Sequence record: NC_031928.1
DNA from: Escherichia phage WG01
Length of the DNA stretch: 64,000 nt
Direction: 5' to 3' (one strand)
Shown: piece by piece, positions 1 through 64,000 of the stretch
How the letters are laid out: each line of letters begins with the position of its first letter
Position numbering within the stretch: position 1 is the first letter of the stretch
Made by a program: the position numbers and the translations under genes
The notes under the pieces: generated by a model
What the model saw: the letters and a program-made list of their open reading frames with translations, nothing else
Database searches by the model: none
What the model was told of the DNA's origin: nothing

Positions 1-1088
<1,088 letters not shown>

Positions 1089-1117
1089 ACAATAAAGCAT
1101 AACCAAGAGGATTCAAA

Positions 1118-3100
1118 ATGTCTTTATTATCACCGGGCATTGAGCTCAAAGAAACGTCCGTACAGAGTACTGTCGTTCGTAACGCAACGGGTCGTGCAGC
1201 GCTGGTTGGTAAATTCCAGTGGGGCCCTGCTTTCCAGGTAACTCAGATTACTAATGAAGTTGAACTGGTCGACTTATTTGGAGGTCCTAATAACGAAGTT
1301 GCTGATTACTTCATGTCGGGTATGAACTTCCTCCAGTATGGTAACGACCTTCGTACTGTTCGTGTTGTTAACCGTGAATTCGCTAAAAACGCGTCTCCGG
1401 TAGCGGGTAACGTCCAAACCACTATTACTACTGCAGGTTCTAACTATGCGGTAGGCGATAAAATTAATATCAAATATAACCAGACTGTTGTTGAATCTGA
1501 AGGTCGTGTAACTTCGGTCGATACAGACGGTAAAATTCTATCAGTGTTTATTCCTACCGGCAAGATTATTTCTTATGCTCGTTCTGTTAACCAGTATCCG
1601 AACCTAGGCCCTGCGTGGACTGCTGAAGTTACTTCTGCCTCTTCCGGTGTTTCTGGTACTATTACTGTCGGTAAAATTGTAACCGATTCCGGTATTCTGT
1701 TGACTGAAGCAGAGAACAGTGAAGAAGCTATTACTTCCCTGGAGTTCCAAGCATCTCTTAAACAGTTTGGTATGCCTGGTGTGGTCGCCCTTTATCCTGG
1801 TGAAATTGGTAGTACTCTGGAAGTTGAAATTGTTTCTAAAGCGGCTTATGATGCTGGTTCTACTAAAATGTTGGATATTTATCCAAACGGTGGTACTCGT
1901 GCTTCTGTAGCTAAAGCGGTATTCAACTACGGCCCGCAAACAGATGACCAATACGCAATTATTGTTCGTCGTGATGGCGCTATCGTAGAATCTGTCGTAC
2001 TTTCTACCAAAGAAGGTGAAAAAGACGTTTACGGTAATAACATTTATCTTGACGACTATTTCGCTAAAGGTACTTCTAACTATATTTTTGCTACCTCTTT
2101 GAACTGGCCTAAAGGCTTCAGTGGTATCATTAATCTTATGGGTGGTGTATCTGCTAACGATCAGGTTACTGCGAGTGATTTGATGCAGGGTTGGGATTTG
2201 TTTGCCGACCGTGAAGCACTCCATATTAACCTTTTGATTGCTGGTGCCGTTGCCGGTGAAGGTGATGAAGTTGCTTCTACCGTCCAGAAACACGTTGTTA
2301 GTATTGCTGATGAACGTCAGGATTGCTTGGCATTTATTTCTCCTCCTAAAGGACTGTTGGTTAACGTTCCATTGACTCGTGCAGTAGATAATCTTATCGA
2401 CTGGCGTACCGGTGCAGGTACTTTCGATACCAACAACATGAACATTAGCACCACTTATGCTGCTATTGATGGTAACTATAAATATCAGTATGACAAATAT
2501 AATGACGTAAACCGTTGGGTGCCTCTGGCCGCTGATATGGCTGGTTTGTGTGCACGTACTGATGATGTTTCTCAGCCTTGGATGTCTCCGGCAGGTTATA
2601 ACCGTGGCCAGATTCTTAACGTTCTGAAATTGGCAATTGAACCGCGCCAAGCTCAACGTGACCGCATGTACCAAGAAGCTATTAACCCAGTTGTTGGTTT
2701 TGCTGGTGGCGATGGTTTCGTATTGTTTGGTGATAAGACTGCAACCAAAGTTCCATCTCCGATGGACCACATTAACGTTCGCCGTCTGTTCAACATGCTT
2801 AAGAAAAATATCGGTGATGCCTCTAAATATAAACTGTTTGAATTGAACGACAACTTCACTCGTTCAAGCTTCCGTATGGAAGTTTCTCAGTACTTAGATG
2901 GTATTAAGGCACTTGGTGGGATTTATGAAGGACGTGTGGTTTGTGATACTACAGTGAACACCCCTGCGGTTATCGACCGTAATGAGTTTATTGCTAATAT
3001 CTACGTTAAACCGGCCCGTTCTATTAACTACATCACGTTGAACTTCGTTGCAACGAGCACTGGTGCTGATTTTGATGAATTGATTGGACCTTTAGTATAA
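1118..3100 (+). CDS. 18: tail sheath protein
   Basis: 660 aa, MSLLSPGIELKETSVQ... N-terminus and length as T4 gp18; SD AAGAGGA upstream; late promoter TATAAATA at 1081. Confidence 0.95.
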   Translation: MSLLSPGIELKETSVQSTVVRNATGRAALVGKFQWGPAFQVTQITNEVELVDLFGGPNNEVADYFMSGMNFLQYGNDLRTVRVVNREFAKNASPVAGNVQTTITTAGSNYAVGDKINIKYNQTVVESEGRVTSVDTDGKILSVFIPTGKIISYARSVNQYPNLGPAWTAEVTSASSGVSGTITVGKIVTDSGILLTEAENSEEAITSLEFQASLKQFGMPGVVALYPGEIGSTLEVEIVSKAAYDAGSTKMLDIYPNGGTRASVAKAVFNYGPQTDDQYAIIVRRDGAIVESVVLSTKEGEKDVYGNNIYLDDYFAKGTSNYIFATSLNWPKGFSGIINLMGGVSANDQVTASDLMQGWDLFADREALHINLLIAGAVAGEGDEVASTVQKHVVSIADERQDCLAFISPPKGLLVNVPLTRAVDNLIDWRTGAGTFDTNNMNISTTYAAIDGNYKYQYDKYNDVNRWVPLAADMAGLCARTDDVSQPWMSPAGYNRGQILNVLKLAIEPRQAQRDRMYQEAINPVVGFAGGDGFVLFGDKTATKVPSPMDHINVRRLFNMLKKNIGDASKYKLFELNDNFTRSSFRMEVSQYLDGIKALGGIYEGRVVCDTTVNTPAVIDRNEFIANIYVKPARSINYITLNFVATSTGADFDELIGPLV

Positions 3101-3225
3101 TCTATTATCCCAGGCTGTAATATAAAGAACCTAAAACCATTATACCATGAGTTTGGTTACAGCGTACATCACGTAGAATTGCGCCTGGGATTGATTATTC
3201 TTTAGGAATATGATTTATCAACTGT

Positions 3226-3233
3226 TATAAATA
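3226..3233 (+). promoter_or_regulatory. late promoter TATAAATA upstream of gene 19
   Basis: Exact consensus; followed by leader hairpin 3247-3267. Confidence 0.6.
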
Positions 3234-3246
3234 AATTAATCAGAAC

Positions 3247-3267
3247 GTTCCTGGTGTGTCCAGGAAC
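3247..3267 (+). promoter_or_regulatory. stem-loop in gene 19 leader
   Basis: GTTCCTGG-TGTG-TCCAGGAAC between late promoter and SD. Confidence 0.4.
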
Positions 3268-3285
3268 TGACTTAAGAGGCATCCC

Positions 3286-3777
3286 ATGGAGTTGACAGAT
3301 ATCACTCGTGCGTTTGAGTCAGGTGACTTTGCACGCCCTAACCTTTTCGAAGTGGAAATTCCATTTCTGGGTAAAAACTTTAGCTTTAAATGTAAAGCAG
3401 CACCTATGCCGGCAGGCATTGTAGAAAAAGTACCGGTTGGCTACATGAACCGTAAAATTAACGTAGCCGGTGACCGTACGTTTGATGATTGGACCATTAC
3501 CATTTATAACGATGATGCACATGACACCCGTCAAGCAATTGTCGATTGGCAGAATCTCTGTCACGGTATGACCAATGAAATTACCGGTGCAGCACCTGCA
3601 GAATATAAGAAACAAGCAGTAGTTCGCCAGTTCCATCGTGACGGCAAGACTGTGACCAAAGAAGTTACAATTTACGGCTTATGGCCTACTAACGTTGGTG
3701 AAGTCCAGATGGATTGGGACAGCAACAACGAGGTAGAAACTTTCGAATCTACGTTCGCTATCGATTGGTGGGAATGA
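3286..3777 (+). CDS. 19: tail tube protein
   Basis: 163 aa, same length as T4 gp19; follows gene 18; SD AAGAGG. Confidence 0.93.
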   Translation: MELTDITRAFESGDFARPNLFEVEIPFLGKNFSFKCKAAPMPAGIVEKVPVGYMNRKINVAGDRTFDDWTITIYNDDAHDTRQAIVDWQNLCHGMTNEITGAAPAEYKKQAVVRQFHRDGKTVTKEVTIYGLWPTNVGEVQMDWDSNNEVETFESTFAIDWWE

Positions 3778-3778
3778 G

Positions 3779-3786
3779 TATAAATA
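3779..3786 (+). promoter_or_regulatory. late promoter TATAAATA upstream of gene 20
   Basis: Exact consensus, just after gene 19 stop. Confidence 0.6.
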
Positions 3787-3794
3787 GAATTATC

Positions 3795-3812
3795 AAGGAG
3801 CTTCGGCTCCTT
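3795..3812 (+). promoter_or_regulatory. UUCG-tetraloop stem-loop between genes 19 and 20
   Basis: AAGGAGC-TTCG-GCTCCTT, 9 nt downstream of the late promoter. Confidence 0.45.
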
Positions 3813-3834
3813 ATCCCATTCATCGGAGACTCTA

Positions 3835-5409
3835 ATGGCAAACTTTAATACAATATTAAGTTTTCTTAAGCCATGGGCTAATGAAGACGAAAAAGAATAT
3901 AAACAACAAATTAATAACAATTTAGAGTCTGTCACCGCACCTAAGCTTGATGATGGCGCTCGCGAAATTGAGACACAAGAGCAAAATATTCCTTATAATG
4001 CTCTTATGCAACAGATGTTTGGTAGTAATGAGCCTGAAGTTAAAAATACCAGGGAACTTATTGATACCTACCGTAATTTAATGAACAACTATGAAGTCGA
4101 CAACGCCGTACAGGAAATTGTGTCTGACGCTATTGTCTATGAGGATGATAAAGAAGTAGTTGCATTGAATTTAGACGGGACAGAATTTAGTCAAGCAATT
4201 AAAGATAAAATCTTGGCCGAATTCAGTGAAGTTTTAAACCTTTTAAATTTCCAACGTAAAGGTACTGACCATTTCCAACGCTGGTATGTAGACTCAAGAA
4301 TTTTCTTTCATAAAATTATAAACCCTAAAAAAATGAAAGATGGCGTACAAGAGCTTCGTCGCTTAGACCCACGCCAAGTCCAATATATTCGTGAAATCGT
4401 TACACGTATGGAAGATGGCGTTAAAGTTGTAGACGGATATCGCGAGTTTTTCGTTTATGATACAGGCCATGAAAGTTATTGCGCTGATGGACGCATTTAT
4501 TCAGCCGGGACTAAAGTTAAAATTCCTCGTGCTGCAGTGGTTTATGCTCATTCTGGATTATTAGATTGTTGTGGTAAAAACATCATTGGCTATTTGCAAC
4601 GTGCTATTAAGCCTGCAAACCAGCTTAAATTGATGGAAGACGCAATGGTCATCTACCGTATTACACGTGCTCCTGACCGTCGTGTGTTTTATATCGATAC
4701 AGGTAATATGCCTTCACGTAAGGCTGCAGCACAAATGCAACATATCATGAACACGATGAAAAACCGTGTGGTGTATGATGCTTCGACAGGTAAAATTAAA
4801 AACCAACAACACAATATGTCCATGACTGAAGACTATTGGTTGCAACGTCGTGATGGTAAAGCGGTAACAGAAGTTGATACAATGCCAGGTGCTACTGGTA
4901 TGAGTGATATGGATGACGTTCTTTATTTCCGCACAGCACTTTACCGTGCGTTGCGTGTTCCTGAATCACGTATCCCTAGCGAGTCTAATTCTGGTGTTAT
5001 GTTTGATGCCGGTACAGCAATCACTCGTGACGAATTAAAATTCTCTAAATGGATTCGTCAACTACAAAACAAATTTGAAGAAATTTTCCTAGACCCGTTA
5101 AAAACAAACCTCATTCTTAAAAAGATTATTACAGAAGATGAGTGGGAAAAGGAAATAAATAATATTAAAGTTACGTTTAACCGTGATAGCTATTTCAGTG
5201 AAATGAAAGATGCTGAAATCATGGAACGCAGAATCAATATGCTAACGATGGCTGAACCATTTATTGGTAAGTATATTTCACATCAAACGGCTATGAAAGA
5301 TTTCCTCCAAATGACCGACGAAGAAATTAATCAAGAAGCTAAGCAAATTGAAGAAGAGTCTAAAGAGGCTCGTTTCCAAAACCCAGATGAAGAAGAAGAG
5401 GATTTCTAA
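3835..5409 (+). CDS. 20: portal vertex protein
   Basis: 524 aa; strong recalled similarity to T4 gp20 ([10 protein letters not shown]..., [21 protein letters not shown]...); SD GGAG. Confidence 0.95.
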
Positions 5410-5654
5410 TGGAAGATTTAATCGAAGCTATTAAATCAAACGACCTCGTAGCAGTTCGTAAAGCAGCAGCCCCGCTTATCGAATCTCGAGTAACCGCTTT
5501 GATTGAAGCCCGTAAAGCAGAAATTGCTCGCTCCGTTATGATTGAAGGCGAAGAAGCTGACGAAGATGACGAAGACGACGAAAAATCCGATAAAGCAGAT
5601 AAGAAAGACAAAAAAGAATCTGACGATGCGGATGATGACGAGGACGACGAATAA
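5409..5654 (+). CDS. 67: prohead core protein
   Basis: 81 aa with acidic C-terminal tail; TAATG coupling to gene 20; position as T4 gene 67. Confidence 0.8.
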
Positions 5655-6082
5655 TGTTCCTTATCCCTGATGATTACGAATTAACTCTAGAAAGCGTAGA
5701 GGCCAAAATTCCAGAAGCACAGGGACGTTTTGCTGCTCTTTCTGAAGCGCTCGAGAAAAGCGATATAAATAATCTTGTAGAGAACATGATTGCTGAAGGC
5801 GATATCGAATGTGCTATCGCTCTTGGTTCTTTAAATGAATCAATGGCTCTTAACGAATTTATCGTTAAACACGTTTCCTCTAAAGGTGAGCTTACTCGTA
5901 CTAAAGATATTAAAACCCGTCAACGTAATGCGTTCCAAACGACAGGTTTATCTAAAGCAAAACGCCGTCAGATTGCTCGTAAAGCATCTAAAACCAAACG
6001 TGCTAATCCGTCTACTCAAGTACGTGCCGAACGTAAGCGTAAGAAAGCCCGTTCTAAACGTAAAGCTTTTGGACTTAACTAA
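5654..6082 (+). CDS. 68: prohead core protein
   Basis: 142 aa, basic C-terminus; TAATG coupling; position as T4 gene 68. Confidence 0.75.
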
Positions 6083-6717
6083 TGAAACCTGAATTGCTCA
6101 TCGAACATTGGGGACAACCAGGTGAAATTATCGATGGGGTTCCTATGTTGGAATCTCATGATGGAAAAAATTCTGGGCTTGCTCCCGGCCTTTATATAGA
6201 AGGCATTTTCATGCAAGCAGAGGTAGTTAACCGTAATAAACGCCTTTACCCAAAACCTATTTTGGAAAAAGCCGTTGCCGATTATATGGCAGAACAGGTT
6301 GCTACTAAACAAGCTTTAGGAGAATTAAACCACCCACCTCGTGCTAACGTTGACCCTATGCAAGCTGCTATCATTATTGAAGATATGTGGTGGAAAGGTA
6401 ATGATGTTTATGGACGTGCACGTATCATCGAAGGTGACCATGGCCCGGGTGATAAACTAGCTGCAAATATCCGAGCTGGCTGGGTTCCTGGTGTTAGTTC
6501 TCGCGGTCTTGGTTCTTTAACTGAAACCAATAAAGGATATAAGCGTGTAAACGAAGGTTATAAATTAACCGTCGGTGTTGATGCAGTATGGGGACCATCT
6601 GCTCCTGATGCTTATGTAACTCCGAAGCAAATTACAGAATCACAAACGGTAGAAACCGATACCAGTGCCGATGACGCCTTTATGGCTCTCGCAGAGGCCA
6701 TGAAAAAAGCGTTATAA
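6082..6717 (+). CDS. 21: prohead core protease
   Basis: 211 aa, position and size as T4 gp21; TAATG coupling. Confidence 0.88.
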   Translation: MKPELLIEHWGQPGEIIDGVPMLESHDGKNSGLAPGLYIEGIFMQAEVVNRNKRLYPKPILEKAVADYMAEQVATKQALGELNHPPRANVDPMQAAIIIEDMWWKGNDVYGRARIIEGDHGPGDKLAANIRAGWVPGVSSRGLGSLTETNKGYKRVNEGYKLTVGVDAVWGPSAPDAYVTPKQITESQTVETDTSADDAFMALAEAMKKAL

Positions 6718-6720
6718 ATA
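6713..6720 (+). promoter_or_regulatory. late promoter TATAAATA upstream of gene 22
   Basis: Exact consensus overlapping gene 21 stop. Confidence 0.6.
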
Positions 6721-6747
6721 TTATTATCTAAACAACAGGACTACAAA

Positions 6748-7563
6748 ATGCTTAAAGAACAACTGATCGCCGAAGCACAGAATATTGATGCTTCCGTTGC
6801 TCTTGACAGTATTTTCGAATCAGTTAATATTTCTCCGGAAGCAAAAGAAACTTTCGGCACTGTATTCGAAGCTACCGTCAAGCAACACGCCGTGAAACTG
6901 GCTGAATCTCACATCGCTAAAATCGCTGAAAAAGCGGAAGAAGAAGTCGAGAAAAATAAAGAAGAAGCTGAAGAAAAAGCCGATAAGAAAATCCAAGAAG
7001 CTGCCGGTCGTTTCCTTGACCACGTTGCTAAAGAATGGATGGCTGAAAACCAGCTGGCTGTTGATAAAGGTATTAAAGCCGAACTGTTCGAATCCATGTT
7101 GATGGGTATGAAAGAACTGTTTGTTGAACACAATGTGGTTGTTCCAGAAGAAGCAGTAGATGTTGTTGCTGAAATGGAAGAAGAGCTCCAAGAGCAGAAA
7201 GATGAAACCGCTCGTCTGTTCGAAGAAGTTGGTATGCGCGATGCGTATATTAATTACGTACAGCGTGAAGTTGCTGTTACGGAAGCAACTAAAGACCTGA
7301 CCGAATCTCAAAAAGAAAAAGTCAGTTCTCTGGTAGAAGGCATGGATTATTCCGATGCATTCGGTAAAAAAATTGGCGCTATTGTTGAAATGGTTAAAGG
7401 TCAGTCTGACGTTGGAAACCCAATCACCGAAGCCGCTATAAATAAAAATGTAGACGATGCTGCGGCACTGAATTACATTTCAGAAGCAGTTGAAGAAAAA
7501 GGCGCTAAGCCTACCCTGTCCTTCGCGGACCTGTCTGCAATCGCAGCATCACGAATTTCTTAA
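6748..7563 (+). CDS. 22: prohead core scaffold protein
   Basis: 271 aa, acidic, coiled-coil-like (EEEVEKNKEEAEEKADKK); late promoter TATAAATA at 6713. Confidence 0.88.
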   Translation: MLKEQLIAEAQNIDASVALDSIFESVNISPEAKETFGTVFEATVKQHAVKLAESHIAKIAEKAEEEVEKNKEEAEEKADKKIQEAAGRFLDHVAKEWMAENQLAVDKGIKAELFESMLMGMKELFVEHNVVVPEEAVDVVAEMEEELQEQKDETARLFEEVGMRDAYINYVQREVAVTEATKDLTESQKEKVSSLVEGMDYSDAFGKKIGAIVEMVKGQSDVGNPITEAAINKNVDDAAALNYISEAVEEKGAKPTLSFADLSAIAASRIS

Positions 7564-7584
7564 TTTAATAAGGTTATACAACAC

Positions 7585-9144
7585 ATGAAAAAGAATGCAT
7601 TAGTTCAAAAATGGTCCGCTCTGCTGGAAAACGAAGCCCTTCCTGAAATCGTGGGTGCTTCTAAACAAGCTATCATCGCTAAAATTTTCGAAAACCAGGA
7701 ACAAGACATCCTGACTGCTCCGGAATATCGTGATGAAAAAATCTCTGAAGCATTTGGTTCTTTCCTGACCGAAGCTGAAATTGGTGGTGACCACGGTTAT
7801 GATGCTACCAATATCGCAGCTGGCCAGACTTCTGGTGCTGTAACTCAGATTGGGCCGGCAGTAATGGGTATGGTTCGTCGTGCTATTCCTCATCTGATTG
7901 CTTTTGATATTTGTGGTGTTCAGCCTCTGAATAACCCTACCGGCCAGGTATTTGCCCTTCGTGCAGTTTATGGTAAAGACCCTATCGCTGCTGGCGCTAA
8001 AGAAGCTTTCCATCCGATGTATTCTCCGGATGCTATGTTCTCTGGTCAGGGTGCTGCTGAATCTTTCGAAGCACTGGCTGCAAGCAAAGTTCTGGAAGTT
8101 GGTAAAATTTATTCTCACTTCTTCGAAGCTACCGGTGCTGCACACTTCCAGGCTGTTGAAGCCGTAACCGTTGATGCTGCTGCTACTGATGCCGCTAAAC
8201 TGGATGCTGCTGTTACCGCTTTGATTGAAGCTGGTAAGTTGGCTGAATTGGCTGAAGGTATGGCTACTTCTATCGCTGAACTTCAGGAAGGCTTTAACGG
8301 TTCTACCGATAACCCGTGGAACGAAATGGGCTTCCGCATCGACAAACAAGTTATCGAAGCTAAATCCCGTCAGCTGAAAGCAAGCTACTCTATCGAACTG
8401 GCACAGGACCTTCGTGCAGTACACGGTATGGATGCAGATGCTGAACTGTCCGGTATCCTTGCTACCGAAATTATGCTCGAAATCAACCGTGAAGTTATCG
8501 ATTGGATTAACTACTCTGCACAGGTTGGTAAATCTGGTATGACCAACACCGTTGGCGCTAAAGCTGGTGTGTTTGACTTCCAGGACCCGATTGATATCCG
8601 TGGTGCTCGTTGGGCCGGTGAGAGCTTTAAAGCCCTTCTGTTCCAGATTGATAAAGAAGCAGCCGAAATCGCTCGTCAGACCGGTCGTGGTGCTGGTAAC
8701 TTCATCATCGCTTCCCGTAACGTAGTTAACGTACTGGCTGCAGTTGATACTTCTGTAAGTTATGCAGCTCAAGGTCTGGGTCAAGGTTTCAACGTTGACA
8801 CAACCAAAGCAGTATTTGCCGGTGTTCTTGGTGGTAAATATCGCGTTTACATCGACCAGTATGCACGTTCCGATTACTTCACCATCGGTTATAAAGGCGC
8901 TAACGAAATGGACGCAGGTATCTACTACGCTCCGTACGTTGCACTGACCCCGCTGCGTGGTTCCGATCCGAAGAACTTCCAACCGGTAATGGGCTTCAAA
9001 ACTCGTTACGGTATCGGTATCAACCCGTTCGCTGACCCGTCTGCACAGGCTCCTACCAAACGTATTCAGAGCGGTATGCCTGACATCGTTAACAGCCTTG
9101 GTCTGAATGGTTATTTTCGTCGGGTTTATGTCAAAGGAATTTGA
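7585..9144 (+). CDS. 23: major capsid protein
   Basis: 519 aa; size and sequence character as T4 gp23; strong codon bias; followed by a UUCG-loop terminator. Confidence 0.95.
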   Translation: MKKNALVQKWSALLENEALPEIVGASKQAIIAKIFENQEQDILTAPEYRDEKISEAFGSFLTEAEIGGDHGYDATNIAAGQTSGAVTQIGPAVMGMVRRAIPHLIAFDICGVQPLNNPTGQVFALRAVYGKDPIAAGAKEAFHPMYSPDAMFSGQGAAESFEALAASKVLEVGKIYSHFFEATGAAHFQAVEAVTVDAAATDAAKLDAAVTALIEAGKLAELAEGMATSIAELQEGFNGSTDNPWNEMGFRIDKQVIEAKSRQLKASYSIELAQDLRAVHGMDADAELSGILATEIMLEINREVIDWINYSAQVGKSGMTNTVGAKAGVFDFQDPIDIRGARWAGESFKALLFQIDKEAAEIARQTGRGAGNFIIASRNVVNVLAAVDTSVSYAAQGLGQGFNVDTTKAVFAGVLGGKYRVYIDQYARSDYFTIGYKGANEMDAGIYYAPYVALTPLRGSDPKNFQPVMGFKTRYGIGINPFADPSAQAPTKRIQSGMPDIVNSLGLNGYFRRVYVKGI

Positions 9145-9175
9145 TAACATAAGTTATTAATTCTTAAAATTATTT

Positions 9176-9200
9176 GGGAGACTTCGGTCTCCCATTCTTG
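9176..9200 (+). terminator. rho-independent terminator after gene 23
   Basis: GGGAGAC-TTCG-GTCTCCC followed by T-rich tract. Confidence 0.7.
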
Positions 9201-9208
9201 TTTCTGTA

Positions 9209-9475
9209 TTATGCAATCTTAACTCGGCGGTTGATGATATCACGGAAGTCAATACGATTTTCTTGGATTTTCAGCCAGTTACCAGATTTGTCTTTGGTAT
9301 GGGTAGAGTATTCACCGTTCCACCAGAAGTCGGTAGCATAAGCCATGGCTTCGTATTTCTTAACTAAGGCATTCACTGCATTACCATTAGGATTGTTACC
9401 GAATTTTTCTACCAGAGCTTTGATGTCTTTATCAAGAGCGGAAAGAGTAGTACGAATAAAGTTTAACTTGTTCAT
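9209..9475 (-). CDS. hypothetical protein (88 aa), early-promoter-driven ORF between genes 23 and 24
   Basis: ORF-track start 9490 lies inside the SD (ATGAGGAGATTAAAAATG); real start taken as the ATG at 9475; own early promoter upstream. Confidence 0.55.
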   Translation of the reverse strand: MNKLNFIRTTLSALDKDIKALVEKFGNNPNGNAVNALVKKYEAMAYATDFWWNGEYSTHTKDKSGNWLKIQENRIDFRDIINRRVKIA

Positions 9476-9494
9476 TTTTAATCTCCTCATGTTT

Positions 9495-9536
9495 TGATAG
9501 GTCTATAGTAACATGTGAGAATCTTGCTGTAAACAA
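9495..9536 (-). promoter_or_regulatory. sigma70-like early promoter cassette (copy A)
   Basis: -35 GTTTAC, spacer, extended -10 TGTTACTATAG, leader ACCTATCAAAACATGAGGAGA. Confidence 0.55.
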
Positions 9537-9540
9537 CTTT

Positions 9541-9548
9541 TATAAATA
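9541..9548 (+). promoter_or_regulatory. late promoter TATAAATA upstream of gene 24
   Basis: Exact consensus about 30 nt before the ATG. Confidence 0.6.
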
Positions 9549-9576
9549 AACATATACCCTCAATAAGGAAAGCGCA

Positions 9577-10860
9577 ATGGCAAAGATTAACGAATTACTG
9601 CGCGAGTCAACAACTACTTCCAGCAACTCATTGGGTCGCCCTAATCTTGTTGCTTTGACCCGTGCTACAACCAAATTGATTTACCGTGATATTATCGCCG
9701 AACAACGTACTAGCCAGCCTATTGCTGCACTGTATGGTGTCAAATATCTTACCCCTGATAATGAATTTAGTTTCCAGACAGGTGCCTCTTATGGTGGTGA
9801 AGTTGGTTCTAAAGACCGTGAAACTATCCCAGAACTCACAGATAAGGCCCAGGCGATTGCTCAGGGTGAATATTTCAAGTACCAGAATGTGGTTTATAAG
9901 GCTCTTAAAGCAAGCCCACTCGCGTCCACTAGCGCCCCAGAATTGGCTGATGCTCTTCAAGAAGGTTTAGTGTCATTAACATGTCGTCTGGTTCCTGATG
10001 CTGCCCATACCACTAAATTTGAAGCGAGTGATGTAGAAATCTCTGATGCTGTATTCCAGGTTAATAAATGGAATGCTCCGGTTAAGACCCGTAAATTGAA
10101 GACGGCTTTGACTGTAGAATTAGCGCAGGATATGGAATCAAATGGCTTTGACGCGCCGGCGTTCTTAGAAGACCTCTTGGCTACAGTAATGGCAGATGAA
10201 ATTAATAAAGACGTTCTGCAATCTCTAATAACCGTATCCAAACGTTATAAAGTTACTGGTGTATCTGATAACGGCATCATCGATTTGTCTTATGACAGTG
10301 CTCCTGAATCTGCACGTAAACTTTATGAACTCGTTTGTGAGATGAATTCTGAAATCCAGAAAACTACTTCTTATTCTGGCACGTTTGTTGTGGCTTCAAG
10401 TCGTGTGGCTGCAATGCTTGCAGGTTCTGGCTGGTTAAAACATAAACCCGAAGATAATAATTGGCTTCCGGAAACTGCATACGGATATTTGTTGAATGGT
10501 CTGCCTCTGTTTTGTGACGTTAACAGTCCATTAGATTATGTTACCGTTGGTGTTAAAGAGAATTACGGCGGTAATGAAGTTGTCGGTTCTATTTTCTACG
10601 CTCCCTATACCGAAGGCTTAGATTTAGATGACCAAGAACACGTCGGTGCTTATAAGGTTATTGTTGACCCGGATTCATTACAACCTTCTATTTCTCTGAT
10701 GGTTCGTTATGCACTATCAGCTAACCCGTACACCGTGGCTAAAGACGATAAAGAAGCTCGTGTTATCGATGCAACCAATATGGATTTAATGGCTGGACAG
10801 AGCAATATGTCTTATCTGGTTGGCGTTAAACTTCCGGCAATTATTTACGAGGCTGATTAA
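9577..10860 (+). CDS. 24: capsid vertex protein
   Basis: 427 aa, N-terminus MAKINELLRESTTT... as recalled for T4 gp24; late promoter TATAAATA at 9541. Confidence 0.9.
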   Translation: MAKINELLRESTTTSSNSLGRPNLVALTRATTKLIYRDIIAEQRTSQPIAALYGVKYLTPDNEFSFQTGASYGGEVGSKDRETIPELTDKAQAIAQGEYFKYQNVVYKALKASPLASTSAPELADALQEGLVSLTCRLVPDAAHTTKFEASDVEISDAVFQVNKWNAPVKTRKLKTALTVELAQDMESNGFDAPAFLEDLLATVMADEINKDVLQSLITVSKRYKVTGVSDNGIIDLSYDSAPESARKLYELVCEMNSEIQKTTSYSGTFVVASSRVAAMLAGSGWLKHKPEDNNWLPETAYGYLLNGLPLFCDVNSPLDYVTVGVKENYGGNEVVGSIFYAPYTEGLDLDDQEHVGAYKVIVDPDSLQPSISLMVRYALSANPYTVAKDDKEARVIDATNMDLMAGQSNMSYLVGVKLPAIIYEAD

Positions 10861-12140
10861 TGTCTAAGATTGTAGACCTAATTAAAGAATCCACATTGAC
10901 GGCTGCCAGCTCGGTTGGCCGTCCTGCTCTTCTTTCATACACCCAAGCAACTAATAAACGAATCTTTAAAGCCCTAGTTGCTGAACAAAAAACAAATCAA
11001 CCGGTTGCTGCTCTGTATGGGGTACGTGTACTGAATCCTGACGACAAAATGACTTATCTTGGTGGAGCAACATTTGCGGGCCAGATTGGTATGACGGAAC
11101 GTGAAAATATTCCAGAATTTACTGATTCATCTACAGCTTATGCGGTCGGTGATATGTTCCAGTTTGAAAGCGTAGTGTTTAAAGTTCTAGAAGCATCTCC
11201 TTTCGCCGGAACCACAGAAACCAACCTCAGCGAAGTTATTTCTGAAGCAGTGGCAGCCGGCCATATCCGTATGGTGTCGGATGCTGCTATTACTTCTAAA
11301 TTTGAACAAGGCCATCCTGAAATTGCTGAAACCGGATTCCGTATCGACAAATGGCAATCTGAAGTTAAATCACGTAAACTGAAAACTTCATTGACAGTCG
11401 AATTAGCCCAAGACCTAGAATCTAACGGGTTTAATGCTCCTAATTTCGTTGAAAATCTGCTAGGCATTCAAATGGCAGAAGAAATTAATAAGGATGTATT
11501 ACAGTCATTAATTACCGTGAGCTCTCGTTTTAAAGTCCAGGGTGTTTCTGAAAAGGGTGTATTAGACCTTACCAACCCTCGCTACGATAATGCCCAGGAC
11601 CGTGCTCGCACATTATATTATTATATGTGTGAGATGAACTCTGCCGTCCAACGACAGACTTCTTTTGCCGGGACTTATGCAGTAGCTAGTTCTCGTTGTG
11701 CTGCTATTCTCGCCGCCTCTGGTTGGGTTGAGAAAAAGGAAGACCAGGACGAATTGGCTTATGGTATATTAAAGAATGGCCTACCACTTTATGCCGATAT
11801 GAATAGTCCATGTGATTATGTTATTGTTGGTGTAAATGCCCAGATGGGTGAAGGACAGACGGTCGCATCTTTATATTATGCGCCTTATACGGAAGGTTTG
11901 AATGTGGTTGACGAAGAAGGTGATACTTCAGTTGGTGAATTTAAGGTTATTGTTGACCCGGAAAGCTTACAACCTACAGTAGCATTGCTTGCCCGTTATG
12001 CATTGACTGCAAACCCTTATACCGTCGCTAAGGACGATAAAGAAGCCCGCATTATTGATGGTTCTGATATGGACAAAATGGCTAATCAAAGTCAATTGAG
12101 TTCTTATCTCGGCGTAAAATTACCGCCTTTAGAAAAATAA
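10860..12140 (+). CDS. capsid vertex protein paralog (gp24-like, diverged)
   Basis: 426 aa, collinear with gp24 (shared blocks RKLKT.LTVELAQD.ESNGF.AP.F, INKDVLQSLITVS, ANPYTVAKDDKEAR.ID); TAATG coupled to gene 24. Confidence 0.85.
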   Translation: MSKIVDLIKESTLTAASSVGRPALLSYTQATNKRIFKALVAEQKTNQPVAALYGVRVLNPDDKMTYLGGATFAGQIGMTERENIPEFTDSSTAYAVGDMFQFESVVFKVLEASPFAGTTETNLSEVISEAVAAGHIRMVSDAAITSKFEQGHPEIAETGFRIDKWQSEVKSRKLKTSLTVELAQDLESNGFNAPNFVENLLGIQMAEEINKDVLQSLITVSSRFKVQGVSEKGVLDLTNPRYDNAQDRARTLYYYMCEMNSAVQRQTSFAGTYAVASSRCAAILAASGWVEKKEDQDELAYGILKNGLPLYADMNSPCDYVIVGVNAQMGEGQTVASLYYAPYTEGLNVVDEEGDTSVGEFKVIVDPESLQPTVALLARYALTANPYTVAKDDKEARIIDGSDMDKMANQSQLSSYLGVKLPPLEK

Positions 12141-12160
12141 AAGGGACCTTACGGTCCCTT
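12141..12160. terminator. bidirectional terminator between gp24 paralog and rnlB
   Basis: AAGGGACC-TTAC-GGTCCCTT flanked by A-run and T-run. Confidence 0.65.
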
Positions 12161-12166
12161 TATCGT

Positions 12167-13174
12167 TTATTTGGATACTAGTTCAATCCATACATGTCTT
12201 AATGTTTCTTTTACACACTCAACGAGCTGCTTTTTAACTTCAACGGGATTTTCCGCATCAGTTAATTCCAATTCTTCACGGGCGGCTTCTTCAAGGATAT
12301 CCTGGACTGTCAAGCCCATCACCTTTCCGAAATCCTTCGGCGATACTTCGCCAATCTTACTGATGACATTGTTAATGCGGTTAACAGTCACATAATCGGT
12401 GAATTGCCACATCAAATCCATATCGTCTTGGGACAATACCACTGCAACTTTAATAGGCTTATCAGACTTTTTCTTCTCGCTGAATTTAGAGTTCTTACAT
12501 TTAATCGCCACACGATTTCCGTTTGGAAGCCAGGTAGGAACATCAGGTTTCAATACAAAGCCTTCAGCCGTGAATACCTTACCTTCTACCTTAGGAATAA
12601 AATCGGTTGAGTTTGCAATAGTTAAGCCTGCGTTATCCACTGCAAAATTATAATCAGGAACAACTGAATCAAAATCATTAGGAAGTTTAATAAGGTCTTC
12701 AAAGCTACCAGTGGCCAGACATGGAGCTACCTTAAACTTATGGATAATACAGAAGGCTTCCATCAATGTATCGGTTAGAACAGATTCTGAGCCATCTTCT
12801 TTAGTAACTCGGATATCGAACACATAAAAGTCTTTATCGCCGTAGTCCACATTCTTCTGGATACCTGTCCCAGCGAATTCGCCATAAATCTGGTATGACT
12901 GATAATTAATCGATTCAATTAGATGTTGAACTGATTTAATAGAATCAGCGTAGTTCTTAAGTACAATTTCATAACCATAGAAATCTTCAGCAGGGAGGAT
13001 AGGGCCAGTGCGCTTGGCGCATGTGACTGCGTCACGTTCTATGATTAAACTAAAGTTGGTTCCATGAATCTTCTCACGTGCTACCCATTCACCACCAGTC
13101 AAACCGTTAGTACGGAGTTTTTCGATAAACTTACTGTTGTAGTGGTTTTCGAGACTGCTATATTTCTTGAACAT
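12167..13174 (-). CDS. rnlB: RNA ligase 2
   Basis: 335 aa; [20 protein letters not shown]...[15 protein letters not shown] matches recalled T4 Rnl2 incl. lysine-nucleotidyl KxHG motif. Confidence 0.9.
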
Positions 13175-13239
13175 AAATCACCATAATAAATATAATTAAA
13201 TAGAAGAGCTAGTAGTCTTCTGTCACCAAGCCAAATGGT

Positions 13240-13275
13240 TTAACGGAAGGACCTAGACCCATTATATCACACCTA
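13240..13275 (-). promoter_or_regulatory. early promoter with extended -10 upstream of rnlB
   Basis: Minus-strand TGTGATATAATG. Confidence 0.45.
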
Positions 13276-13288
13276 AATTTAAAGCATA

Positions 13289-13498
13289 TTACTTTGAACT
13301 AGAACGCGCTTTGCGCCGAACCTTGTTGTTCAATCTTTTACGATAAACAACCTTTTCTTTCGCTTTAAATTTGGCCTTGGCTTGTTCTACATCAACCCAT
13401 GCTTTGGCCATGTCCTTAGCGGTCCCGCCCATTTTTTTAGCAATTTCTATAAAATTCAACCCAGATTCGTGTAAAAAATGTACTTTAACCTTATCCAT
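13289..13498 (-). CDS. hypothetical small protein (69 aa), possible helix-turn-helix
   Basis: ORF-track start 13537 is GTG; internal ATG at 13498 chosen; preceded by a GTTTAC-type promoter. Confidence 0.45.
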   Translation of the reverse strand: MDKVKVHFLHESGLNFIEIAKKMGGTAKDMAKAWVDVEQAKAKFKAKEKVVYRKRLNNKVRRKARSSSK

Positions 13499-13580
13499 AA
13501 CAATTCTCTCGTTGAGTTGGTAAACCCATCTTAACACAGAATTTTTAACTTGTAAACAGGAATTTTGTACTTTAATGCAA

Positions 13581-13600
13581 AATGGGCCTTGCGGCCCATT
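13581..13600 (-). terminator. hairpin after hoc
   Basis: AATGGGCC-TTGC-GGCCCATT. Confidence 0.5.
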
Positions 13601-13601
13601 A

Positions 13602-14450
13602 TTAATAAATGTAATCGTATATAATACCAGCTTCTAAAGCGGTGCGATGAATAATTCGACCATTACGAGATTCTTGTACATCAACCTCTGAATAGTCGGT
13701 AATCATTTTTTGAAGTGTATATCGGTGCAAATAATACGGGCTATCCGGGTCATCTGTTTTCCAGTCTTTGCCTTCAAGAGTCATTTTCTGGATTTCATCC
13801 ATAACCCACCAACCAACCCAAATATATGCTGAATTACGAACAGGGAGTGGATGAACGTAAGGTAATTCGCCATCCGGAACCGGTGCGACTTTAGCCGTGA
13901 CTGTTACATTACCGGTTTTTGTGACAGTCGCCGGGTTATAATCAGTCGCCGAAACCACAACAGAAACTTCAATAACCTGTGAACCTTCAGTGCTTGTATC
14001 GATTGCTAGAGTATCCGTGGTGCCAACTACAGGAGAACCGTCTTTCTTCCAAGAATAGGCAAAAGTAGCACCAGCAGGAGCGCCGACCACATCCGCTTTA
14101 AAAGAAGCTGGAGTGCCTTCCGGAACATTAATCGAAGCTGGGGTTAATGTCACAGAAACACCGGAAATGGTTTTATTCTGGATAGTTAAAGTTGTTTCGG
14201 CTTCAGCTGTTTCTGGTTCGCCGTCAGCCGGTGTAGTTGTTGCAACAACTTTAATAGTCTTGCTGCCTGCCGGGCCAACAGCAACATAATCCATTGCAGC
14301 AGTCACAGAAGATTGAGGAACGCCATCAACGGTCCAGACAAATGATTCGGTACCTTCAGCTGCAGCACCGGAACCGGTCGCAGTGAAATTGGTTGTTGCT
14401 CCAATAACGGCCGTAGCCGCCAAAGGAGCCATATCTACGGTATAAGCCAT
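13602..14450 (-). CDS. hoc: Hoc-like outer capsid decoration protein with Ig-like domains
   Basis: 282 aa; Ig-like I-set signature (FAYSWKKDGSPV) and C-terminal block resembling the T4 Hoc capsid-binding domain; position as T4 hoc. Confidence 0.65.
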   Translation of the reverse strand: MAYTVDMAPLAATAVIGATTNFTATGSGAAAEGTESFVWTVDGVPQSSVTAAMDYVAVGPAGSKTIKVVATTTPADGEPETAEAETTLTIQNKTISGVSVTLTPASINVPEGTPASFKADVVGAPAGATFAYSWKKDGSPVVGTTDTLAIDTSTEGSQVIEVSVVVSATDYNPATVTKTGNVTVTAKVAPVPDGELPYVHPLPVRNSAYIWVGWWVMDEIQKMTLEGKDWKTDDPDSPYYLHRYTLQKMITDYSEVDVQESRNGRIIHRTALEAGIIYDYIY

Positions 14451-14459
14451 AATAAACCC

Positions 14460-15131
14460 TTATTTTAAAGTGACAAAAGATGAGTTACGAGTTTCACGTA
14501 CTAATACTGAACCATTACGATTAATGTAATAAATCAGACTAAATAATGTTTGGTGGGCAGAAGGATGTTGGAAAGCAGTTGGACGTTCTTTCCAATCCGG
14601 AGTCTCAGAAATCCATTGGTAAATCCACCAAGGAACGGTGCAATAACCTGGGTTCTTACCGATAAGCAAAAGATTAGGACTGAAGTTTTCAGGTAAAGAG
14701 AATACAGGTTTTTCAGATTCAACAACCTTGGCTATAGCCCCTTTGAATTTCTCTTCGTCAAATGGAACATCCTCTTCGATAATCTCTACCTTAGGAAGTT
14801 CGGCTACCTCAACGACTTCTACTGCAGCCTCAGGGGCATCGAACAACAGGGTGGCTTCTTCTTTAGCTGGTTCAGCACCATCAACAAATTCGTTAGCACC
14901 TGTAAGTTCGTCGGCAGCATCAATCAAATCAGAAATGGACAACCCTTCGGTTTCTGGGAGTGGTTCGTCAGCCAAGGCTTTAAGGCCTTCAGAGATATCG
15001 ATAATCAAATTATCAAACGAACGGGTTTTCTTAAGTTTTAAACCGAACTGTTCGCCGTATTCGATTAACTTAGCTTTAGCTTCTTTTTTATCTTCGAGTG
15101 CACGAAGCTCTTCAATATATTGAGTATCCAT
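14460..15131 (-). CDS. inh: putative inhibitor of prohead protease (Inh-like)
   Basis: 223 aa, acidic central region; position between hoc and uvsW as T4 inh; late promoter upstream. Confidence 0.5.
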   Translation of the reverse strand: MDTQYIEELRALEDKKEAKAKLIEYGEQFGLKLKKTRSFDNLIIDISEGLKALADEPLPETEGLSISDLIDAADELTGANEFVDGAEPAKEEATLLFDAPEAAVEVVEVAELPKVEIIEEDVPFDEEKFKGAIAKVVESEKPVFSLPENFSPNLLLIGKNPGYCTVPWWIYQWISETPDWKERPTAFQHPSAHQTLFSLIYYINRNGSVLVRETRNSSFVTLK

Positions 15132-15150
15132 AATTAGTCTCTTGTTGGTG

Positions 15151-15172
15151 TATAAATATAACTATATTTATA
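15151..15172. promoter_or_regulatory. divergent late promoters (TATAAATA on both strands) between inh and uvsW
   Basis: Plus-strand TATAAATA at 15151-15158; minus-strand TATAAATA (as TATTTATA) at 15165-15172. Confidence 0.5.
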
Positions 15173-15186
15173 ACTGAGAATTACTT

Positions 15187-16683
15187 ATGCAAATTCAAGT
15201 ACATTTTGATAATTTTAGTCATGTCCGTATTGAATGCGATGAATCTACATTCTACGAACTCAGAGACTATTTTAGCTTTGAAGCTGATGGATATAAATTC
15301 AACCCTAAATTTCGTTATGGTCAATGGGACGGACGTATTCGCCTTCTGGATTACAACCGTAAACTTCCTTATGGATTGGTCCCTCAAATTAAAAAGTTCG
15401 CTGAACAATTTGAATACTCTCTGTGGATTGACCCACGTATTCTTGAACAGGAAGATATTTCTCGTGAAGATTTTGATTCATGGGTGGCTTCTCAAGAAAT
15501 TTATTCAGGGTCTACCAAGATTGAGCCTCATTGGTATCAGAATGAAGCCGTATACAACGGCCTGACAAAACGTCGCGCAATTCTGAATTTACCTACATCT
15601 GCAGGTAAATCATTAATCCAGGCACTCCTGAGTCGATATTACGTTGAGAACTATGAAGGTAAAATCCTCATCTTAGTTCCTACTACTGCACTTGTCGACC
15701 AGATGATTAACGACTTCATCGATTATCGTCTGTTCCCTAAAGCCGCAATGCTTGGTATTCGTTCAGGTACTGCTCGTGATTCCGATGCAATGATTTATGT
15801 TTCAACTTATCAAACCGCTATCAAGCAACCTAAAGAATGGTTTGCTCAGTTCGGTATGTTTATGAACGACGAATGCCATTTGGCTACAGGTAAATCTATT
15901 TCTACTATCATCGAAGGCCTAACCAACTGTATGTTTAAATTCGGTTTGTCGGGTTCTTTAAAAGATGGTAAAGCTAATTTAATGCAATATATGGGTTTGT
16001 TTGGTGATGTGTTTAAGCCAGTATCCACCTCCCAGTTAATGGAAGAAGGACAGGTTACTGACCTTAAAATCAACAGTATTTTCCTTCGATACCCAGACGA
16101 ATTCACGGTTAAAATGAAAGGTAAAGATTACCAATCAGAAATCAAGGTCATTACTAAGGCTACTCGTCGTAATAAATGGGTTGCTAATTTAGCTGTTAAA
16201 CTCGCTAAGAAAGAAGAGAACGTATTCCTGATGTTTAAAAACATCGAACACGGTAAAACTCTTTTTGAAATGGTTAAAGAGCAACATAAAGAAGTTTATT
16301 ACGTATCAGGTGAAGTTAATACCGAAACGCGTAATGCTCTGAAAGTAATGGCGGAAAATGGTAAGGGTATTATTGTTGTGGCAAGTTATGGTGTGTTCTC
16401 TACTGGTATTTCCGTTAAGAACCTTCACCACGTTGTATTTGCCCATCCAGTAAAATCTAAAATCATTGTACTCCAGACAATTGGTCGTGTACTCCGTAAA
16501 CATGCCTCTAAATCAACAGCACAGGTGTGGGATATCATCGACGACATGGGTGTTAAGCCTAAATCAGCTACGGCTAAAAAGAAATATGTTCATTTGAACT
16601 ACGCCCTCAAACACGCTTTAGAACGTATTCAACGTTATGCTGATGAGAAATTTAATTACGTAATGAAACAGGTGGATTTATGA
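15187..16683 (+). CDS. uvsW: UvsW RNA-DNA and DNA-DNA helicase
   Basis: 498 aa; SF2 helicase motifs (PTSAGKS Walker A, DECH box); late promoter TATAAATA at 15151. Confidence 0.9.
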   Translation: MQIQVHFDNFSHVRIECDESTFYELRDYFSFEADGYKFNPKFRYGQWDGRIRLLDYNRKLPYGLVPQIKKFAEQFEYSLWIDPRILEQEDISREDFDSWVASQEIYSGSTKIEPHWYQNEAVYNGLTKRRAILNLPTSAGKSLIQALLSRYYVENYEGKILILVPTTALVDQMINDFIDYRLFPKAAMLGIRSGTARDSDAMIYVSTYQTAIKQPKEWFAQFGMFMNDECHLATGKSISTIIEGLTNCMFKFGLSGSLKDGKANLMQYMGLFGDVFKPVSTSQLMEEGQVTDLKINSIFLRYPDEFTVKMKGKDYQSEIKVITKATRRNKWVANLAVKLAKKEENVFLMFKNIEHGKTLFEMVKEQHKEVYYVSGEVNTETRNALKVMAENGKGIIVVASYGVFSTGISVKNLHHVVFAHPVKSKIIVLQTIGRVLRKHASKSTAQVWDIIDDMGVKPKSATAKKKYVHLNYALKHALERIQRYADEKFNYVMKQVDL

Positions 16684-16907
16684 AAACCTTTAAAGAAGTT
16701 ATTCAAGAAGCATCTATTGAAAGCTTCATGGCTAAAATTGGTTCTTGTCAGACTATGGACGGTCTGAAGGAACTAGAGAAGTATTACAAAACTCGTAGTA
16801 AGGAAGCTGAACTTCGTGATTCGGACGATATTAGCGTGCGTGATGCATTGGCTGGTAAGAGAGCTGAATTGGAGTCGATGGACGACGAGGAAGAGGAAGA
16901 TTTCTAA
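16680..16907 (+). CDS. uvsW.1: UvsW.1-like small acidic protein
   Basis: 75 aa; ATGA overlap with uvsW stop; acidic C-terminus. Confidence 0.7.
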   Translation: MKTFKEVIQEASIESFMAKIGSCQTMDGLKELEKYYKTRSKEAELRDSDDISVRDALAGKRAELESMDDEEEEDF

Positions 16908-16916
16908 ACAAAAAAG

Positions 16917-16938
16917 GCCCAACCTTTCGGAAGGGCCA
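16917..16938 (-). terminator. terminator after small uvsY.-2-like ORF
   Basis: GGCCC...GGGCC imperfect hairpin followed on the minus strand by TTTTTTGTTT. Confidence 0.5.
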
Positions 16939-16966
16939 ATAACCATAAATGGCTATACACACTAGA

Positions 16967-17134
16967 CTAAAGTAGTAATTGGGTTTCGTTCAGCTGTTCT
17001 TCAGTGTTTTCCGTAACCGGCAAGCTTTGAACGTAATTATAGCATGAGCCCGGATGAACCGGACCTTTTTCTGTTTCAACAACCAATGCAGCATCGATTG
17101 GAGTTTTACAGACAACGCAAATCTTATCTGACAT
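16967..17134 (-). CDS. small Cys-containing protein (55 aa), uvsY.-2 position
   Basis: Not in ORF track (under size cutoff); hand-translated MSDKICVVCKTPIDAALVVETEKGPVHPGSCYNYVQSLPV...; CxxC plus a third Cys; terminator hairpin follows. Confidence 0.5.
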   Translation of the reverse strand: MSDKICVVCKTPIDAALVVETEKGPVHPGSCYNYVQSLPVTENTEEQLNETQLLL

Positions 17135-17162
17135 GATTGTCTCCTTAGTTTAACTTACATAC

Positions 17163-17261
17163 CTATTTATTACTTGCTAAAGCAGCATTAATGAATTCTT
17201 GGAGAAGTTTCATCTTATCGGCATCTACTTTAATGGGTTTGGTATTTTTAGTACGTCTCAT
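17163..17261 (-). CDS. tiny ORF (32 aa), uvsY.-1 position
   Basis: Not in ORF track; hand-translated MRRTKNTKPIKVDADKMKLLQEFINAALASNK; TAATG coupled to uvsY stop. Confidence 0.35.
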   Translation of the reverse strand: MRRTKNTKPIKVDADKMKLLQEFINAALASNK

Positions 17262-17695
17262 TATTTACCCGCCTCAAATTGTCTCATCTCATGCATGGTC
17301 TTAAGGTTAAAACCACGCGCCTTAATAGCATCAAGTGCTGAACTACAAAAGTCTTGTAATAAAGCCCAATACTGAATTGATGTGTCGATTTTAATTACAC
17401 TAGAATCCGCAGCCATAACGGTCTTTAATTCAGATTTCTCATATTGGTCCATACAAACCTCATCACCAGGCTCTCCACGTCCCGTGTAGAAATCTAATCG
17501 CTTCTTAAGTGAGGTCTTTTTCTGGATTTCTAATCTCATTATTTCTTTCTTACAATTCGTATACAGCCTTAGCCATTTGCTGTGCAGCAAAACGTTGTTC
17601 TGTACTTCATATTGTAAACGAGTTCCATCAATCTTTAAATCCTCGTCTAATGCGTCCTGGAATGATTCTAACTTATATTCAATCTCTTTACTCAT
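17261..17695 (-). CDS. uvsY: UvsY recombination mediator
   Basis: Start moved to ATG at 17695 with SD AGGAAA; C-terminus ...QYWALLQDFCSSALDAIKARGFNLKTMHEMRQFEAGK matches recalled T4 UvsY. Confidence 0.85.
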   Translation of the reverse strand: MSKEIEYKLESFQDALDEDLKIDGTRLQYEVQNNVLLHSKWLRLYTNCKKEIMRLEIQKKTSLKKRLDFYTGRGEPGDEVCMDQYEKSELKTVMAADSSVIKIDTSIQYWALLQDFCSSALDAIKARGFNLKTMHEMRQFEAGK

Positions 17696-17726
17696 CGCAT
17701 GTTTCCTGTGTAATAACCATAGGACC

Positions 17727-17753
17727 ATTATACACTATTCATTTGAACAGCAA
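17727..17753 (-). promoter_or_regulatory. candidate MotA-dependent middle promoter for uvsY
   Basis: Minus-strand TTGCTGTTCA (MotA-box-like) about 12 nt upstream of TATAAT. Confidence 0.4.
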
Positions 17754-18143
17754 TTAACCACTCTGTGAGAGCTGGATTCTAATTTGCTCTAATGTATCTG
17801 GGTCATCAACGATACTAAACTGAACGGTCACGATAATCGAGTTATCATCGTACACAGGTGTCACACCTACAGCTAGAGCAGAAATTCTGGGTTCGAAGTT
17901 CCGCACTGCGGAAACTATATTACGCTTAATGGTATCCGTGATTAATGGAGTAATATTCTCAAACAATTGGTTGCTGATGTCACAACCGAATTCAGGCATA
18001 AAAGGGCGCGAACCCTTGCGAGTAGTAATAATGCCTAACAAACTATTTTTTACTGCGCGAGCACCTGTAGCTTTAGCGACGTCTCTATTCCAAGACGTCC
18101 TCATTTCAGGGTCTAAATCTGAATACATTTTATTGATATTCAT
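17754..18143 (-). CDS. 25: baseplate wedge subunit
   Basis: 129 aa, size and position as T4 gp25. Confidence 0.88.
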   Translation of the reverse strand: MNINKMYSDLDPEMRTSWNRDVAKATGARAVKNSLLGIITTRKGSRPFMPEFGCDISNQLFENITPLITDTIKRNIVSAVRNFEPRISALAVGVTPVYDDNSIIVTVQFSIVDDPDTLEQIRIQLSQSG

Positions 18144-18766
18144 TACATCACCTTAAAGAACTCTTTAAGTCCCTCAATAACGTGGACGGTGTGTTCACCA
18201 CATTCACAAGAAATAGGTATAGCCAAAATAGGCTTAGGGGCGACTAGTGCATCATAAACTTCTTTTATATCTTTTTCTGTTATCACAGAATAAAGGTCAT
18301 CAAGTTCCGCATCGCTTAAATCGGAAAGAAGAAGCTTTTCGCCTGCAGAAGTTAAAATATAATCGATACACCCTGCGACCATCATAGCTCTATTTTTATC
18401 TTCAAAGAGTTTAGGATATCTGAAAACAATTTTAAAGTTGCCAAAGTCTTTAATAACATCCGGCTCTTTACCCAATGTTGCTCGAGTTAGTGTCATAGGG
18501 ACAACCTGTGAGCGGCCACAACTACAACTCCACTCACGTTCTATATTCACTTCAGCTAATGAATGGGCCCATAGGTTTATCACCAGGAGCTCAGATTCTT
18601 GCTTGTTTAAATCACGGGCATCTGTGCAATTCGAAATGAGTTCATTGATAAAGGACTCTATTCTGCCTTCTAATTTAGCTTGGAGCAAGTCCTTATACTC
18701 TCTGAGGGTAAATGCTCTGCATTTTATGGTTTTGTTTTTAATTTTTACGTCAAAAGTATAATTCAT
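18143..18766 (-). CDS. 26: baseplate hub subunit
   Basis: 207 aa, position and size as T4 gp26; late promoter on minus strand at 18785-18792. Confidence 0.8.
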   Translation of the reverse strand: MNYTFDVKIKNKTIKCRAFTLREYKDLLQAKLEGRIESFINELISNCTDARDLNKQESELLVINLWAHSLAEVNIEREWSCSCGRSQVVPMTLTRATLGKEPDVIKDFGNFKIVFRYPKLFEDKNRAMMVAGCIDYILTSAGEKLLLSDLSDAELDDLYSVITEKDIKEVYDALVAPKPILAIPISCECGEHTVHVIEGLKEFFKVM

Positions 18767-18784
18767 TGTCTTCTCCTTTAAGCT

Positions 18785-18796
18785 TATTTATAAATA
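18785..18796. promoter_or_regulatory. overlapping divergent late promoters between genes 26 and 51
   Basis: TATTTATAAATA: TATAAATA on plus strand 18789-18796 and on minus strand 18785-18792. Confidence 0.55.
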
Positions 18797-18816
18797 CATC
18801 AATAAGAGGACACCCT

Positions 18817-19569
18817 ATGGCTAATATAGTACGTTGTGAAATGCCTGATGGAGTCCACCGATTTAAACCTTTTACAGTAGCTGATTATCGTGATTTTATT
18901 TTGATTCGAAATGACATGAATAATAAATCACCTGAAGAGCAAAAACAAATTTTAGATGAGTTACTGGAAGAATACTTCGGTGAATATCCTATGTCATGGC
19001 GCCCGTATATGTTCATTGAACTTTACACGTCATCACTCGGCAAGACCAAAATTCCTATCCGATACACTTGTAGTAAGTGTGAAAAGGATAGACAAGTTTT
19101 ATTCAATTTGAAACAGACCAAGTTAGATAATCCCACAATTGAAGTGGCCGGCTTGAAGCTAACATTCAAATTTCCGGAAATAGAATATCAAGACAAATCC
19201 GAATTGATTCTGAACACCCTCCAAACCGTGGAAGATGAAAACGGGAAATATAATTGGACTGACCTTTCTGAAGAAGACCAATTAGCCGTAATAGATGCTA
19301 TAGACTTATCCACTTTAGAGGATATAGTCAAACAAACTAGCCCTATTAATTTTGAACTAAAATATGGATGCTGTAATCGTAGAACAATTACGTATACCGA
19401 TATTTTAGAGGTGTTTAAGCTTATAGTCAACCCGGATGAGATATTTTTATTTTACCAAATAAACCATTTATTGGTAAAGAACAATTATTCATTAGAAAGC
19501 ATTATGCAGATGATTCCAATCGAACGCGGTATTGCTTTGTCTTTGGTTGAAAAGGACCTTAAGAAATGA
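18817..19569 (+). CDS. 51: baseplate hub assembly catalyst
   Basis: Start moved to ATG 18817 with SD AAGAGGA; 250 aa (T4 gp51 249 aa); late promoter TATAAATA at 18789. Confidence 0.8.
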
Positions 19570-20735
19570 GTTCAAAAACTATGCAACGTGAAGGCTTTCC
19601 TAATATTAGTATACGCCTTTACGAAGATTATGACGCCTGGTTAGAGCATCGTTTTGTTGAACTAGGCGCGACATTTACTACTCTAACAATGCGAGATGGG
19701 CTTTACGGTAGTAATGAAGGGTTGCTTCAGTTTTATGATGCAAAGAACCTTCATACTAAAATGGATGGTGAGCAGATTATTCAAATTTCTGTTAAGAATG
19801 CTAACTCTGAACGTACCCAATCAAGAATTTATGGAAGTAAACACTTTGCTGTAGGAGTGGATTCGAAGGGCGACAATATCATAACAATACAACTCGCCCC
19901 AATCCACTTTTTAGAGAATCTTAAATTTAGTCGTATGTTCTTCCCGAGTGTTCAAGAAACATTAACTGAAATGATTGGTGTTATTTATCAAGACCGTCCG
20001 CTTCTTGCTCCTCCTTTGAACGGGATAAACGTTTACGTTCCTAATGTTCCTTGGTGTGATTCAATGGACCGTTATATGGAATTTGTACGAGAAGTAGGTA
20101 TGGCCGTTGAATCTGATAAATTTGTATTTGTCTGGGAAGATATAGATGGTATTTCTATCATGGACTACGAATTTATGGTTAACCAAGAGCCTATTAATTT
20201 TGTAGTGGGTGAGCCGCGATTAATAGGTCAATACGTTCAAGATATGGATACACCTATCGCATTTGATTTTGAATGGTTAACTAAAGCCAACCAACATTCC
20301 AGAAAACCATATGAAAACGCTACTGTATACGCCCACTCTTTCTTAGACAAAAACGCCACACGAATTACTTTTGGTGACGGGCAAAACAGTATATTGGTTT
20401 CTCGCTCCGGTGGATATTCTGATTATACCTACCGAAACGGTTTTGAAGAAGCCGATAGATTAGTTACTATGGCCCAATACGATGGATACGCTCATTGTAA
20501 GGTATATGGTAACTTTGAACTAACTCCAGGCGATAAGATTAATTTCTATGACCCTAAAAACCAATTCCAGTACGATTTTTATGTAGACGAAGTTATTCAT
20601 GAAGTGAGTAACAATACATCAATTACAAACCTTTATATGTTTACTAATGGTAAGCCTATTAAGATTGAAGAACCGCCGAAGGTTAAAAATGAACTTAAAA
20701 CTGATACTCCCGATCAAGAAAATAACGCTGGGTGA
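19566..20735 (+). CDS. 27: baseplate hub subunit
   Basis: 389 aa; ATGA overlap with gene 51 stop. Confidence 0.88.
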
Positions 20736-21216
20736 CAAAGAGATTTCCATTCCTAAATTGGGTCTTAAACACCAGAAATTGGTTAAAGATGAAAAGGACC
20801 CTTACAAGGCCCTCTATATGACAATGGAATCCATTTGTAAAGGACTGTCTGCAGCAGAAACAGATTTTGCTGCTTTACACCTTTTAGAATTCAACGGACG
20901 ATTAAAAGAAAAAGTAACTAAAGATGGATTCACATATAATTTAAATGACCTTTATATTTGCCAACGACTTGAATTCCAGTTCCAAGGTAAAACGTTTAAA
21001 TTTAAATCACATGAACCATTTCAAACATTTGGTCCTGTTGATAGTGTACTACAATCTCTTTATCTTGGTGATGATGTACCAGATTTTCTGGATATGCCTG
21101 CCTTTGTTGCTACATGGGCCGACGATATAACTTCTACTGTAGCTATCCCTGGTCCTAATGGTCCTATCAAAGGATTGCTTAAAATCATGGATATCTTAAA
21201 TGAAGAACGAATCTAA
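20689..21216 (+). CDS. 28: baseplate hub distal subunit
   Basis: Internal ATG 20689 chosen (175 aa; T4 gp28 177 aa); start uncertain, may be 20647. Confidence 0.7.
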
Positions 21217-22936
21217 TCAGAATAGTTTTCGTCGCAATAAACTGATTGAAGAAATGGCTCCTCAGCGTCGTGCTGAGGCGCTAGCCCAAACTCAGAACGA
21301 CGAATTAGGAAATATATCAGATGTTTTATCCGATTCCCAGGCGGCGTCTGAATTGCTCTCTGAAGTTGTTGAGACAAAGTCTAACCAGATTATTAATTCT
21401 GTAGACCGAGTAGACAAAAGCGTCCAAGATGTTGTCGCTGGAACAGAATTAACGGCCGAAGCCATATCAGAACAAACCCAACAGTCTAAAGCTCTTTCGG
21501 ATGCATTAAACGAAAAGATTAATAAGCTTTCTAATATGTTGGAGGCTAAATTTTCTGGTATTTCTATTCCACCGGAAGGGAGCTCATTAAAGGTTATTGA
21601 AGACTCTATTCCAGAAGAACCTAAGGCCGAAACTCCTAAAGTTCCTGCTGTTGTTGAAGATATTCTTCCACCTGAAGATAATAAACCTGACGCCGAATTT
21701 ATGCCTGAGCCTCCTAAAAATTCAGATGAAGGTAAAGAAGGTGATAAGACTTCTCTTTCTGATAAAATTGAAGCCCTTACTAAAATAACTGAAAAGGGAT
21801 TTAAAGCTTCTATAGGCGTCGCTGATAGAATTTCAGGCATGCTTTTTAAGTATACCATTACCGCTGCCGCTGAAGCTGCTAAACTCGCAGCAGGTTTAGT
21901 CCTTTTAATATTTGGTATAGATGCCATTCGCGTATACTTCCAATATTTCATGGACCAATTTGAGTCAGGGTGGAAAGAATTTAACGATAAGTTTAAAGAG
22001 TGGGGACCATTACTTGAAGGGCTAATGACATGGGCCAAGAATGCTGAAGCCATGTTTAGTGAAGGAAACTGGTTAGGTCTGGCTGAAGCTATTATTCGTG
22101 GTATGGTTAATCTTACCAAAAATATGGCACAACTTTTAATGCTTGGTATTTCTAAGTTGATTTCTGCTATTTTAAGTAAAATACCTGGTATGGGTGATTT
22201 AGCTGAAAACGTAGAGGCTTCTGCTTTAATGTCATATCAGCAAAATACCGGAGCCACTTTGGACGATGAAGACCAAACTAAAGTGGCCAAGTACCATGAT
22301 AGACGTTCAGCCGAGGCTTTAGAAACAGCCGAGAAAATGAATAAGAAGTATAAGGATAAACCTGAGCTTATAAACCAGGCAGAGAAATACGGTAATCTTA
22401 CTAAAGAACAAGCCGACCAATTACGCGCAGGTGGAATTGACACAAGCTTCCGTGACCTCCCTGAAGAAGAACGTTTAGAGTATTTCAAGAAACGTGATAA
22501 AGCTCAGGCTGATATTATTCGTTTGACACAAACCGCTGATAATATAATGAAGCCAGATTCTAAAGATATCGAAAATGCTAAAGCATTTAAAGCTGATATC
22601 GAGAAACAATTGGCCGACCCTATTATGGCTAAAGGTGGGGCACCGAAAGACCTTAATATCCAGCAATTACTTGATAAGATGAATAAATCTTTAGAGAAAT
22701 TTAATGAAGCTGAAAAGCCTAAACCTGCTTCTGTAGCGGAATCTCCTGAAAATACCCAGGTTAAAAAGGTTGATGAGCAAATGAGAGCAAAGGAAAATGC
22801 TAAATATAGTCAGCAAGCTCCAACTCAAATAAATCAGCAAACGAATATCAAGAAAACGAGTAAGACAAGCTATAATATGCCTCCACAGTCCTCTACTCCT
22901 GCTCCTGGTATGCGTCAAGCTACTAAAGTTAATTAG
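21200..22936 (+). CDS. 29: baseplate hub subunit / tail length determinator
   Basis: 578 aa, size and position as T4 gp29. Confidence 0.85.
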   Translation: MKNESNQNSFRRNKLIEEMAPQRRAEALAQTQNDELGNISDVLSDSQAASELLSEVVETKSNQIINSVDRVDKSVQDVVAGTELTAEAISEQTQQSKALSDALNEKINKLSNMLEAKFSGISIPPEGSSLKVIEDSIPEEPKAETPKVPAVVEDILPPEDNKPDAEFMPEPPKNSDEGKEGDKTSLSDKIEALTKITEKGFKASIGVADRISGMLFKYTITAAAEAAKLAAGLVLLIFGIDAIRVYFQYFMDQFESGWKEFNDKFKEWGPLLEGLMTWAKNAEAMFSEGNWLGLAEAIIRGMVNLTKNMAQLLMLGISKLISAILSKIPGMGDLAENVEASALMSYQQNTGATLDDEDQTKVAKYHDRRSAEALETAEKMNKKYKDKPELINQAEKYGNLTKEQADQLRAGGIDTSFRDLPEEERLEYFKKRDKAQADIIRLTQTADNIMKPDSKDIENAKAFKADIEKQLADPIMAKGGAPKDLNIQQLLDKMNKSLEKFNEAEKPKPASVAESPENTQVKKVDEQMRAKENAKYSQQAPTQINQQTNIKKTSKTSYNMPPQSSTPAPGMRQATKVN

Positions 22937-22944
22937 GATTAATA

Positions 22945-24033
22945 ATGAAAGTAAAAGAACTTGACTTTGATGTAGCCTCCTTGTTTAAAGGAGGTTCAAA
23001 GACCTCCGCAGGTCAATCTAAAACACCACCAATAAAAACCACGGTAACCGCTCAGTATCCAGCTGAGCGGGCTTCAGGTAATGATACCTCAACCGATATG
23101 GTATTAAACGACCTCTATAAAAATGGATTGCTTTTTACCGCATATAATTTTAGTTCTCGTGTATCTCCGGATTTGCGTAACGACCGTTCGAGTCAAATGA
23201 CTAAAAAGTTCTCAAGTGCAGCCAGCAAATTAACAGGCAATAGTGGAACATATAGTGCTGTTAAAAACTTATTTGGTGGAAATACTAAGGGCGTTAAATT
23301 TGATACCCAAGCCTTAGCTAATATCCTTTTACCTCGTTCTAAATCTGATGTGGATTCCGTATCACACAAATTTAATGATGTTGGTGAGTCCTTAATTACT
23401 AAAGGCGGTGGTACTGCTACAGGTATTTTAAGTAACGTTGCTAGTACCGCGGTATTTGGTGCATTAGAATCTGTGACTAACGGCGTAATGGCTGATTCAG
23501 GCGAACAGATATACACTACAGCTCGTAGTATGTACGCCGGTCCGGATAACCGTACTAAGGTATTCACTTGGGAAATGACTCCACGAAATGCCCAAGACCT
23601 TATCCAGATTATTAAAATATACGAAATCTTCAACTATTATTCTTACGGCGAAACGGGTAATTCGGCTTTCGCAGGTGAATTAAAAGAGAAGATTGATACT
23701 TGGTATCGTTCTACATTTAAAAAAGAAGCTATTGACAAGTTTGATGGTAAGCTATTAGGGGAAAGTATTACAAGCTTCCTTTCTAATGTTATTGTGGTAA
23801 GTAACCCAACCATTTGGTATATCCGAAACTTTGGTGATAGCAGTTCATATGATGGTCGTGAAGATATTTTTGGCCCATGCCAAATCCAGAGTATCCGTTT
23901 TGATAAAACTCCGGACGGCCATTTTAACGGATTGGCTATTGCTCCTAACTTACCATCTACGTTTAGTTTAGAAGTTACTTTCCGTGAAATTATTACTCTG
24001 AACCGTGGCTCACTTTATACGGAAGGATTCTAA
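22945..24033 (+). CDS. 48: baseplate tail tube cap
   Basis: 362 aa, position and size as T4 gp48. Confidence 0.85.
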   Translation: MKVKELDFDVASLFKGGSKTSAGQSKTPPIKTTVTAQYPAERASGNDTSTDMVLNDLYKNGLLFTAYNFSSRVSPDLRNDRSSQMTKKFSSAASKLTGNSGTYSAVKNLFGGNTKGVKFDTQALANILLPRSKSDVDSVSHKFNDVGESLITKGGGTATGILSNVASTAVFGALESVTNGVMADSGEQIYTTARSMYAGPDNRTKVFTWEMTPRNAQDLIQIIKIYEIFNYYSYGETGNSAFAGELKEKIDTWYRSTFKKEAIDKFDGKLLGESITSFLSNVIVVSNPTIWYIRNFGDSSSYDGREDIFGPCQIQSIRFDKTPDGHFNGLAIAPNLPSTFSLEVTFREIITLNRGSLYTEGF

Positions 24034-24962
24034 TGTATACTTTACAAGAATTTCAGAATCAGGCAATTAATATTGACCTACAAAGGAATAACCTGTTTAG
24101 TGTGGTATTTGCCACAGTTCCTTCTTCTAAATCTCAGACGCTCCTCGACCAGTTCGGTGGAGCTTTATTTAACAATATCCCATTGAATAGCGATTTGTTT
24201 GGTATTACACAAGGAGAGTTGACCCAAGGTGTTACGACATTAGTGACAGCGGGCACTCAGAAGTTGATTCGTAAGTCAGGCATAAGTAAATATTTGATTG
24301 GAGCTATGTCATCCAGGGTTGTGCAGAGCTTACTAGGAGAGTTTGAAGTAGGTACATATCTGATGGATTTTTTCAATATGGCCTATCCTACGGCAGGTCT
24401 TTTAGTCCACGCCGTTAAAATCCCGGATAATACTTTGAACTATGAAATGGATTTGAACCACAACTCACCTAACATCAAAATTACCGGAAGAGAATATTCT
24501 CCATTAGTATTAAGCTTCCGTATGGATTCTGAAGCTGCTAACTACCGTGCTTTTAATGATTGGGTCAATAGTGTTCAAGACCCTATTACACAATTAAGAG
24601 CATTACCGGAGGATGTTGAAGCTGACATTCAAGTCAACCTTCATTCCCGTAATGGATTACCCCATACAGTAGTAATGCTTAATGGTTGCGTTCCAATGAG
24701 CGTATCTTCCCCGGAATTATCTTACGACGGTGATAACCAAATTGCTTCATTTGATGTTACATTTGCTTATAGAAGTGTACAGACTGGTGCAGTTGGCAAA
24801 CAAGCTGCTTATGAATGGTTGGAAGATAAAGTCCTTAAAGGCGTGGCGGGTATAAGTGAGAGCAATTCCCTGAGTTCTTCAGTAGCTAAATTAAGCCGAC
24901 TTTCAGGAGCTTCTAGTGGATTAACAGGATTGGTTAATAGTGGAATATCGAGGTTGTTATAA
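24033..24962 (+). CDS. 54: baseplate tail tube initiator
   Basis: 309 aa; TAATG coupled to 48; palindromic terminator follows. Confidence 0.85.
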   Translation: MYTLQEFQNQAINIDLQRNNLFSVVFATVPSSKSQTLLDQFGGALFNNIPLNSDLFGITQGELTQGVTTLVTAGTQKLIRKSGISKYLIGAMSSRVVQSLLGEFEVGTYLMDFFNMAYPTAGLLVHAVKIPDNTLNYEMDLNHNSPNIKITGREYSPLVLSFRMDSEAANYRAFNDWVNSVQDPITQLRALPEDVEADIQVNLHSRNGLPHTVVMLNGCVPMSVSSPELSYDGDNQIASFDVTFAYRSVQTGAVGKQAAYEWLEDKVLKGVAGISESNSLSSSVAKLSRLSGASSGLTGLVNSGISRLL

Positions 24963-24969
24963 CAAAAAA

Positions 24970-24987
24970 GGAGAGCATATGCTCTCC
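24970..24987. terminator. bidirectional terminator between gene 54 and the alt block
   Basis: Perfect palindrome GGAGAGC-ATAT-GCTCTCC flanked by A-run and T-run. Confidence 0.7.
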
Positions 24988-24996
24988 TTTAGGGGT

Positions 24997-25287
24997 TTAT
25001 TTACGGAACGAAATGAAACCTGCTGTGGTCATTAGTGGTTGCTTTTTAACAAACACCGTAACCGAAATAGGAGCTTCGGATTCGAGTTGTCCTGTCACTA
25101 CACCGTTAAAAATGTTTTCGGTTTGTTCTGGATAAGAAAAATTCTCAACAGGTCGGATATCAAACTGTTTGTCTTCACCGAAAACTCGACGTAATTCATT
25201 ACCCACTGCACTGTCAAACTCTTCAGAAGCAGGGATAACGTTTTCAACTACCAGTTCTTGACCATTAAAACGGAATGCAGATTTCAT
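24997..25287 (-). CDS. hypothetical protein (96 aa) downstream of the alt cluster
   Basis: Minus-strand ORF between the bidirectional terminator and the alt cluster. Confidence 0.5.
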   Translation of the reverse strand: MKSAFRFNGQELVVENVIPASEEFDSAVGNELRRVFGEDKQFDIRPVENFSYPEQTENIFNGVVTGQLESEAPISVTVFVKKQPLMTTAGFISFRK

Positions 25288-25344
25288 AATGTTCTCCTCA
25301 TGTTTGTGTAAGGTAATAGTACCACATCCTTGTGGTGTTGTAAA

Positions 25345-27468
25345 CTACATTTTGAATTTATTTGATAAAGAAGAGATATCCAAAGACGCTGCAAGGATTT
25401 CCATAGCCTCGTTGCTTTCAGAAACAGATTCATTAACCAAGAATTGACTGAACCCATCCATCAGGCGAACTTCACCAGTTTCCATCAAATGGTCACCATC
25501 GTAAACAGATTCGCTGAGCTCTGAAGGAGGTGTTACGGTAGCTTCCATAAGGTATTTGTGAGATACTCTATCATTCATGGCAAAAGCCGCTACTTTATCA
25601 ACCTTCAACAATAATCCACGCGGAAGGATAATTTCTGCTTCTTCGGCATATTCTGTAAGGTCACCAGGAGCGATAACTTTAACTGCTTCAGCACCTCGAA
25701 TAACCATACCAATTTCAGCAATTCTATCTGCAGGACCTTCAGGTGCAATTGGATTACCAAACTCGTCTTCTTCCCATTCTACCTCTTCGTCATCGACTTC
25801 ACCTACATCAGATGAACTACCACTAGCCAATTTAAACAACTCATCAGCGGAGGATAAAGAACCTTCACCGCCAACAAAAACGGCTTGGTTGTCGAGGGCC
25901 ATATAATTTTTACCAAATTCACCAAAGATGTTAGGTTTTAGTGAGGCTGACACAAAGTTCTTAAAGTAAAATGTTTTGTTATCGATATTATGGCGCAGAA
26001 TTTTGTATGGCAAATCCTGACCACGATACAAAATAGTACCCTTAGGAAGTTTAATACCCTTAGTAAATGCCGAGTCTAAATCCTTAATCAATTTAATAGC
26101 CGTTGTATTGTTTTCGGATTCAGGTTTACCTAAAAGGAATAAGTTCATAGGAGCATATTCAGCCGCGCAATATTCAATAATAGCATTGCTTTCGTCTTTG
26201 GTTAGGTCCTTAGGTTTAATGAGCTCGCCTGAATAAGCATATGCATCACTAATAGAATCGTTAACCAGTTTATAAACGGCTTCCATAGCGAAAGCAATTC
26301 TAGATGCTTTCTCTGAAGGGGAACCCTTAAAACGGGTACTCAGGTTATTAACAATTTTCTTAATAATATCCAGACTATTGGTTGTATTGATTTGCGAAAG
26401 GCCACTTAAAAGTCTATCGACTTCTGTATTAAAAAATGCCATATTATTAGAGTAAATTTCAAACCCTTGTTTATCTCTATTAGCATAATTTAGTTTAAAT
26501 TTACTATCAGTCATTAAAGCGTGTGTGAGAGCAATAGTGTATCTAAAGTTGGCAAGGTCCTCGCTCTTAGATTTAAACTGAGAAGCCTGACGCATTTTAG
26601 TAATGGCACCTTTTTTAAAGTTCTGACTAATCTGTTCAATACCTTCGTTCTCAGGGCCTTCAGCCGTGTGAACCGGTACAGAAGCTTCAAACTCGTTATA
26701 AACCTGCAATTCTTTAGGGGACAAAGTTTCAGGCTCAGCAGTAGAATACTGCGCCGCCGCTGCCATACGACGCGAAATCTTAGTACGAGTAATGACAGCC
26801 TTATCAGTACGTTTCTCTTCAACTTGTGCAATAGATGCCGCTACGGCTTCGACCTTACTTACAGCCTGGCCGGTTTTCTTAGAAACATACACTTCGCCAA
26901 CTTTAGACTCAACTTTAGTATAAAGATCGGCATTAATTTCAGGCATACCCTTGATATCTTCAATATTAGCACCACGACGTACTAAAAGAACGTAGGTATG
27001 TTTTCCGCTGAATTGGAACATGTCGTCAACAACTTTAAACTTACCACCGGTACGAGCCATAGCCAAGCGAGCTAATACGCGCTGAACGGTAGGACCTTTA
27101 CCTTTCATTTTCTTGGTAGGGAACCGGAAAAGAACTGCATCCATTTTAAGTTTGTTTACTTGTTCGTATACAGTATCAAAAATGGTATTCAGCGTACCAA
27201 GTGGGTCAGAACCTAACCCACCTTTCAACTCGGCTGGGCTACCCTTAGCAGACAAACTCATCAAAATAACATGAACATATTTGTCGCCCGGCTTAACCAT
27301 TTTAATAGCGTCTCCTTGAGACGCATAAGATACCATACGAGCAACCAGATTATCATTACCTGGTGCTTGGATAGAGAAAATCTGTGGAATACCGGAACCC
27401 GGTTTAAGATTTGTTACTGGATAGTTTTTAGCGGAATCACTATCAAAAACCTCATTTAAATTTTCCAT
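25345..27468 (-). CDS. alt: Alt-like ADP-ribosyltransferase, paralog 1
   Basis: 707 aa; conserved N-terminal ~230 aa shared with the two neighbours; C-terminal ART-like motifs YRGQ, FVSASL, EAEIILPRG. Confidence 0.85.
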   Translation of the reverse strand: MENLNEVFDSDSAKNYPVTNLKPGSGIPQIFSIQAPGNDNLVARMVSYASQGDAIKMVKPGDKYVHVILMSLSAKGSPAELKGGLGSDPLGTLNTIFDTVYEQVNKLKMDAVLFRFPTKKMKGKGPTVQRVLARLAMARTGGKFKVVDDMFQFSGKHTYVLLVRRGANIEDIKGMPEINADLYTKVESKVGEVYVSKKTGQAVSKVEAVAASIAQVEEKRTDKAVITRTKISRRMAAAAQYSTAEPETLSPKELQVYNEFEASVPVHTAEGPENEGIEQISQNFKKGAITKMRQASQFKSKSEDLANFRYTIALTHALMTDSKFKLNYANRDKQGFEIYSNNMAFFNTEVDRLLSGLSQINTTNSLDIIKKIVNNLSTRFKGSPSEKASRIAFAMEAVYKLVNDSISDAYAYSGELIKPKDLTKDESNAIIEYCAAEYAPMNLFLLGKPESENNTTAIKLIKDLDSAFTKGIKLPKGTILYRGQDLPYKILRHNIDNKTFYFKNFVSASLKPNIFGEFGKNYMALDNQAVFVGGEGSLSSADELFKLASGSSSDVGEVDDEEVEWEEDEFGNPIAPEGPADRIAEIGMVIRGAEAVKVIAPGDLTEYAEEAEIILPRGLLLKVDKVAAFAMNDRVSHKYLMEATVTPPSELSESVYDGDHLMETGEVRLMDGFSQFLVNESVSESNEAMEILAASLDISSLSNKFKM

Positions 27469-27471
27469 TAT

Positions 27472-29553
27472 TTACCCTTGGATGAATTTTTCTGGGATGT
27501 CATAGAGGTCTATGCATGAAGCCAAAAGAGGCAGTACATCAAACCGTGTAGATTTAACAAATGAATCAAAAGATAAGGGGCTTTCGGAAGTATCGAAGTC
27601 ATCTTGATATACGACCAACTCGCCGGTTTCCATTAGTACATCACCATCATATACCACAGATTCTTGAAGCTCATCTGTTGTCATAACTTCAGCTTGAATG
27701 AGTTTTGTATTACTAGATGTTGTTCCATCATTATTAGAAGCATCTGTTATTTTATTAACTTTGACCATTAATCCACGCGGTAGAATAACTTCAGCTTCAG
27801 TTGCTATTCCGAGATTTCCTGGATATACGACATTAACTTTATGGGCCCCATCAATAGCCCATCCTATTTGAACTTTAACATAATCAGGATTTTCTTTATA
27901 TGCTCTTATTTCATTAGGATTAATAGTTATTCCTTCTTCATTTTTATCAACTGTCAATTCGTTGCGAACTTCCGGTTCTAAAAGACCAATACCAGCGTGC
28001 GTAACACCAAAACGTCCGAAAATTATAGGAGTTAAAGAAGTAGATACAAAATTTCTAAAATAAAACACTTTATTTTTAACTAGTGCTTCGTATATAGGAG
28101 CAGTCATACTCTGGGCACGATAAACTGTAATGCCTTCCGGTATACGGTCACCATTTTCAAAAGCTGAATCTAAATTATTTACAGCGGATTCGATATCTTT
28201 TTCGCTCATAACCTCATAGTTCTGAGGATTATAACGTCCTAAAAGAAGATTATTTATGTCTGTATATCCTGAACCACAATATTCTCTGATACCACGCTTT
28301 TGTGATGGAGTATATTTAGAACCTTCACGAGCAATAGTAATATCAACCATAATACCACCACCCACACCAGCAAAACTATACACGCGTTTTTTAATGAACT
28401 TAGTCTTGGCTGCTTTCCACTTGGCCTCTGTCAATTCGTTCCAAAGGTCATCAGGTTGGCCTTTACGAGTTCTGTTATGGATAGCCAGCCACTCGCCTTT
28501 ATATTCTTCGAAAATGGTATTAATAGCAGAGGCATATTTTTCTAGAGCTTTAACAGATGTCAAAGGTTCGTTTTTTATTGCTGTAAGAATTTTCTCTTTA
28601 ATTTTCTCTTGGATTTCACCAATACCGTGAAGTGGGAACAATTTATAGTCGTAATGCAATTCTTCAGCAGTGCCTTCAGCTACTATATTAGCAACCTTAT
28701 TTTTAGCCGCAGGAGAATTGTTATTAGTAACCATTTCCTGAGCCTCAGGGATTAATGGAACTGTTGCCGGTTTATTAAAATCCGCTGCAGTAGCTTCATA
28801 TTTCTTAAACAATTCACTTTCATTACGATAAGATTCCAATGATTGGCTTGCTGCAATGGCGCGCCTAGAAATCTTAGTCTTGGTTATAACCATTTTATCA
28901 GTGCGACGTTCTTCAACCTTAGCAATACTACCGGCGATAGCAGTTTCTTTAGTAACCTGCACGCCTTCTTTTTTAGAAATATAAACTTCACCGACATCAG
29001 AATCTACCTTAGTATACAATTCAGCATTAATTCCAGGCATACCTTTGATATCTTCTATATCAGCTTGTTTACGAACTACCAGGATGTAAGTATGTTTACC
29101 GGTAAATTGGTACATAGCCGGAACTACTTTAAAACGTCCACCTGTTTTCTGTGCTACCAAACGTTGGATAATCCGTTGAACGATAGGGCCTTGACCTTTC
29201 ATTTTCTTAGTAGGGAAACGGAACATCACGGCATCCATACGAAGCTTTTTAACCTGTTCGAATACTACGTCGAAAATGGTATTAATAGCATCAATAGGAG
29301 TAGGGCCTAAGCCACCTTTAAGTTCTGCTGGAGTACCTTTAGCTGAAAGGCTCATAAGGATAACGTGGGCATATTTATCACCCATCTTAACCTGTTTAAT
29401 AGCATCGCCTTCAGAAGCATAGGATACCATACGTGCTACTAACTGAGACTCCGCGTCTCCAATCTTCCAAATCTGAGGTACTTTAAGTTTTGGGTTCAAG
29501 TTCACAACAGGCAGTGTACCTTCGGACTCGAACACTTCATTTAATTGGGTCAT
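27472..29553 (-). CDS. alt: Alt-like ADP-ribosyltransferase, paralog 2
   Basis: 693 aa; same architecture; motifs YRAQ, FVSTSL, EAEVILPRG. Confidence 0.85.
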   Translation of the reverse strand: MTQLNEVFESEGTLPVVNLNPKLKVPQIWKIGDAESQLVARMVSYASEGDAIKQVKMGDKYAHVILMSLSAKGTPAELKGGLGPTPIDAINTIFDVVFEQVKKLRMDAVMFRFPTKKMKGQGPIVQRIIQRLVAQKTGGRFKVVPAMYQFTGKHTYILVVRKQADIEDIKGMPGINAELYTKVDSDVGEVYISKKEGVQVTKETAIAGSIAKVEERRTDKMVITKTKISRRAIAASQSLESYRNESELFKKYEATAADFNKPATVPLIPEAQEMVTNNNSPAAKNKVANIVAEGTAEELHYDYKLFPLHGIGEIQEKIKEKILTAIKNEPLTSVKALEKYASAINTIFEEYKGEWLAIHNRTRKGQPDDLWNELTEAKWKAAKTKFIKKRVYSFAGVGGGIMVDITIAREGSKYTPSQKRGIREYCGSGYTDINNLLLGRYNPQNYEVMSEKDIESAVNNLDSAFENGDRIPEGITVYRAQSMTAPIYEALVKNKVFYFRNFVSTSLTPIIFGRFGVTHAGIGLLEPEVRNELTVDKNEEGITINPNEIRAYKENPDYVKVQIGWAIDGAHKVNVVYPGNLGIATEAEVILPRGLMVKVNKITDASNNDGTTSSNTKLIQAEVMTTDELQESVVYDGDVLMETGELVVYQDDFDTSESPLSFDSFVKSTRFDVLPLLASCIDLYDIPEKFIQG

Positions 29554-29561
29554 AATCTATC

Positions 29562-31457
29562 CTATTTAAATAAATTTGCTAATTTTTCCATAGAATCTTC
29601 ATACATAATTCTATCATAATTTCCAAACGAGAATCCGGTGCTATATGAATTTTCCTCTGTGATTTGCTCGGTAGCTACAACTTCACATTCCACTAAAACA
29701 TATTTACCAATTGAACCCATAGGTCCCTTGGAAGCACCGTATACTTTATTAATCTTAAGCATAACCCCACGAGGAAGAATTACTTCGGTTTCTGTAGACC
29801 AATTAGCCAAGTCACCGGGCACAATAACCTTAATTTTATCAGCACCTTTAATAATTAACCCTAGCTTAATGGTATCTCTAGCACTTCCGGTCGCACTTTT
29901 AATGGTGTCTTCAAGATTACTATCTATATCGCTAGAAAGAGCTTCAGGGTCTAAGTTGGATTGAGCATGACCCATTTCACCGAAAATATTAGGAGCCAAT
30001 GAAGTTGATGCAAAAATAGGAAGATACATCACCTTATGTTTTATAGAATTCAAAGCCATTTCGGTAGGCATTATCTGAGAACGATACACTATGGTTCCTT
30101 TAGGAAGTTTTGTACCATTTTCAAATGTAGAATCCAACTCACCAATCATTTTTATCATTTCATCGGTGGTATCTGTTTTACCTAGCAAAAAGTTGTTTAT
30201 ATGGTTGTAGCCGCCACGAGTATACTTTTTGACTGCCTCTTCTTGAGGTTTGGATAAATTAGGATTATCAGATATCTTAAACAACGGTTGGATAGATTTT
30301 GTATAAACTGCTACTAAGGATTTTATTACTTCCTTGATTTTAGATTCTCTAGCCCAAGTACCTTTAACTGAATCATCTAAAAGGGCCGCAGCGACTAGTC
30401 TAAGAATGTCTACATGAGATTTACCTGATTTTAAAGCCTCTATGACACTATTAGATTTATCTAAAGAATCTGATGCCTCTAAAGCAAACTTTATATCAGC
30501 AATTAGTTTAAGTTTGCGCTCGTCTACTTCAAATGATGGATTAACACCGTTAAAAATATAATCCAAATATTCTGCCATTTCTTTAGAGGCGTCTTTTAAT
30601 ATTTTATTACTGGCTAAAGCTATTTGGCTTTCTTTAGAATCTTCAGAAGAATGAACGGAACTAGTAGCAGAATAATCTGCATAAGCTTTTTTGTGCTCTG
30701 CCGAAAATTTACTCAATCCTGTAGGCTCGGCGGTAGAATATAACGCATTTATAGCGGCCCGTTTAGAAACCTTAGTCTTGGTTATAACCATTTTATCAGA
30801 ACGTGATTTTTCTATTTCGTCTATAGACTTAGCTATAGCTTCTAATTTGGTAACATCTTCGCCTGTTTTCTTTGAAACATACACATCACCGACTTCAGAT
30901 TCGACTTTAGTATACAATTCCGGATTAATATTAGGAATACCGTTTATTGATTCTATATTTTTATTTTTACGATAGATAAAAACATATGAATGTTTGCCTG
31001 TATATTGATACAAGGCATCAAGGACCTTGAATTGCCCACCTGCTCTAGTAGCTATTAATTTGGCTAGAACTCGTTGTACAGCTTTTTCCTGACCTTTCAT
31101 TTTCTTAGTAGGAAAACGGAACATAACGGCATCCATACGGAGCTTTTTAACTTGTTCATAAACCGTATCAAATATAGAACGAATAGCGGAAATGGGGTTA
31201 CTACCTAAACCACCTTTGAGTTCTGCCGGGGCCCCTTTAGATGATAGGCTCATTAAAATAATATGAACGTATTTGTCACCCGGTTTAACTTGGCGGATTG
31301 TATCACCTTCAGAAGTATATGAAACCATGCGTGCAACAAGGTTCTCATTACCTTCAGCCTTTATATTCCAAATCTGTGGTACTTTAAGTTTAGGGTTTAA
31401 ATTGACAGCTGATAAATCTATAGCGCCGTCAAATACCTCATTCAATTGTTCGGACAT
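29562..31457 (-). CDS. alt: Alt-like ADP-ribosyltransferase, paralog 3
   Basis: 631 aa; motifs YRSQ, FASTSL, ETEVILPRG; SD AAGAGGAA. Confidence 0.85.
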   Translation of the reverse strand: MSEQLNEVFDGAIDLSAVNLNPKLKVPQIWNIKAEGNENLVARMVSYTSEGDTIRQVKPGDKYVHIILMSLSSKGAPAELKGGLGSNPISAIRSIFDTVYEQVKKLRMDAVMFRFPTKKMKGQEKAVQRVLAKLIATRAGGQFKVLDALYQYTGKHSYVFIYRKNKNIESINGIPNINPELYTKVESEVGDVYVSKKTGEDVTKLEAIAKSIDEIEKSRSDKMVITKTKVSKRAAINALYSTAEPTGLSKFSAEHKKAYADYSATSSVHSSEDSKESQIALASNKILKDASKEMAEYLDYIFNGVNPSFEVDERKLKLIADIKFALEASDSLDKSNSVIEALKSGKSHVDILRLVAAALLDDSVKGTWARESKIKEVIKSLVAVYTKSIQPLFKISDNPNLSKPQEEAVKKYTRGGYNHINNFLLGKTDTTDEMIKMIGELDSTFENGTKLPKGTIVYRSQIMPTEMALNSIKHKVMYLPIFASTSLAPNIFGEMGHAQSNLDPEALSSDIDSNLEDTIKSATGSARDTIKLGLIIKGADKIKVIVPGDLANWSTETEVILPRGVMLKINKVYGASKGPMGSIGKYVLVECEVVATEQITEENSYSTGFSFGNYDRIMYEDSMEKLANLFK

Positions 31458-31485
31458 AATAATTCCTCTTTAATAACCTTATTTA

Positions 31486-31507
31486 TGCCAGAAAAGGCCC
31501 GAAGGCC
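31486..31507 (-). terminator. terminator between ligase operon and alt cluster
   Basis: GGCC-CGAA-GGCC (UUCG on minus strand) followed by TTTTC. Confidence 0.5.
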
Positions 31508-31690
31508 TTAAAGTGGTAGCAACGTACGGTATACTTCAAATTTAGGACCCTTTTCATAGCGGTCGAAATTATCTTTAAAATCAGCGAATGCGATTTCATT
31601 TTCAAATTCAAGGACAATTTGGGACACTGCAGTGGAGACATCCCCACCTTCTTTATATCCAATAACCACGGTTTCTAAATAAGCTTTCAT
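31508..31690 (-). CDS. hypothetical small protein (60 aa)
   Basis: ATG 1 nt after the ligase stop (TAATATG); ORF-track N-terminal extension overlaps the ligase gene. Confidence 0.5.
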   Translation of the reverse strand: MKAYLETVVIGYKEGGDVSTAVSQIVLEFENEIAFADFKDNFDRYEKGPKFEVYRTLLPL

Positions 31691-31691
31691 A

Positions 31692-33215
31692 TTATAGTCC
31701 AGTTTGAGACCAATCACCAAATACATCTTCAAATGTATCAGCTTCTGTTTTATCGAAACGCCAACCTTTAATGATTGGAAGGAAAATACCTACAGTATCG
31801 GTACGTCCTTTAGAATGAACCCAACCATTACATTCACAGTCAGCAATACGTCCAATCAACTTACCTTCACGAGCTTGTTTCATAAGAAGTTCACGGTCTA
31901 AATCAGGACGGTCTTCCAATGGAATCAATACTTTTTTACCTGATTTATCTTTCTTATGGGTGGTATCTTTAAAGCCTGAACCACAGTCGCTTGTAATTCG
32001 ACGACAACGTGATACCAACTCGACACCACCTAGCTTGTTAGGGTCCTTCGAGTGTTCATAATAACCCACCACTTCTAAAGCAATATCGATTACTTCTTTG
32101 AACTTGATAAGATTCTTAGAACGACGGTTTTCCCAGTAGGAGTCCATGTTCTTAAGGATAATGCCTTCCAGACCTTGGTCGACATATTTCTTATAAACGA
32201 CTTTAGCTTCTTCAAGATTATTAACCCACTGGTTTTCGATAGCTTCAACACGCGTTGTACCATGCGATACGACATTATGAGCAACCATAAGTTCTAAGGC
32301 TGTAAAGCGTACATCATACTTATCGCCTTTAATTTTACCTTCGGAATATACGACATCCAATGGGACATAATCCCATGCCTGTAATACCATACCAGCGGCT
32401 TCAGTAGCCGAAATAGTTCCTTGAAGAGCTTTGTTAGCCAAGCCATTTGACGTAGAACGATCGGCGACAGTTTGGAATTCCTTAGCCTTACTTAATTCAG
32501 GAAGTTCCTCGTCAAACATACTAAACAAATCATTAGATGCTTTAGGTTCTACCTTAGGAGTATGGTAAACTAATTCGCCATCAATCATAACGCCATTAGG
32601 ATGGCGTTGTCGAGCTTCTTCGGTCATGGCCATTAATTCAGCCGCCAAAAGATTAAGCCCTTGATATTCGTTACCACCACGAGTAAGGAATGTCACACCA
32701 TCGTTACGAACTTCGGCAAAACAACGAGCACCATCAGCTTTTAATTGAGCAAACGCTGGCCATTTAATATTTTTCTTAATCAAAGCTTCATCATAAGAAC
32801 TCGCCAACATCTGCGGTTGTTCAGGGATTAAACCTTTCCAAACCTTGTTAGCAATAGAAATCGATGCACCACATTCAAGGTCGCGCATCATTACACGACG
32901 TAATACCTCGGCATCCGGGGCCTTAGCATCAGCAATGATTTGAGCCAGTTCTTCAATAGCCGCATTACCCGTAATCTTACGTGTGGCTAATGTGAATTCA
33001 GCGAAATCAAGAAGGTCTTCAAGAGTAATCATACCAAAGGATTGAGATGTAAATCCAGGTTCTGGCCACTTTTTAATACCGTAGTTCAGACGACGGGTAT
33101 AAGCCATACGATAAACACGTTTCAGAAGCTCATTGTTCTTTTCACGAGCAATAATGGCTTCTTTAGCTTTAGTAGAATCAATAGCAGCAATTTCGTTTAA
33201 AATATCTAAAATCAT
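31692..33215 (-). CDS. 30: ATP-dependent DNA ligase
   Basis: Start moved to ATG 33215 (MILDILNEIA..., SD GAGGTGA) matching recalled T4 gp30 N-terminus; KADGAR adenylation motif. Confidence 0.92.
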   Translation of the reverse strand: MILDILNEIAAIDSTKAKEAIIAREKNNELLKRVYRMAYTRRLNYGIKKWPEPGFTSQSFGMITLEDLLDFAEFTLATRKITGNAAIEELAQIIADAKAPDAEVLRRVMMRDLECGASISIANKVWKGLIPEQPQMLASSYDEALIKKNIKWPAFAQLKADGARCFAEVRNDGVTFLTRGGNEYQGLNLLAAELMAMTEEARQRHPNGVMIDGELVYHTPKVEPKASNDLFSMFDEELPELSKAKEFQTVADRSTSNGLANKALQGTISATEAAGMVLQAWDYVPLDVVYSEGKIKGDKYDVRFTALELMVAHNVVSHGTTRVEAIENQWVNNLEEAKVVYKKYVDQGLEGIILKNMDSYWENRRSKNLIKFKEVIDIALEVVGYYEHSKDPNKLGGVELVSRCRRITSDCGSGFKDTTHKKDKSGKKVLIPLEDRPDLDRELLMKQAREGKLIGRIADCECNGWVHSKGRTDTVGIFLPIIKGWRFDKTEADTFEDVFGDWSQTGL

Positions 33216-33225
33216 AATCACCTCA

Positions 33226-33504
33226 TTAGTCATGGATTCTATTATAAGCCACATCAGCCAAAAGCAAGTCTAATCGCTTATGATAAGAGAACACAAATCT
33301 CATTCGCCCATCAGATTTGAACTTGGACATAAAGTGGACATAAATGAATCCCTGTTCGACGCATTCGCGCCAAACAGGATGGTCTTTAGCCGGATTTACA
33401 TCAAATGAGTAATCATGATTCACATGACGAATAAACTGGTTTACATGACCATAATCCATTGTAGTGGTAGGACCATAGTCTGAAATTGTATGAACTACAA
33501 ACAT
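33226..33504 (-). CDS. hypothetical protein (92 aa), 30.1 position
   Basis: Internal ATG 33504, one nt after the upstream stop. Confidence 0.45.
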   Translation of the reverse strand: MFVVHTISDYGPTTTMDYGHVNQFIRHVNHDYSFDVNPAKDHPVWRECVEQGFIYVHFMSKFKSDGRMRFVFSYHKRLDLLLADVAYNRIHD

Positions 33505-33505
33505 A

Positions 33506-34144
33506 TTAACCTCGAGCAATCCATTCAACTGCGGCATTATTACGAAGGGATTCGATTGCTGCGATATCGTCCCATGAATTAACCTTTACGGCTAAATTAG
33601 GTTTAAAGTCACGTTCACCACGAGCTAACCAATAAACTTGGATATCCATGAGAACATTAGATGCAGCATCACAGTGGTGAGCCAAATCATCAACATAAAA
33701 CTTAATACGTTTACCGTAAGTATTTTTAGCTCTTATGAAGAGGTCTTCTTTTGATTCTGAATGACCACACATCAGAATCTCCTTGAATGCGCCAGGGAAC
33801 AAAGCATTCAAATTGAATTGTCTATTCAGCAGGGCATCAATTGAGTCGCCTAGCGCAGTCACGGCTACAAAATCGAAGTCTTTTTTGAGCCTGTTGATAT
33901 GTTTTAATGCGTCCATGTAAGGAGACAGATAACGAATAAAATCTGACTGATTATATTTCTCGATTAAACGAGCGCCTAATTCATTATCACAATTAAACAG
34001 CTCGCCTGGAGATAAGAAACGTTCGTCCTGAATCATATTCAAAATATGTTCTAAAGGCAAATTATATTTCTGTGCGAAATAAGGCAAGCCGGACTGCCAA
34101 CTTAAACATACTCCATCGATATCTGTTAAGATAACTGGTTTCAT
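33506..34144 (-). CDS. HAD-superfamily hydrolase-like protein (possible deoxyribonucleotidase-type)
   Basis: 212 aa; N-terminal LTDIDGVCL resembles the HAD DxDG[VT] nucleophile motif. Confidence 0.55.
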   Translation of the reverse strand: MKPVILTDIDGVCLSWQSGLPYFAQKYNLPLEHILNMIQDERFLSPGELFNCDNELGARLIEKYNQSDFIRYLSPYMDALKHINRLKKDFDFVAVTALGDSIDALLNRQFNLNALFPGAFKEILMCGHSESKEDLFIRAKNTYGKRIKFYVDDLAHHCDAASNVLMDIQVYWLARGERDFKPNLAVKVNSWDDIAAIESLRNNAAVEWIARG

Positions 34145-34599
34145 AATAAATCTCTCAATTTGTTTAGGATGTCGATAAACTCTTTTTCAGTTAGTATTGT
34201 ATCACATTCTGTAAGGTGGCTCGCCATCGAATGCTTTAAAACTTTGCCCTTTGTAGCTTGTAATGCGTCGCGGAATCCTTTGTTTTGGAGCGCTGCTTCA
34301 AAATAAGCATTTGTATACAACTCTTTCCATGATGCAGAGTATCTTGAAAAGGGAATTCCAAGCCAGAAAAGCGTCCCACGGTCCGCAGCTCTTGCATAAG
34401 CTCTTCCAGTTTGTTGTGCGGCCAGACCGGACATCCCAAATATACGTTTTTGTTGTTCATGATTTCTCACCTTACACCCTTGGAGGAATCCTTCGAGCCC
34501 TCCAAATTGGATACCATCCATAACGAAAGGCCATTTAGCAAAGTTACTTAATGCACACGATGGCCACGGAAAATTACTTCTGATTTCTAACTCAGACAT
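34141..34599 (-). CDS. NADAR (YbiA-like, DUF1768) domain protein
   Basis: Start at ATG 34599 overlapping the upstream stop (ATGTCTGA); 152 aa; LSNFAKWPF.MDGIQFGGLEGFLQGCKV resembles the E. coli YbiA N-terminal signature. Confidence 0.6.
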   Translation of the reverse strand: MSELEIRSNFPWPSCALSNFAKWPFVMDGIQFGGLEGFLQGCKVRNHEQQKRIFGMSGLAAQQTGRAYARAADRGTLFWLGIPFSRYSASWKELYTNAYFEAALQNKGFRDALQATKGKVLKHSMASHLTECDTILTEKEFIDILNKLRDLL

Positions 34600-34804
34600 C
34601 TTTGACACTGATAATCTTGGTTGCATACCACATGCCATGGTCTGGCAATCTTTCTTTAATTGACTGCCCGCGATATGTTTTTCGCATAACAACAGTTTTA
34701 ATAGCATCTTCATCGCAAGCATATGGCGGTGATAAATCAATAACACGATAAGTCACTTCAACCAGTTCCAAGCCAAACAGCTTTTTAAATAATTTCTTAA
34801 TCAT
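34592..34804 (-). CDS. hypothetical protein (70 aa), tandem paralog A
   Basis: SD AAGGAG; paralogous to the next ORF (shared ...KKL..KL.G.E.VEVTYRV.DLSP...SIK.RLP..G.W....IISVKD). Confidence 0.6.
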   Translation of the reverse strand: MIKKLFKKLFGLELVEVTYRVIDLSPPYACDEDAIKTVVMRKTYRGQSIKERLPDHGMWYATKIISVKDV

Positions 34805-34813
34805 GAAGACTCC

Positions 34814-35026
34814 TTAAATATCTTTGACACTGATAATCTCTACATCAGCCCAATGACCATAACCAGGTAGACGGTCTTTAATAGATAATCCGCCGTCAGA
34901 TTTCAGCATTTTAATTGTTTTAGTATATGGTTCATCTTGTGGATGCACAGGAGATAAATCAGTTACACGATAAGTCACTTCGACCATTTCCGTACCTAAT
35001 AATTTCTGAATCAATTTCTTAAACAT
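34814..35026 (-). CDS. hypothetical protein (70 aa), tandem paralog B
   Basis: SD GAGGA; paralog of 34592-34804. Confidence 0.6.
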   Translation of the reverse strand: MFKKLIQKLLGTEMVEVTYRVTDLSPVHPQDEPYTKTIKMLKSDGGLSIKDRLPGYGHWADVEIISVKDI

Positions 35027-35027
35027 A

Positions 35028-35222
35028 TTATCCTCGCTTTAAACATTTGATTACAGACAGTTCACCGCCCATGCGAACGTCTTCAGTTCCATCGACCCAT
35101 AAGACGGTGTAGGCTTCTTTAATAGTAACATTACCTAATTTAAAAGCAGGTAGAACCTTTGAAATCATTCCAGGAATACCTACGCCTTTTAACTGGACTG
35201 TTTGCGATAAAAATAGTTGCAT
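35028..35222 (-). CDS. hypothetical protein (64 aa)
   Basis: TAATG coupled to upstream ORF; SD GAGG. Confidence 0.4.
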   Translation of the reverse strand: MQLFLSQTVQLKGVGIPGMISKVLPAFKLGNVTIKEAYTVLWVDGTEDVRMGGELSVIKCLKRG

Positions 35223-35509
35223 TAGAACCTCATCTGAAAGCCGTGTGATTTAACATTACCACCATAGATGTCAGAGGTATTGACTTCACGGGCGACACTT
35301 GGGTCGATATTGATATCATGGTTTAGCTTAGTGATTGCTAAGGTATCACGACCATTAACAGTACGGAATTCTACTGGACATACAACATCAGCATAGGCCT
35401 TAATAGATTCACGAGTAGGTTGTTTGTCGGCAGGAACGTCTTTACCTGCTTTAGAGAAAACAACTTCACAGAAATTTTTACGAGTATCGAAATAAGTGGT
35501 CATAAACAT
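35222..35509 (-). CDS. hypothetical protein (95 aa)
   Basis: Internal ATG 35509 with SD GAGGAAA; ORF-track extension overlaps a GGAGGC-UUCG-GCCUCC hairpin. Confidence 0.45.
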   Translation of the reverse strand: MFMTTYFDTRKNFCEVVFSKAGKDVPADKQPTRESIKAYADVVCPVEFRTVNGRDTLAITKLNHDINIDPSVAREVNTSDIYGGNVKSHGFQMRF

Positions 35510-35524
35510 AATATTTTCCTCAAA

Positions 35525-35540
35525 GGAGGCCGAAGCCTCC
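35525..35540 (-). promoter_or_regulatory. intercistronic UUCG-tetraloop hairpin
   Basis: Minus-strand GGAGGC-UUCG-GCCUCC between two coupled small ORFs. Confidence 0.5.
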
Positions 35541-35550
35541 ATTTTTAAGA

Positions 35551-35916
35551 TTAGATGTCGAATTCGTTCAGAACTACATCAAAGATTGCTTCCAGGTGTT
35601 CAGGTTTAGCTCGGTTGCTCAGGATGTGACGAATCCAAGTTTTAACCAGAAGCTTACGATTAACACCGTTCCAGCAAGGATGGGTACCTAAATCACGTTG
35701 ACGGAAATCATCATCTAAAGCGATTTTAAAAGTAGAACCTTCCATTGTGATTGAAACCGTAATACCATTTTCAAAGCGCATATAAACGTAGTTAGGAGTC
35801 ATGCACTGTTCGATTTCGCACACTGTACCGTTTTCGTGTTTCCACAGGCAAATAACTTCGGAAGAACCAGCGATACCGTTAGAAACATATTTACGTTCGA
35901 AGTTGATGTAGTTCAT
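35551..35916 (-). CDS. hypothetical protein (121 aa)
   Basis: Internal ATG 35916 preceded by CTGGAGAATAAAA and a promoter cassette repeated upstream of the next gene. Confidence 0.5.
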   Translation of the reverse strand: MNYINFERKYVSNGIAGSSEVICLWKHENGTVCEIEQCMTPNYVYMRFENGITVSITMEGSTFKIALDDDFRQRDLGTHPCWNGVNRKLLVKTWIRHILSNRAKPEHLEAIFDVVLNEFDI

Positions 35917-35949
35917 TTTTATTCTCCAGTTTGTTTTCGTATTATTTGG

Positions 35950-35990
35950 TACAGGTCTATAATAACACAACCTGTACCAAAGTAAAACAT
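35950..35990 (-). promoter_or_regulatory. early promoter cassette (copy G)
   Basis: -10 TATTATAGACC then leader GTACCAAATAATACGAAAACAAACTGGAGAATAAAA. Confidence 0.45.
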
Positions 35991-36323
35991 TTATTTCACG
36001 ACATTCCAATTTTTCATATCAAGTTTACCAACTTTTTTCATCTGAGCAATCAGACGTTCAGCGCGTGTACGGGCATTAACATAATAGAATTCACCATTTT
36101 TGTTTTCTTCAATACGACCAGTAATTACAGTTTTCAGTTCATAAATCCAACCTGTAAAGAAGTTGTGAAGCTCGATGGTGAATGTAAAATCAGTACCCAT
36201 ACCTTCAGTTGTTTCAACTTCGATGATATCACCTTCAACTGCAGTCAGGACCCACATGGTTTCTTGATATTCACCGTTGAAACATTTAGCTTTAACAGAT
36301 GCATTCAGATTTACAGTTTTCAT
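35991..36323 (-). CDS. hypothetical protein (110 aa)
   Basis: ATG 36323 preceded by CTGGAGAATAAA and a promoter cassette. Confidence 0.5.
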   Translation of the reverse strand: MKTVNLNASVKAKCFNGEYQETMWVLTAVEGDIIEVETTEGMGTDFTFTIELHNFFTGWIYELKTVITGRIEENKNGEFYYVNARTRAERLIAQMKKVGKLDMKNWNVVK

Positions 36324-36354
36324 TTTATTCTCCAGTTTGTTTTAGTATTATTTG

Positions 36355-36395
36355 GTACATGTCTATAGTATCACGCCTACCGGAGATGTATACCC
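36355..36395 (-). promoter_or_regulatory. early promoter cassette (copy F)
   Basis: Extended -10 TGATACTATAGAC then same leader as copy G. Confidence 0.45.
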
Positions 36396-36421
36396 TTTTT
36401 TTTAAAGATTTAGAAACAAAA

Positions 36422-36443
36422 ATGGGACTCCGAAGAGTCCCAT
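36422..36443 (-). terminator. terminator after the 53-aa ORF
   Basis: ATGGGACTC-UUCG-GAGTCCCAT on minus strand followed by T-run. Confidence 0.6.
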
Positions 36444-36446
36444 AAC

Positions 36447-36608
36447 TTATGCCTGAGGCTTACCAAAGCAAGCAGCATCTGCACGCAATACTGCACGAGC
36501 ACGAGCTTGAAGCTTATCAACTACCTGATTGATACGCTTGTTGGACGCACGCTTGTAACCAGCGCGTTTAGAGGTACCGTCAACTACTTTAACTTCTTTC
36601 TTAGCCAT
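36447..36608 (-). CDS. small basic protein (53 aa)
   Basis: Not in ORF track; hand-translated MAKKEVKVVDGTSKRAGYKRASNKRINQVVDKLQARARAVLRADAACFGKPQA; UUCG terminator hairpin immediately after the stop. Confidence 0.45.
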   Translation of the reverse strand: MAKKEVKVVDGTSKRAGYKRASNKRINQVVDKLQARARAVLRADAACFGKPQA

Positions 36609-36870
36609 TTTAAATCTCTTAAATTAGGATGCAGGACTTATTGGCGTTGCCTGCGCAAGCCCTCAAGGGGAACATAGGTTTCGGATATTTAACGACAGGA
36701 TAACCATAAACCTCGTCATCATACCAACCACGACTTAGACAGATAACCTTTTTCTGACGCGTGATAGTACAAAATACATTCAAGAGGTACACCGTAAAAC
36801 TGTTGGGGTCTTAAAACTATAATGATTCGCAAATCATTAATCAAACAGTTCGACGGCTCCTCGATTTAAC

Positions 36871-37119
36871 TTACTTCAGGGTAATAATAAAATGACGTAC
36901 TGCTTTACGAGCTGCTGAAGCCAAAGGCTTAGCAAATTTCAGTTCATCTTTATCTTCCAGTTCAGCAGCCAGAGTAGCCTGAGCAGGATTCAGATGTTTG
37001 AAATAACGCAGGATTTCCAGTGCTTCGGCTTCAACATCAATAGATGCGCCGTAGTTTTCGTGACCGTTGTTCCAAGCGTTGCGTTGCAGTTCAAGAGCGT
37101 GATTCAATTGTTTGTTCAT
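36871..37119 (-). CDS. rIII: rIII lysis-inhibition accessory protein
   Basis: 82 aa, same length as T4 rIII; sequence matches recollection; position before gene 31. Confidence 0.8.
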   Translation of the reverse strand: MNKQLNHALELQRNAWNNGHENYGASIDVEAEALEILRYFKHLNPAQATLAAELEDKDELKFAKPLASAARKAVRHFIITLK

Positions 37120-37257
37120 TTTAGTTTCTCAATTCGAGATAAAGATTGGTGGACACGTTCTTCTGAATTTCACTTCCTTTCGGCAAGTCTCTCAGTTGTA
37201 GTCCACCGCTTAGGATTCTCCGGTTAACTAACTAGTCCGGCAGCCAATCCATATTAT

Positions 37258-37265
37258 TATTTATA
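37258..37265 (-). promoter_or_regulatory. late promoter TATAAATA upstream of rIII
   Basis: Minus-strand TATAAATA about 140 nt upstream of rIII, before a long leader. Confidence 0.4.
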
Positions 37266-37589
37266 TCACTTATAAAGGCAAGGAATAGCTTTATAGTGAC
37301 AGGTAACGAATTTTTGTTTAATTTCTTTAGGTTGTTTAATACCCAATGCAACCAAAGGATGAGGCACGTTAGCAATCTTACCAACAGGAAGTGGAGTCAA
37401 ATCACCTACTTCACAAAAATCTTCAGGGACATCAGGTCCTACAGAATAAATTTCACAAAGTTCAGGGATTTCACCTTGATGAAGTTTGCCAATAACGATA
37501 CCAGATGCAGTAGTTTCTTCATCACCAGCTTGTTTTGGTTCGGAAACGAGAATAACATATTCTCCGACCGCTTTAATAGGAAGTTCCAT
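37266..37589 (-). CDS. 31: co-chaperonin for GroEL (GroES analog)
   Basis: 107 aa; ...[19 protein letters not shown]...[23 protein letters not shown] matches recalled T4 gp31. Confidence 0.9.
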
Positions 37590-37647
37590 ATTTAATCCAT
37601 ATTGTTTTGTTGATAGATTAATAATAACACGCTATTCTTAAAGCATA

Positions 37648-37947
37648 TTACAGGACAAGCAGAGTTTCAGTCTGAAGGCCGTTAATAGAAATCAGCTTAT
37701 CGAAACGGAATGAGCGCCAATCATTAACCTTGGTATCAAATACTCTGATATAATTAACAGGTTCTTTATTGGCTTCTGGCCCAGGGGCCTGGACTTCTTT
37801 ATACGGCAGCAGGTCTAAGTCGCGAGTACAAGTCATACGACGGGCACTACCATCAGCTTTTTCAAACAGGACTTCGTGAAAACCAACAGACAAAATAGTC
37901 TTGACTTTTTCACGGAGACGAATAGTTTCTTGTTCGGTTAAAATCAT
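37648..37947 (-). CDS. hypothetical protein (99 aa), 31.1 position
   Basis: Minus-strand ORF. Confidence 0.5.
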   Translation of the reverse strand: MILTEQETIRLREKVKTILSVGFHEVLFEKADGSARRMTCTRDLDLLPYKEVQAPGPEANKEPVNYIRVFDTKVNDWRSFRFDKLISINGLQTETLLVL

Positions 37948-37949
37948 AA

Positions 37950-38183
37950 TTATTCCAGAATAGTTTTGATAGTGGTTGCATTACGCTCTTTTAGAGCTCT
38001 TAATAGGCTATGGCAATTATCAAGAATAGGCACCGTTTTATATTTCATTTCAGCGCGAACCCACTCGGATTTATAGTACGATTTCCAACGAGAGAAAAAG
38101 TACTTTTTATATTCTACTGAATAGGCTATCAGGTTTTCACCTTTTGAGTTCAGACCTGAAAATTTAACTAGACGAAATTTCAT
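37950..38183 (-). CDS. hypothetical protein (77 aa), 31.2 position
   Basis: Minus-strand ORF abutting cd. Confidence 0.45.
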   Translation of the reverse strand: MKFRLVKFSGLNSKGENLIAYSVEYKKYFFSRWKSYYKSEWVRAEMKYKTVPILDNCHSLLRALKERNATTIKTILE

Positions 38184-38728
38184 TATTCACCACAATAGTT
38201 TTGAATTGATTCCCAGTTCAAAGAACGGAGACCTGTACGATTATACTGGATAACTTCGATGCCTGATTCACGGAGGATATCGTCCCACCCTTCAGGATTT
38301 CGGTCATAGAGCTCAGCATAAACCAATGTTTTAATTCCAGACTGTGCAATAGACTTAGCACAATCAGCGCACGGAGATAACGTCACGTACATCGTAGCGC
38401 CATCAATAGAACTTCCGGTACGAGCTGCAAACAAAATAGCATTCAGTTCGGCATGGATTTCATTTTTAGATGACCATGCAGCGTGAGCCATACGGTGTTC
38501 TTTAAGAAGAACGGATTTGTGCGACATCCGAGTTGGGTCATACACAACACGAGTCCAGTCTTGTTCTACAGCATGGTCGCAACAGTTAACACCACCGGAA
38601 GGTGAACCATTATAACCTGTAGAGATAATGCGGCCATTCTTTTCGATAACCGCACCCACTTTCCATGAACAACATTTTGATTCTTGAGAAATCAGATATG
38701 CAATCTGAAGGTATGTGCTTGCTTTCAT
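38183..38728 (-). CDS. cd: dCMP deaminase
   Basis: 181 aa; zinc-binding deaminase motifs HAELNAI and SPCADCA. Confidence 0.9.
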   Translation of the reverse strand: MKASTYLQIAYLISQESKCCSWKVGAVIEKNGRIISTGYNGSPSGGVNCCDHAVEQDWTRVVYDPTRMSHKSVLLKEHRMAHAAWSSKNEIHAELNAILFAARTGSSIDGATMYVTLSPCADCAKSIAQSGIKTLVYAELYDRNPEGWDDILRESGIEVIQYNRTGLRSLNWESIQNYCGE

Positions 38729-38958
38729 TCTATGAACACTCGCTGCGCTTCGACCAGACCATCAGAACCAAGTTTCAACTGGGTAATCTGGCCGCCATTT
38801 TTAGGATTAACGATAACCAATACCGCACGTGGTGATTCCTGAATTACTCGCAGAGTTGCATCAGGAAAATGTACAGAAACCTTATTAATCAGGGCCTGAG
38901 CAAATTCTTTAACTTTAACTTGGAACTGCTCTACAGTAATAGGTTGTTCGCTCAGCAT
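38725..38958 (-). CDS. hypothetical protein (77 aa)
   Basis: ATGA-type overlap with cd start. Confidence 0.5.
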   Translation of the reverse strand: MLSEQPITVEQFQVKVKEFAQALINKVSVHFPDATLRVIQESPRAVLVIVNPKNGGQITQLKLGSDGLVEAQRVFIE

Positions 38959-39512
38959 TAGATGGTCTCCAACTTAAGTTGTTTGGTAGTGGTAGCTTGG
39001 GTAACGTCGCCTTTAACAATATAACACACTTGTTGGAACGAACTGGTCAAAAGCTCTTCAGCCTGACGATCGGCTTGTTCCTTTGTGTTATGGCGAGAAT
39101 GAACTTCAATCTTACCATTTTTAACAATAAGCACTTTCCAATCGGCCGGAGTTTTAATAGGTTTGATTTCAGGGTTCTGGAAAACTAACTGCAGTTCTTT
39201 AGGGTCTACCACTTCGATAAAGTATTCGAATTCATGGCTAAAAAAGCCTGATGAATTAAAAAGAACACTATTTGCATCATTAGGATTACCTGTCATTTTG
39301 CTCGGGTCGACAAACATCATCTCGTCATATACACGAATTCGGCTTACACGTGGCTTCCCGTTATGGTAATCAATTTCAACTTCAAACGGATTCATACCCA
39401 CATACTTAGCAAAAGCTGTATTGAGGCCATAAGCACCGTTATTAGTGAATTTGTTTTTAGTGTATTCACCAACGAACTTATAAAACTTACGCTCTTCAAA
39501 GAACTGGCTCAT
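38958..39512 (-). CDS. hypothetical protein (184 aa)
   Basis: Internal ATG 39512 with SD GAGGAAA downstream of a strong hairpin. Confidence 0.5.
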   Translation of the reverse strand: MSQFFEERKFYKFVGEYTKNKFTNNGAYGLNTAFAKYVGMNPFEVEIDYHNGKPRVSRIRVYDEMMFVDPSKMTGNPNDANSVLFNSSGFFSHEFEYFIEVVDPKELQLVFQNPEIKPIKTPADWKVLIVKNGKIEVHSRHNTKEQADRQAEELLTSSFQQVCYIVKGDVTQATTTKQLKLETI

Positions 39513-39533
39513 TTCGATTTCCTCATTTGTTTC

Positions 39534-39561
39534 GGTAGGACTACTATACCACAGTCCTACC
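39534..39561 (-). promoter_or_regulatory. intercistronic stem-loop
   Basis: GGTAGGACT...AGTCCTACC, 9-bp stem. Confidence 0.45.
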
Positions 39562-39574
39562 ATAGTGTAAACAC

Positions 39575-39853
39575 TTAAATTGCTTCGACAACTACCGTTT
39601 GTTTCTGGAAGTCCATTTTGCATGAAATAGCCAAAATGTGGTTATCAATTTTAAATGGGACAATTGCAATTGCTGCACCAGGCGTGAGTTGAACAGTGAT
39701 TGCATCAACTGCATCCGGGAACATGATTTCCAGAATAGCAGACAAACGACCATGCACCTTTAGTTCAGTCGACGTGTCGACGGGTTCGTATAGGTAATCA
39801 GATACAATCTGACTAAAAACTACTTTAACAATTTCAGAATAAGTAGGGAACAT
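39575..39853 (-). CDS. hypothetical protein (92 aa)
   Basis: Minus-strand ORF followed by hairpin. Confidence 0.5.
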   Translation of the reverse strand: MFPTYSEIVKVVFSQIVSDYLYEPVDTSTELKVHGRLSAILEIMFPDAVDAITVQLTPGAAIAIVPFKIDNHILAISCKMDFQKQTVVVEAI

Positions 39854-39860
39854 AATTACC

Positions 39861-40076
39861 TCAGTGTACTGTATGGACCTTCACGTTAACAATAAACCGG
39901 TCAACGACTTCAGTCAGAGGAACGAACTCAACATAGTACTCGCCTTTGTAACGTTCATTGAGGTCATTACGAAGGGCCGCTAGTGAGTTAATGAGGGTAG
40001 GAGACATATTCTGACCTACCAGTTTCTGAAGCTCTTTATAAGCTTCTTCTTCAACTTCGTGGTGTTTGTTATACAT
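39861..40076 (-). CDS. hypothetical protein (71 aa)
   Basis: Start at ATG overlapping upstream stop (ATGTATAA). Confidence 0.45.
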   Translation of the reverse strand: MYNKHHEVEEEAYKELQKLVGQNMSPTLINSLAALRNDLNERYKGEYYVEFVPLTEVVDRFIVNVKVHTVH

Positions 40077-40265
40077 AATGTTCTTCCAAGAAGGCAAGGA
40101 GTTCAGGAGCGGATTTAAAAATACCACCATCGACCTTGTCTTCATCTTTATAGTCCATAACATCCAGGCCAATACGTCCATCAGTTAAAGGCCATACGCC
40201 GAAGAAAAAGCATTTACGTTTTTCAATTTCTTCGATTGTACGAAAAATCTTTTCGATATTATTCA

Positions 40266-40266
<1 letters not shown>
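40069..40266 (-). CDS. hypothetical protein (65 aa)
   Basis: Start adjacent to pseT stop. Confidence 0.45.
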
Positions 40267-41466
<1,200 letters not shown>

Positions 41467-41470
<4 letters not shown>

Positions 41471-41949
41471 ACACCAAGTTCCTTATAAAGTTCTTCACGG
41501 CAAGTTTTAAGGGTTTTACCTGATTCGTAAGCAACACTTTCAGGAACATCACCGAGGGTTACTGCGGATTGCATTTGTCCATGGCGTTTAGCCGCATATT
41601 CAAAACTTTTTACTAGCTCGCGAATACGTTCTTTTTCATTGTACTCTTCAATGAATTCAGGGTATTCCCAAACCGGGCGCATCATACGATACCACTGTTG
41701 GATGGTGATATAATTACTTCCATTCAAATTAATAATCTGCGAAGGCTCAATAGACCCTGGAGCATAAAAAGTTACCTGTCTTACTACATCAATACCGTCC
41801 ACAATAGCCCAAGCAAAATTGAAAGTTGCCTTCTTTTCAAGCGGTGTACTTGCACAGGACCCTAATTTTAAGAGCTTTTGTAATACAGGAGATTTAACGC
41901 CTGAAATGTATTCAGGCTTAGCCACAAAACTGTTATCACGTAAAGTCAT
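41467..41949 (-). CDS. hypothetical protein (160 aa)
   Basis: Internal ATG 41949 with SD GAGGAAA. Confidence 0.5.
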
Positions 41950-42012
41950 AATAATTTCCTCAAATTTTATAATCCGTAGGAGCATTATACTCTGCTCCCA
42001 AGAGTTTGTAAA

Positions 42013-42120
42013 CTACTTTCCGAAAAGACCGCCAATACATATACTAATCAGAATTCCAAAACAAAAGCAGACAAAACCAAATCTAACAATATCCCATCCA
42101 TCAGTACACGCTTCAATCAT
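42013..42120 (-). CDS. small hydrophobic protein (35 aa) coupled to the o-spanin
   Basis: Not in ORF track as such; ATGA overlap with o-spanin stop; hand-translated MIEACTDGWDIVRFGFVCFCFGILISICIGGLFGK with C-terminal TM-like segment. Confidence 0.4.
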   Translation of the reverse strand: MIEACTDGWDIVRFGFVCFCFGILISICIGGLFGK

Positions 42121-42407
42121 TTGCACTTCTCCTCTTTTAGACCGGAACGATAATAACATAACATGGATTTCTGGTCTTGTACATATCTTTTTACGTCGTT
42201 CAACCAAATACGATGTTCTTGGGAATCTTCAAATGGCATTCCAACCCAGGCCTTACCGTCGATTACCTTAACCTGCCATTTAACATTATGTTCGGCGATA
42301 GGTTGTGGCCACGAAGGATGTAGTTGTTGCTTAGGCACTACAGGGATGTCCTGGGCACATCCAACTAACAAGCCAATAGATAATACTACTACAGATAATT
42401 TAATCAT
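42117..42407 (-). CDS. o-spanin (outer-membrane lipoprotein, Rz1-like)
   Basis: 96 aa; signal peptide with lipobox LLVGC; terminal Cys residues; follows the i-spanin with 4-nt overlap. Confidence 0.65.
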   Translation of the reverse strand: MIKLSVVVLSIGLLVGCAQDIPVVPKQQLHPSWPQPIAEHNVKWQVKVIDGKAWVGMPFEDSQEHRIWLNDVKRYVQDQKSMLCYYRSGLKEEKCK

Positions 42408-42757
42408 TCTGTAATGCTCCTGAAGTCTTCTGTAAAGGAATCGAAGGACTTGTTGATTTGTTTTTCGACCAATCCTGGCTTACTTGCCACCACGTGCGCC
42501 TTCTTCGAATCTTTACGGAGCTTTTCATTTTCTACCTTAATTTTATCCATTCGGGCATTCATTTCAGTAGTACGGAATTCAATATCAGAGTATTGGCCAC
42601 GTAGGTCATCTACGGCTTCGGCATTCTGTTTGGCCGTTTGCTGGGTTGTTTTCAGTTCTTCAGTAAGGGTATCAATACGACTTGATTGATACGAAATAAA
42701 ACCATAAGCACCTACTGCAATGGCTCCAGCTAAAAGGTAAATACTTAATTTAGACAT
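42404..42757 (-). CDS. i-spanin (Rz-like)
   Basis: 117 aa; N-terminal TM helix then charged coiled-coil-like periplasmic domain. Confidence 0.65.
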   Translation of the reverse strand: MSKLSIYLLAGAIAVGAYGFISYQSSRIDTLTEELKTTQQTAKQNAEAVDDLRGQYSDIEFRTTEMNARMDKIKVENEKLRKDSKKAHVVASKPGLVEKQINKSFDSFTEDFRSITE

Positions 42758-43245
42758 TTGGTAATAATCTCGATGATGTCATCACGTGACAGGGAATTAA
42801 TAAGAACCGTTTTAGGATTTTCACACTGAATTTTATACGTTTCAAACATAAAACATAATTCTTCAGCAGTATGGTAAGGACTTGAAATGCCAAGGCGATT
42901 AAACTTGTCGCTTAATGGGTCGCAAATCAAATAGAACGTGATGCCTGAGATTTTAACATTAGGTTGGCTAATATTAATAAACACCTCGGCATCGTATTTG
43001 GAAAGGTTGTTTTGGAGAAACTCGACCATAGAGTTAACAGCTTGAGGCATTGCTTCACGCTTTTCTTCAGCGTAACGGGTAGAGTATTCTTTTTGCTTGA
43101 TTTTCTTTTTAGCATTTTTAGCTAAAGTAACACGAAGATCGGTCAGGTAACCTACTGCACGAGAACCTTTAAAAACTTGGATGCCGTCAGTAGAGTCACC
43201 AAAAGCCTTAACAACCATTTCGTTAGTAATCATTTGCATATTCAT
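42745..43245 (-). CDS. hypothetical protein (166 aa), positionally equivalent to T4 alc
   Basis: ATG 43245 with SD GAGGAGAAAA and early promoter cassette; size and position as T4 alc but sequence not recognised. Confidence 0.45.
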   Translation of the reverse strand: MNMQMITNEMVVKAFGDSTDGIQVFKGSRAVGYLTDLRVTLAKNAKKKIKQKEYSTRYAEEKREAMPQAVNSMVEFLQNNLSKYDAEVFINISQPNVKISGITFYLICDPLSDKFNRLGISSPYHTAEELCFMFETYKIQCENPKTVLINSLSRDDIIEIITKCLN

Positions 43246-43264
43246 TTTGTTTTCTCCTCATTAG

Positions 43265-43305
43265 TTGGTAAGTCTATACTAACACGTCATGAGGAGATGT
43301 AAACT
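43265..43305 (-). promoter_or_regulatory. early promoter cassette (copy E)
   Basis: -35 GTTTAC, -10 TAGTATAGAC, leader TTACCAACTAATGAGGAGAAAA. Confidence 0.5.
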
Positions 43306-44452
43306 ACTCTACCACAATTTCTTTCAAATATTTTTCAGGGATTTGGGCCTTATGATTTTTCAAGAACACAGAGTTAATCTGGTCCATGACCGTATCATAA
43401 TTAATACCGCCTACGTACGCCTGCATAAGAATAGAGAACAACCCTGGGAAGTCCTTAAGGATTAGCTGTCCAGTAACGGCATAGTCTTTACGGTCGCGAC
43501 CTTTGAGTTGAGAGTAAGCTGCTTCTAACAAGGCTAATGATTGTTCTAGGTAATCTAAATGGATGCGTTCAAAGGCATCGATTTTCTCGATAGCAAAGGA
43601 ATCTGTACTGAACAGACCACGAAGGTCATCAGTTCCACCAGCCACTACAACTTCAAACAAACGTTCGTTGTTGTTAATGGAATCTTTGGTATGATGCAGT
43701 GCACTGTACCAGGCGGTTTTGAGTTTAAAGAACGTACCATCTTTCAGTACAAAGATGAAACCTTCAATACCTTCTTGTTTACGGATGTTTTCTACGAAAT
43801 CACCTTCAGCGAGGTCATAGCTTTCAACCAAATGCTTACGCAGGGCCCCATCTTTAAACAATTCAGCATACGGAATATATTCACCTGTTTCATTATTACG
43901 AACGTTTAACAGGATGAGGTTTGTTTCTTGGTAAGCCAGCACGATACGGTTGGTAGGTGCTACATATTCAAGGTTGCAGGTATACCCAGCTTTGGTGATT
44001 TCTTCTAGACGTGCGGCAAAAGCCTCGTTCTCAGGGAGACGAAGGAACCGTAAAGAATCATGCACCATTGATGAATGGATAGAGCCTTTAGATTTAACAG
44101 AAAGATACTGTCGGTCCATGAATGTAGAAATCAGAGAACCATCTTCCTTAGCCATTACGAGGTCGATATTTTCTGGCGACAAATCTAGACCGATAGTCAT
44201 AGGGTTTTCGTCGAGGTTAAAGAACTTTTGCATAGGACGAGCGGCAATACGTACAGGACCTTTCTCGTCCATTTCAAACATAATGCCTCGGCACTCTAGT
44301 GCGCCGTCTTCCAACCAATCACTGTATGATGCGTAGTTATAACTAAAGATGCGATAGTTGACTCCTAGAGCACTCTGAAAGTCTTTAAAGAAGAACTTAG
44401 ATTTAGTCGAGTTTTTAACCAGGGCCATCAAGTTATCATATAATTCAATCAT
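43304..44452 (-). CDS. rnlA: RNA ligase 1
   Basis: 382 aa; ...YRIFSYNYASYSDWL...ALECRGIMFEMD... matches recalled T4 Rnl1. Confidence 0.9.
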   Translation of the reverse strand: MIELYDNLMALVKNSTKSKFFFKDFQSALGVNYRIFSYNYASYSDWLEDGALECRGIMFEMDEKGPVRIAARPMQKFFNLDENPMTIGLDLSPENIDLVMAKEDGSLISTFMDRQYLSVKSKGSIHSSMVHDSLRFLRLPENEAFAARLEEITKAGYTCNLEYVAPTNRIVLAYQETNLILLNVRNNETGEYIPYAELFKDGALRKHLVESYDLAEGDFVENIRKQEGIEGFIFVLKDGTFFKLKTAWYSALHHTKDSINNNERLFEVVVAGGTDDLRGLFSTDSFAIEKIDAFERIHLDYLEQSLALLEAAYSQLKGRDRKDYAVTGQLILKDFPGLFSILMQAYVGGINYDTVMDQINSVFLKNHKAQIPEKYLKEIVVE

Positions 44453-44862
44453 TGCTTTATCCTATGTTGGGTATTCCAAGGTGGATTAAATTTCTTTATG
44501 AACATTGGCTCTTCAAGAGACATGGTCTCAACTGACATAGTTCCAAGTTCGTTAGTCATCGACAGATTAAAGCACTGCCGTGCATAGAACTCTACCTTTT
44601 TACCTGCCATTAATGCTTCATGAATCAGAATGGACTTGGTCGAATCTGACGTTTGGTCCTTACGATTAATAGCGGTTCGGTAGTAGTTGATGCGCTTACG
44701 AAGATTTTTAGTCTTCCCGATGTAGACTAGTATATCATCAACCGCTATAGCATATATGACATTTTGTTTATTTGGTACTGTGAGTGGAGCAATGCTGGCG
44801 TCATCTTGGAGTTCTAGGGTGACGTACTTGATAAAGCTAAATTCGTCTGCGATTTCTTTCAT
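44449..44862 (-). CDS. denA: endonuclease II (GIY-YIG family)
   Basis: Internal ATG 44862; 137 aa; MKEIA.E.SFIKY...VIYAIA.DD.LVYIGKTKNLRKRINYYRTAINRKD matches recalled T4 DenA. Confidence 0.85.
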   Translation of the reverse strand: MKEIADEFSFIKYVTLELQDDASIAPLTVPNKQNVIYAIAVDDILVYIGKTKNLRKRINYYRTAINRKDQTSDSTKSILIHEALMAGKKVEFYARQCFNLSMTNELGTMSVETMSLEEPMFIKKFNPPWNTQHRIKQ

Positions 44863-44870
44863 AGCAATAA

Positions 44871-44884
44871 GGGGCCGAAGCCCC
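44871..44884 (-). promoter_or_regulatory. UUCG-tetraloop hairpin between nrdB and denA
   Basis: GGGGC-CGAA-GCCCC (UUCG loop on minus strand). Confidence 0.5.
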
Positions 44885-44889
44885 ATTCC

Positions 44890-46068
44890 TTAAAAATATT
44901 TCTTGTACGATGCCATTACTTTTTCATCGACATCGTTATCAATTTGTGCTACAAGGTAAGAACTGATTTCCACTTCCTGAGGAGCAGCCTGTACAGCATC
45001 AGAGTTCAGGTATTCGCGAATCCAAGGATAAGGATGGCGGGCAGGAGCATCGGTAATAGGACACGGTAAGCCACATTGCTTCATACGAGAAACTGTCAGG
45101 TAATCGACAAAAGCACCCATGTTCTGAGTATTTAATCCAGGGCAAGTACCATCTTTGAACAGGTGAGCAGCCCATTCTTTTTCTTGACGGTTAACTTCCA
45201 TGAAAATATCAACTGCTTCTTGTTCACACTCTTGAGCAATTTTAACCCATTCGTCACCGTCAGTACCAAGTTGGAGTTGACGAATAATGTACTGAGTACC
45301 TTTAAGGTGAAGCTGTTCATCACGTGCAATGAACTTCATAATCTTAGCATTACCTTCCATGATTTCCATGTTTTTATGGAAGTTAAAGGTGCATGCGAAA
45401 GATACATAAAAACGAATAGCTTCCAATGCGTTGATTACATGAAGGCAAAGGTAAAGGGATTTCATTAGCTCACGCTTCCAATACATCTCATGCTCAATAG
45501 CATCTTCAATATCGTCTTCGTCTGCATTAATTTCTTTTTGGTATTCGATATCAGCTTTAGCATTCTGCCAATAGCGAGTTTTCTCAATAACGTCGTCGTA
45601 ATAACGACCAATAGATTCAGCACGTTTCATAATAGCGTCATCTAACAGAATTTCATCAAATACCTTTGACGGGTCTGTATAGAGGTTACGCATGATATGG
45701 GTATATGAACGAGAGTGAATAGTCTCACTAAAGGTCCATGTAGCCACCCATGTATCAAGGCTAGGGTCTGAAATCAAGGCTTGAAGTGCAGCAGAAGGAG
45801 CACGTCCTTGGATACTATCCAGAAGTGATTGATACTTCAGGTTATTGGTAAAAATATTTTGTTGGAATTGTGGAAGCTTATTAAATTGAGCAGCATCCAT
45901 CATCAAGTTGACTTCTTCTGGACGCCAGAAAAAACTCAACTGCTTTTCACAAAGCTCTTCGAATACTTTATGACGTTGGATATCATAACGAGCAATACCC
46001 AATCCTGAACCAAAGAACATCGGTTCGGCTAAAACATCAACTGGGGTGGTATTAAAAACTGTAGACAT
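44890..46068 (-). CDS. nrdB: ribonucleotide reductase small subunit
   Basis: Internal ATG 46068 (MSTVFNT..., as T4 NrdB N-terminus); uninterrupted, no intron. Confidence 0.9.
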   Translation of the reverse strand: MSTVFNTTPVDVLAEPMFFGSGLGIARYDIQRHKVFEELCEKQLSFFWRPEEVNLMMDAAQFNKLPQFQQNIFTNNLKYQSLLDSIQGRAPSAALQALISDPSLDTWVATWTFSETIHSRSYTHIMRNLYTDPSKVFDEILLDDAIMKRAESIGRYYDDVIEKTRYWQNAKADIEYQKEINADEDDIEDAIEHEMYWKRELMKSLYLCLHVINALEAIRFYVSFACTFNFHKNMEIMEGNAKIMKFIARDEQLHLKGTQYIIRQLQLGTDGDEWVKIAQECEQEAVDIFMEVNRQEKEWAAHLFKDGTCPGLNTQNMGAFVDYLTVSRMKQCGLPCPITDAPARHPYPWIREYLNSDAVQAAPQEVEISSYLVAQIDNDVDEKVMASYKKYF

Positions 46069-46121
46069 GTTATTCTCATTTGTTAGTGACTCATCCATGA
46101 GCCAATTATAATCAGATTTTA

Positions 46122-48377
46122 TTAAAGCTTACAAGCTGCACAATCGTCGGCTTTAGGAGTTTCGATTTCATAGTCATCAGTACCAGAGCCATCACGGGTA
46201 TTATGATAGTAAAGGTTCTTACCACCGTAGTACCAGAAATACAGCAGGTCATCAAGCATTACCGACATCGGAACTTTTCCTTTTGGAAAAATCTGTGGGT
46301 CATAATATGTATTAGCTGATGCCGATTGACACACCCATTTCAACGCTATTGCCACTTGGGTAAGATAAGGTTTATTACCTTTCTTAGCGAGGCTCCAAGC
46401 GTAATCGTAGAGTCCTTGGTTATGTTCTACATTAGGAACTACCTGACGGAAGTTACCTTCTTTAGATTCTTTAATACTTACCGGACCACGTGGAGGTTCG
46501 ATACCGTTTGTAGAGTTGGAAACCTGGCTGCTTGATTCACACGGCATAAGTGCTGATAATGTGCTATTACGGATGCCATGTTTAGCCAAGTCTTCCCGCA
46601 ACGACGTCCAGTCACAAACATAGTTAGGGGCTGCGATTTGGTCAATCTTTTTATTGTACCAGTCGATAGGTAATTCGCCTCGAGACCATTTAGTGTCTGA
46701 ATAATACTCGCAATGTCCTTTTTCTTCGGCCAGCTTGATGGATGCTCGGATAAGTCCATATTGTAATCTCTCAAACAATTCATGAGTTAAATCGTTAGCG
46801 TCTTCATAAGAAGCAAAGTTGCTTGCTAACCAAGCGGCGTAGTTCGTAACACCAATACCCAGGTTACGACGTTTCTTAGCCTTCAGAGCTTCAGGAACAG
46901 GATAATCTTGGTAGTCCAACAGGTTATCAAGTGCACGTACCTGGACTTCAGCAAGTTCGTTGATTTTGTCTTGGTCCTGCCAATCGAAGTTATCCAGCAC
47001 AAATGCAGACAACGTACACAATCCGATTTCAGCGTCCGGACTATTCACATCAGTAGTTGGGATAGCAATTTCACAACACAAGTTGCTCTGGCGAATAGGA
47101 GCTTTCTCACGAATAAATGGTGTGAAGTTGTTAGTGTTATCAACGAATTGAGGATAAATTCGTGCAGTGCCTGAACGTTCAGTCATGAACAATTCAAAGA
47201 GGTCACGTGCCTTAATACGTTTCTTACGAATACTAGGGTCTTTTTCTGCGGCTTCATACAATTCACGGAAACGGTCTTGGTCTTCGAAATAAGAATAGTA
47301 AAGCTCACCACCCATTTCATGAGGACTAAACAGAGTAATGTAATCATTCTTACCGAAACGTTCCATCATCAGGTCGTTCAACTGGATTCCATAGTCCATA
47401 TGACGAATACGGTTCTCATCGACACCCTTGTTGTTTTTCAGAACGAGCAGATTTTCAACTTCCAAATGCCAAATAGGATAATAAGCAGTAGCAGCGCCGC
47501 CACGGATTCCACCTTGTGAACATGATTTAACAGCAGTCTGGAAATGTTTCCAGAATGGAATAACACCGGTATGCTTGACTTCGCCCATGCCAATACGAGA
47601 ACCTTCAGCACGAATCATACCAACGTTGATACCAATACCGGCACGTTTAGAAATGTATTCAATTATTGAGTTAGCAGTTTTGTTAATAGATTTCAGTGAG
47701 TCGCCTGCTTCAATAACCACACAAGAACTAAATTGACGGGTTGGTGTACGTGCTCCAGCCATAATAGGAGTTGGTAATGAAACCTGACGGGTACTTACAG
47801 CATCATAAAAACGAATAATATGTGCTAAACGATTACCCGGCTCGTCTTGGTGTAAGGCCATACCAATACACATGATAGCGAACTGAGGGGTTTCGTAGAT
47901 TTTACCGGTTGTTTTATCTTTAACCAGATATTTCTCTTTAAGCTGCATCGCACCAGCATAAGTCAATTCGAAATCGCGTTCATGCTTTATATGAGATTCT
48001 AAGAAAGTAATTTCTTCTGCAGAATATCGAGACAACAATTCAGGGTCATATTTACCTTCGTTAACACAATAGGAAATATGGTCGATAAAGCTACGTGGTT
48101 CGAACTGCCCATAAACTTCTTTACGCAGTGCAAACATCAATTCTTTTGCAGCAACATATTGGTAATCAGGCTCTTCAACCGAGATAAGGTTGGCTGCTAC
48201 CTTAACAGTCAGATTTTGGATATCTTTGGTAGTCATACCGTCACGAAGATGGGATTTGATTTCTTCGTATAATTCATAGGGGTCGATTTGGGTTCCTTCA
48301 CAGCCCCAAGTCAGAACTTTAATAATTTTTTGTGCGTCAAAATCTTGGGATACACCACTACTTTTTTGTACTTGCAT
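46122..48377 (-). CDS. nrdA: ribonucleotide reductase large subunit
   Basis: 751 aa; N-terminus matches recalled T4 NrdA; C-terminal CxxC tail. Confidence 0.95.
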   Translation of the reverse strand: MQVQKSSGVSQDFDAQKIIKVLTWGCEGTQIDPYELYEEIKSHLRDGMTTKDIQNLTVKVAANLISVEEPDYQYVAAKELMFALRKEVYGQFEPRSFIDHISYCVNEGKYDPELLSRYSAEEITFLESHIKHERDFELTYAGAMQLKEKYLVKDKTTGKIYETPQFAIMCIGMALHQDEPGNRLAHIIRFYDAVSTRQVSLPTPIMAGARTPTRQFSSCVVIEAGDSLKSINKTANSIIEYISKRAGIGINVGMIRAEGSRIGMGEVKHTGVIPFWKHFQTAVKSCSQGGIRGGAATAYYPIWHLEVENLLVLKNNKGVDENRIRHMDYGIQLNDLMMERFGKNDYITLFSPHEMGGELYYSYFEDQDRFRELYEAAEKDPSIRKKRIKARDLFELFMTERSGTARIYPQFVDNTNNFTPFIREKAPIRQSNLCCEIAIPTTDVNSPDAEIGLCTLSAFVLDNFDWQDQDKINELAEVQVRALDNLLDYQDYPVPEALKAKKRRNLGIGVTNYAAWLASNFASYEDANDLTHELFERLQYGLIRASIKLAEEKGHCEYYSDTKWSRGELPIDWYNKKIDQIAAPNYVCDWTSLREDLAKHGIRNSTLSALMPCESSSQVSNSTNGIEPPRGPVSIKESKEGNFRQVVPNVEHNQGLYDYAWSLAKKGNKPYLTQVAIALKWVCQSASANTYYDPQIFPKGKVPMSVMLDDLLYFWYYGGKNLYYHNTRDGSGTDDYEIETPKADDCAACKL

Positions 48378-48443
48378 AATTTCCTCAATATGTTAGGTTC
48401 TATAATTATTCTATCATAGAACCTGTTAAGCATGGACTGATAT

Positions 48444-48737
48444 TTATAGGTCTTCTAATGAGAACGTGTCTTTGAAAAGTTTGTTAACAACCAGGGCTAT
48501 CATATCCCCATGACAGTCCTTAGGTTTACAGGTACACGCTATACGCATACCTCTAAGGGTTTCAAGATGTTCTCTTTTAATTTCGCCCGATTTTATTTTA
48601 GCAATAAAGTATTCTTTAAAGTTCTTGATGTTTTCCTCGCGGGTTCCATCTTTAAATGGATTACCCCACATAGTTCCACGTTGGATATTGACATCAAAGT
48701 CTTCTTTATACTTGTTAACAACTCTGCAAACTCTCAT
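48444..48737 (-). CDS. hypothetical protein, DUF4326-like (97 aa)
   Basis: Internal ATG 48737 chosen to avoid 65-nt overlap with td; WGNPF...CTC...CHGD motif pattern; start uncertain. Confidence 0.4.
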   Translation of the reverse strand: MRVCRVVNKYKEDFDVNIQRGTMWGNPFKDGTREENIKNFKEYFIAKIKSGEIKREHLETLRGMRIACTCKPKDCHGDMIALVVNKLFKDTFSLEDL

Positions 48738-48798
48738 TATAGCACCAAATTCAGCCCAACCATAATAACCAAAAACAGAGTACAGATTATTTGAATTT

Positions 48799-50484
<1,686 letters not shown>

Positions 50485-50499
50485 TTTATTCTCCTTAGT

Positions 50500-50540
50500 T
50501 GATAAGGCTATAGTATCACTACCATAGCCTGGTGTAAACT
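50500..50540 (-). promoter_or_regulatory. early promoter cassette (copy B)
   Basis: -35 GTTTAC, extended -10 TGATACTATAG, leader CCTTATCAACTAAGGAGAATAAA. Confidence 0.55.
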
Positions 50541-50767
50541 TATTTTTGAATTAGGCCCATATAAAATTTAGCGTCTTCCGGGTGCATACCGTCACAATAC
50601 TCGTCAGCCATAAAGCGGGTAAGGTCTTCAAGAGGACCTTGGACTTCAATTTGCATACTACAGAATTGAGTATCTTTAATATGGGTCATAACTAAAGAAG
50701 GATAACGATTACGGATAACTTCGTAAGTGTATTCAAAATCAACGATATCAATATTAACCTTAGCCAT
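50540..50767 (-). CDS. hypothetical protein (75 aa)
   Basis: Internal ATG 50767 with SD GAGGAAAA and own promoter cassette. Confidence 0.5.
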
Positions 50768-50789
50768 TTTATTTTCCTCACTCATTAGT

Positions 50790-50830
50790 TGATAGGTCTA
50801 TAGTATCATGTTTAAAGGCGTTGTAAACAT
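50790..50830 (-). promoter_or_regulatory. early promoter cassette (copy C)
   Basis: -35 GTTTAC, -10 TGATACTATAGACC, leader TATCAACTAATGAGTGAGGAAAATAAA. Confidence 0.55.
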
Positions 50831-51091
50831 TTATTTTTGAATTTTATCAAGCCATTTACCAAGTTTAATCATTTCTTTGGTAGCTTTTTCCATACTTCTA
50901 AATTTAACCAGTAAAGGTTGGGCATCAACACCCATAACTAAGGTGGTTACAAGACTATGTTCACCTACAAGCCATAATGAATAAGTTTGGATATCGAGCC
51001 CGTAATTTCGGTCTTTATGAACTCGTACACCCATCACTTCAAATTTCTCACTGGCTTTTTCTACTGCATCCAGGAAATCATCTTTAGTCAT
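50831..51091 (-). CDS. hypothetical protein (86 aa)
   Basis: ATG 51091 one nt after upstream stop (TAATATG). Confidence 0.45.
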   Translation of the reverse strand: MTKDDFLDAVEKASEKFEVMGVRVHKDRNYGLDIQTYSLWLVGEHSLVTTLVMGVDAQPLLVKFRSMEKATKEMIKLGKWLDKIQK

Positions 51092-51092
51092 A

Positions 51093-51482
51093 TTAGGCCT
51101 TAAAAGTTTTTTGCAAAAGTTCAATGATTTGGTCAACGTTCTGTTCGGTGACAATGCAATGGATTTGAGTCACACCGGCCTTAGCAATAGGCTCATCGAT
51201 TTCTTTATCTTCCACAACATATTCACAGAAGCAATAGAACTCATCTTCATGCAACTCAAAATAATTTGGCACCAACCCAAATGCATTATAAATCTCGCCA
51301 TTTGCACATTCGATTTCAGTCACAAATTTGTCGCCATCCATAGTCAACATATCCTTTACTTCAAACCAACCTCCGTTGTCTTGGATAAGGTCGACCATGC
51401 TTTTATTATTTTCATATTCGTCCATTTCAATAAAGTCTTTAATGCATTCAGGACGAAGTTCATAAGTTTTACCGATTTCCAT
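51093..51482 (-). CDS. hypothetical protein (129 aa)
   Basis: ATG 51482 with SD GAGGAAA and own promoter cassette. Confidence 0.5.
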   Translation of the reverse strand: MEIGKTYELRPECIKDFIEMDEYENNKSMVDLIQDNGGWFEVKDMLTMDGDKFVTEIECANGEIYNAFGLVPNYFELHEDEFYCFCEYVVEDKEIDEPIAKAGVTQIHCIVTEQNVDQIIELLQKTFKA

Positions 51483-51504
51483 TTTATTTCCTCATCTATT
51501 AGTT

Positions 51505-51545
51505 GATAGGTCTATAGTATCACGTTTAAAGGCGTTGTAAACCAT
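51505..51545 (-). promoter_or_regulatory. early promoter cassette (copy D)
   Basis: Nearly identical to copy C. Confidence 0.55.
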
Positions 51546-51594
51546 TAAATGCCAAAAAGGGAAGACCGAAGTCTTCCCATTATAAATCAATAAC

Positions 51595-52500
51595 TTATAG
51601 ACCAGCTAACAGGTCGTCCAGACCATCGTCATCAGAAGGACTTACTGACGGCTCAGGAGTAGTGGAACGAGTCGGTGTAGATGGTTTAGAATCATATGCA
51701 TCAAGGTCTGCACTGAATGCGTCCAGGTCATCACCAATCTTATCAGCGGCTGCAGAAGCTTTAGCGGCAGCACCACCAAGAGCAGCTGTACCAACAACTT
51801 TCTTAAACTTGGCTTCGTTAGTTTCGAATGATTTGAAATCGAGCAGTTTAGAAAGGTCGTGCATTTCTTCCATCAATTTAGCTTGGTAAGCTTCATCATT
51901 GATGTTAGGAATTTCAGACTGACCCATGAATTTGGAATCGTCATAGTTCTTGAAGTCGCCAACTTTCTTAGATTTCAGTACGAAGTTCGCACCATCAAAC
52001 GGACATGTTACGTCAACCGGCACTTCACCAATATCGGTATCAACTTCAACCATCTGGTTGATTTTATCCATAATTTTCTGACCGAAACGGAATTTAAACA
52101 CTTTACCTTCGTTAGCAGGCACTGCACTATCCTTAATAACAAGGATGTTAGCCCAGAAGGAAGTTTTACGTTTCATCAGTTTGTATTCGGCATTATTAGT
52201 ATTAAAGGTATCATTCTGGTTCATGTATTTACATACAGGACATGAATCGAAATCACCGTGTGTAGACGTACAGTTTTCAATGTACCATTGACCATTTTTC
52301 TTAAAGCCGTGGTTAACGAGCTTAATGAATGGAGATGGATTTTCTTCGTTTTTCGAAGGTAGGAAACGAATTACCGCAGTACCAACGCCATTGTCATCTT
52401 TCAATTTCCATTCAGCTTTATCATCGGAAGAGAAAGAAGAACCACCTTTCATTGCAGACAGTTGAGCAGCCAGTTGGGAAGGGTCTTTACGTTTAAACAT
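51595..52500 (-). CDS. 32: single-stranded DNA-binding protein
   Basis: 301 aa (same as T4 gp32); MFKRK...RFLPSK...[13 protein letters not shown] matches recollection; acidic C-terminus. Confidence 0.95.
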
Positions 52501-52589
52501 ATTATTTACCTTAGCAGATTTAGCAGTTATATTTTATTAACAGTTTTTAACAGATTGAGTTAGTATATTAACACAGTTGGTTTGAAGCA

Positions 52590-53243
52590 TTAAAACTTAC
52601 AAGATTTGATAGTTTCAATGAACAATTTACGAGCTTCTAAATTATCGATTATAAGAATTTTCTTATAAGCATTTAATTTAGTCGAATACTTAGACCACAC
52701 TAAATCGTTGGTCTGTTCATCATGTTTATCAATTATATCCATAAATGAATCAAGCAAAATAAACGTTTCGAATGAAATAACATTCGATTGAAGGAGCTTA
52801 AAAATATAGCTCGAGTTAACTTTTTTATTATAATCAAAAATTTCAGAAAGCGCTTTAACTTCCACTTTCTTACTGAAATAATAGATGTTTTTGATATCGT
52901 CCTCAAAAACTTGTTTTATTCTTTTAAGTCTACCGATATATTCTCGGTAAAAGACTAAGGCGTCGGCATCACTGATGTCGCCAATCCATGCGTCTTGGTT
53001 AGCCACCAAGTTACTCATGAAAATAAGAGCAAGCTCTTTCAAAGTGTATTTATCACTCAATTTCTCAAAGAAATATTTGTCACGACGTTTTTGATAAGCC
53101 GTATCAGAGATTCGCATGACCCAGTTATATTTTATAACGTCGTATTTGGCATTGAAGTGATGTTTGAGCATTAAGTATAGTGAATATACGCTCTTACCAT
53201 TCACCATACGGTTATTGTTTGGTGGCATGCGAATCTTAATCAT
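52590..53243 (-). CDS. 59: helicase loader (gp59)
   Basis: 217 aa, same length as T4 gp59; strong recalled similarity. Confidence 0.9.
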   Translation of the reverse strand: MIKIRMPPNNNRMVNGKSVYSLYLMLKHHFNAKYDVIKYNWVMRISDTAYQKRRDKYFFEKLSDKYTLKELALIFMSNLVANQDAWIGDISDADALVFYREYIGRLKRIKQVFEDDIKNIYYFSKKVEVKALSEIFDYNKKVNSSYIFKLLQSNVISFETFILLDSFMDIIDKHDEQTNDLVWSKYSTKLNAYKKILIIDNLEARKLFIETIKSCKF

Positions 53244-53542
53244 AACAAGAAATCCAGAGTATTAGTTTTTTGCGTTCGAGCCATTGAAGGTCGAAGCAAG
53301 TTATCATCAATGGCTTCGTTCATAATTTTATCAATAATTCCTGCAGGCAAATAACGAGCAAAGTTACCTTCAGGGATGCTATTCTCTTCCAACCATGCGG
53401 TAGCCGCTTCGAGGTAACTACAACCTTCAGCTTCAACAAAGGCCTCAATATCAAGGCCATTCTGTTGTTTGTTTACTAATACATGGACAGGTTCGGAAGC
53501 GGTATTAACCGCTCCATCAAAATCATTCAAAGATTGTGTCAT
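53240..53542 (-). CDS. 33: late promoter transcription accessory protein
   Basis: 100 aa; position between 59 and dsbA as T4 gene 33. Confidence 0.7.
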   Translation of the reverse strand: MTQSLNDFDGAVNTASEPVHVLVNKQQNGLDIEAFVEAEGCSYLEAATAWLEENSIPEGNFARYLPAGIIDKIMNEAIDDNLLRPSMARTQKTNTLDFLL

Positions 53543-53792
53543 ACAGTTCTACCACTTCAGTTTTTTCGTCTTCGAAACGTTCACGAGTGCCTTTATGGTA
53601 CAGGGAGAACAGTTGGTTAAACATTTTACCGTCTACACCAAGTTCAGTCTTAGCACGGTCTTTGATATCTTTAATTTCGTCACCGTAAGCTTCCATTTTT
53701 AATTTAGTATCAGAAGCCGACTTAATCAGTTGTGCCAATGTGTTACCATGTTCTTCTTGATTGAATTCAACTTTCACTTTTTCTTTAGCCAT
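53523..53792 (-). CDS. dsbA: double-stranded DNA-binding protein
   Basis: ORF-track start 53801 is GTG; ATG 53792 gives 89 aa MAKEKVKVEF... with SD AAGGTGA. Confidence 0.8.
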   Translation of the reverse strand: MAKEKVKVEFNQEEHGNTLAQLIKSASDTKLKMEAYGDEIKDIKDRAKTELGVDGKMFNQLFSLYHKGTRERFEDEKTEVVELYDTIFE

Positions 53793-53802
53793 TATATTCA
53801 CC

Positions 53803-54750
53803 TTAATAAAAATCAGCTACTGTAGCAGTTAGTTTAGACAAACCAGATTTAACGAAATAAGGATAAACTTTAGATTTCGAAGGTTTGTTATACGTATTAT
53901 ATCTTTCAGTAATTAAAGCAACAATATCATCTGGAATAAAGTCCATATCAATTAAGATTTGGTTTTCACAGAAACGTTCATATTGTTCTTCAGTAAGAAG
54001 TGTTTTAATTATATCATGGTCGTAATAATTCAGAGCAATTGCTTCAAGTTCCTTGGCACGAGTGCTAGGAGTACGTTCGCCTTCAACCATCGTCAACCAG
54101 TAATCACCACGAACTTTAATACTCGCGACGTTATCTTTACGGTCACCTTTAACAACCTTAGTCACGCAATCAAGCAATGAATCGCCAGATTTTGTTTTGA
54201 CGAATTTTTTCTGCATTGGAGACCATTGTTTTACCCCAGGGAATTTATGGAGCTGGGTAAAGTCACCATCCGAAGAACCGATCATAACAGGATGGCCTAA
54301 AGCCGTGAGGATTCGGGTTAAAACAGCAATATGGTCATCAGCTTCGATTGTATCGATATTCATAACAATATAAGGCATGTTTTGTTCCAGTTCATCAACA
54401 ATAATATGCATTGCTGTGAATAAACCTTCCCAATCAAATGGTGATTCGTCACGTGCCTTAGCACGGTTTTTCTTATAATAAGGTGAATAGCGACGACGCC
54501 AATAACCTGATTTAGAGTTATCAACACAAATAACCAGTTGGTTGTACCCCTGTTTTTTAAAGTCTTTAATATTTTTCTTAATTGAATTCAACACGAGGTG
54601 TCGAAGCATTGCTGTAGTTACTTTAGGAAATCCAGCATTCTCACCAAACTCTTGGAAAGCTGCAGCCATAATGATTTGGCTGAAATCTAGGAGTAAAAAT
54701 CCATCTTTTTGTTGGTCTTCTTCAGGAAGTAAAAAATCTAAATCGTTCAT
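53803..54750 (-). CDS. rnh: RNase H (5'-3' exonuclease, FEN-1 family)
   Basis: Internal ATG 54750 with SD GAGG (315 aa); collinear with recalled T4 RNase H. Confidence 0.85.
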   Translation of the reverse strand: MNDLDFLLPEEDQQKDGFLLLDFSQIIMAAAFQEFGENAGFPKVTTAMLRHLVLNSIKKNIKDFKKQGYNQLVICVDNSKSGYWRRRYSPYYKKNRAKARDESPFDWEGLFTAMHIIVDELEQNMPYIVMNIDTIEADDHIAVLTRILTALGHPVMIGSSDGDFTQLHKFPGVKQWSPMQKKFVKTKSGDSLLDCVTKVVKGDRKDNVASIKVRGDYWLTMVEGERTPSTRAKELEAIALNYYDHDIIKTLLTEEQYERFCENQILIDMDFIPDDIVALITERYNTYNKPSKSKVYPYFVKSGLSKLTATVADFY

Positions 54751-54817
54751 ATGAACCTCTGTCCAATTAGTGTAGAGGTTCATTATATCACGACCCTAGA
54801 AGAAGTAAACACTTTGC

Positions 54818-54825
54818 TATAAATA
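54818..54825 (+). promoter_or_regulatory. late promoter TATAAATA upstream of gene 34
   Basis: Exact consensus about 30 nt before the ATG. Confidence 0.6.
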
Positions 54826-54857
54826 GTTCTATACCCTGAAAACGAAAAGGAAATAAA

Positions 54858-57800
54858 ATGGCCGATATTTTAAAACCTGCCTTCCGTGCTACATCCGGAC
54901 TCGATGCTGCAGGCGAGAAAGTTATCAATGTTGCCAAAGCCGATTACAATGTATTAGACGACGGCGTCAACGTTGAATTCTTTATAGATGAGAACACCAT
55001 CCAGGCGTACGACGAGACGCGCGGATATAAGAAAGGGTTTGCCGTAATCCATGACCAACGTATCTGGGTTGCTCAACGTGATATCGATGCTCCAGCAGGA
55101 ACCTTTGTACCGGGTTATTGGACTGCAACTCGTACTGACCCTAAATGGATTACCGTAGCATCTCCTACACGCCAGCTGGCTTCCGGTGAATATATTGCTG
55201 TGGATTCTGCTGCTAGCTTTACTACATTTACCCTGCCTCCGAACCCTACTGATGGTGATACCATCGTAATCAAGGATATTGGTGGCCGTGTAGGTTATAA
55301 TGAAATTAAGCTCCAGTCTAGTTCTGCTCCAGGTGGTGGTAATCAGAAAATTGTCCGTTTCGGTAACCAGTTCACTGAGACCTTAATTACGAAGCCTTTT
55401 TCCTATAATATGATTATCTTTGCCAACCGTTTATGGCATTTCTGGGAAGCAGCTAATGAAGAACGTGGTATTCGTGTAGAACCGAACACCGCCCAGTTCC
55501 AATCACAAGCGGGTGATAACGTTTTACGTCGTTATACTTCAGGTGCAGTAATTAAGTTTACTCTTCCTAAGTATGCGAACCAAGGTGATATTATTAAAAC
55601 CGTTGATATCGATGGTTTAGGAAGTAAATTCCACTTAATCGTTGAAACATTTGATGCGTCATCTTCATTAGGTAAGCCCGGCCAGCATAGCATGGAATTC
55701 CGTACTTCAGGTGATGGATTCTTTGTTTATAACTCTACCGAAAAATTATGGTATGTTTGGGACGGCGACCGACAAACTCGTTTACGTGTAATTCGTGACG
55801 ATGTTGAACTCTTGGCTAACGAAAGTGTTATTGTTTTTGGTCCTAATAACACGACACCCCAGACAATTAATATCACATTACCTACCGGTGTGGCCCAGGG
55901 TGATGTCGTTAAGATTGCTCTGAACTATCTCCGTAAAGCTCAGACGGTAAATATTAAGGCTGCCGTAGGAGATAAGATTGCTTCATCCGTCCAGTTGCTT
56001 CAATTCCCTAAACGTTCAGAATATCCGCCAGAAACCGAATGGGTATTGAATGACGTACTGACCTTTAATGGCAATATAAGTTATACTCCGGTTATTGAAC
56101 TGAGTTATATCGAAGACACCACTACAGGTGGCAAATATTGGGTTGTTGCCCAGAACGTTCCTACTATAGAACGTGTGGATTCTAAAGATGATTTAACTCG
56201 TGCTCGTTTAGGTGTTATTGCCCTTGCGTCCCAGACTCAAGCAAACGTCGACCATGAAAATAATCCTGAAAAAGAACTGGCAATTACTCCGCAGACTTTA
56301 GCTAATCGTGTAGCGACTGAATCTCGTCGTGGTATTGCTCGTATTGCTACTACTGCTCAAGTGAACCAGGACACAACCTTCGCATTCCAGGACGATTTGA
56401 TTATTTCTCCTAAGAAATTAAACGAACGTACTGCAACCGAAACACGTCGTGGTGTTGCTGAAATTGCTACGCAAGTTGAAACCAATGCTGGTACAGATGA
56501 TACTACAATCATCACTCCTAAGAAGCTACAAGCACGCCAGGGTTCGGAAAGTCTTTCAGGTATTGTAACATATACCTCTACTGTAGGAACCACTCCTGCG
56601 ACTGCTAGGGACACCGTAGGTACTAACGTTTATAATAAGAACGTAGGCAATTTGGTTATTTCTCCTAAAGCTCTTGACCAGTATAAAGCTACCCAAGTTC
56701 AACAGGGTACGGTATATCTTTCTAACCAATCTGAAGTTAACGCAGGTCAAACTGCAAGTGGATTTGCCAACAGTGCTGTTTCTCCTGAAACATTACATGC
56801 TCGTGTGGCTCTTGATACTCGTACAGGGTTAATTGAAATTGCTACGCAACAGGAAACTGATACTGGAACAGATTATACTCGTGCAGTAACGCCTAAAACG
56901 TTAAATGATAGGAAAGCTACGGAAGGATTGACTGGTATTGCTAGAATTGCAACACAGGTAGAATTTGATGCTGGTACGTTAGATAATGTTATTTCAACTC
57001 CGTTGAAAGTTAAAACAAGATTTAATGATACTGCTAGAACTTCTGTCTCAGCAGCCAGTGGTTTGGTTGAATCAGGAACCTTATGGAACCATTATACACT
57101 AGATATTAGAGAAGCAAATGAGACTCAACGTGGTACTGCTCGCCTGGCAACCCAGACCGAAGTCAACGTTGGTACCGATGATAAAACTATCATCACTCCT
57201 TTGAAATTGCATTCTAAAAAATCTACTGAAAGTTCTGAAGGTATTATTCGTGTTGCAACGAATACCGAAACAACTGCAGGAACTTCTAAAGTTCTGGCTG
57301 TAAGCCCTTCTGGTTTAAAATATGTAGTACAAACCGAAACCACTTGGGAAGCTACTGCACTTCGTCGTGGATTTGTTAAACTAACCGAAGGTGCTTTAAC
57401 CCATTCAGGAAATAAAGTTACTGGTTCTGGTGTTAAATTTAACTCAGGTACAGGCCTTTACGAGAACGATGATACTGTTCTGAATGCAGCGAACTATCCT
57501 AAAACAGGTTATGCTGTTTCATCTTACGAGATGAATAAAACTTTACAGAACTTTTTACCTATAAATGCTACGGCTGTGAACTCCGAGAAATTGGATGGCC
57601 TAGATTCACTTCAGTTCATTCGTAGAGACGTTGACCAAACGGTTAATGGTTCTTTAACGTTGACAAAACAATTGAACCTGGCAGCTCCTCTAGTGTCTTC
57701 TAGTACTGCTAATATTACCGGCAATACTATTTTAGGTTCTCTGGAAGTAACCGGAAATTCTACTTTTAAAAATGATGTATCTGTTAGCTCAGGTAAATCT

Positions 57801-58907
57801 ATTAAATTTGTAGGCCCTCAGTCAGGCGCTGGTACTTGGAACTCTCAAGGTGATACTTTAGCTCCGATTTTTGCCGAGATAAATTCGACCCCAGATGCCA
57901 AGTTCCATCCTATTGTTAAACAACGTTTAGGGCAAGGTACGTTCTCTTTAGGCACTGTAAATGATGGAACTCGTGATTTTAAAATACATTATCTTCCATC
58001 GCCGGGTTCTTTAGAATCTTTCTACTGGACCTTTAATACGACTGGTGACTTTGCTGTTAATAGTGGTTCCATTAGTATTTCTAAGAATGCTAATATCACA
58101 GGTATAACCACTTCTAACGGTGTTTCTACAACTACATTAAATGCTTCTGCTCTGTCTTCATTACAAAACGTAACTACTTCAGGTACTATCGTTTCCACCG
58201 GACAGGTATCGGCAAATAATGGTTTGGTTGCTCAAAAATACGTCCGCTCTGTTGGTGTTAAACCTACATTAGCATCGCAGGCCCCTACTGCAGAAACAGT
58301 TGGCTTCTGGTCTGTCGATATCAATGATTCGGCTACATTTAACCTATTCCCAGGTTATTGGACGATGAAAACTAAACGTCAGGTTAATATTGATACGGTC
58401 CAAACTAAACCTGCCGGTGTTTCTGATGAGATATGGAATGCTTCTGGTTGGTTGACAGAAACGGGTGCATTTAGTTCTCCGGCTATTCGTTATCGTAACG
58501 AAGACGGTAGTTTTGGTGACGAAGTTCTCAGTACGACGGGTCAGAAATTACGTGGTACTTGGTTTGATTATTCTGTTCGTGATAAGGAAGTTAAATATCC
58601 TGGTACGTTAACTCAGTTTGGTAATACATTGGATTCATGTTATCAGGATTGGGTGTGCTATCCTACAGGACCGAATGGTGGTACTATTCGTTATACACGT
58701 ACCTGGCAGAAAAATAAAAACGCATGGACTACGTTCTCTATGGTCTATACGGCAGATAACCCTCCTTCTGCGGAAGAGGTTGGTGCATTGCCTGCTGATA
58801 ACGCTACAATGGGTAACATTACAATCCTTGATTGGTTACGTATTGGTAACGTTCGTATTATTCCTGACCCGGTCACTAAATCCGTTAAGTTTGAGTGGAT
58901 TGAATAA
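54858..58907 (+). CDS. 34: long tail fibre proximal subunit
   Basis: 1349 aa; late promoter TATAAATA at 54818; internal repeats typical of gp34. Confidence 0.9.
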   Translation: MADILKPAFRATSGLDAAGEKVINVAKADYNVLDDGVNVEFFIDENTIQAYDETRGYKKGFAVIHDQRIWVAQRDIDAPAGTFVPGYWTATRTDPKWITVASPTRQLASGEYIAVDSAASFTTFTLPPNPTDGDTIVIKDIGGRVGYNEIKLQSSSAPGGGNQKIVRFGNQFTETLITKPFSYNMIIFANRLWHFWEAANEERGIRVEPNTAQFQSQAGDNVLRRYTSGAVIKFTLPKYANQGDIIKTVDIDGLGSKFHLIVETFDASSSLGKPGQHSMEFRTSGDGFFVYNSTEKLWYVWDGDRQTRLRVIRDDVELLANESVIVFGPNNTTPQTINITLPTGVAQGDVVKIALNYLRKAQTVNIKAAVGDKIASSVQLLQFPKRSEYPPETEWVLNDVLTFNGNISYTPVIELSYIEDTTTGGKYWVVAQNVPTIERVDSKDDLTRARLGVIALASQTQANVDHENNPEKELAITPQTLANRVATESRRGIARIATTAQVNQDTTFAFQDDLIISPKKLNERTATETRRGVAEIATQVETNAGTDDTTIITPKKLQARQGSESLSGIVTYTSTVGTTPATARDTVGTNVYNKNVGNLVISPKALDQYKATQVQQGTVYLSNQSEVNAGQTASGFANSAVSPETLHARVALDTRTGLIEIATQQETDTGTDYTRAVTPKTLNDRKATEGLTGIARIATQVEFDAGTLDNVISTPLKVKTRFNDTARTSVSAASGLVESGTLWNHYTLDIREANETQRGTARLATQTEVNVGTDDKTIITPLKLHSKKSTESSEGIIRVATNTETTAGTSKVLAVSPSGLKYVVQTETTWEATALRRGFVKLTEGALTHSGNKVTGSGVKFNSGTGLYENDDTVLNAANYPKTGYAVSSYEMNKTLQNFLPINATAVNSEKLDGLDSLQFIRRDVDQTVNGSLTLTKQLNLAAPLVSSSTANITGNTILGSLEVTGNSTFKNDVSVSSGKSIKFVGPQSGAGTWNSQGDTLAPIFAEINSTPDAKFHPIVKQRLGQGTFSLGTVNDGTRDFKIHYLPSPGSLESFYWTFNTTGDFAVNSGSISISKNANITGITTSNGVSTTTLNASALSSLQNVTTSGTIVSTGQVSANNGLVAQKYVRSVGVKPTLASQAPTAETVGFWSVDINDSATFNLFPGYWTMKTKRQVNIDTVQTKPAGVSDEIWNASGWLTETGAFSSPAIRYRNEDGSFGDEVLSTTGQKLRGTWFDYSVRDKEVKYPGTLTQFGNTLDSCYQDWVCYPTGPNGGTIRYTRTWQKNKNAWTTFSMVYTADNPPSAEEVGALPADNATMGNITILDWLRIGNVRIIPDPVTKSVKFEWIE
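56310..57390 (+). repeat. 34: in-frame tandem peptide repeats inside gene 34
   Basis: Recurrent unit of about 30 aa (R-G-x-A-x-[IL]-AT-Q-x-E-x-x-x-G-T-D-x-x-x-[IA]-[IV]-T-P-x-x-L), at least 5 copies. Confidence 0.6.
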
Positions 58908-58915
58908 GAGGTATT

Positions 58916-60037
58916 ATGGAAAGATTTATGGCAGAATTTGGACAAGGATATGTCCAGGTTCCTACATTATCTGAAAACAATGCTGTAAGGTATAAACTTA
59001 GTATAGCGGGTAGTTGTACTAAGTCTACCACAAAAGCATATGTTAAATTTCAAGATGGGAACTTCGGTTCCCAGAATTTTCAAAATGGATTAAACCTTAT
59101 AGAAATTGATGTTAGTGCTGAACCTAAAATAGTGGCTAACAAAACTTATAGTTTTACAAAAGATTTTGATGTTATTTCTGAAGCTTTTATAACGTATATA
59201 AATTCTATACCGGCCAATAGAATAGTTTGTTTAGTATCTTCTGGTAGATTAAATGCTTCACAAAAACTTATCGATTGGTTCCGTGCAGCAGGAAGTACCG
59301 CATTCCCGTCTAAATGGTTGATAGACCGGTTTGAGCCGTCTTATTCTGCATTTTATGTTTCAGGAAGGAATGCTATAGTAATGGAACATGTGCTTTATAA
59401 TGATGGGGTATTGGTCGAAGATGTTTCTACTCCATTAGAAGTGGTATTTGATGATATCAGTGATGTCGGTGGTACAGGATATCCTGTCAGAATTGTTGAA
59501 GACGAAAGCACTTATCTAAGCAATGATGGAGATGAAATTAAGCGATTTCCTACCGAATCTCCTACCACCCCATTAACAGATTATAACATGAAGCCAGGTG
59601 AATTCTTTTACCTTAAGTTTCAATTAATGCGCGACCAAGCTTTAAAAGACGTAGGGACTTCTCAGATGTCTGTTAGATTTTTTAATGCCTCAGGTGCTTT
59701 AACTGGGACAGTTAATATGGACGTTCCTTCCAACGTTCCTGCTGGCGCATGGATGACATTTGAACGGGTAGTAATGGTTCCTGAAGGTACTACAGACTTT
59801 ACTCTTTATGCCAGAAAAACAGCTTCGGCTGGCCAAGGCGGAGTTCGAAATGTTATGTTCGGTGAGATATCTGAATCAGAACCTCAGCCAAAACCTGCTG
59901 AATTTGGTGTTAACGGTATTCGTATGAACTTTGGTACGGAAACTAAAAATATGGGTACTACCATAGCCCAGCTATATGATAAAACAGGCACTAAACCTGG
60001 TCAGGTTTGGGTCGCTGAATTTAGAGAAAAATATTAA
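58916..60037 (+). CDS. 35: long tail fibre hinge connector
   Basis: 373 aa (T4 gp35 372 aa); terminator hairpin follows. Confidence 0.85.
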   Translation: MERFMAEFGQGYVQVPTLSENNAVRYKLSIAGSCTKSTTKAYVKFQDGNFGSQNFQNGLNLIEIDVSAEPKIVANKTYSFTKDFDVISEAFITYINSIPANRIVCLVSSGRLNASQKLIDWFRAAGSTAFPSKWLIDRFEPSYSAFYVSGRNAIVMEHVLYNDGVLVEDVSTPLEVVFDDISDVGGTGYPVRIVEDESTYLSNDGDEIKRFPTESPTTPLTDYNMKPGEFFYLKFQLMRDQALKDVGTSQMSVRFFNASGALTGTVNMDVPSNVPAGAWMTFERVVMVPEGTTDFTLYARKTASAGQGGVRNVMFGEISESEPQPKPAEFGVNGIRMNFGTETKNMGTTIAQLYDKTGTKPGQVWVAEFREKY

Positions 60038-60060
60038 GGAACCTTCGGGTTCCTTTTTCG
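60038..60060 (+). terminator. rho-independent terminator after gene 35
   Basis: GGAACC-TTCG-GGTTCC followed by TTTTTCGTTTT. Confidence 0.7.
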
Positions 60061-60112
60061 TTTTCTACGGCCATAAATATATAAAAGGCTATAACTCCCA
60101 AAGGAAACTCAA

Positions 60113-60760
60113 ATGGCAGATTTAAAATTAGGTTCTACAGCAGGAGGTTCAGTATTATGGCACCAAGGTAATTTTCCCTTAACGCCTGTATCAAATGACC
60201 TTCTTTACAAAACATATAAAGTTTATACCGAATATAATAAACCGCAAGCCACTGATAACGACTTTGTTTCAAAAGCAAATGGTGGTAATTATAAGAATAA
60301 CGTGTATTTTGAAAAAGGGCTGACCTTTAATGATACTAATGGATACGGTATTAAATTAGGAACAAGAACTGGTGGAGCACCGTTCACGGCTTCTTTCCGT
60401 ATTAAAGGCGCTTTTGGATATGAAACGGAAGATGGTACTCCGTTCATGATATTCAACCCAAGTACAGTAGTAGGTGCTAAACGCCTCACAGTAATGGGTG
60501 ATTCATTATTCAGACAAGTATATGACGAATCAGGTCGTGTATTCAGTCCAGGCAACACCCCTACTAAAGCTCAAGTAGGATTATCGTTAGTAGATAACGC
60601 AAAACAGGTCCAAATAAATAATACTAACATGCAAACAATGACCGGGGTACTTGCTGCTCCTAACTTTATTTCGCTGAATCCGGCCTCTGACGCAGGACAC
60701 GTTCCTCGTTTTGACCAGATTGTTATTAAAGATTCTATTCAAGATTTTGGTTATTATTAA
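60113..60760 (+). CDS. 36: long tail fibre distal subunit, small
   Basis: 215 aa, position and size as T4 gp36. Confidence 0.85.
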   Translation: MADLKLGSTAGGSVLWHQGNFPLTPVSNDLLYKTYKVYTEYNKPQATDNDFVSKANGGNYKNNVYFEKGLTFNDTNGYGIKLGTRTGGAPFTASFRIKGAFGYETEDGTPFMIFNPSTVVGAKRLTVMGDSLFRQVYDESGRVFSPGNTPTKAQVGLSLVDNAKQVQINNTNMQTMTGVLAAPNFISLNPASDAGHVPRFDQIVIKDSIQDFGYY

Positions 60761-60768
60761 GAGGCATT

Positions 60769-63700
60769 ATGGCTACTTTAAAGCAAATCCAATTTAAAAG
60801 AAGTAAAGTAGCCGGTGTACGTCCGGCACCGGCCCAGTTGGCTGAAGGCGAACTGGCTATTAACTTAAAGGACCGTTTACTTTTTACTAAAGACGATACT
60901 GGAGCGATTATCGACCTTGGCTTTGCTAAGGGTGGAAATATCGATGGTAATGTTATTCATAAAGGCAATTACAACCAAACCGGCGATTATACACTTAATG
61001 GTGTATTTACTCAAATTGGTGATTTCAATCTCAATGGTATTGCTCGTGTAACTCGTGACATTATTGCCGCTGGCCAGATAATGACCGAAGGCGGCGAGCT
61101 TATTTCTAAGAGCGCCTCAACTTCTCACCTTCGTTTCTTTGATGGTGATGATCGTGAACGTGGTATTATCTTTTCTCCAAATAATGCGGGTCTTACCAAT
61201 CAAGTAGTTAATATTCGCGTCCAAGATTACGCTGCAGGAAGTGAAAGCACCTACGCGTTTTCAGGCAATGGTGTATTTTCTTCACCAGAAGTTTTTGGGT
61301 GGAAATCTGTATCAACTCCGGTAATTTATACCAATAAAGTTATTACTAATAAAAAGGTTAAAGGTGATTATGACATCTATTCGTTGGCTGACAACACTCC
61401 ATTTGAAGAAGGCGAAACGGCTATTAACCACCTCCGTGTTATGCGAAATGCTGTAGGAGCAGGTATTTTCCACGAAGTTAATGTTAATGACGGAATAACC
61501 TGGTATTCCGGAGATGGCTTAGACACTTATCTTTGGTCGTTTAACTGGGCCGGTGGATTGAAAGCCGGTCATTCTATTTCTGTAGGTCTTCCAGGTGGTT
61601 CTAAAGGATATTCTGAATTAGGAACTGCATCAATTGCTCTTGGTGATAATGACACCGGGTTAAAATGGCACCAAGATGGTTATTTCTTTAGTGTAAACAA
61701 CGGCACAAGAACTTTCCTGAGCGGCCCTGCAGAAACCACCAGTCTTAGAAAAATGGTTATGGGTTATTCTGTAAACGGTACCGATTTAACCACTCCTCCG
61801 TCGGAAAACTATGCTTTGGCGACGGTTGTCACTTATCATGATAATAACGCGTATGGCGACGGTCAAACTCTTTTAGGTTATTATCAAGGTGGCAATTATC
61901 ACCACTATTTCCGTGGTAAAGGTACTACAAACGTTAACACCGCTGGTGGTTTGTTAGTTACTCCGGGTAATATTGATGTTGTTGGCGGTTCGGTTAATAT
62001 TGATGGCCGCAACAATGCTTCTACACTAATGTTCAGAGGAAATACTACAGGAAGTAGTTCAGTTGATAATATGACTATCGCCGTTTGGGGTAATACCTTT
62101 ACTAATGTTGATGGTGACCGTAAAAACGTAATGGAAATATCTGATGCCACTAGTTGGATGTGGTATATTCAGCGCAAAACCGATGACAAAGTTGAAGCCC
62201 ATTTAAACGGTGCCTTACGTGTAAATGGAAGCATCGACGTCGGCAGAGAAGTTAACGTCTCCGGCACTATTGCTGGTAATGCGGTCAATGCTCTTAGAAT
62301 TTGGAACGACGACTACGGTGCCATTTTCCGCCGTTCGGAAGGAAGTCTTCATATTATTCCTACCGCCTTTGGCGAAGGTAAAACTGGTGATATCGGACCA
62401 CTTCGTCCATTTAGTTTGGCATTAGATACTGGTAAGGTTGTTATTCCTGACCTGGATTTGAGTCATACAACTTTTGCTGAAAATGGTTTTATTAAATTTG
62501 GCGGTCATGGTGCAGGTGCAGGTGGTTATGATATTCAATATGCACAAGCAGCTCCTATTTTCCAAGAAATTGATGATGACGCAGTAAGTAAATATTATCC
62601 TATTGTTAAGCAGAAATTCTTACAAGGAAAAGCTGTTTGGTCTTTAGGTACTGAAATTAATTCCGGGACTTTTGTTTTGCATCATTACAAAGAAGACGGG
62701 ACCCAAGGTCATACATCAAGATTTAATGCTGATGGTACAGTTAATTTCCCGGATAACGTACAGGTCGGTGGTGGTGAAGCTACTATTGCTAGAAATGGTA
62801 ATATTTTCTCTGATATTTGGAACGGATTTAATGGTGCAGGTAATATAACTAACATTCGCGATGCCATTGCTACTCGTGTTTCTAAAGAAGGTGACACGAT
62901 GACAGGCCGCTTAACTCTTAAAACCAACTCAGATGCCGTGGTTATTGATTATCCAGCAGATGAAGCAGGTTATGTTAAGGGTAAAAAAGGTGGTGTTGAT
63001 AACTGGTATGTAGGTAATGGTGGTGCTGATAATGGTTTAGCCTTCTGGAGCTTCCAATCCCAAGGCGGTATTAATATTAACCCGAATGGTGAGGTTATTC
63101 TATCTCCACAGGGCACTAGTATATTCAGTATAAACCGCGACCGCATCTATATGAACGGTGCCCACTGGGTTGCGCGTAAATCTGGTGCGTGGGGCGACCA
63201 ATGGGGTTTAGAAGCACCTTATTTCCTTGAGTTTGGTAGCGTGGGTGAAGACAGTTATTATCCCATTATTAAAGGCCGATCTGTAATTAGTGGTCAGGGT
63301 TATACTACTTCTGTTGAATTAGGCATGCGTCGTACTCCACAACAATGGGGACAAGCTATAATTCGTGTTGGCAACGCTGAACGTGGCGACGGTCCCGTAG
63401 GTATTTTCGAATTCCACTCTAGTGGTAGATTTTACTCCCCGTCTTCAGTCCAGACCCCTTCAATTTCTGTCAATACTGATAATGGATTGGGCGCTTCTAG
63501 TATTGCTATTGGTGATAACGACACAGGTTTAGTCCATGGTGGTGACGGCCGAATTAATATGTATGCCAATAGTATGCATATTGCAAGCTGGGGAGCCGGT
63601 TACCATATCCATGAAGGTCTTTGGGATACCACTGGTGCCTTGTGGACTGAAACAGGAAGAGCTATTATTTCTTTTGGTCATTTAGTCCAACAAAACGATA

Positions 63701-64000
63701 GCTATTCAACATTTGTTCGTGACGTTTATGTTCGTTCTGATATTCGTGTTAAAAAAGACCTTGTTAAATTTGAAAATGCTTCACAGACACTTTCAAAAAT
63801 TAACGGTTACACTTATATGCAGAAACGTGGCCTGGATGAAGAAGGTAATCAGAAATGGGAACCTAATGCCGGTTTAATTGCTCAAGAAGTTCAAGCTATT
63901 TTACCTGAATTGGTTGAAGGCGACCCTGACGGTGAAGCTTTACTTCGTTTAAACTATAACGGTGTAATTGGTTTAAATACAGCTGCAATCAATGAGCACA
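60769..64000 (+). CDS. 37: long tail fibre distal subunit, large (3' end beyond window)
   Basis: Absent from ORF track because no stop is reached; ATG 60769, frame hand-checked open to 64000; N-terminus MATLKQIQFKRSK... matches recalled T4 gp37. Confidence 0.85.
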   Translation, partial: MATLKQIQFKRSKVAGVRPAPAQLAEGELAINLKDRLLFTKDDTGAIIDLGFAKGGNIDGNVIHKGNYNQTGDYTLNGVFTQIGDFNLNGIARVTRDIIAAGQIMTEGGELISKSASTSHLRFFDGDDRERGIIFSPNNAGLTNQVVNIRVQDYAAGSESTYAFSGNGVFSSPEVFGWKSVSTPVIYTNKVITNKKVKGDYDIYSLADNTPFEEGETAINHLRVMRNAVGAGIFHEVNVNDGITWYSGDGLDTYLWSFNWAGGLKAGHSISVGLPGGSKGYSELGTASIALGDNDTGLKWHQDGYFFSVNNGTRTFLSGPAETTSLRKMVMGYSVNGTDLTTPPSENYALATVVTYHDNNAYGDGQTLLGYYQGGNYHHYFRGKGTTNVNTAGGLLVTPGNIDVVGGSVNIDGRNNASTLMFRGNTTGSSSVDNMTIAVWGNTFTNVDGDRKNVMEISDATSWMWYIQRKTDDKVEAHLNGALRVNGSIDVGREVNVSGTIAGNAVNALRIWNDDYGAIFRRSEGSLHIIPTAFGEGKTGDIGPLRPFSLALDTGKVVIPDLDLSHTTFAENGFIKFGGHGAGAGGYDIQYAQAAPIFQEIDDDAVSKYYPIVKQKFLQGKAVWSLGTEINSGTFVLHHYKEDGTQGHTSRFNADGTVNFPDNVQVGGGEATIARNGNIFSDIWNGFNGAGNITNIRDAIATRVSKEGDTMTGRLTLKTNSDAVVIDYPADEAGYVKGKKGGVDNWYVGNGGADNGLAFWSFQSQGGININPNGEVILSPQGTSIFSINRDRIYMNGAHWVARKSGAWGDQWGLEAPYFLEFGSVGEDSYYPIIKGRSVISGQGYTTSVELGMRRTPQQWGQAIIRVGNAERGDGPVGIFEFHSSGRFYSPSSVQTPSISVNTDNGLGASSIAIGDNDTGLVHGGDGRINMYANSMHIASWGAGYHIHEGLWDTTGALWTETGRAIISFGHLVQQNDSYSTFVRDVYVRSDIRVKKDLVKFENASQTLSKINGYTYMQKRGLDEEGNQKWEPNAGLIAQEVQAILPELVEGDPDGEALLRLNYNGVIGLNTAAINEH

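Follow-up and report, generated by a model that had tools for sequence, protein, structure and literature searches.

Organization of the region between genes 23 and 24

We examined the region between the late head genes 23 and 24 in a stretch of 64,000 nucleotides from Escherichia phage WG01 (NC_031928.1), hereafter called the window. A 1.6-kb segment of this region was 98.5% identical to vB_EcoM_IME540, 98% identical to QL01, Bp7 and others, and 93% identical to JS98 and JS10; judged by these similarities, the window comes from a JS98/Bp7-like Dhakavirus (Straboviridae, Tevenvirinae). Membership in Tevenvirinae makes the WG01 lineage a virulent one. The local gene order was 67, 68, 21, 22, 23, small ORF (minus strand), 24a, 24b and rnlB (minus strand).

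A sequence-only reading of this DNA had described a minus-strand ORF of 88 amino acids between the terminator of gene 23 and the late promoter of gene 24, and had regarded it as an early, moron-like unit running opposite to its neighbors. All of these elements were located in the region, including a promoter, an ORF and a terminator belonging to the unit itself:

7585-9144, plus strand: gene 23
9175-9194, both strands: hairpin TGGGAGAC-TTCG-GTCTCCCA, identified by folding, comparison with shuffled sequences and conservation
9209-9475, minus strand: 88-codon ORF with the start MNKL and the stop codon at 9209-9211, identified by a PHROG 6003 match and dN/dS
9476-9498, minus strand: unstructured leader of about 23 nt, its 5' end inferred from the position of the -10 element
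9483-9488, minus strand: Shine-Dalgarno sequence GAGGAG, 7 nt before the ATG
9505-9534, minus strand: sigma70-type (T4 early-type) promoter, with -35 element GTTTACA (9534-9528), a 17-nt spacer including TG, and -10 element TACTAT (9510-9505)
9541-9548, plus strand: gene 24a late promoter TATAAATA, placed back to back with the early-type promoter and within the A/T-rich sequence upstream of the latter
9577-10860, plus strand: gene 24a
10860-12140, plus strand: gene 24b
12167-13174, minus strand: rnlB

We consider it likely that the locus as a whole is a minus-strand early unit set between two late head genes, 23 and 24, in a JS98-like phage, and we have high confidence in the anatomy listed above taken jointly with the evolutionary reading developed below.

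The hairpin begins 31 nt past the stop codon of gene 23. Its folding energy was -14.4 kcal/mol on the plus strand and -13.5 kcal/mol on the minus strand (z-scores of -3.8 and -4.9, respectively), it was more stable than every one of 200 shuffled sequences, and it was rated terminator-like for both strands. On the plus strand, TGGGAGAC-UUCG-GUCUCCCA followed by the tail AUUCUUGUUUC is the predicted intrinsic terminator of gene 23. On the minus strand, where the tail is AAAUAAUUUUA, the same hairpin is predicted to terminate the small gene or to form the 3' end structure of its transcript; because this minus-strand U-tract is poorer than the plus-strand one, termination of the small-gene transcript may be partial. 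The hairpin was kept beside gene 23 in T4, fPS-90, SP18, JS09 and IME08.

The small ORF encodes a conserved phage protein

The sequence-only reading had suggested a homology search for the 88-amino-acid product, and this search returned a full-length match to PHROG 6003 (E value 6.8e-50, residues 1-88 aligned to profile positions 1-88 of 90), a family which includes JS98 orf173, SP18 gp189 and RB69 ORF188c/189c. Far from lacking relatives, the ORF was detected by tblastn in 236 phage records, with at least 90% identity in 85 of them, 60-80% in 32 and less than 60% in the remaining 119. Nucleotide differences from the closest relatives were mostly synonymous: 7 synonymous and 3 non-synonymous differences from JS98, and 11 and 5, respectively, from IME08, which correspond to a dN/dS of about 0.10 in both comparisons. 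By this sequence evidence the 88-codon ORF qualifies as a true gene under purifying selection. A chance open frame in an intergenic spacer, which might be suspected from the short length (88 codons) and the lack of a known domain, is refuted by the conserved family, the purifying selection, the strong Shine-Dalgarno sequence and the confident fold described below, and we regard it as practically excluded. The gene has been catalogued already: Bp7, QL01 and vB_EcoM_FB carry the identical protein under the label hypothetical protein, and so do some 200 phage genomes for the gene as a whole.

Two start codons were considered. The program-made ORF list and several GenBank records give a protein of 93 amino acids that begins with the ATG at 9490. 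We rejected this start since it lies within the conserved leader, overlaps the Shine-Dalgarno sequence and is just some 8 nt downstream of the predicted transcript start; in addition, in the cassette copy that was checked (43253, see below), the corresponding ATG was out of frame with the downstream gene. Its position and its frame at 43253 thus indicate that the 88-amino-acid start, which agrees with the JS98 annotation, is the correct one.

The product is a soluble protein of 10.2 kDa with a pI of 9.6. Compared with the WG01 protein, identity was 100% in Bp7, QL01 and vB_EcoM_FB, 98% in JS98, 61% in SP18 and 33% in JS09, and a length of 87-93 amino acids, a pI of 9.4-9.8 and the hydrophilic character were kept in homologs down to 27% identity. 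Invariant residues were M1, K3, F6, N30-G31-N32, A45 and Q71, and L14, L21 and N35 were nearly so. An apparent C-terminal variant, for which tblastn aligned residues 1-72 only, was an alignment artifact, since the C-terminal sequences hardly differ. Modeling with AlphaFold2, for which 17 family members were used, gave a confident structure (mean pLDDT 93.5, pTM 0.79) made up of a helix (residues 3-25), a second helix (31-48), a beta hairpin formed by residues 52-61 and 67-71, and a C-terminal helix (77-87). The invariant N30-G31-N32 forms the loop joining the two long helices, and the turn of the beta hairpin is conserved as well; judged by the topology, this loop and the turn should lie at the same pole of the molecule.

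We further checked for relatives outside this family. An exhaustive HMM search of 1.84 billion cluster representatives found 9 clusters at 50% identity, a total which includes at least two apparent chance matches: P0025 and P0026, both long repeat proteins, were judged spurious because a low-complexity NGN-type stretch was matched in many of their repeats. The tiny size of the family makes guilt by association impossible. Pfam searches with the WG01 protein and 17 family members gave sub-threshold matches only (DUF5380, 12.8 bits against a cut-off of 29 bits), and the GIY-YIG domain of homing endonucleases was absent. PADLOC yielded two weak matches (E values of 0.002-0.005) of two different members to unrelated models, which we took as chance. 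No sequence in PDB was matched below an E value of 0.1 in a profile search, no PDB structure was matched by Foldseek with an E value below 1, and the sole return of Foldseek from BFVD was a member of the family itself (A0A346FIP4). An HMM search of the six-frame ORFs of the window detected no paralog, and a literature search on the gene names found nothing relevant in the searchable library. An HU/IHF-type fold was also considered on account of its size of about 90 residues, basic character and helix-helix-beta-beta-helix order, and was rejected as no HU-type chain appeared in any search.

An early-type promoter and leader repeated across the window

The promoter of the small gene, GTTTACA-N17(TG)-TACTAT with an A/T-rich upstream region, has the features of T4-type early (sigma70) promoters and fits the T4/PST early consensus TTTACW-N17-TAYWAT (PMC4122927). 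Structure prediction for the leader (9476-9498) gave no structure, and the leader sequence was kept across copies of a promoter-leader cassette located elsewhere in the window. The sequence-only reading had mentioned cassettes elsewhere, and this cassette does recur, far above chance: with no more than two mismatches allowed, GTTTACA-N14-TGNTAYTATAG occurred 4 times in the window against 0.01 expected. Copies were found at 25293, 43253, 50487, 50777 and 51495, and looser copies at 35955, 36361, 39541 and 54778; the direct-repeat families D7, D8 and D10 connect 9482-9516 with the first five. The cassette consensus was GTTTACA-N17-TG-TACTATAGACCTATCAACTAATGAGGAG, followed by an ATG within about 10 nt, and an ORF of 72-184 amino acids was present downstream of every copy checked (all except 54778). 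The copies at 50.4-51.5 kb were situated between the equivalents of frd and gene 32, that is, in a block of prereplicative genes. An upstream UUCG stem-loop was present at the copies at 51495 and 36361, which gives these the architecture of the promoter-early stem-loop cassettes discussed below (PMC2839356).

The late promoter of gene 24a, TATAAATA, is located 7 nt beyond the early -35 element and 29 nt before the start of gene 24a. Its motif occurred 16 times in the window against 6.5 expected; 12 of the copies were on the plus strand, and 9 of these 12 fell in the head-gene block before 9548. We aligned the approximately 100 nt between the small gene (or segD, which occupies the same place in T4, see below) and gene 24 from WG01, JS98, SP18, JS09, two metagenomic contigs and T4. 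The same architecture was kept in this alignment: TATTTATAAA (the late promoter on the other strand), G/ATTTACA, 17 nt, TG, TAYTAT, a Shine-Dalgarno sequence and AAAATGA. The late-promoter motif was kept in all of these relatives, and the one deviation was in SP18, where the -10 element aligns as CATAAT, the TG is missing and the leader is about 12 nt longer.

In T4, the sequence upstream of segD was TTTACA-N17-TATTAT, and the alignment identifies this putative segD promoter as homologous to that of the small gene. A review of T4 mobile elements stated that a segD-specific promoter had not been found and that transcript levels were probably vanishingly low (PMC2988022). A later, time-resolved transcriptome and proteome study classified T4 segD as an early RNA and a middle protein, and the protein was detected (PMC9697503, supplement files 4-6). 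The conserved promoter would offer a simple account of the early segD RNA of T4. The promoter class, together with homology to the promoter of T4 segD and its early RNA, suggests that the WG01 unit is likewise expressed early.

The back-to-back arrangement raises the question of whether the unit acts at the level of RNA or DNA, the ORF being incidental: leftward transcription or a bound polymerase might modulate the gene 24 late promoter, or the transcript might be antisense to gene 23. The -35 element is only 7 nt from TATAAATA, the promoter architecture is conserved more than the protein, and the weak minus-strand tail makes read-through into antisense gene 23 conceivable. However, a dN/dS of about 0.1, the preserved frame and length and the confident model all point to selection on the protein, T2-like phages express genes 23 and 24 without such a unit, and V5-like phages carry the protein outside the context of head genes. 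We therefore think it improbable that the unit serves such a role, and consider it primarily as a protein-coding gene.

A four-state slot between genes 23 and 24

The ORF was situated in the 23-24 slot, on the strand opposite to genes 23 and 24, in every T4-type genome examined: the Dhakaviruses IME540, JS98 and IME08, the Gaprivervirus SP18 and the Mosigvirus JS09, whose record carries a note equating the ORF with RB69ORF188c. Two metagenomic T4-like contigs also had the ORF in this slot (27% and 57% identity). In the RB69 reference genome, two frameshifts (+1 and -1) divide the gene into ORF188c and ORF189c. In T4, the slot contains segD alone, which encodes a GIY-YIG endonuclease of 223 amino acids on the minus strand, and approximately 53 records had this arrangement; the seg-type homing endonuclease which the sequence-only reading had placed in the T4 slot is thus exactly there. 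The same reading had called the WG01 occupant unrelated to it, and this view held: the small protein has no Pfam match, belongs to a different PHROG and is distinct from the SegD of both T4 and IME08. An HMM search of six-frame ORFs covering about 99% of the T4 genome (all but approximately 2 kb within genes 18/19) detected no homolog of the 88-amino-acid protein, the best E value being 0.13. A third arrangement was seen in IME08, IME341 and UP19, in which segD begins 3 nt past the ORF; both genes are on the minus strand, flanked by the promoter and the hairpin. Most Tequatrovirus genomes (T2, RB3, AR1, fPS-90) and Klebsiella T4-like phages had no gene in the slot; in fPS-90, the hairpin of gene 23 is followed by 16 nt and then by TATAAATA.

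The gap between genes 23 and 24 is therefore a polymorphic slot with four states (empty, ORF, ORF plus segD, and segD), and it is well suited to studying how an essential late operon accommodates accessory cassettes and homing endonucleases at shared landing sites. Absence from T4 and T2-like phages and the frameshifts in RB69 indicate that the small gene is probably dispensable for basic growth. The gene is also a long-standing occupant of the slot, although it has diverged much faster than its neighbors, since homologs with as little as 27% identity are still found there and its GC content (0.39) equals the mean of the window (0.399). The SegD proteins of T4 and IME08 were 56% identical, and segD is, by the same sequence-based reasoning, an old tenant of the slot as well. 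The comparison across T4-like phages thus showed a gene that some relatives have and others lack; loss in T2-like phages is as possible as the insertion named in the sequence-only reading.

Additional homologs, with 38-40% identity, were identified in V5-like phages, namely in ABPH49 (Vequintavirinae) and in metagenomic contigs of 62-141 kb. These homologs sit within long arrays of small, co-oriented ORFs that carry no annotation, a location which implies that the protein is not tied to head genes. A consensus sigma70 promoter was sought directly upstream of the V5-like homolog, and none was there.

These distributions bear on the possibility that the protein is an accessory factor of head assembly, for example one linked to the duplicated vertex protein (gp24a/gp24b). 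Such a role would agree with the location of the ORF between the two head genes and with its co-occurrence with two copies of gene 24 in Dhakaviruses and in the two metagenomic relatives. However, the ORF is on the opposite strand and has a sigma70 early-type rather than a late promoter, SP18 and JS09 contain the ORF together with a single gene 24, the V5-like homologs are found among small non-structural ORFs, and T4 and T2 lack the gene, which carries frameshifts in RB69. A head-assembly function is thus very unlikely.

Exchange of the ORF-segD module in Mosigvirus

Two phages carried an ORF allele that differed from that of their relatives. The typical Mosigvirus allele was only 33-36% identical to the WG01 protein, whereas the Mosigvirus LF82-3, and also JK45, had a Dhaka-type allele with 95% identity, and in both phages segD was located 3 nt downstream of the ORF. 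We compared LF82-3 with JS09 and IME08 in 50-nt windows and observed a mosaic with three parts:

gene 24 side through the promoter and leader: 92-100% identity to JS09 (98-100% in 4 of 6 windows), 66-84% to IME08 (about 67% in the promoter/leader windows)
ORF start codon through about two-thirds of segD: 40-62% to JS09, mostly 94-100% to IME08 (two windows at 86% and 76%)
from about 100 nt into the 3' end of gene 23: 100% to JS09, 62-90% to IME08

The left crossover fell inside the GAGGAG common to both parental leaders. The right junction was more diffuse: it took in the 3' third of segD, the hairpin and the end of gene 23. The chimeric junction was present in at least 15 records: it was 100% identical in 12 records of the LF82 series and 94% identical in ATK47, ATK48 and mobillu. 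These alignments place one precise recombination boundary in the conserved promoter-leader and show that the ORF allele moves between genera along with segD. Such a pattern is consistent with endonuclease-initiated repair with co-conversion, or with shuffling of the kind described for promoter-early stem-loop (PeSL) cassettes; a crossover within a ribosome site of 6 nt shared by both parents is a clear, naturally occurring instance of the modular shuffling that has been proposed for PeSLs.

The exchange also raises the possibility that the ORF is tied to segD, as its cargo or helper or by bearing or adjoining the SegD recognition site, and that it has been maintained by selfish spread and not by a benefit to the phage. 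In IME08, LF82-3 and JK45, segD begins 3 nt past the ORF stop codon in the same transcription unit; the Dhaka-type allele replaced the Mosig-type allele wherever segD had entered Mosigvirus genomes, which resembles co-conversion; and T4 segD uses a homologous promoter. However, most of the ORF-bearing genomes sampled, including WG01, have no segD, and the ORF is under purifying selection without it. Identity of 27-36% between genera is far too low for recent spread. No endonuclease was annotated in a 5-kb stretch of ABPH49 around the V5-like ORF, only unannotated ORFs of 35-188 amino acids surround the homolog in V5-like contigs, and T4 keeps segD without the ORF. We regard a tie of this sort as unlikely, if less so than a role in head assembly or at the level of RNA or DNA.

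Comparison with known systems

JS98 orf173, SP18 gp189 and RB69 ORF188c-189c are the same gene in the same slot and orientation, and nothing material differs between them and the WG01 ORF. The T4 segD unit shares with the WG01 unit the slot, the minus-strand orientation, the UUCG hairpin beside gene 23 and a TTTACA-N17-TAYTAT promoter placed back to back with the late promoter of gene 24. It differs in that it encodes the 223-amino-acid GIY-YIG endonuclease and that the approximately 99% of the T4 genome searched had no homolog of the 88-amino-acid protein; IME08-type phages carry both genes in tandem.

PeSL cassettes and the associated ORFan modules have been described in T4-like phages, among them RB49/phi1 (Arbiol et al. 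2010, PMC2839356; Comeau et al. 2014, PMC4122927). Like them, the WG01 cassette is a repeated sigma70 promoter with an A/T-rich upstream region and a Shine-Dalgarno sequence and start codon on its 3' side, adjoins small non-essential ORFs which vary between relatives, and is a site of recombination (in LF82-3, inside the Shine-Dalgarno sequence). Unlike them, the copy at 9505-9534 has its sole hairpin at the 3' end of the ORF, where it is common to gene 23, and the unit is located inside the conserved head-gene block and not in a hyperplastic region. A stem-loop within or upstream of the promoter, as in PeSLs, was absent from 9499-9576. Simple integration of a PeSL mini-circle was considered and is unsupported, as it should have left a second stem-loop separating the early promoter from the late one, where no such structure exists.

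The morons of lambdoid phages are autonomous promoter-gene-terminator units inserted between genes of late operons. The WG01 unit likewise has its own promoter and terminator, lies between two late structural genes and is carried by some relatives but not by others. It differs from morons in residing in a virulent phage with no prophage expression, in having the same GC content as the genome and in being an old resident. Accordingly, the term moron-like used in the sequence-only reading fits the autonomous organization and the presence/absence pattern, but not a distinct base composition or expression from a prophage.

Possible function of the small protein

Small early genes of unknown function number in the dozens in T4-type phages, and many T-even early proteins bind a host protein or nucleic acid during takeover of the cell or evasion of its defenses. 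The WG01 protein, being small, basic, cytoplasmic, folded, fast-evolving, dispensable and under an early-class promoter, fits such host-binding proteins. Of the functions considered, binding to a host macromolecule (protein or nucleic acid), as an aid to takeover or a counter to defense in some hosts, seems the best candidate, and we put it forward tentatively. Host RNA polymerase would fire the promoter in the first minutes of infection and produce a monocistronic mRNA of roughly 300 nt (about 305-325) that ends at the hairpin, and the small basic soluble protein with its conserved NGN loop would act early. The unit would be silenced when sigma70 promoters are shut off, and gp55-dependent transcription would then start from TATAAATA in the opposite direction.

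A more specific version appears rather doubtful at present: the 88-amino-acid protein, whose fold has no match in PDB and BFVD, could be an effector that acts early, such as an inhibitor of a host defense or of a nucleic-acid enzyme, and could form with segD a two-gene mobile module that recombines at the promoter-leader, in which case the ancestral promoter would explain the early segD RNA of T4.

The gene itself is an ordinary accessory gene, already catalogued, and by itself matters little. What the locus adds is the four-state slot, the crossover in a shared ribosome site and the promoter explanation for early T4 segD. The confident fold without a known relative makes the protein a reasonable, if not urgent, candidate for screens of phage early effectors.

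Promoters and stem-loops of the early cassette

The promoter of the small gene, the minus-strand 88-codon ORF between genes 23 and 24a, was found by sequence comparison to be homologous to a motif that precedes segD, the GIY-YIG homing endonuclease gene of the corresponding T4 slot:

T4 NC_000866, locus 6245-6290 (record about 107244-107289), minus strand: TTTACA-N17-TATTAT, immediately 5' of segD, identified from sequence

According to a 2010 review, a segD promoter could not be found and negligible expression was expected (PMC2988022); a 2022 omics study assigned segD RNA to the early class and detected the SegD protein (PMC9697503 supplement).

Two other copies of the early promoter cassette in the window are immediately preceded by UUCG-loop stems, identified from sequence, and have the full PeSL-type (promoter-early stem-loop) arrangement:

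Window 51540-51574, minus strand: UUCG-loop stem, AGACTTCGGTCT
Window 36405-36440, minus strand: UUCG-loop stem, GGACTCTTCGGAGTCC

The tail following the second of these stems, CCCATTTTTGTTTC, is similar to that following the gene 23 hairpin, CCCATTCTTGTTTC.

The small gene in related genomes

The Dhakavirus-type allele of the ORF, together with segD, was also present in some Mosigvirus-type genomes, such as LF82-3 (2455-3440) and JK45, whose flanks were 98-100% Mosigvirus-like. The crossover in these recombinants lies within the leader GAGGAG common to both types, and the recombinant junction was observed in 12 LF82-series records and also in ATK47, ATK48 and mobillu at 94%. An orthologue occurs in RB69 in split form, as recognized by comparison with JS09:

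RB69 NC_004928, 492-732, minus strand: ORF188c (41 aa) and ORF189c (29 aa)

Compared to the intact JS09 gene, the RB69 reference carries a +1 and a -1 frameshift that account for the split; the gene has either decayed to a pseudogene there, or the frameshifts are errors of early sequencing. One 160-aa metagenomic protein (P0023) consisted of an unrelated N-terminal sequence of 123 aa joined to a segment with 88% identity to residues 33-63 of the small-gene family; its source contig is 701 nt long, and this protein is most likely an assembly chimera.

Duplicated genes in the window

Gene 24, which encodes the head vertex protein, is present as two tandem copies:

Window 9577-10860, plus strand: gene 24, first copy
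Window 10860-12140, plus strand: gene 24, second copy

The two copies share 55% protein identity and are annotated as 24a and 24b in JS98 and IME08; SP18, JS09 and T4 have a single gene 24. Three other genes, tandem paralogues of one another, encode proteins of 631-707 aa:

Window 25345-27468, minus strand: PF03496-domain gene
Window 27472-29553, minus strand: PF03496-domain gene
Window 29562-31457, minus strand: PF03496-domain gene

All three contain the ADP-ribosyltransferase exoenzyme domain (PF03496), as does T4 Alt, and these genes explain the repeat families D1, D2, D4 and D9 of the window.

Follow-up and report, generated by a model that had tools for sequence, protein, structure and literature searches.

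In the window, the 64,000-nucleotide stretch of Escherichia phage WG01 DNA analysed here (NC_031928.1), which is of Dhakavirus type and shares 99.8% DNA identity with phages Bp7, QL01 and FB, the head-gene cluster runs from gene 22 (6748–7563) and gene 23 (7585–9144) to two consecutive plus-strand open reading frames, followed by convergent rnlB, hoc and inh. Both frames were taken from the ORF listing with ATG starts: gene 24A (9577–10860) encodes a canonical T4-like capsid vertex protein of 427 aa (A), and gene 24B (10860–12140) a diverged capsid vertex paralog of 426 aa (B). A T4-type late promoter motif, TATAAATA (9541–9548, plus strand), lies 29 nt upstream of the 24A start codon, and direct reading of the sequence places a Shine-Dalgarno-like AAGGA at 9565–9569 on the same strand. 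Gene 24A ends in GCT GAT TAA, the last base of which (10860) is shared with the ATG of 24B (10860–10862), so that the TAATG overlap pointed out in the first-pass annotation is present at 10858–10862 and the intergenic gap is −1 nt. The Shine-Dalgarno-like GAGG of 24B (10849–10852, plus strand) precedes the ATG by 7 nt and thus falls within the 3′ end of 24A, and this or a similar motif occupies the same position at the junctions of related loci. Finally, a terminator-like hairpin with a 9-bp stem including 5 G–C pairs (12140–12161), predicted for either strand, flanked to left and right by a T-rich tail and hence putatively bidirectional, separates 24B from rnlB.

The window contains 16 matches to the TATAAATA motif where 6.5 would be expected by chance, 11 of the 16 being on the plus strand, mostly in the late head-gene region; a motif scan of the window found none in 9549–12140. 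Of 26 related loci, 24 have it 33–37 nt ahead of the A start codon and none has it inside A. A promoter of its own for B was therefore rejected, the motif being absent from the interior of A in the window and in the 26 related loci, and sigma-70-like matches, also considered in the search for a separate B promoter, occurred at chance level only. With the sole late-promoter motif upstream of A, none between the genes and the hairpin after B, the natural reading is late co-expression, as had been proposed at the outset, from what appears to be a single transcription unit composed of late promoter, A, overlapping B and terminator. Directly after gene 23 and behind a late-promoter motif, both genes have the location expected of the gp24 family. 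Translational coupling of 24B to 24A is plausible rather than proven, since 24B has its own GAGG Shine-Dalgarno. In the window, as in 6 of 7 other genomes tested, codon adaptation is slightly higher for A than for B, a difference of about 0.02–0.08 calculated against a single reference gene, which we left out as expression evidence.

Relationship of A and B to gp24

BLASTP aligned A and B from residue 1 to 422/424 with 234 of 428 positions identical (55%), 77% positives and 10 gap positions (E 5e-176), in agreement with the collinearity, the identity of about one half and the three conserved blocks described previously, all of which are found in the alignment. T4 gp24 (PDB 1YUE, 5VF3, 7VRT/7VS5) gives full-length matches to both proteins. 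A is the closer of the two, as had been suggested: the 1YUE match is 660 bits for A (E 1.4e-197) vs. 505 bits for B (E 1.4e-150, over residues 1–423), and against a Tequatrovirus gp24 the identities are 70% for A and 56% for B. The alignment to gp24 and gp23 recommended in the first-pass annotation identified B as a full-length gp24 paralog and not a gp23 (505 vs. 48 bits). Both proteins match the Gp23 family of Pfam (PF07068, cut-off 24.4 bits) with nearly the same score (A 328 bits, B 324 bits), and both have the length typical of gp24 (about 420–430 aa), without the long N-terminal propeptide of gp23.

All B-clade sequences (27/27) carry the motif [LI]-x-E-S ending at residue 9–11, which in the window reads LLRE-S in A and LIKE-S in B, the hyphen marking a predicted prohead-protease site at residue 10. 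The gp21 prohead protease has as its consensus cleavage after Glu in L/I-x-E. Mature T4 gp24 chains start at residue 11, 10 N-terminal residues being cleaved off (PMC9546572). T4 gp24, A and B have in common size, Pfam family, N-terminal cleavage motif, neighbourhood and late promoter motif. An HK97-like fold with the T4-specific insertion domain is implied for B by its 56% identity to the solved T4 gp24 structure. The AlphaFold2 model of the B monomer, built from a 46-sequence alignment, is of low confidence (mean pLDDT 59.7); with it, Foldseek returned T4 gp24 chains as best matches (E 2e-37, TM 0.47) followed by gp23. The model is too poor for the differences fixed between the A and B clades to be mapped onto coordinates.

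In sequence, 137 positions are conserved in both clades and 13 differences are clade-fixed, 7 of these within residues 25–57; in T4 numbering, they include V25L, A26S, T32N, L34R, Y36F, K56R, Y57V, Y108F, P244Q, Y267F and L415Y. B additionally carries a one-residue insertion near residue 350, a near-invariant KLPPLEK C-terminus and, close to I-domain linker 2, conserved residues specific to its clade, and the 346–355 loop is variable in B while conserved in canonical gp24.

T4 offers a precedent in its gp23/gp24 pair: as with A/B, an HK97-fold capsid gene of the late head cluster has a duplicate next to it, gp24 being viewed as having arisen from duplication of gene 23 (PMC10580926). There, duplication was followed by specialisation, whereas separate tasks for A and B are only putative. 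Further, gp23 and gp24 are about 25% identical, of unequal length and known to have distinct roles (hexamers vs. pentamers), unlike A and B with their 55% identity and equal length.

Distribution and history of the pair

The duplication of gene 24 is itself already known, having been annotated in public records for years. GenBank names the pair 24a/24b in JS98, JS10 and IME08 and "capsid vertex protein I/II" in other records, those of VR5/VR20/VR26 among them, and we therefore do not present the duplication as new. The abstract of Chibani-Chennoufi et al. 2004 reportedly mentions it in JS98; no discussion of it was found in the open-access literature. Orthologous pairs occupy the same position in JS98 (EF469154 / NC_010105), JS10, IME08, Bp7, QL01, VR5/VR20/VR26 and Salmonella phage S16 and its relatives, and the window shares with JS98-type loci the order 23, small minus-strand ORF, 24a, 24b, convergent rnlB. 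Identity to the JS98 proteins is 95% for window A (24a) and 91% for window B (24b), with lengths of 427/426 aa in the window vs. 426/427 aa in JS98, and the stop and start codons that overlap by one base in the window abut in JS98, IME08, VR5 and VR26 (gap 0). In IME08, an extra collagen-like fibre gene follows 24b. What our analysis adds beyond annotation is the B clade, the fixed A–B order, the apparent single transcription unit, the constraint on both genes, the predicted cleavage motif and the nesting of T4 gp24 described below.

A B-type gene is present in about 124 of 1,467 gp24-bearing phage records (~8%) and in many uncultivated contigs, the carriers of the pair being Dhakavirus, Gaprivervirus, Gelderlandvirus, the Erwinia phages Cronus, IT22 and FBB1, a Proteus phage and uncultivated T4-like phages. 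B lies directly downstream of the A-position gp24 in 8 of 8 metagenomic and 16 of 16 IMG/VR loci, with an A–B gap of −4 to +1 nt (26 loci), and no solo B-type gene was found in the 1,467 phage records, 24 IMG/VR loci and 21 B-clade protein clusters. In contrast to the two genes of the window, T4 has one gp24 gene, as stated in the first-pass annotation: the RB27 locus reads 22-23-24-rnlB, tblastn placed gp24 only once in each record of Tequatrovirus, Karamvirus, PM2, 4S and EcS1, and a single gp24 was directly confirmed in PM2, 4S, EcS1 and PG7.

Both genes are under strong purifying selection (dN/dS 0.035–0.069 for A and 0.022–0.085 for B). They co-diverge (Mantel r = 0.908, p = 2e-4), B at ~0.77 times the rate of A. 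Between A and B themselves nucleotide similarity is low, the longest gapless repeat being 63 nt at 73%, and dS is saturated; with only such short, imperfect repeats, recent duplication and gene conversion are ruled out. The proposition that B is an artefact of assembly, or else a duplicate that is recent, decaying or inactive, has nothing beyond the tandem arrangement to recommend it and is given virtually no credence here: the B ORF is intact in every genome, and the pair recurs in about 124 independent phage records and many metagenomic contigs. The recent inactive duplicate mentioned in the first-pass annotation is excluded specifically by the low dN/dS of B (0.02–0.09) together with retention of the pair across several genera.

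Trees were built by neighbour-joining on corrected distances, and their deep nodes are weak (bootstrap 23–41). The B clade is monophyletic (bootstrap 92) with 67–100% identity within it, and window B is 83–91% identical to the B of other isolates and at most 58% to any A or T4-type gp24. On the basis of this grouping and its immediate downstream position with a gap of −1 nt, window B belongs to the 24b-type paralog clade. All A copies and single-copy gp24s form a clade that excludes B (bootstrap 93); within it, one A copy groups with the Tequatro/Karam/Moon gp24 (bootstrap 99), another with 4S/PM2/PEi20 (bootstrap 100), and the single gp24 of T4 nests among A copies. Based on this nesting, the single-copy state looks derived, which changes which state of gp24 reads as ancestral. 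The pair would then be older than the radiation of T4-, Karamvirus- and Dhakavirus-type gp24 genes, and the single gp24 of T4 would be the outcome of B loss. The gp24 locus is, however, mosaic by recombination, as exemplified by locus L014, in which gp23 is Jiaodavirus-like (96% identical) and the A copy Karam/T4-like, so the apparent loss in T4 could partly be cassette exchange.

The same cassette exchange is consistent with another origin, in which B is a lateral gp24 from a divergent T4-like lineage that landed beside the resident gene without any duplication in situ. Consistent with this, B falls outside the clade of all A copies and the Jiaodavirus, Tegunavirus and T4-type gp24s (bootstrap 93), the within-genome A–B distance (0.62–0.75) exceeds that from A to Jiaodavirus (0.46) or Tegunavirus (0.52), and B is only slightly further than A from distant outgroups. 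On the other hand, a burst of change right after duplication in situ gives the same tree, and as B-type genes never occurred alone in the records, loci and clusters surveyed, the donor lineage is not in evidence; we regard lateral origin as rather doubtful. It bears only on where B came from and fits every functional reading of B.

Candidate roles of the second vertex protein

Cumulatively, we consider it probable that 24A and 24B form a late bicistronic head unit encoding two long-diverged members of the T4 gp24 penton family, both of them functional. The most likely identity of B is that of a second penton protein with a specialised role. In the proposed mechanism, A and B would both enter the prohead, be trimmed by the gp21-type prohead protease and occupy five-fold vertices, with B building pentamers of its own at some of the 11 non-portal vertices instead of mixing freely with A. 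We propose separate B pentamers because the fixed differences between A and B are concentrated in the N-arm, the I-domain linker 2 region and the 346–355 loop. In T4, the N-arm (residues 25–57) pairs with an adjoining subunit within its pentamer and extends to the next hexamer, and the I-domain linker 2 region contacts neighbouring capsomers (PMC9546572). The pentamers of B are putative, and its incorporation into virions is inferred; searches of the open-access literature found no expression, virion proteomics or capsid structure data for pair-bearing phages.

Carried further, this reading would give two chemically distinct penton classes, one per paralog, ancestral in much of the Tevenvirinae and simplified in T4 by loss, a proposal that we hold as tentative, possible but short of probable. 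All 55 gp24* subunits of T4, across three vertex classes, have essentially one conformation (PMC9546572), and geometry alone therefore requires no second penton protein. In a two-penton design, the vertices might be split into apical vs. ten cap-edge ones, or into a portal-proximal and a distal ring.

Alternatively, A and B may be interchangeable at all vertices, with B as a conditional or back-up protein in relation to temperature, host or a vertex-sensing defence, in which case capsids would contain mixtures of A and B or either protein alone. Each protein has complete gp24 features, and the VR phages, which are members of the group, are low-temperature coliphages. Between the close relatives Bp7 and JS98, gp24 genes diverge far more than gp23 (dS 0.13 for gp23, 0.66 for A and 1.29 for B). 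The capsid vertex protein of T6 is needed to trigger type IV Thoeris and the substitution A380V escapes it (PMC13243611), which suggests that the vertex protein is under immune pressure. Yet addition of a paralog would leave the sensed protein in place, and A and B both have Ala at the position corresponding to T6 A380. Moreover, the genes abut or overlap in every one of 26 loci and are apparently co-transcribed constitutively; always made together, A and B would be a poor design for a conditional switch. Simple redundancy, for its part, predicts neither tight purifying selection on both genes nor co-divergence deeper than the A-to-T4 distance. We judge interchangeability unlikely, and specialisation of B as a penton protein is the reading we retain.

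The location of B would reveal if single vertices of a capsid can take on specialised roles, would guide the engineering of capsids and display on pair-bearing phages, to which JS98/Bp7-type therapy candidates and the S16 group of Salmonella phages belong, and bears on immune sensing, the vertex protein being required for triggering of type IV Thoeris (PMC13243611). For large prolate capsids T4 is the reference, and one vertex protein, as in T4, is usually taken as the norm; a second vertex gene retained under strong selection implies that it does something the T4 capsid manages without.

That this something lies away from the vertex, with B acting as an assembly or scaffold-phase factor, a portal-adjacent minor shell subunit or a dock for head fibres, seems to us quite improbable. 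It would accommodate the conserved B-specific residues near I-domain linker 2 and the variable 346–355 loop, as well as the collagen-repeat fibre and Hoc-C-like genes that come right after B in several relatives, of which the window has neither. B also retains the 137 positions common to both clades, along with the same length and cleavage motif, is far nearer gp24 than gp23, and gives no sign of having lost pentamer-forming elements.

As to these downstream genes, the collagen-repeat fibre gene in several relatives is immediately adjacent to B and on the same strand, and the small same-strand protein encoded after B in several relatives matches only the capsid-binding C-terminal part of Hoc. 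A head fibre linked to B was rejected as a candidate for the window: there is no counterpart at the corresponding position, and the sole similarity in the window is its ordinary hoc gene.

The gene 24 pair and its expression signals

Two plus-strand ORFs of near-equal length, 24A (9577-10860, 427 aa) and 24B (10860-12140, 426 aa), are joined such that the TAA stop of the first (10858-10860) shares its final base with the first base of the ATG of the second, the stop-start overlap that the first-pass annotation had described. Aligned end to end by BLASTP, the two proteins are 55% identical (77% positives, E 5e-176), a resemblance far above chance level; this agrees with the earlier claim of tandem, collinear paralogs about half identical, and all the conserved blocks listed with it are found in the alignment. 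Both proteins pass Pfam PF07068 and match T4 gp24 over the whole length (660 bits, E 1.4e-197 for 24A; 505 bits, E 1.4e-150 for 24B), with bit scores to gp23 about ten-fold below those to gp24. The first copy had been called the nearer to T4 gp24, and identity to a Tequatrovirus gp24 is indeed 70% for 24A vs. 56% for 24B.

Gene order surrounding the pair is that of T4, with gene 22 (6748-7563) and gene 23 (7585-9144) upstream and rnlB, hoc and inh convergent downstream of 24B. T4-type phages, however, have a lone gene 24 with rnlB directly after it, as had been stated for T4, whereas in the window both 24A and 24B precede rnlB. A minus-strand ORF of 93 aa and unknown function (9209-9490; phrog_6003, E 8e-50) lies between gene 23 and 24A. 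In T4-type phages the gap between genes 23 and 24 is often occupied by the homing endonuclease segD, and IME08 carries segD plus a homolog of the 93-aa ORF.

Near the pair there is a single T4 late-promoter motif, TATAAATA at 9541-9548, 29 nt 5' of the 24A start; a search for further TATAAATA motifs within 24A and 24B found none. A strong bidirectional hairpin (12140-12161) follows the 24B stop, another bidirectional hairpin (9175-9194) lies 3' of gene 23, and 24B has a GAGG of its own 7 nt ahead of its ATG. With the late motif before 24A, none inside either gene, the hairpin after 24B and the separate GAGG, the pair reads as one late bicistronic unit. Of the coupled late expression proposed earlier, the late co-expression is thus consistent with the sequence; translational coupling of 24B to 24A is plausible, and given its own GAGG other routes of 24B initiation are possible. 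Across the window, TATAAATA motifs are enriched (16 found vs. 6.5 expected by chance, a number reached by none of the shuffles), and 10 of them are on the plus strand of the late head-gene region (1-15200).

Distribution and constraint of the B clade

The 2.9-kb region around the pair shares 99.8% identity with two Escherichia phages, vB_EcoM_FB and Bp7, 99.3-99.7% with E33, PSD2002, QL01, LQ5, ABTNLS3 and IME540, and 85-93% with JS10, JS98, IME08 and the other Dhakaviruses. The JS98 record labels the genes 24a and 24b, "gp24 head vertex protein", the IME08 and JS10 records also use these names, and the Lithuanian VR phage records list capsid vertex proteins I and II; as a trait of JS98-type phages the duplication is therefore already public and annotated. 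The 2004 JS98 paper reportedly mentions it in its abstract. What we add concerns the age of the B clade, its coupling to A, the constraint on it, its probable gp24-like processing and the probably derived state of T4. One Dhakavirus-labeled record, Escherichia phage 04086 (OR842557), has a single gp24 (L009 2501-3781; 68% identity to 24A, 54% to 24B) with rnlB right behind and a truncated gp23 annotation; it may be wrongly assigned or mosaic.

Used as query against 5.8 billion proteins, 24B defined a sharply delimited clade of 21 clusters with 67-90% identity to itself and at most 58% to 24A or T4 gp24, sequences outside the clade reaching at most 63% identity to 24B. All eight diverged members checked lie directly 3' of another gp24 gene, itself 3' of gene 23. 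In IMG/VR, an A-type gene is directly 5' in 16/16 loci with a B-type gene, and 8 more loci hold a single canonical gp24 only. Over 26 loci, A stop and B start are separated by -4 to +1 nt, and the late-promoter motif occurs 33-37 nt 5' of A in 24 and never inside A. Of the 1,467 records with gp24 in a phage genome collection, 124 have a B-type gene, namely Dhakavirus, Gaprivervirus, Gelderlandvirus (including S16, STML-198, STP4-a, Melville and CGG4-1), the Erwinia phages Cronus, IT22 and FBB1, and a Proteus phage; at E <= 1e-20 a single gp24 place is seen in each of PM2, 4S, EcS1 and PG7, and in RB27 and other T4-type records the matches are to gp24 and gp23 only. Among the records and loci examined no genome had a solo B-type gene, B being always coupled to A.

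Nei-Gojobori dN/dS between orthologs is 0.035-0.069 for A and 0.022-0.085 for B, equal to or below the gp23 values for the same genome pairs, and B is under strong constraint. At the DNA level 24A and 24B share short imperfect repeats only. A recent, decaying or inactive duplicate is excluded by the dN/dS values, the low A/B DNA similarity and the wide distribution; a recent inactive duplicate was one of the outcomes that the first-pass annotation had named as overturning its reading. Between Bp7-type phages and JS98 (window 7585-12140 vs. L001), dS is 0.13 for gp23, 0.66 for 24A and 1.29 for 24B, and dN 0.010, 0.040 and 0.067, respectively; that vertex genes of close relatives are so much more diverged than their gp23 suggests that the gp24 locus has undergone mosaic replacement.

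Origin of the pair

In a neighbor-joining tree of 57 sequences (100 bootstraps), the B clade is monophyletic (bootstrap 92), and Jiaodavirus/Tegunavirus gp24s, all A copies and the T4-type single genes group without B (93). The A copies fall in several places: that of the metagenomic contig L014 joins Tequatrovirus/Karamvirus/Moonvirus gp24 (99), that of L015 falls within the 4S/PM2/PEi20 group (100), those of L016-L020 form a separate clade (100), and those of Dhakavirus, Gaprivervirus and Gelderlandvirus group with L021 (99). This makes the A copies paraphyletic. Branching inside the B clade mirrors the arrangement of the A copies, and in 14 genomes A and B pairwise distances are strongly correlated (Mantel r 0.908, p 2e-4), B diverging at about 0.77 times the rate of A. 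Genomes with the pair lie up to 0.53 apart in their A copies, farther than A lies from T4 on average (0.39).

Read most simply, this distance-based tree, whose deep nodes are weak (bootstrap 23-41), suggests that the pair predates the split of T4-type, Karamvirus-type and Dhakavirus-type gp24 genes, in which case B would have been lost at least three times, including in the T4 line, and the single-gene state of T4 is probably derived. A very old duplication would, however, look the same as an in-situ one followed at once by rapid change, or as B having been captured laterally long ago. There is also evidence of mosaicism by recombination at the gp24 locus: L014 (2067-6278) combines a gp23 96% identical to Jiaodavirus gp23 with a Karam/T4-like A copy and a B copy, whereas that Jiaodavirus, Klebsiella phage KLB2, has one gp24 of Jiaodavirus type, suggesting cassette exchange between lineages. 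The B sequences make up an old paralog clade with conservation of its own.

Probable processing and possible roles of B

The first 10 residues are removed from T4 gp24, and at that point 24A has the cleavage-site motif LLRE/S and 24B LIKE/S. [LI]-x-E-S is kept in 27/27 B-clade sequences while x varies freely, which is what one would expect of a protein that the prohead protease cleaves and that therefore lies inside proheads; B is probably processed like gp24.

Comparison of the 27 B-clade sequences with 91 canonical gp24s (A copies and single-copy genes) gave 137 positions conserved and identical in both and 13 fixed differently (T4 numbering, canonical to B: V25L, A26S, T32N, L34R, Y36F, K56R, Y57V, Y108F, P244Q, I261V, Y267F, E335Q, L415Y), 7 of them within residues 25-57. 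Extra B-specific conservation is found at and shortly past I-domain linker 2 (T4 residues 139-163). Over residues 346-355 it is canonical gp24 that is conserved, while B varies and carries an insertion of one residue. The B C-terminus KLPPLEK is nearly invariant. In T4 gp24, residues 11-20 extend, in the expanded head, onto the neighboring hexamer; within a pentamer, residues 26-29 of one subunit pair with the I-domain linker of the subunit beside it; linker 2 residues 143-154 are stabilized by nearby capsomers; and residues 348-359 form a flexible loop (PMC9546572). The fixed differences thus lie mainly in neighbor-setting elements, not the core fold, and because they cluster there we infer that B may form its own pentamers with contacts somewhat different from those of A, a proposal for which the AlphaFold model of B is too poor a guide. 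All 55 gp24* subunits are alike in T4 (PMC9546572), and therefore geometry alone requires no second protein.

A conditional or back-up role for B is possible, and one published finding lends it some context: the T6 vertex protein is required to trigger type IV Thoeris, and A380V escapes (PMC13243611, 2026); however, A and B appear always to be co-transcribed, the residue equivalent to A380 is Ala in both, and an extra paralog does not hide a sensed protein. This residue sits in a RYAL(S/T)ANPYTVAKD block conserved in A and B. The first-pass description holds as a whole, and the interpretation offered with it, hedged as it was, is a reasonable one.

B could instead serve outside the vertex, since in several relatives a collagen-repeat fiber gene and a Hoc-C-terminal-like gene come right after it, but the window has neither. 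The fiber gene (PF01391, phrog_5073) occupies the slot after 24B on the same strand in IME08 (L002 4461-5648), L016 (2676-4506), L017 (4890-6427), L018 (2634-4140) and L020 (6326-7841). Behind it, L016 and L017 encode a small protein whose match to Hoc-like decoration proteins (phrog_1149, E about 1e-37) is confined to their capsid-binding C-terminal part, and L018 and L020 have an ORF of ~166 aa at that position. The slot in L014 and L021 holds an unrelated ORF of ~240 aa with no family match, and in the window it is empty. The fiber and Hoc-like genes may represent a head-fiber/decoration module, or the site may be a mere insertion slot for late expression.

Follow-up and report, generated by a model that had tools for sequence, protein, structure and literature searches.

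Phage T4 carries inside its head an NAD+:arginine ADP-ribosyltransferase (ART), Alt (gpAlt, NP_049811), a core protein present in about 40 copies and cleaved at ITE-6 and LTE-619 (PMC9958956, PMC5694885); a single-copy Alt homologue has likewise been detected by mass spectrometry in virions of Morganella phage MP1 (PMC5384007). T4 Alt acts on a wide range of proteins (Depping et al. 2005, cited in PMC5512222), and its Glu-to-Ala mutant, given as E577A, is catalytically dead (PMC11404850). Duplications of alt have been in the literature since 2006: tandem full or partial paralogues occupy the alt locus in the T4-like Aeromonas phages 44RR and 31, Acinetobacter phages ZZ1 and Ac42, and Bp7 (PMC1524935, PMC4177764). 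They arose independently in distant genera. ZZ1 has three paralogues, one of them split into N-domain-only and ART-only genes; Aeromonas phage 31 also has three, one of them truncated (319 aa).

Here we describe the alt locus of Escherichia phage WG01 (Dhakavirus, T4-like) within a window of 64,000 nucleotides (NC_031928.1). With moderate confidence, we read it as a late operon of three ancient Alt paralogues, assembled by cassette exchange, whose products would be packaged, trimmed by the prohead protease gp21, injected, and active on host proteins.

Layout and transcription signals of the array

The ORF listing contains, exactly as the original prediction had it, three tandem minus-strand Alt-family ORFs of 707, 693 and 631 aa separated by gaps of 3 nt (ATA) and 8 nt (GATAGATT). 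The first gene of the array, C631 (29562..31457), is of a rare 'C' type; the second, B693 (27472..29553), is the T4 Alt orthologue; and the third, A707 (25345..27468), is of the 'A' type. All three start with ATG, and each start is preceded by the predicted Shine-Dalgarno (SD)-like purine-rich stretch (GAGGA for C631, AGGA for B693, AAGGG for A707). The array occupies the position that alt has in T4, with gp48/gp54/alt.-3 on one side and alt.1/DNA ligase on the other. Two minus-strand ORFs serve as synteny markers: downstream, an alt.-3-like ORF of 96 aa (24997..25287) at the position annotated alt.-3 in T4, IME08 and SP18; and upstream, a small alt.1-like ORF (31508..31690; 60 aa from the ATG at 31690) at the position annotated alt.1 in T4 and IME08, where ABTNLS3 has a 183-nt CDS. 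A family HMM run over the 64-kb window found no Alt-like ORF beyond these three.

The array is already annotated in close relatives: vB_SalD_ABTNLS3, LQ5, PSD9, vB_EcoM-E33, PSD2002 and 04086 (six deposited genomes) carry these three genes, likewise ordered C-B-A, at 96-98% nucleotide identity to WG01. The original prediction had raised the possibility that this three-copy arrangement is standard and characterised in the closest relatives; standard it is, by these six records, which know it by annotation and leave it uncharacterised.

The leader shared by the array (31462..31510, minus strand) runs from a hairpin (GGCCTTCGGGCC) with a T-run, through CATAAATA (31480-31487), one mismatch from the T4 late-promoter box TATAAATA, to the SD of C631. 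IME08 alta is preceded by an identical leader, and upstream of T4 alt the hairpin recurs, there with TATAAATA after it; one-mismatch boxes show no enrichment across the window. Neither gene junction inside the array has a terminator-like site with a T-run. A terminator-like hairpin with a 10-bp stem and T-run (24967..24990, minus strand) follows the alt.-3-like ORF, where the gp54 and alt.-3 genes converge, and probably marks the point at which the alt transcription unit ends. The shared leader, the short gaps and the lack of T-run terminators at the junctions all suggest that the three paralogues would be transcribed late, as one operon.

Catalytic core and domain architecture

All three proteins match Pfam PF03496 above the gathering threshold (E 2.6e-17, 4.5e-36 for B693, and 7.6e-14) and PHROG 802 ('Alt-like') over their full length (E 1e-207 to 1e-263); together with the window HMM, these results rule out chance matches to the Alt family. 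The ART motifs named in the original prediction are present (YRGQ/YRAQ/YRSQ; FVSASL/FVSTSL/FASTSL; EAEIILPRG/EAEVILPRG/ETEVILPRG), and the key residues are R482, S507-A-S509 and E610-A-E612 in A707; R479, S504-T-S506 and E586-A-E588 in B693; and R459, S484-T-S486 and E556-T-E558 in C631. The R and ExE align with the catalytic residues of iota, CDTa, CPILE-a and C3cer, those of B693 directly with their counterparts in iota/CDTa/CPILE-a. In a 72-sequence family alignment S484, E556, E558 and L-P-R-G (C631 numbering) are invariant and R459 is at least 90% conserved; A707 has S-A-S for S-T-S, a variant that keeps the first Ser and also occurs in other family members. A C631 AF2 model (pLDDT 82.8; disorder confined to residues 1-8, 602-618 and 628-631) matches the ARTs Vis, CDTa, C3, iota and VIP2 in Foldseek. 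Alignment and model thus agree that R, STS and ExE are positionally equivalent to ART catalytic residues, as had been proposed, and A707, B693 and C631 are confirmed as full-length Alt-family ARTs with intact R / S-T-S / E-x-E motifs. E577 of T4 Alt is presumably the second Glu of the ExE aligned here, and the E-x-E type points to arginine specificity in the array enzymes.

Each protein comprises four parts: a constant, alpha/beta N-domain of about 230 residues, common to the whole family; a helical middle domain that differs by paralogue; a C3/iota-like ART core; and a predicted C-terminal propeptide. Pairwise identity is 63-68% over the N-terminal ~235 residues, 13-16% over the middle ~170 residues and 35-39% in the ART region. 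This profile, with the hhalign comparison below, upholds the proposed division into a conserved N-terminal module and variable middle and catalytic parts, including the strong divergence of the middle. The N-terminal motifs quoted originally (LVARMVSY..GD...VK.GDKY.H.ILMSLS.KG.PAELKGGLG and MDAV.FRFPTKKMKG) are present, and the N-termini are well conserved, though 'near-superimposable' overstated their likeness. Between middle-domain profiles the hhalign probability is 87% for A vs C but 4.5% for B vs A and 0.2% for B vs C, so that homology of the B type to A and C is undetectable. Within the ART core the ARTT-loop residues and STS-ExE inserts are paralogue-specific: the residue three before ExE (the ARTT position) is Y in A, I in B, W in C and P in T4; STS-ExE spacing is 103, 82 and 72 residues in A, B and C; and A707 has an acidic insertion of ~30 aa between STS and ExE. 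The predicted mature pI is 6.1 for A707 vs 8.8 and 8.9 for B and C.

The conserved N-domain might itself be an enzyme, a GNAT-like acyltransferase that would make the Alt proteins bifunctional instead of ARTs with a packaging handle. It is rich in invariant polar and glycine residues, it contains a strand-loop-helix reminiscent of GNAT motif A (K-x-x-G-x-G in A and B, K-x-x-G-x-A in T4), and some phages encode it as a protein of its own (ZZ1 CDS210, PMC4177764; P0117). We nevertheless regard this as very doubtful: Z stays below 8, Foldseek finds nothing significant in the PDB (best E 0.02, mixed folds), an N-only profile recovers no GNAT among PDB sequences, no GNAT family is among the Pfam matches, and the second glycine is replaced by E in C631. 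The resemblance to a GNAT fold is at best weak, a lead only.

Packaging and substrates

Both gp21 motifs are kept in all three proteins at the positions mapped in T4 Alt, which supports head packaging and injection and makes the co-packaging foreseen in the original prediction likely. The motif is L-x-E at the N site and (L/I)-x-E at the T4 LTE-619 position, giving predicted sites LNE6 and LSE653 in A707, LNE6 and LQE631 in B693, and LNE7 and ITE601 in C631. The N-site P1 Glu occurs in 72/72 homologues and the P3 Leu in 71/72; the same cleavage rule applied to T4 Alt gives its published 68.2-kDa mature mass; and the disordered segments of the C631 model are the predicted propeptides only. Each precursor would enter the prohead core, be trimmed by gp21 at the N-terminal L-N-E|V-F and C-terminal (L/I)-x-E| sites, and be injected with the phage DNA; once inside, it would mono-ADP-ribosylate host proteins with the arginine specificity of the E-x-E type. 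If the head offers only a limited number of places for Alt (~40 in T4), the paralogues would be in competition, with one perhaps predominating.

That B693 alone is packaged and injected, with A707 and/or C631 acting after synthesis like ModA/ModB or serving mainly as structural core, seems to us quite unlikely. The C-terminal propeptide of C631 is indeed short (30 aa vs 54-63 aa) and without the conserved YDGD..LMETGE / ASCID..KF tail, and Alt has been described as a core protein besides an enzyme (PMC11404850); yet all three proteins have the N-domain, both gp21 motifs and intact catalytic residues, and one late-type leader stands ahead of all three genes.

Different substrates are plausible, as middle domains, ARTT loop and STS-ExE inserts all differ. 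B693 probably shares the targets of T4 Alt, RNA polymerase alpha included; A707 and C631 most likely have different host targets, or further ones. Substrate sets could overlap heavily because T4 Alt itself modifies many proteins, and sequence divergence alone is no proof of distinct targets. Possible, though unlikely, is that the three are redundant or dosage copies with essentially one target spectrum (RNA polymerase alpha and other T4 Alt substrates), serving robustness across hosts or a higher injected dose. Such redundancy fits the common catalytic core and E-x-E (arginine-type) signature, the promiscuity of T4 Alt (PMC5512222) and its being non-essential (PMC9026906), but sits poorly with an ART-domain identity of 35-39%, middle domains that are non-homologous or barely homologous, differing ARTT-position residues and insert lengths, and strong purifying selection on each type across phages, unexpected for mere dosage.

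Age, assembly and comparison with known systems

The array had been taken for a tandem triplication. Young duplicates whose N-terminal parts are kept alike by gene conversion would account for adjacent, co-oriented genes of the same architecture with similar N-domains, but a recent triplication in this lineage is hardly credible and is refuted by saturated dS and phylogeny. Between paralogues, N-domain dS is 1.2-3.4 (saturated; dN/dS 0.09-0.22), third positions are only 41-50% identical, and the longest exact nucleotide run in common is 15-29 nt. B693 clusters with the Alt proteins of T4, JS09 and Klebsiella, A707 and C631 in a second deep clade, and phages with a single copy (Klebsiella Clarke_MM3, JS09) have N-domains 63-75% identical to each paralogue, as close as the paralogues are mutually. 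Given this synonymous saturation, the copies are ancient paralogues. They are intact, and purifying selection acts on them: dN/dS between orthologues is 0.06-0.08 for A707 and 0.05-0.11 for B693, and C orthologues have dN 0.32 against saturated dS. The view that these are no decaying duplicates therefore holds.

Related phages also carry different combinations (B-A, B-X-A, C-B-A, C'-X'), which gene insertion, loss and recombination explain. Among other Dhakavirus and Gaprivervirus phages, genes alta/altb are annotated in JS98, JS10, IME08 and SP18, and three 'Alt-like' genes in MX01, QL01, AnYang, C6 and LHE83. The A and B types are common to WG01, IME08/JS10 and MX01 (97-98% amino-acid identity), the A type being altb of IME08/JS10 (A707 is 97-98% identical to IME08 altb and MX01 ORF194). 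IME08/JS10 lack the C gene; in the MX01 group another gene (X) is the third member, placed between B and A and not upstream of B; and SP18 pairs a C-like gene (58-60% identity in the effector half) with an X-like one. The C-type effector half is at least 99% identical in only 6 phage records and 58% in the SP18 group. In MX01 ORF195 the N-domain is A-like (93%) and the effector half unrelated (15% and 33%), SP18 altb and MX01 ORF195 are 78% identical in the effector half but only 41% in the N-domain, and A707 compared with ABTNLS3 and MX01 has dS 0.47-0.51 in the N-domain vs 0.05-0.10 in the rest of the gene. Because effector halves occur joined to unrelated N-domains, the array behaves as a set of swappable cassettes, a modular mosaic; it would have been built up as complete genes, and effector halves exchanged at the N-domain/effector junction, were inserted, lost and recombined.

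T4 Alt, at the same locus (gp54 / alt.-3, alt, alt.1 / gp30), is homologous to the array proteins over its full length (34-44% identity; 60% in the ART region and 61% in the tail for B693) and shares the four-part architecture, R / STS / ExE, both gp21 motifs, and the upstream hairpin with late-type box. The claim that T4 has one alt is right for full-length genes, of which WG01 has three, and misses alt.-1/alt.-2, annotated as the decayed N-terminal remnant of a second copy. Unlike T4 Alt are the acidic insert of A707 and the truncated propeptide of C631; these two proteins fall outside the deep clade of T4 Alt, and their middle domain shows no detectable homology to that of the B/T4 type.

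C3bot/C3cer, iota Ia, CDTa, VIP2, Vis and Certhrax (PF03496, R-S-E clade) have the ART fold, R, S-T-S and (Q/E)-x-E in common with the Alt family, at only ~15-20% sequence identity. STS and ExE lie ~40 residues apart in C3/iota but 72-103 in the Alt family, which has its own N-domain and middle domain and is delivered by phage head injection, in contrast to secretion or a pore-forming B component. In polymorphic toxin and effector loci (Rhs, CDI, MuF-fused, polyvalent phage effectors; PMC5512222, PMC9503650), a constant delivery module is combined with interchangeable effector modules; alt arrays, too, recombine at a junction and vary between strains. Orphan C-terminal cassettes or immunity genes, unlike in those loci, were not seen with alt arrays, every member of which is a complete gene, with effectors of one class (ART). 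The resemblance of alt arrays to polymorphic toxin loci is one of logic, not of membership.

Gene array and late-type leader

The window region belongs, by megablast, to the Dhakavirus (JS98/JS10/IME08/MX01) group of T4-like phages, and its alt locus carries three consecutive minus-strand Alt-family genes, named here by protein length: A707 (25345-27468, minus; 707 aa), B693 (27472-29553, minus; 693 aa) and C631 (29562-31457, minus; 631 aa). The ORF listing agrees exactly with the arrangement originally predicted, including gaps of 3 and 8 nt and a purine-rich, Shine-Dalgarno (SD)-like sequence before each start; transcription runs from C631 through B693 to A707. The array is syntenic with T4, lying in T4 order between gp48, gp54 (together 22945-24962, plus) and an alt.-3-like ORF (24997-25287) on one side, and an alt.1-like ORF (31508-31690, minus) and the DNA ligase gene gp30 (31692-33254) on the other. 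The alt.1-like ORF can be extended to a TTG at 31732 (minus), and would then overlap the ligase gene at its end; the likelier start is the ATG at 31690, which gives a 183-nt gene that matches the annotation of Salmonella phage vB_SalD_ABTNLS3. A family HMM run against six-frame ORFs of the whole window found no further Alt genes or remnants, of the alt.-1/-2 kind, of the constant N-terminal part of about 230 residues (the N-domain). NCBIfam has no family for the three proteins or the flanking small ORFs, and PF26846 is precomputed on all Alt family members.

The leader before C631 (31462-31510, minus) consists of a hairpin GGCCTTCGGGCC, the sequence CATAAATA and an SD, and is identical to the leader before IME08 alta (9219-9262 of the IME08 extract, minus), although the first genes differ, being of C type in the window and of B type in IME08. 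In T4 (7504-7560 of the T4 extract, minus) the same hairpin is followed by the consensus late box TATAAATA, from which CATAAATA, at the same position after the hairpin, departs by one mismatch. C631 starts MSEQLNEVF and IME08 alta MTEQLNEVF, and B693 of the window is without that Glu codon, which hints that the C gene may have been inserted or lost through recombination within the first codons. A terminator-like site follows the alt.-3-like ORF, and no internal terminator with a T-run was found at the gene junctions of the array; with the tight spacing and the single late-type leader, this suggests that the array is one late operon. A one-mismatch late-box scan of the window (123 matches against 142 expected) is uninformative on its own. 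Of the exact box TATAAATA the window has 16 copies (6.5 expected), at 579-9548 (plus), 15151-18796, 37258, 48441 and 54818; nine of the 16 are plus-strand copies within the first 10 kb, which would fit a block of late structural genes in that part.

Catalytic domain

The assignment of all three proteins to the ADP-ribosyltransferases (ARTs), originally predicted from motifs, is upheld by profile searches and motif alignment. All score above the gathering cut-off (23.4 bits) of PF03496 (ADPrib_exo_Tox; the R-S-E class of ARTs, Alt/VIP2 clade), with 63.2 bits for A707, 124.5 for B693 and 51.9 for C631, and all match PHROG 802 (Alt-like RNA polymerase ADP-ribosyltransferase) over their full length (E 1e-207 to 1e-263). 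In a family alignment of 72 Alt homologues the catalytic Arg (R482 in A707, R479 in B693, R459 in C631) is at least 90% conserved; both Glu residues of the ExE motif (E610-A-E612, E586-A-E588 and E556-T-E558, respectively) are invariant in 72/72, as are the first Ser of S-T-S and the L-P-R-G that follows ExE. The STS motif is present in B693 and C631 and reads S-A-S in A707, with the first Ser kept, a variant found in two of the 72 family members.

By phmmer against PDB sequences, Y-R-A-Q and E-A-E-V-I-L of B693 align to the catalytic Arg and the E-x-E of CPILE-a and CDTa. The 72-sequence family profile matches C3cer, Certhrax, CDTa, iota Ia, Vis, VIP2, SpvB and C3bot in the same register, placing the Alt Arg on that of C3cer and Certhrax, and the Alt ExE on the Q-x-E of C3cer and the E-x-E of the binary toxins. 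A T4 Alt mutant reported as E577A is catalytically dead (PMC11404850); in the RefSeq protein, encoded at 5455-7503 of the T4 locus extract, the motif reads E574-M-E576, with Val at 577, and this offset of one looks like a difference of numbering in that paper or its construct. The fold was examined on C631, whose AlphaFold2 model (pLDDT 82.8, pTM 0.75) matches the solved structures of the ART toxins Vis, CDTa, C3, iota, VIP2, SpvB and C2-I by Foldseek (E 9e-6 to 3e-4). The alignment registers, the invariant residues, the C631 model and the dead T4 mutant thus agree in making the R, STS and ExE motifs positionally equivalent to ART catalytic residues, as had been proposed. In ARTs E-x-E, unlike Q-x-E, gives arginine specificity, which by analogy suggests that A707, B693 and C631 would be arginine-specific.

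Predicted head processing and choice of substrate

T4 Alt belongs to the prohead core, with about 40 copies (PMC9958956), and is non-essential (PMC9026906); it enters the host along with the DNA and there ADP-ribosylates RNA polymerase alpha, among other proteins (PMC9958956, PMC9026906, PMC5512222). According to mass spectrometry, the prohead protease gp21 trims 6 residues from its N terminus (ITE-6) and 63 from its C terminus (LTE-619), leaving a mature protein of 68.2 kDa (PMC5694885). Motifs of the gp21 type, (L/I)-x-E, align to both T4 sites in A707 (LNE6 and LSE653), B693 (LNE6 and LQE631) and C631 (LNE7 and ITE601); P1 is Glu at both sites in all 72 homologues, and P3 is Leu at the N-terminal site in 71. 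Applied to T4 Alt, the gp21 rule returns the published mass, and disorder in the C631 model is confined to residues 1-8, 602-618 and 628-631, the predicted propeptides. The predicted mature forms comprise residues 7-653 of A707 (71.1 kDa, pI 6.1), 7-631 of B693 (69.5 kDa, pI 8.8) and 8-601 of C631 (65.3 kDa, pI 8.9). From the conserved motifs, the T4 mass match and the disorder at the C631 propeptides, we infer that all three are probably packaged, trimmed by gp21 and injected; a literature search found no virion proteomics of multi-Alt phages.

Substrate choice in ARTs is usually set by the ARTT-loop residue, the segment between STS and ExE, inserts and the middle domain, and in all of these the three proteins differ. 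The residue three before the first ExE Glu, which is the position of the ARTT-loop aromatic in iota Ia and C3, is Tyr in A707, Ile in B693, Trp in C631 and Pro in T4 Alt. The STS-to-ExE segment measures 103, 82 and 72 residues in A707, B693 and C631, respectively, and in A707 it contains an acidic insert of about 30 residues, SSSDVGEVDDEEVEWEEDEFGNPIAPEGPADR (residues ~555-590; window 25600-25800, minus), probably disordered, that accounts for the low predicted pI of its mature form relative to the other two. The helical middle domain of B693 is unrelated to those of A707 and C631. Given these features, the targets of the three proteins are most likely different or only partly overlapping. The original suggestion of co-injected effectors with different substrates is better grounded for the combination of conserved processing sites and divergent specificity elements, and appears a reasonable one.

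Origin and exchange of the copies

The three copies are 63-68% identical to one another over the first ~235 residues, 35-39% in the ART region and 13-16% in the middle part between them. In the N-domain, dS between copies is saturated (1.2-3.4), third-position identity is 41-50% and dN/dS is 0.09-0.22, and the longest stretch of identical nucleotides that two copies share is 15-29 nt; the N-terminal likeness has therefore been kept by purifying selection. Saturated dS and short shared runs rule out a recent duplication or gene conversion as its source, and on the same grounds "triplication", the term first applied to the array, does not hold as a history. The N-domains of single-copy Alt proteins from a Klebsiella phage and Mosigvirus JS09 are 63-75% identical to each paralogue, as alike as the paralogues are to one another, and that of T4 is an outlier (42-45%). 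In its middle, ART and tail, B693 clusters with the Alt proteins of T4, JS09 and the Klebsiella phage (60% identity to T4 Alt in the ART, 61% in the tail), which makes it the orthologue of T4 Alt. A707 and C631 form a separate deep clade. In profile-profile comparison by hhalign, their middle domains match with a probability of 87% (E 4e-6), as against 4.5% for B693 with A707 and 0.2% for B693 with C631. The 72 homologues contain at least seven mutually unrelated clusters of middle-domain sequences. Orthologues of the A type have a dN/dS of 0.06-0.08, those of the B type 0.05-0.11. For C631, the ABTNLS3 copy is identical and the SP18 alta homologue 64% identical (dN 0.32, dS beyond saturation). 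Intact catalytic motifs and low dN/dS rule out decaying duplicates, in keeping with the earlier view that all three copies are intact.

Across T4-like genomes the arrays vary, and the three-gene form is present and annotated in the closest relatives. The whole 6.1 kb is covered at 96-98% identity in five records (megablast), namely Salmonella phage vB_SalD_ABTNLS3 and the Escherichia/Shigella phages LQ5, PSD9, vB_EcoM-E33 and PSD2002; a sixth, phage 04086, covers 75%. The three genes are annotated in four of the five, as Alt-like or ADP-ribosylase but as hypothetical proteins in PSD2002; the LQ5 record is without annotation, and LQ5_76-78 are given as ADP-ribosylases in print (PMC12895675). 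With letters for Alt gene types, and in order from ligase to gp54, the array is C-B-A in the window and six relatives, B-A in IME08 and JS10, B-X-A in MX01, QL01 and LHE83, and C'-X' in Gaprivervirus SP18, such that the "third" gene varies in both type and insertion point. An apparent fourth copy in LHE83 was rejected as an artefact, since the record is circular and the third gene, spanning the origin, was counted twice by tblastn; its three genes are annotated only as "hypothetical protein". More widely, tblastn against the phage collection gave 1,818 places with the N-domain, spread over 1,200 records. A single copy is found in most genera; in Tequatroviruses there are two places (alt and the alt.-1/alt.-2 remnant of the T4 annotation), and three copies occur in about 2 of 60 evenly sampled records.

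In MX01 ORF195, an N-domain with 93% identity to the A type is joined to an unrelated middle (15%) and ART (33%), and SP18 altb is 78% identical to ORF195 in the effector half (middle plus ART) and only 41% identical in the N-domain; to judge from these comparisons, modules recombine at the N-domain boundary. A707 has a mosaic breakpoint near its N-domain/middle junction: against the ABTNLS3 and MX01 orthologues, dS is 0.47-0.51 in the N-domain (26761-27468, minus) and 0.05-0.10 in the rest of the gene.

The N-domain itself (B693 1-237) is modelled as a compact alpha/beta domain (pLDDT 86.5, pTM 0.86), for which Foldseek returned no significant match. No GNAT Pfam family matched at E≤1, nor did the N-domain profile match any GNAT among PDB sequences at E≤10; by sequence profile the domain is not a GNAT member. 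An element K-x-x-G-x-G that follows a beta strand is similar to GNAT motif A (Q/R-x-x-G-x-G/A after strand beta-4), and may serve as a lead only: it reads K-M-K-G-Q/K-G in A and B, K-T-A-G-Q-A in T4 and K-M-K-G-Q-E in C631, with the first Gly invariant. The N-domain also occurs as a stand-alone protein in some phages, and the simplest reading of its role is that it brings the proteins into the head core.

A wider reading, which we consider rather doubtful as a whole, is that the T4-like alt locus is a polymorphic site for cassettes of injected effectors and, in addition, that the N-domain is a GNAT-like ligand-binding or catalytic domain and no passive packaging handle. Swappable targeting-plus-ART modules would sit on a constant chassis, made up of the leader, the gp21 propeptide at the N terminus, the N-domain of ~230 residues and the gp21 site at the C terminus; recombination at the junction of N-domain and effector half would trade these modules between phages, and each phage would thereby inject a set of arginine ADP-ribosyltransferases of its own, matched to host targets or defences. 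If A707 and C631 act on other host proteins (for example, in defence or toxin-antitoxin systems), such arrays would be a ready natural collection in which to map the basis of ART specificity; differing targets would also give a view of how phages diversify the injected protein cocktail. The two processing sites and the N-domain are what engineered cargo delivered by T4-type heads might need.

T4 Alt is a textbook injected host-takeover enzyme, which also modifies MazF; to our knowledge, its paralogues have never been studied, and A707, B693 and C631 are uncharacterised members of this known family. As several public genomes already have this locus annotated, the value of the present work is that of a comparative analysis and not of a discovery. 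The closest relatives already have the arrangement, with annotation, and Alt duplications are documented in 44RR, T4 and RB49 (PMC1524935) and in ZZ1, Ac42, JS98 and Bp7 (PMC4177764).

Follow-up and report, generated by a model that had tools for sequence, protein, structure and literature searches.

The window analysed here, a 64,000-nucleotide stretch of Escherichia phage WG01 (NC_031928.1), carries at 34141..34599 on the minus strand an open reading frame of 152 codons, identified here as adfN (gene 30.3) and predicted to encode a single-domain phage-type NADAR protein, a DNA guanine-ADP-ribose glycohydrolase. The frame opens with an ATG at 34599, closes with a TGA at 34141-34143, and is tightly packed between its neighbors. 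Its start overlaps the stop of an upstream 30.4-like gene by 8 nt (ATGTCTGA, 34592..34599, minus strand), an arrangement compatible with translational coupling, and T4 has the same 8-nt overlap between its genes 30.4 (128758-128964) and 30.3 (128307-128765). At the other end, an ATGA (34141..34144, minus strand) joins the adfN stop to the start of gene 30.2 (33506..34144, minus strand), again as in T4. The 30.4-like gene is one of a tandem pair on the minus strand (34592-34804 and 34814-35026), each encoding 70 aa, with 57% mutual identity and both matching phrog_2042, as compared with the single 30.4 gene that lies directly upstream of 30.3 in T4. Further downstream are three tandem full-length Alt-like ADP-ribosyltransferase genes, also on the minus strand (25345-27468, 27472-29553 and 29562-31457), whose products of 707, 693 and 631 aa all match PF03496. 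These paralogues are about 41% identical to one another, the middle one being nearest to T4 Alt (47%), while T4 has one alt gene plus the short duplication remnants alt.-1 and alt.-2. The gene order 30.4-like, 30.3, 30.2, 30.1 (DUF3045), DNA ligase (30) and alt is common to the window and T4 (NC_000866). An earlier, sequence-only reading of this DNA had pointed to the 152-aa frame and its YbiA-type motif, to three ADP-ribosyltransferase genes about 3 kb away, and to a DNA ligase, an HAD-fold gene, a polynucleotide kinase and an RNA ligase in the vicinity; all of these are present, with the Alt-type genes spanning 25345-31457, their nearest end 2.7 kb from adfN, and the RNA ligase being of the Rnl1 type.

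The start at 34599 is supported because 44 homologues have their aligned N-termini at this point, because the primers used to clone T4 adfN encode MSELEIRSN and hence the same start (PMC11257639), and because the T4 30.3 frame is closed two codons upstream of the ATG, limiting any T4 reading to 154 aa at most. In the window the frame stays open upstream (34600-34746, minus strand) as far as a GTG at 34746, from which a would-be product of 201 aa, overlapping the 30.4-like gene, could be read. This longer version was rejected, since the added stretch lacks conservation and the T4 reading cannot exceed 154 aa. Some homologues appear in databases with lengths of 201-202 aa, and 'residues 1-208' is how one paper lists its T4 AdfN construct; such lengths probably arise from mis-calls or from numbering that includes a tag.

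Two further features of the region were considered. The internal frame 30.3', annotated in T4 as a gene of 74 aa, is still open here in another frame inside adfN (34236-34460, minus strand). It is compatible with chance and shows no sign of being a selected gene, given that 13.7% of synonymous-codon shuffles of adfN open another frame over the same length or more, that it diverges much faster than AdfN (59% identity between its product and the T4 counterpart, against 86% for AdfN), and that substitutions within the overlap still fall mostly at adfN third codon positions. Upstream of the adfN block, between the 30.9-like and 30.8-like genes, the minus strand contains a strong hairpin resembling a terminator (ATGGGACTCTTCGGAGTCCCAT, with a T-run after it; 36422-36443). 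A promoter and terminator scan of the 31-38 kb region found sigma-70-like sites at no higher frequency than in shuffled sequences.

The identity of the gene is established by its relationship to T4. AdfN and T4 gp30.3 are of equal length and 86% identical, with 152/152 residues aligned and no gaps, and none of the 22 differing positions lies in a conserved column. The protein matches PF08010 (Phage_30_3, 'Bacteriophage protein GP30.3') with E = 3.6e-64 and 215.2 bits, where the Pfam gathering score is 36, over profile positions 2-138 of 138, and it matches phrog_652 with E = 7.5e-50. The 3 kb around adfN are 97-99% identical to Dhakavirus-type T-even phages, including LHE83, IME281, QL01 and Bp7. 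Most of the nucleotide substitutions relative to T4 (55 of 88) are at third codon positions, a bias that is as expected under purifying selection. The length of 152 aa, C-terminal helix included, is that of the T4 protein, and in seven further T-even phages examined the product is equally 152 aa long. Many tblastn matches in Tequatrovirus genomes appeared to be truncated at the C-terminus, with coverage ending at residue 144; this was dismissed as a local-alignment end effect, the underlying ORFs being 152 aa long. The ORF is thus adfN, the orthologue of T4 gene 30.3, in an intact and ordinary copy carried by a Dhakavirus-like T-even phage. Such copies are widespread, with 1,509 phage records encoding AdfN and some sequenced phages carrying 100% identical copies. 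Their database names say little about function: among 40 sampled rows one reads 'NADAR domain containing protein' and nearly all others 'hypothetical protein'. The closest relatives of the window also label the gene 'hypothetical protein', e.g. the LHE83 copy at 4142-4600 of the retrieved locus L003.

Membership of AdfN in the NADAR superfamily is less obvious from direct comparison. The PF08719 (NADAR/DUF1768) profile did not match AdfN even at E values up to 10, and a single-sequence phmmer search of PDB sequences returned E. coli YbiA (2b3w) as the sole match with a non-significant E = 1.2. The sequence-only reading had proposed a NADAR (YbiA-like) domain from the likeness between residues 17-44, which are LSNFAKWPFVMDGIQFGGLEGFLQGCKV as it quoted them, and a YbiA string, FSNFAAWPIKVDGKTWPTSEHYFQAQKF, which proved to be residues 29-56 of E. 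coli K-12 YbiA. With a pairwise E of 1.2 the motif alone could not prove NADAR identity, and the motif-level likeness to YbiA had nevertheless been rightly recognised, although the pairwise similarity is statistically marginal. When the family was used in place of the single sequence, a profile hmmsearch against PDB sequences again found YbiA as its sole match (E = 0.021), and hhalign of a profile of 44 homologues against E. coli YbiA gave E = 5.1e-7 and a probability of 92.4% over 95 columns (residues 15-122). Nine of the 44 homologues match PF08719 directly, the best with E = 1.5e-7. Several homologues are named 'YbiA (DUF1768 family)' by JGI.

The predicted structure agrees. The AlphaFold model of AdfN (pLDDT 95.4, pTM 0.89) has the YbiA fold, in which small beta-sheets flank an alpha-helical core, and a Foldseek search of the PDB with this model gave only three credible matches, which are the three solved NADAR structures (probability 0.99-1.00, TM 0.59-0.68). 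The best is YbiA 2b3w (E = 1.1e-4, TM 0.68), and the other two are the Phytophthora NADAR-ADP-ribose complex 8bau (PnNADAR) and the Geobacter lovleyi DarG1 NADAR 8bat; the remaining matches have E > 6 and TM < 0.2. On the strength of the hhalign alignment to YbiA, the PF08719 matches of homologues and the modelled structure, AdfN is established as a NADAR superfamily member despite the absent PF08719 match. Of the profile search that had been suggested as a check, the direct PF08719 part thus failed, while PF08010 matched directly and YbiA was recovered by hhalign; the suggested structural comparison with YbiA returned that protein as the top match.

The residues expected of an active enzyme are also in place. 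Invariant positions in the 44-homologue alignment are S18-N19-F20, E36, G37, F38, Q40, K43 and H123. Codons 36-43 (EGFLQGCK; 34471..34494, minus strand) contain the catalytic Glu36 and the phosphate-binding Lys43, which are aligned by hhalign with YbiA E48 and K55 and correspond to E43 and K50 of PnNADAR and to E88 and K95 of the E. coli C7 NADAR; mutational evidence on this Glu/Lys pair exists for the T4 protein (PMC11257639) and for the C7 NADAR. Codon 123 (34231..34233, minus strand) encodes the last-strand residue by which NADAR subfamilies have been told apart, His marking the phage type, Glu the YbiA type and Asp the DarG1 type (PMC11125620, PMC11543638). The invariant His123 of AdfN aligns with Glu125 of YbiA. 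Codons 138-152 (34144..34188, minus strand) form the C-terminal alpha-helix, which spans residues 138-151 in the AlphaFold model. The catalytic residues anticipated in the sequence-only reading are therefore present and invariant, with the last-strand His of the phage type. On profile, residues and fold alike, the computational checks named in that reading leave its proposal unrefuted.

These features place the protein among its relatives. With E. coli YbiA (2b3w; PF08719) AdfN shares the SNF...E...K motif, and YbiA also hydrolyses guanine-ADP-ribose in vitro (PMC11125620), but the two are only 19% identical, the YbiA-type Glu is replaced by His, and ybiA is a chromosomal gene in a LexA-controlled operon whose product has a known N-glycosidase activity on riboflavin intermediates. 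With DarG1 (the BC4488 family, including the E. coli C7 NADAR and G. lovleyi 8bat), the NADAR clade reported to be closest to AdfN (Johannesman et al.), it shares the fold (Foldseek probability 0.99, TM 0.62) and, going by the T4 enzyme, the reaction, i.e. reversal of guanine N2-ADP-ribosylation. AdfN differs from DarG1 in consisting of the core domain only, with no N-terminal extension, in having His instead of Asp at the last strand, and in being an orphan with no adjacent DarT; moreover, in uninfected cells T4 AdfN is no substitute for DarG1. None of the PADLOC defense models, DarG included, matched AdfN, which is expected for a counter-defense orphan. AdfN is thus a member of the phage-NADAR family and lacks the defining features of both the DarG1 and the YbiA subfamilies.

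The subfamily assignment bears on the idea that AdfN might be a YbiA-like metabolic N-glycosidase, clearing riboflavin-pathway intermediates or damaged nucleotides and having no part in DNA repair or anti-defense. YbiA is the top structural match and is annotated as an N-glycosidase in E. coli K-12, and the neighboring gene 30.2 encodes an HAD-fold, nucleotidase-like protein, all of which would suit such a role. We nevertheless find this reading barely credible, since the YbiA-type last-strand Glu is replaced by His in AdfN, the T4 orthologue has direct activity on DNA-linked ADP-ribose together with a DarTG1-specific phenotype, and the linkage to 30.2 is a matter of synteny only.

What the T4 orthologue does has been worked out in some detail. 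Gene 30.3 of T4 had been assigned to the phage NADARs on bioinformatic grounds ahead of any activity measurement (Johannesman et al.), and gp30.3 was then found in vitro to hydrolyse ADP-ribose linked to guanine, and not to thymine, on DNA, while being unable to protect uninfected E. coli from DarT1 (Toxins 2024, PMC11125620). Johannesman et al. (bioRxiv 2024, PMC11257639; Nat Commun 2025, PMC11825919) traced the resistance that T-even phages show against DarTG1 to gene 30.3, which they renamed adfN, for anti-DarT factor NADAR. In their hands, deletion of adfN from T4 and T2 made the phages about 10^4-fold sensitive to DarTG1, with ~4 logs of plating lost, ectopic AdfN rescued RB69, and E36A or K43A abolished this rescue (PMC11257639, PMC11825919). 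The RB69 allele itself carries a frameshift through which the final 15 residues are lost, a defect that correlates with sensitivity to DarTG1 (PMC11257639). Purified T4 AdfN strips ADP-ribose from DNA (PMC11257639, PMC11825919), and the protein is reported to clear ADP-ribose from phage DNA during infection and to have no effect on DarTG2 (Johannesman et al.). [quoted passage not shown] In a T4 transposon screen, adfN insertions are lost only when DarTG1 is present, the gene being otherwise dispensable on E. coli K-12 (bioRxiv 10.1101/2025.11.20.689424).

The proposal that the frame encodes an eraser of ADP-ribosylation, or an anti-DarT factor, thereby gains support through the 86%-identical T4 orthologue, for which it had already been published. 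The wider wording, that it counters 'DarTG-type defence', has to be narrowed: it stands for DarTG1 and guanine in the case of the T4 enzyme and falls for DarTG2 and thymine.

Activity beyond DNA has also been described. On RNA, the T4 NADAR can undo the ADP-ribosylation of guanosine in vitro (PMC11833690, PMC12945103), and it is inactive on cytosine-ADP-ribose and cytidine-ADP-ribose (PMC12945103). It could accordingly be supposed that the main substrate of AdfN is guanine-ADP-ribosylated RNA, produced by RNA-targeting toxins, in place of DNA. This activity is, however, markedly lower than that of the DarT1-linked NADAR (PMC11833690), the one phenotype known in vivo concerns DarTG1, and AdfN reportedly acts on phage DNA in infection, so that we hold a primarily RNA-directed function to be very unlikely. 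A possible RNA role would supplement the DNA role, not replace it.

A further alternative concerns the neighborhood of the gene. The sequence-only reading had suggested that AdfN may tune Alt-mediated modification, in which case it would be an eraser acting on the arginine-linked ADP-ribose that the three neighboring Alt paralogues place on host proteins, and three Alt-type genes do share the strand of adfN at a distance of 2.7-9 kb, which is all that speaks for this role. This proximity, however, reflects synteny inherited with the T4-type alt / 30 / 30.x block, and about 60 of 80 viral loci place the adfN homologue elsewhere, with neither ligase nor 30.2 within the ~4 kb flank. In the cited literature, all reported activities of T4 gp30.3 are on guanine bases of DNA or RNA, and protein de-ADP-ribosylation by a NADAR is absent from the cited NADAR work. 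T4 adfN is, moreover, dispensable on E. coli K-12 and essential only in the presence of DarTG1. Taken together, the synteny, the guanine-only activities and the dispensability argue against a role in tuning Alt, which we consider highly improbable.

Phage-borne NADARs with the same purpose are known outside the T-even phages. AdfN(Bas32) and AdfN(Bas60), from T5-like and Vequintavirinae phages, are likewise orphan, guanine-specific and counter DarTG1, but they belong to other NADAR clades, were independently acquired, need no T-even infection for their activity, and neutralise DarT1 even when cells are uninfected (Johannesman et al.). T4 AdfN, by comparison, only partly rescues non-T-even phages and is fully active only in T-even infection; this dependence is not accounted for by DNA modification, and the authors suspect a phage-encoded partner (PMC11825919). 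Since T4 AdfN does not rescue uninfected cells and only partly rescues non-T-even phages, the picture of a stand-alone antitoxin is incomplete.

Such a partner might be encoded by one of the genes whose frames overlap adfN. Gene 30.2 encodes an HAD-fold, phosphatase-like protein of 212 aa, 74% identical to T4 gp30.2, that lacks the ~70-aa C-terminal tail of the T4 protein (278 aa). It belongs to no Pfam family of its own; residues D8, D10, K132, D152 and D153 (the DxD, K and DD motifs) are invariant, and its AlphaFold model (pLDDT 94) finds HAD hydrolases in Foldseek, including 5'(3')-deoxyribonucleotidases. In a tblastn survey of 80 IMG/VR viral loci with an adfN homologue, covering ~4 kb flanks, 30.2 lay near adfN in 19, and the ligase was alongside in all 19. 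Because every one of these loci also keeps the ligase, the 30.2-adfN linkage is best read as shared synteny and not as a selected association.

A different pairing is seen in the distant T4-like Vibrio phage phi-ST2, in which an adfN homologue (3507-3971 of the retrieved locus L008), relocated beside genes 47 and 46, overlaps a downstream NT5C-type 5'(3')-deoxyribonucleotidase gene (3958-4458). The product of that gene is an HAD protein unrelated in sequence to gp30.2 save for motif I. No nucleotidase of the phi-ST2 type was found by tblastn near adfN in any of the 80 IMG/VR loci, and the pairing may be coincidental.

We have rejected the evidence that gp30.2 is coupled to AdfN as a functional partner, given a linkage in 19 of 80 loci that always includes the ligase and a phi-ST2-type pairing in none. 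More broadly, 30.4, 30.3 and 30.2 could be envisaged as a multi-part anti-DarT module, the partner of T4 AdfN being either gp30.2 or the duplicated 30.4-like small proteins. Such a module is disfavored by the synteny-type linkage of 30.2 and by the T4 transposon screen, in the text of which adfN is the only DarTG1 hit named (bioRxiv 10.1101/2025.11.20.689424), and we judge it very improbable. Homologues of two other anti-DarT factors, AdfA (gp61.2) and AdfM (the Tk.4 macrodomain), were absent from the 64-kb window. In T4 the genes for AdfA and AdfM sit away from the 30.x block, so this absence is uninformative with regard to the phage as a whole.

All of the above leads us to consider it very probable that the ORF is adfN in function as well as in name, i.e. 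a free-standing phage-type NADAR that hydrolyses the guanine-ADP-ribose made by DarT1 and thereby neutralises DarTG1. The locus agrees with that of T4 gp30.3 in its flanking genes, its start and stop overlaps, E36, K43, H123 and the C-terminal helix, and it differs in its setting, T4 being a Tequatrovirus with one alt and the phage studied here being Dhakavirus-like with three Alt paralogues. Since all conserved residues and helix 138-151 are kept, and the differences from T4 are mostly at third codon positions, we infer with high confidence, from the 86%-identical T4 protein, that this allele functions like that of T4. During infection, AdfN would be expressed as part of the 30.9-to-30 gene block, and would then hydrolyse the N-glycosidic bond between ADP-ribose and the guanine on which host DarT1 had placed it in phage DNA. 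If solved complexes of NADARs with ADP-ribose are a guide, the distal ribose would be positioned by Glu36 and His123, and the diphosphate would be bound by Lys43. Removal of the ADP-ribose would free the phage DNA for replication, such that the abortive-infection defense exerted by DarTG1 would be neutralised.

The finding brings no new biology, as the guanine-ADP-ribose hydrolase has been known since 2024 and the anti-DarTG1 factor of T-even phages since 2024-2025. Its practical value lies in annotation, for the database labels lag behind the papers of 2024-2025. For the phage itself, while saying nothing on DarTG2, the intact adfN gene predicts resistance to DarTG1.

Follow-up and report, generated by a model that had tools for sequence, protein, structure and literature searches.

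Two neighbouring small genes of a T4-type phage, each preceded by nearly the same sequence, raise the question of whether they arose by duplication of one promoter-plus-gene unit or whether their regulatory sequences have a history of their own. The DNA analysed (termed the window) is a stretch of 64,000 nt from a JS98-like T4-type coliphage of the genus Dhakavirus. The 1.4-kb stretch around the two genes is 98.9% identical to the Dhakaviruses IME540 and FB and 96.6% identical to JS98. In the annotation of JS98, the homologous locus carries genes 30.6, 30.7, 30.8 and 30.9 between DNA ligase (gene 30) and rIII. Two adjacent small genes of 110 and 121 aa had been proposed here from the sequence alone, and both open reading frames (ORFs) were confirmed as 30.8 and 30.7, respectively. 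These genes, their neighbours 30.6 and 30.9, and the cassettes and hairpins of the locus all lie on the minus strand (Table 1).

Table 1. Features of the 30.7/30.8 locus, in the order of transcription; positions are counted from the first letter of the window.
Feature	Position	Strand	Basis
Gene 30.9 (53 aa), upstream neighbour of 30.8	36447-36608	minus	ORF list; JS98 annotation at homologous position; phrog_1427
Intrinsic terminator after 30.9: stem ATGGGACTC/GAGTCCCAT, UUCG loop, then T-run	36413-36443	minus	Terminator scan; inverted repeat; RNA fold
A/T-rich tract (AATCTTTAAAAAAAAGG), UP-element-like, 5′ of the -35 of P30.8	36394-36410	minus	Read from sequence; putative role
Early promoter P30.8: -35 GTATAC (36388-36393), 17-nt spacer, -10 TACTAT (36365-36370), GTGA before -10	36365-36393	minus	Promoter scan; alignment with orthologous promoters
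Repeat copy 1, before 30.8: -10 region, ~35-nt unstructured leader, GGAGAATAAAA (36323-36333)	36323-36374	minus	Repeat search
Gene 30.8, 110 aa, T4-type allele	35991-36323	minus	Pfam PF06019 (Phage_30_8)
Early promoter P30.7: -35 TTTTAC (35982-35987), 17-nt spacer, -10 TATTAT (35959-35964), TGTGT before -10	35959-35987	minus	Promoter scan
12-nt inverted repeat TTTGGTACAGGT ... ACCTGTACCAAA enclosing the P30.7 -10	35945-35981	minus	Inverted-repeat search
Repeat copy 2, before 30.7: -10 region, ~36-nt unstructured leader, GGAGAATAAAA (35917-35927)	35917-35968	minus	Repeat search
Gene 30.7, 121 aa (MNYINF...)	35551-35916	minus	Pfam PF06919 (Phage_T4_Gp30_7)
GC-rich UUCG hairpin (GGAGGCTTCGGCCTCC) after 30.7	35525-35540	minus	RNA fold, -14.8 kcal/mol, z = -2.6

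The products gp30.7 and gp30.8 belong to families of unknown function in PHROGs and Pfam. Neither protein has a match in NCBIfam or PADLOC, searches of PDB profiles returned nothing below E = 0.3, and a literature search on the two proteins found no relevant paper. The terminator that closes 30.9 (RNA fold -15.7 kcal/mol, z = -3.6) doubles as the stem-loop part of the 30.8 cassette, and P30.8 sits behind an A8 tract and this terminator. At the hairpin that follows 30.7, no promoter lies between 30.7 and 30.6, and the Shine-Dalgarno (SD) sequence of 30.6 comes directly after the hairpin.

A repeat search of the window returned a single two-copy family whose members are 52 nt long, 92% identical and spaced by 406 nt. 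The sequence-only reading had described the same element of roughly 50 nt before both genes, and this description holds. The 44-nt pattern that it gave matches the window exactly twice (35918-35961 and 36324-36367) and was matched in none of 100 dinucleotide-preserving shuffles. The copies differ by two substitutions and by one additional A located 5′ of the 30.7 ATG. Only the part from the -10 to the ATG is shared, and the part from the -35 to the -10 is about 0.6 identical within the genomes of the window phage and JS98.

Three layers can be distinguished in the repeat. The first is the general early consensus TA(C/T)TAT-AGAC, which recurs in five or more of the window's other early cassettes. 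The second is an unstructured 26-nt leader middle, TGTACCAAATAATACNAAAACAAACT, that is specific to the pair (written across both copies as TGTACCAAATAATAC(G/T)AAAACAAACT); with up to three mismatches allowed, it occurs in the window only at these two sites, against an expectation of none. The third is GGAGAATAAAA, directly 5′ of the ATG. On the minus strand of the window, seven or more further early cassettes carry GTTTAC-N17/18-TA(C/G)TAT-AGAC followed by a shorter leader of the type CCTATCAACTAATGAGGAG, in agreement with the earlier proposal that the element represents the early promoter cassette in a variant form with another leader. Among the matches listed, which come from 956 matching phage records, the element is found at no more than two places per complete genome. 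A dispersed repeat or mobile element family was rejected on this count and on the presence of only two copies in the window.

Cassettes of a comparable composition have been described in T4-type phages as PeSLs, or promoter-early stem-loop cassettes, in which a terminator stem-loop is followed by an A/T-rich tract and an early promoter and then by an SD and an ATG, and which are enriched in hyperplastic regions (Arbiol et al., 2010, PMC2839356; Comeau et al., 2014, PMC4122927). Both P30.7 and P30.8 fit the PeSL promoter consensus of T4/PST, TTTACW-N17-TAYWAT (PMC4122927), as well as the early -10 motif TGTG(A/G)TA(C/T)(A/T)AT (bioRxiv 2024.04.04.588121). P30.7, which can also be read as TTTACT-N16-TATTAT, is conserved in Tequatro-, Mosig-, Dhaka- and Gaprivervirus. 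T4 early promoters are of the UP/-35/TGn/-10 type (Hinton, 2010, PMC2988021), and the two promoters resemble them in a GTTTAC-like -35, a 17-nt spacer, a TA(C/T)(A/T)AT -10 preceded by TGTG, and an A-rich upstream tract. In contrast to the GTTTAC of T4, each -35 carries one mismatch (GTATAC in P30.8 and TTTTAC in P30.7), and the start sites are predicted ones. For P30.8, the predicted +1 lies near G36358. T4 early promoters are reportedly treated by Miller et al. in 2003 as well. The T4 orthologues of 30.7 and 30.8 are classed as early at both the RNA and the protein level (PMC9697503 supplement), and the list of T4 middle promoters has no entry between 128355 and 131540. A table of T4 start sites from dRNA-seq exists as GSE255091.

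In both copies, GGAGAATAAAA is the SD and at the same time agrees at every position with GG*AGRAYARAA, the consensus for strong cleavage by RegB/S1, in which the GGA must be unpaired (Uzan and Miller, 2010, PMC3014915; the consensus is attributed there to Durand et al., 2006). The motif occurs three times in the window, where 0.04 occurrences are expected, and each of them serves as the SD of a gene preceded by an early promoter. The GGAG is located 6-7 nt 5′ of the ATG in both copies. When folded from the predicted starts (~35 nt), both A-rich leaders have a minimum free energy (MFE) of 0. The GGA should therefore be unpaired, and a leader structure that sequesters the SD was rejected on the same value. 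Such an unstructured leader suits efficient initiation and would likewise suit RegB with its need for an unpaired GGA. A regB gene is annotated in JS98.

GGAGAATAAAA is like the RegB/S1 sites of T4 early mRNA in that it conforms to the consensus, is intergenic, unpaired and part of a predicted early mRNA, has an A-rich tail, and occurs in a lineage with regB. It differs from demonstrated sites in being predicted from the consensus. The motif is invariant 5′ of both genes in five genera, except for a T-to-C change before 30.8 in SA79RD and for the SD before 30.7 in VR5 and ESCO10, which lacks the GGAG (AAAGGATAATAAAATG). The latter exception indicates that a RegB site is not obligatory for 30.7. 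In summary form, each gene would be driven by a sigma70-dependent T4-type early promoter, its transcript would begin with a short, unstructured, A-rich 5′ leader, and GGAGAATAAAA would act as the SD and probably also as a strong RegB/S1 endonuclease site, by which the mRNA may be shut off after a few minutes.

The layout of cassette-gene-cassette-gene, with ORFs of similar size and a spacing of 406 nt, could reflect a promoter-plus-ORF unit that was duplicated in tandem, or a second such unit that was inserted, after which the ORFs diverged past recognition and the regulatory part was kept. The single-sequence AF2 model of gp30.7 (pLDDT 54.8) is too poor to exclude a fold shared by the two proteins. 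However, BLASTP produced no alignment between gp30.7 and gp30.8, profile-profile comparison (hhalign) assigned them a probability of 0.1%, and they belong to separate Pfam and PHROG families. The proteins are unrelated, and therefore the locus does not appear to be a duplicated promoter-plus-gene unit. Moreover, regulatory DNA that is 92-98% identical beside coding sequences that have fully diverged is the reverse of what such a duplication predicts. T4 has both genes, yet its two leaders have only the SD-ATG part in common (identity 0.34 in the multiple alignment and 0.65 by pairwise global alignment), which implies that high leader identity is derived and lineage-specific. Genes 30.7 and 30.8 occur in the same order in Tequatro-, Mosig-, Dhaka-, Gapriver- and Jiaodavirus, so neither unit is a recent insertion. 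We regard descent of the two genes from a duplicated or newly inserted unit as extremely improbable.

The sequence-only reading had favoured modular duplication or insertion of promoter-plus-ORF units, and had proposed to align the elements and the proteins and to look for either unit in related phages. Modularity is borne out by a loss in T2 and a swap in ime09 (described below), whereas duplication and recent insertion are contradicted by the protein comparisons and by the conserved gene order. The elements proved to be alike and the proteins did not, and the survey of relatives revealed T2 without 30.8 as well as both genes in five genera.

How the two leaders came to be so similar can be judged from the upstream regions of 30.8 and 30.7, which we aligned from ten phages of five genera. 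Within-genome leader identity (pairwise) is 0.65 in T4 and ime09, 0.70 in the Gaprivervirus VR26, 0.76-0.83 in Mosigvirus, 0.79 in Klebsiella phage Mineola, 0.81-0.87 in VR5 and ESCO10, 0.93 in the window and 0.98 in JS98. In a simple UPGMA clustering of these sequences (~45 nt from ~10 genomes), the P30.7 and P30.8 leaders of Dhakavirus join each other before they join any orthologue. The Mineola cassette pair also has its own lineage-specific leader in common, CCACCCAAAC. Clustering of the paralogous leaders of Dhakavirus points to gene conversion (concerted evolution) between neighbouring cassettes, and the most plausible reading of the near-identity of the copies is that two old neighbouring cassettes became homogenised. 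In the window, the P30.8 leader is 0.89 identical to its Mosigvirus orthologue and the P30.7 leaders are 0.80 identical to each other, which makes P30.8 the probable donor. From this difference we infer that the P30.8 leader probably overwrote the P30.7 leader, most likely by gene conversion in a Dhakavirus ancestor.

These data lead us to an explanation that we hold to be probable. The locus would consist of two adjacent, ancient early units with PeSL-type cassettes whose leaders were homogenised by recombination, with no duplication of a gene unit, and the conserved cassette sequences would provide the stretches of homology through which phages lose the 30.8 ORF or exchange it with one another. 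The functional steps of this explanation rest on consensus matches and on the T4 literature; we infer the initiation sites, RegB cleavage, the direction of conversion and any function of the hairpin within the P30.7 promoter. The copies could also be kept alike by selection for a common leader.

Selection might even suffice by itself, if the leader were a cis-acting RNA element that places both genes under shared post-transcriptional control (S1-dependent translation, RegB cleavage or another RNA-binding protein) and no recombination took place. The near-invariance of GGAGAATAAAA across five genera and its fit to a known functional consensus are what this alternative would predict, as are two leaders that are both unstructured and A-rich, and no deletion of 30.8 was seen among the Dhakaviruses examined. 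However, the 26-nt middle is not kept between genera, as those of T4, Mosig-, Gapriver- and Jiaodavirus all differ. Copies within one genome share lineage-specific states, a pattern that marks conversion and not a conserved motif, and other early genes of the window use a different leader. Maintenance by selection alone therefore seems unlikely to us, although it deserves some weight.

Homogenisation by recombination is accompanied by other traces of exchange at the same sequences. T2 lacks 30.8 by virtue of a ~400-bp deletion with its crossover inside GGAGAATAAAA, which fuses the T4-type P30.8 promoter and leader to the 30.7 ORF. Eight records lack 30.8, all of them T2 or SV76, and all other Tequatrovirus matches that span the whole query have ~400 bp more at the position of the T2 junction (among the matches listed). 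Because 30.8 is present in all other lineages, the T2 state represents a deletion. In the Tequatrovirus ime09, the sequences on either side of 30.8 are 98-100% identical to T4, whereas within the 30.8 ORF identity drops to 48% with T4 and reaches 85% with Mosigvirus. The switch points are the 17-mers GGAGAATAAAATGAAAA and GTTTACTTTGGTACAGG, which are invariant in four of four aligned phages except for one base in the GTTTACTTTGGTACAGG of the window. The swap is bordered by the SD-ATG on one side and by the -35 plus the left arm of the inverted repeat on the other.

A mosaic structure is also seen in the window, where the DNA of the 30.8 ORF is 76% identical to T4 versus 49% to Mosigvirus, and the 5′ end of 30.7 is closer to Mosigvirus (95%) than to T4 (85%). 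In Mineola, two extra genes occupy the slot between the cassettes. These comparisons support the view that promoter/leader cassettes and ORFs assort independently among related phages. No Dhakavirus without 30.8 was present among the Dhakavirus matches listed from the phage collection, and IMG/VR yielded no deletion junction against five normal Dhakavirus loci. It follows that recombination between the two copies is rare or that the product of the 406-bp deletion is counter-selected.

Junctions of this kind could also be expected if the 30.8 unit were a PeSL cassette that enters and leaves as a mini-circle through recombination of the flanking cassettes, with the repeat as its integration footprint. 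Neighbouring PeSLs recombine between the -10 and the ATG, with indels and ORF swaps at their flanks (PMC2839356; PMC4122927), and in RB49 and phi1 such crossovers yield encapsidated mini-circles (PMC2839356). The repeat in the window spans exactly this interval, and the junctions of the T2 loss and the ime09 swap fall in the cassettes. On the other hand, 30.8 occupies the same position in all five genera examined, which would make integration ancient and leaves leader identity as a recent state, and the element is present in at most two copies per genome (among the matches listed). We consider a mini-circle origin of the repeat very unlikely.

A further feature of the locus is the inverted repeat at the -10 of P30.7. 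The 8-bp inverted repeat that had been noted there is real, but its length was understated, as the arms (35970-35981 and 35945-35956) are 12 nt long, 100% complementary and 13 nt apart. From its sequence, the 30.8 copy has no such palindrome. Since P30.7 transcripts are predicted to start within the right arm, the palindrome would pair only in RNA that is read through from P30.8. A 96-nt read-through RNA folds with -22.6 kcal/mol (z = -3.7). Within the arms, the 8 nt GGTACAGG/CCTGTACC form a core that does not vary among Tequatro-, Mosig-, Dhaka- and Gaprivervirus, except for one C-to-T change in the right arm of SA79RD, and this variant (CCTGTATC) would retain a G-U pair in RNA. No covariation was seen in the arms among the aligned relatives. 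An intrinsic terminator was rejected, as the stem is followed by no U-run and the terminator scan made no call. Candidate roles for the hairpin include stabilising the 3′ end of the 30.8 mRNA, acting as a partial barrier to transcription and serving as a protein binding site.

The annotators of SA79RD labelled this hairpin a terminator.

It is conceivable that the palindrome is the functional core of the element, either as the operator of a dimeric DNA-binding protein or as an RNA hairpin by which the 30.8 transcript is ended or stabilised, and that leader similarity is secondary to retention of the right arm. Such a role would account for the constancy of the 8-nt core in four genera (bar SA79RD) while loop and leader vary, for the Dhakavirus leader extending the stem to 12 bp, for the low z-score of the read-through fold and for the G-U pair kept by the natural variant; the label in SA79RD would also fit. 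Against it stand a stem without a U-run or a terminator call and the lack of covariation. In addition, the P30.8 copy and the P30.7 copy of Mineola retain the right-arm sequence without a left arm, and identity between the copies continues ~30 nt past the arm. We judge this interpretation to be quite unlikely. Also improbable, and to a somewhat greater degree, is that GGTACAGG...CCTGTACC and the homogenised leader together form a dedicated element, such as a binding site for a phage protein or an RNA switch, that couples expression of 30.8 and 30.7 or targets recombination to the slot. If such an element did exist, the dimorphic 30.8 would be a deliberately exchangeable module, for example an arms-race gene.

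The preferred explanation, homogenisation of two old PeSL-type cassettes, can be compared with known systems. As in PeSLs, small non-essential ORFs in a hyperplastic region are each headed by an A/T-rich tract, an early promoter of the sigma70 type, an SD and a start codon, and where close relatives differ by a deletion or a replaced ORF, the junctions lie in the cassette (T2 and ime09). The 30.8 cassette alone also has a terminator stem-loop with a T-run upstream, at 36422-36443 and 28 nt 5′ of the -35. On these sequence features, the 30.8 cassette appears to conform to the PeSL description, and so does the 30.7 cassette, except that its stem-loop overlaps the promoter, straddling the -10 instead of lying upstream, and has no U-run. 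The pair further differs from PeSLs in that its specific leader occurs in two copies only rather than as a dispersed family, and mini-circles were shown for RB49 and phi1, whereas the cassettes of the window are known from their sequence. Neither PeSL paper names the 30.7/30.8 locus in its main text (PMC2839356; PMC4122927). Concerted evolution of the two adjacent cassettes, seen as leader homogenisation, goes beyond what was described for PeSLs.

Two other phenomena of T-even phages are related. The internal-protein (IP) loci have conserved regulatory flanks (Repoila et al., 1994, as cited in PMC2839356 and PMC4122927). The allele classes of 30.8 behave like those of an IP locus, with a variable ORF slot between conserved regulatory sequences and shuffling of alleles, but the locus is another one and only two allele classes are seen. 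Deletions between short direct repeats are also known in T4 (Singer et al., 1982, and Mosig et al., 1998, as cited in PMC2839356). In T2, 30.8 was likewise lost by a clean deletion, here between the two copies of a repeat of 11-15 nt. In contrast to a chance homology, this repeat is the SD/RegB motif, and in the window phage it has grown to 44-52 nt. The locus thus fits the published PeSL model, and its class of mechanism is a known one; it reveals no new mechanism. For the degree of leader homogenisation and for the coincidence of the recombination joint with the RegB site, we found no earlier description.

The locus offers a compact example of the shuffling of small accessory genes in T4-type phages, in which expression sequences (promoter, SD and putative RegB site) serve as recombination joints. 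Four outcomes are represented among sequenced isolates, namely clean deletion (T2), allele swap across genera (ime09), insertion of extra genes (Mineola) and leader homogenisation (Dhakavirus). The 406-bp unit between repeats of 44-52 nt could provide a simple system for measuring PeSL-type recombination. The analysis also singles out gp30.8 as an early protein that evolves fast and exists in two allele classes, of 110 and 122 aa, that are 43-46% identical to each other, beside the very conserved gp30.7, which retains 92-98% identity across four genera.

In VR5 and ESCO10, Dhakaviruses that branch more deeply, the leader of the predicted early promoter P30.7 retains its shared 5′ part, and its Shine-Dalgarno (SD) region reads AAAGGATAATAAAATG and lacks GGAG. 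The homogenised tract (the stretch that the two window leaders share) is thus shorter in these phages, and their 30.7 gene would evade the predicted RegB cleavage.

Alignment of window gp30.8 (35991-36323) with four comparison loci from related phages (L002, L010, L012 and L013) separates this protein into a 110-amino-acid class, carried by T4 and Dhakavirus, and a 122-amino-acid class, carried by Mosigvirus, Gaprivervirus, ime09 and Mineola, with 43-46% identity between them. The distribution of these classes is incongruent with genus boundaries. The neighbour of this dimorphic protein, gp30.7, is 92-98% conserved.

The Klebsiella phage Mineola locus (L013; MH333064.1, 1154-3121) includes a gene, CPT_Mineola_214, that is labelled 'T4 gp30.7 like'. 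Contrary to its label, this gene is a 30.8 homologue (45% identity to window gp30.8, E = 2e-31). Two extra genes, 213 and 212, separate it from the true 30.7, and both flanking cassettes have one lineage-specific leader in common.

Further repeated arrangements occur in the window (see table). In the second series of cassette-gene units, a small ORF follows each of the sequence-predicted early promoters at 51542, 50828 and 50539. Identity between the 51542 and 50828 cassettes is 88% across 66 nt, and the cassette at 50539 contains the third window copy of GGAGAATAAAA, the SD sequence of 30.8 and 30.7. The two genes at the 30.4 position are 78% identical over their first 77 nt. Because JS98 has only one 30.4 at this place, the window phage has a small early gene duplicated in tandem. 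Adjoining the DNA ligase gene (31692-33254), the three larger paralogues form DNA repeats spaced about 1.9-2.2 kb apart with 61-88% identity; they are assigned as Alt-like because all three carry the ADP-ribosyltransferase domain PF03496.

Coordinates of features in the window and in two comparison loci
Feature	Sequence	Coordinates	Strand	Remarks
Three tandem paralogous genes	Window	25345-31457	minus	707, 693, 631 aa
Two adjoining paralogues	Window	34592-34804; 34814-35026	minus	70 aa each; 30.4 position
30.6, longest-ORF call	Window	35222-35542	minus	106 aa; ATG 35542
Second series of cassette-gene units	Window	50245-51555	minus	gene 32 downstream side, frd.1-frd.3 region
P30.7 leader	L008 (VR5)	1179-1263
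P30.7 leader	L009 (ESCO10)	1211-1295

The ATG of the longest-ORF call for 30.6 falls within the hairpin 3′ of 30.7. The start annotated in JS98 gives 95 amino acids (ATG at 35509) and is preceded by GAGG; this shorter form is likely to be the true 30.6.

Many of the GenBank records listed as matches give implausible product names to 30.7, 30.8 and 30.9 orthologues, including head vertex protein, baseplate hub subunit, 1,4-alpha-glucan branching enzyme and ABC transporter ATP-binding protein, and rIII is named thymidine kinase. Such names are apparently annotation errors, either propagated or frame-shifted.
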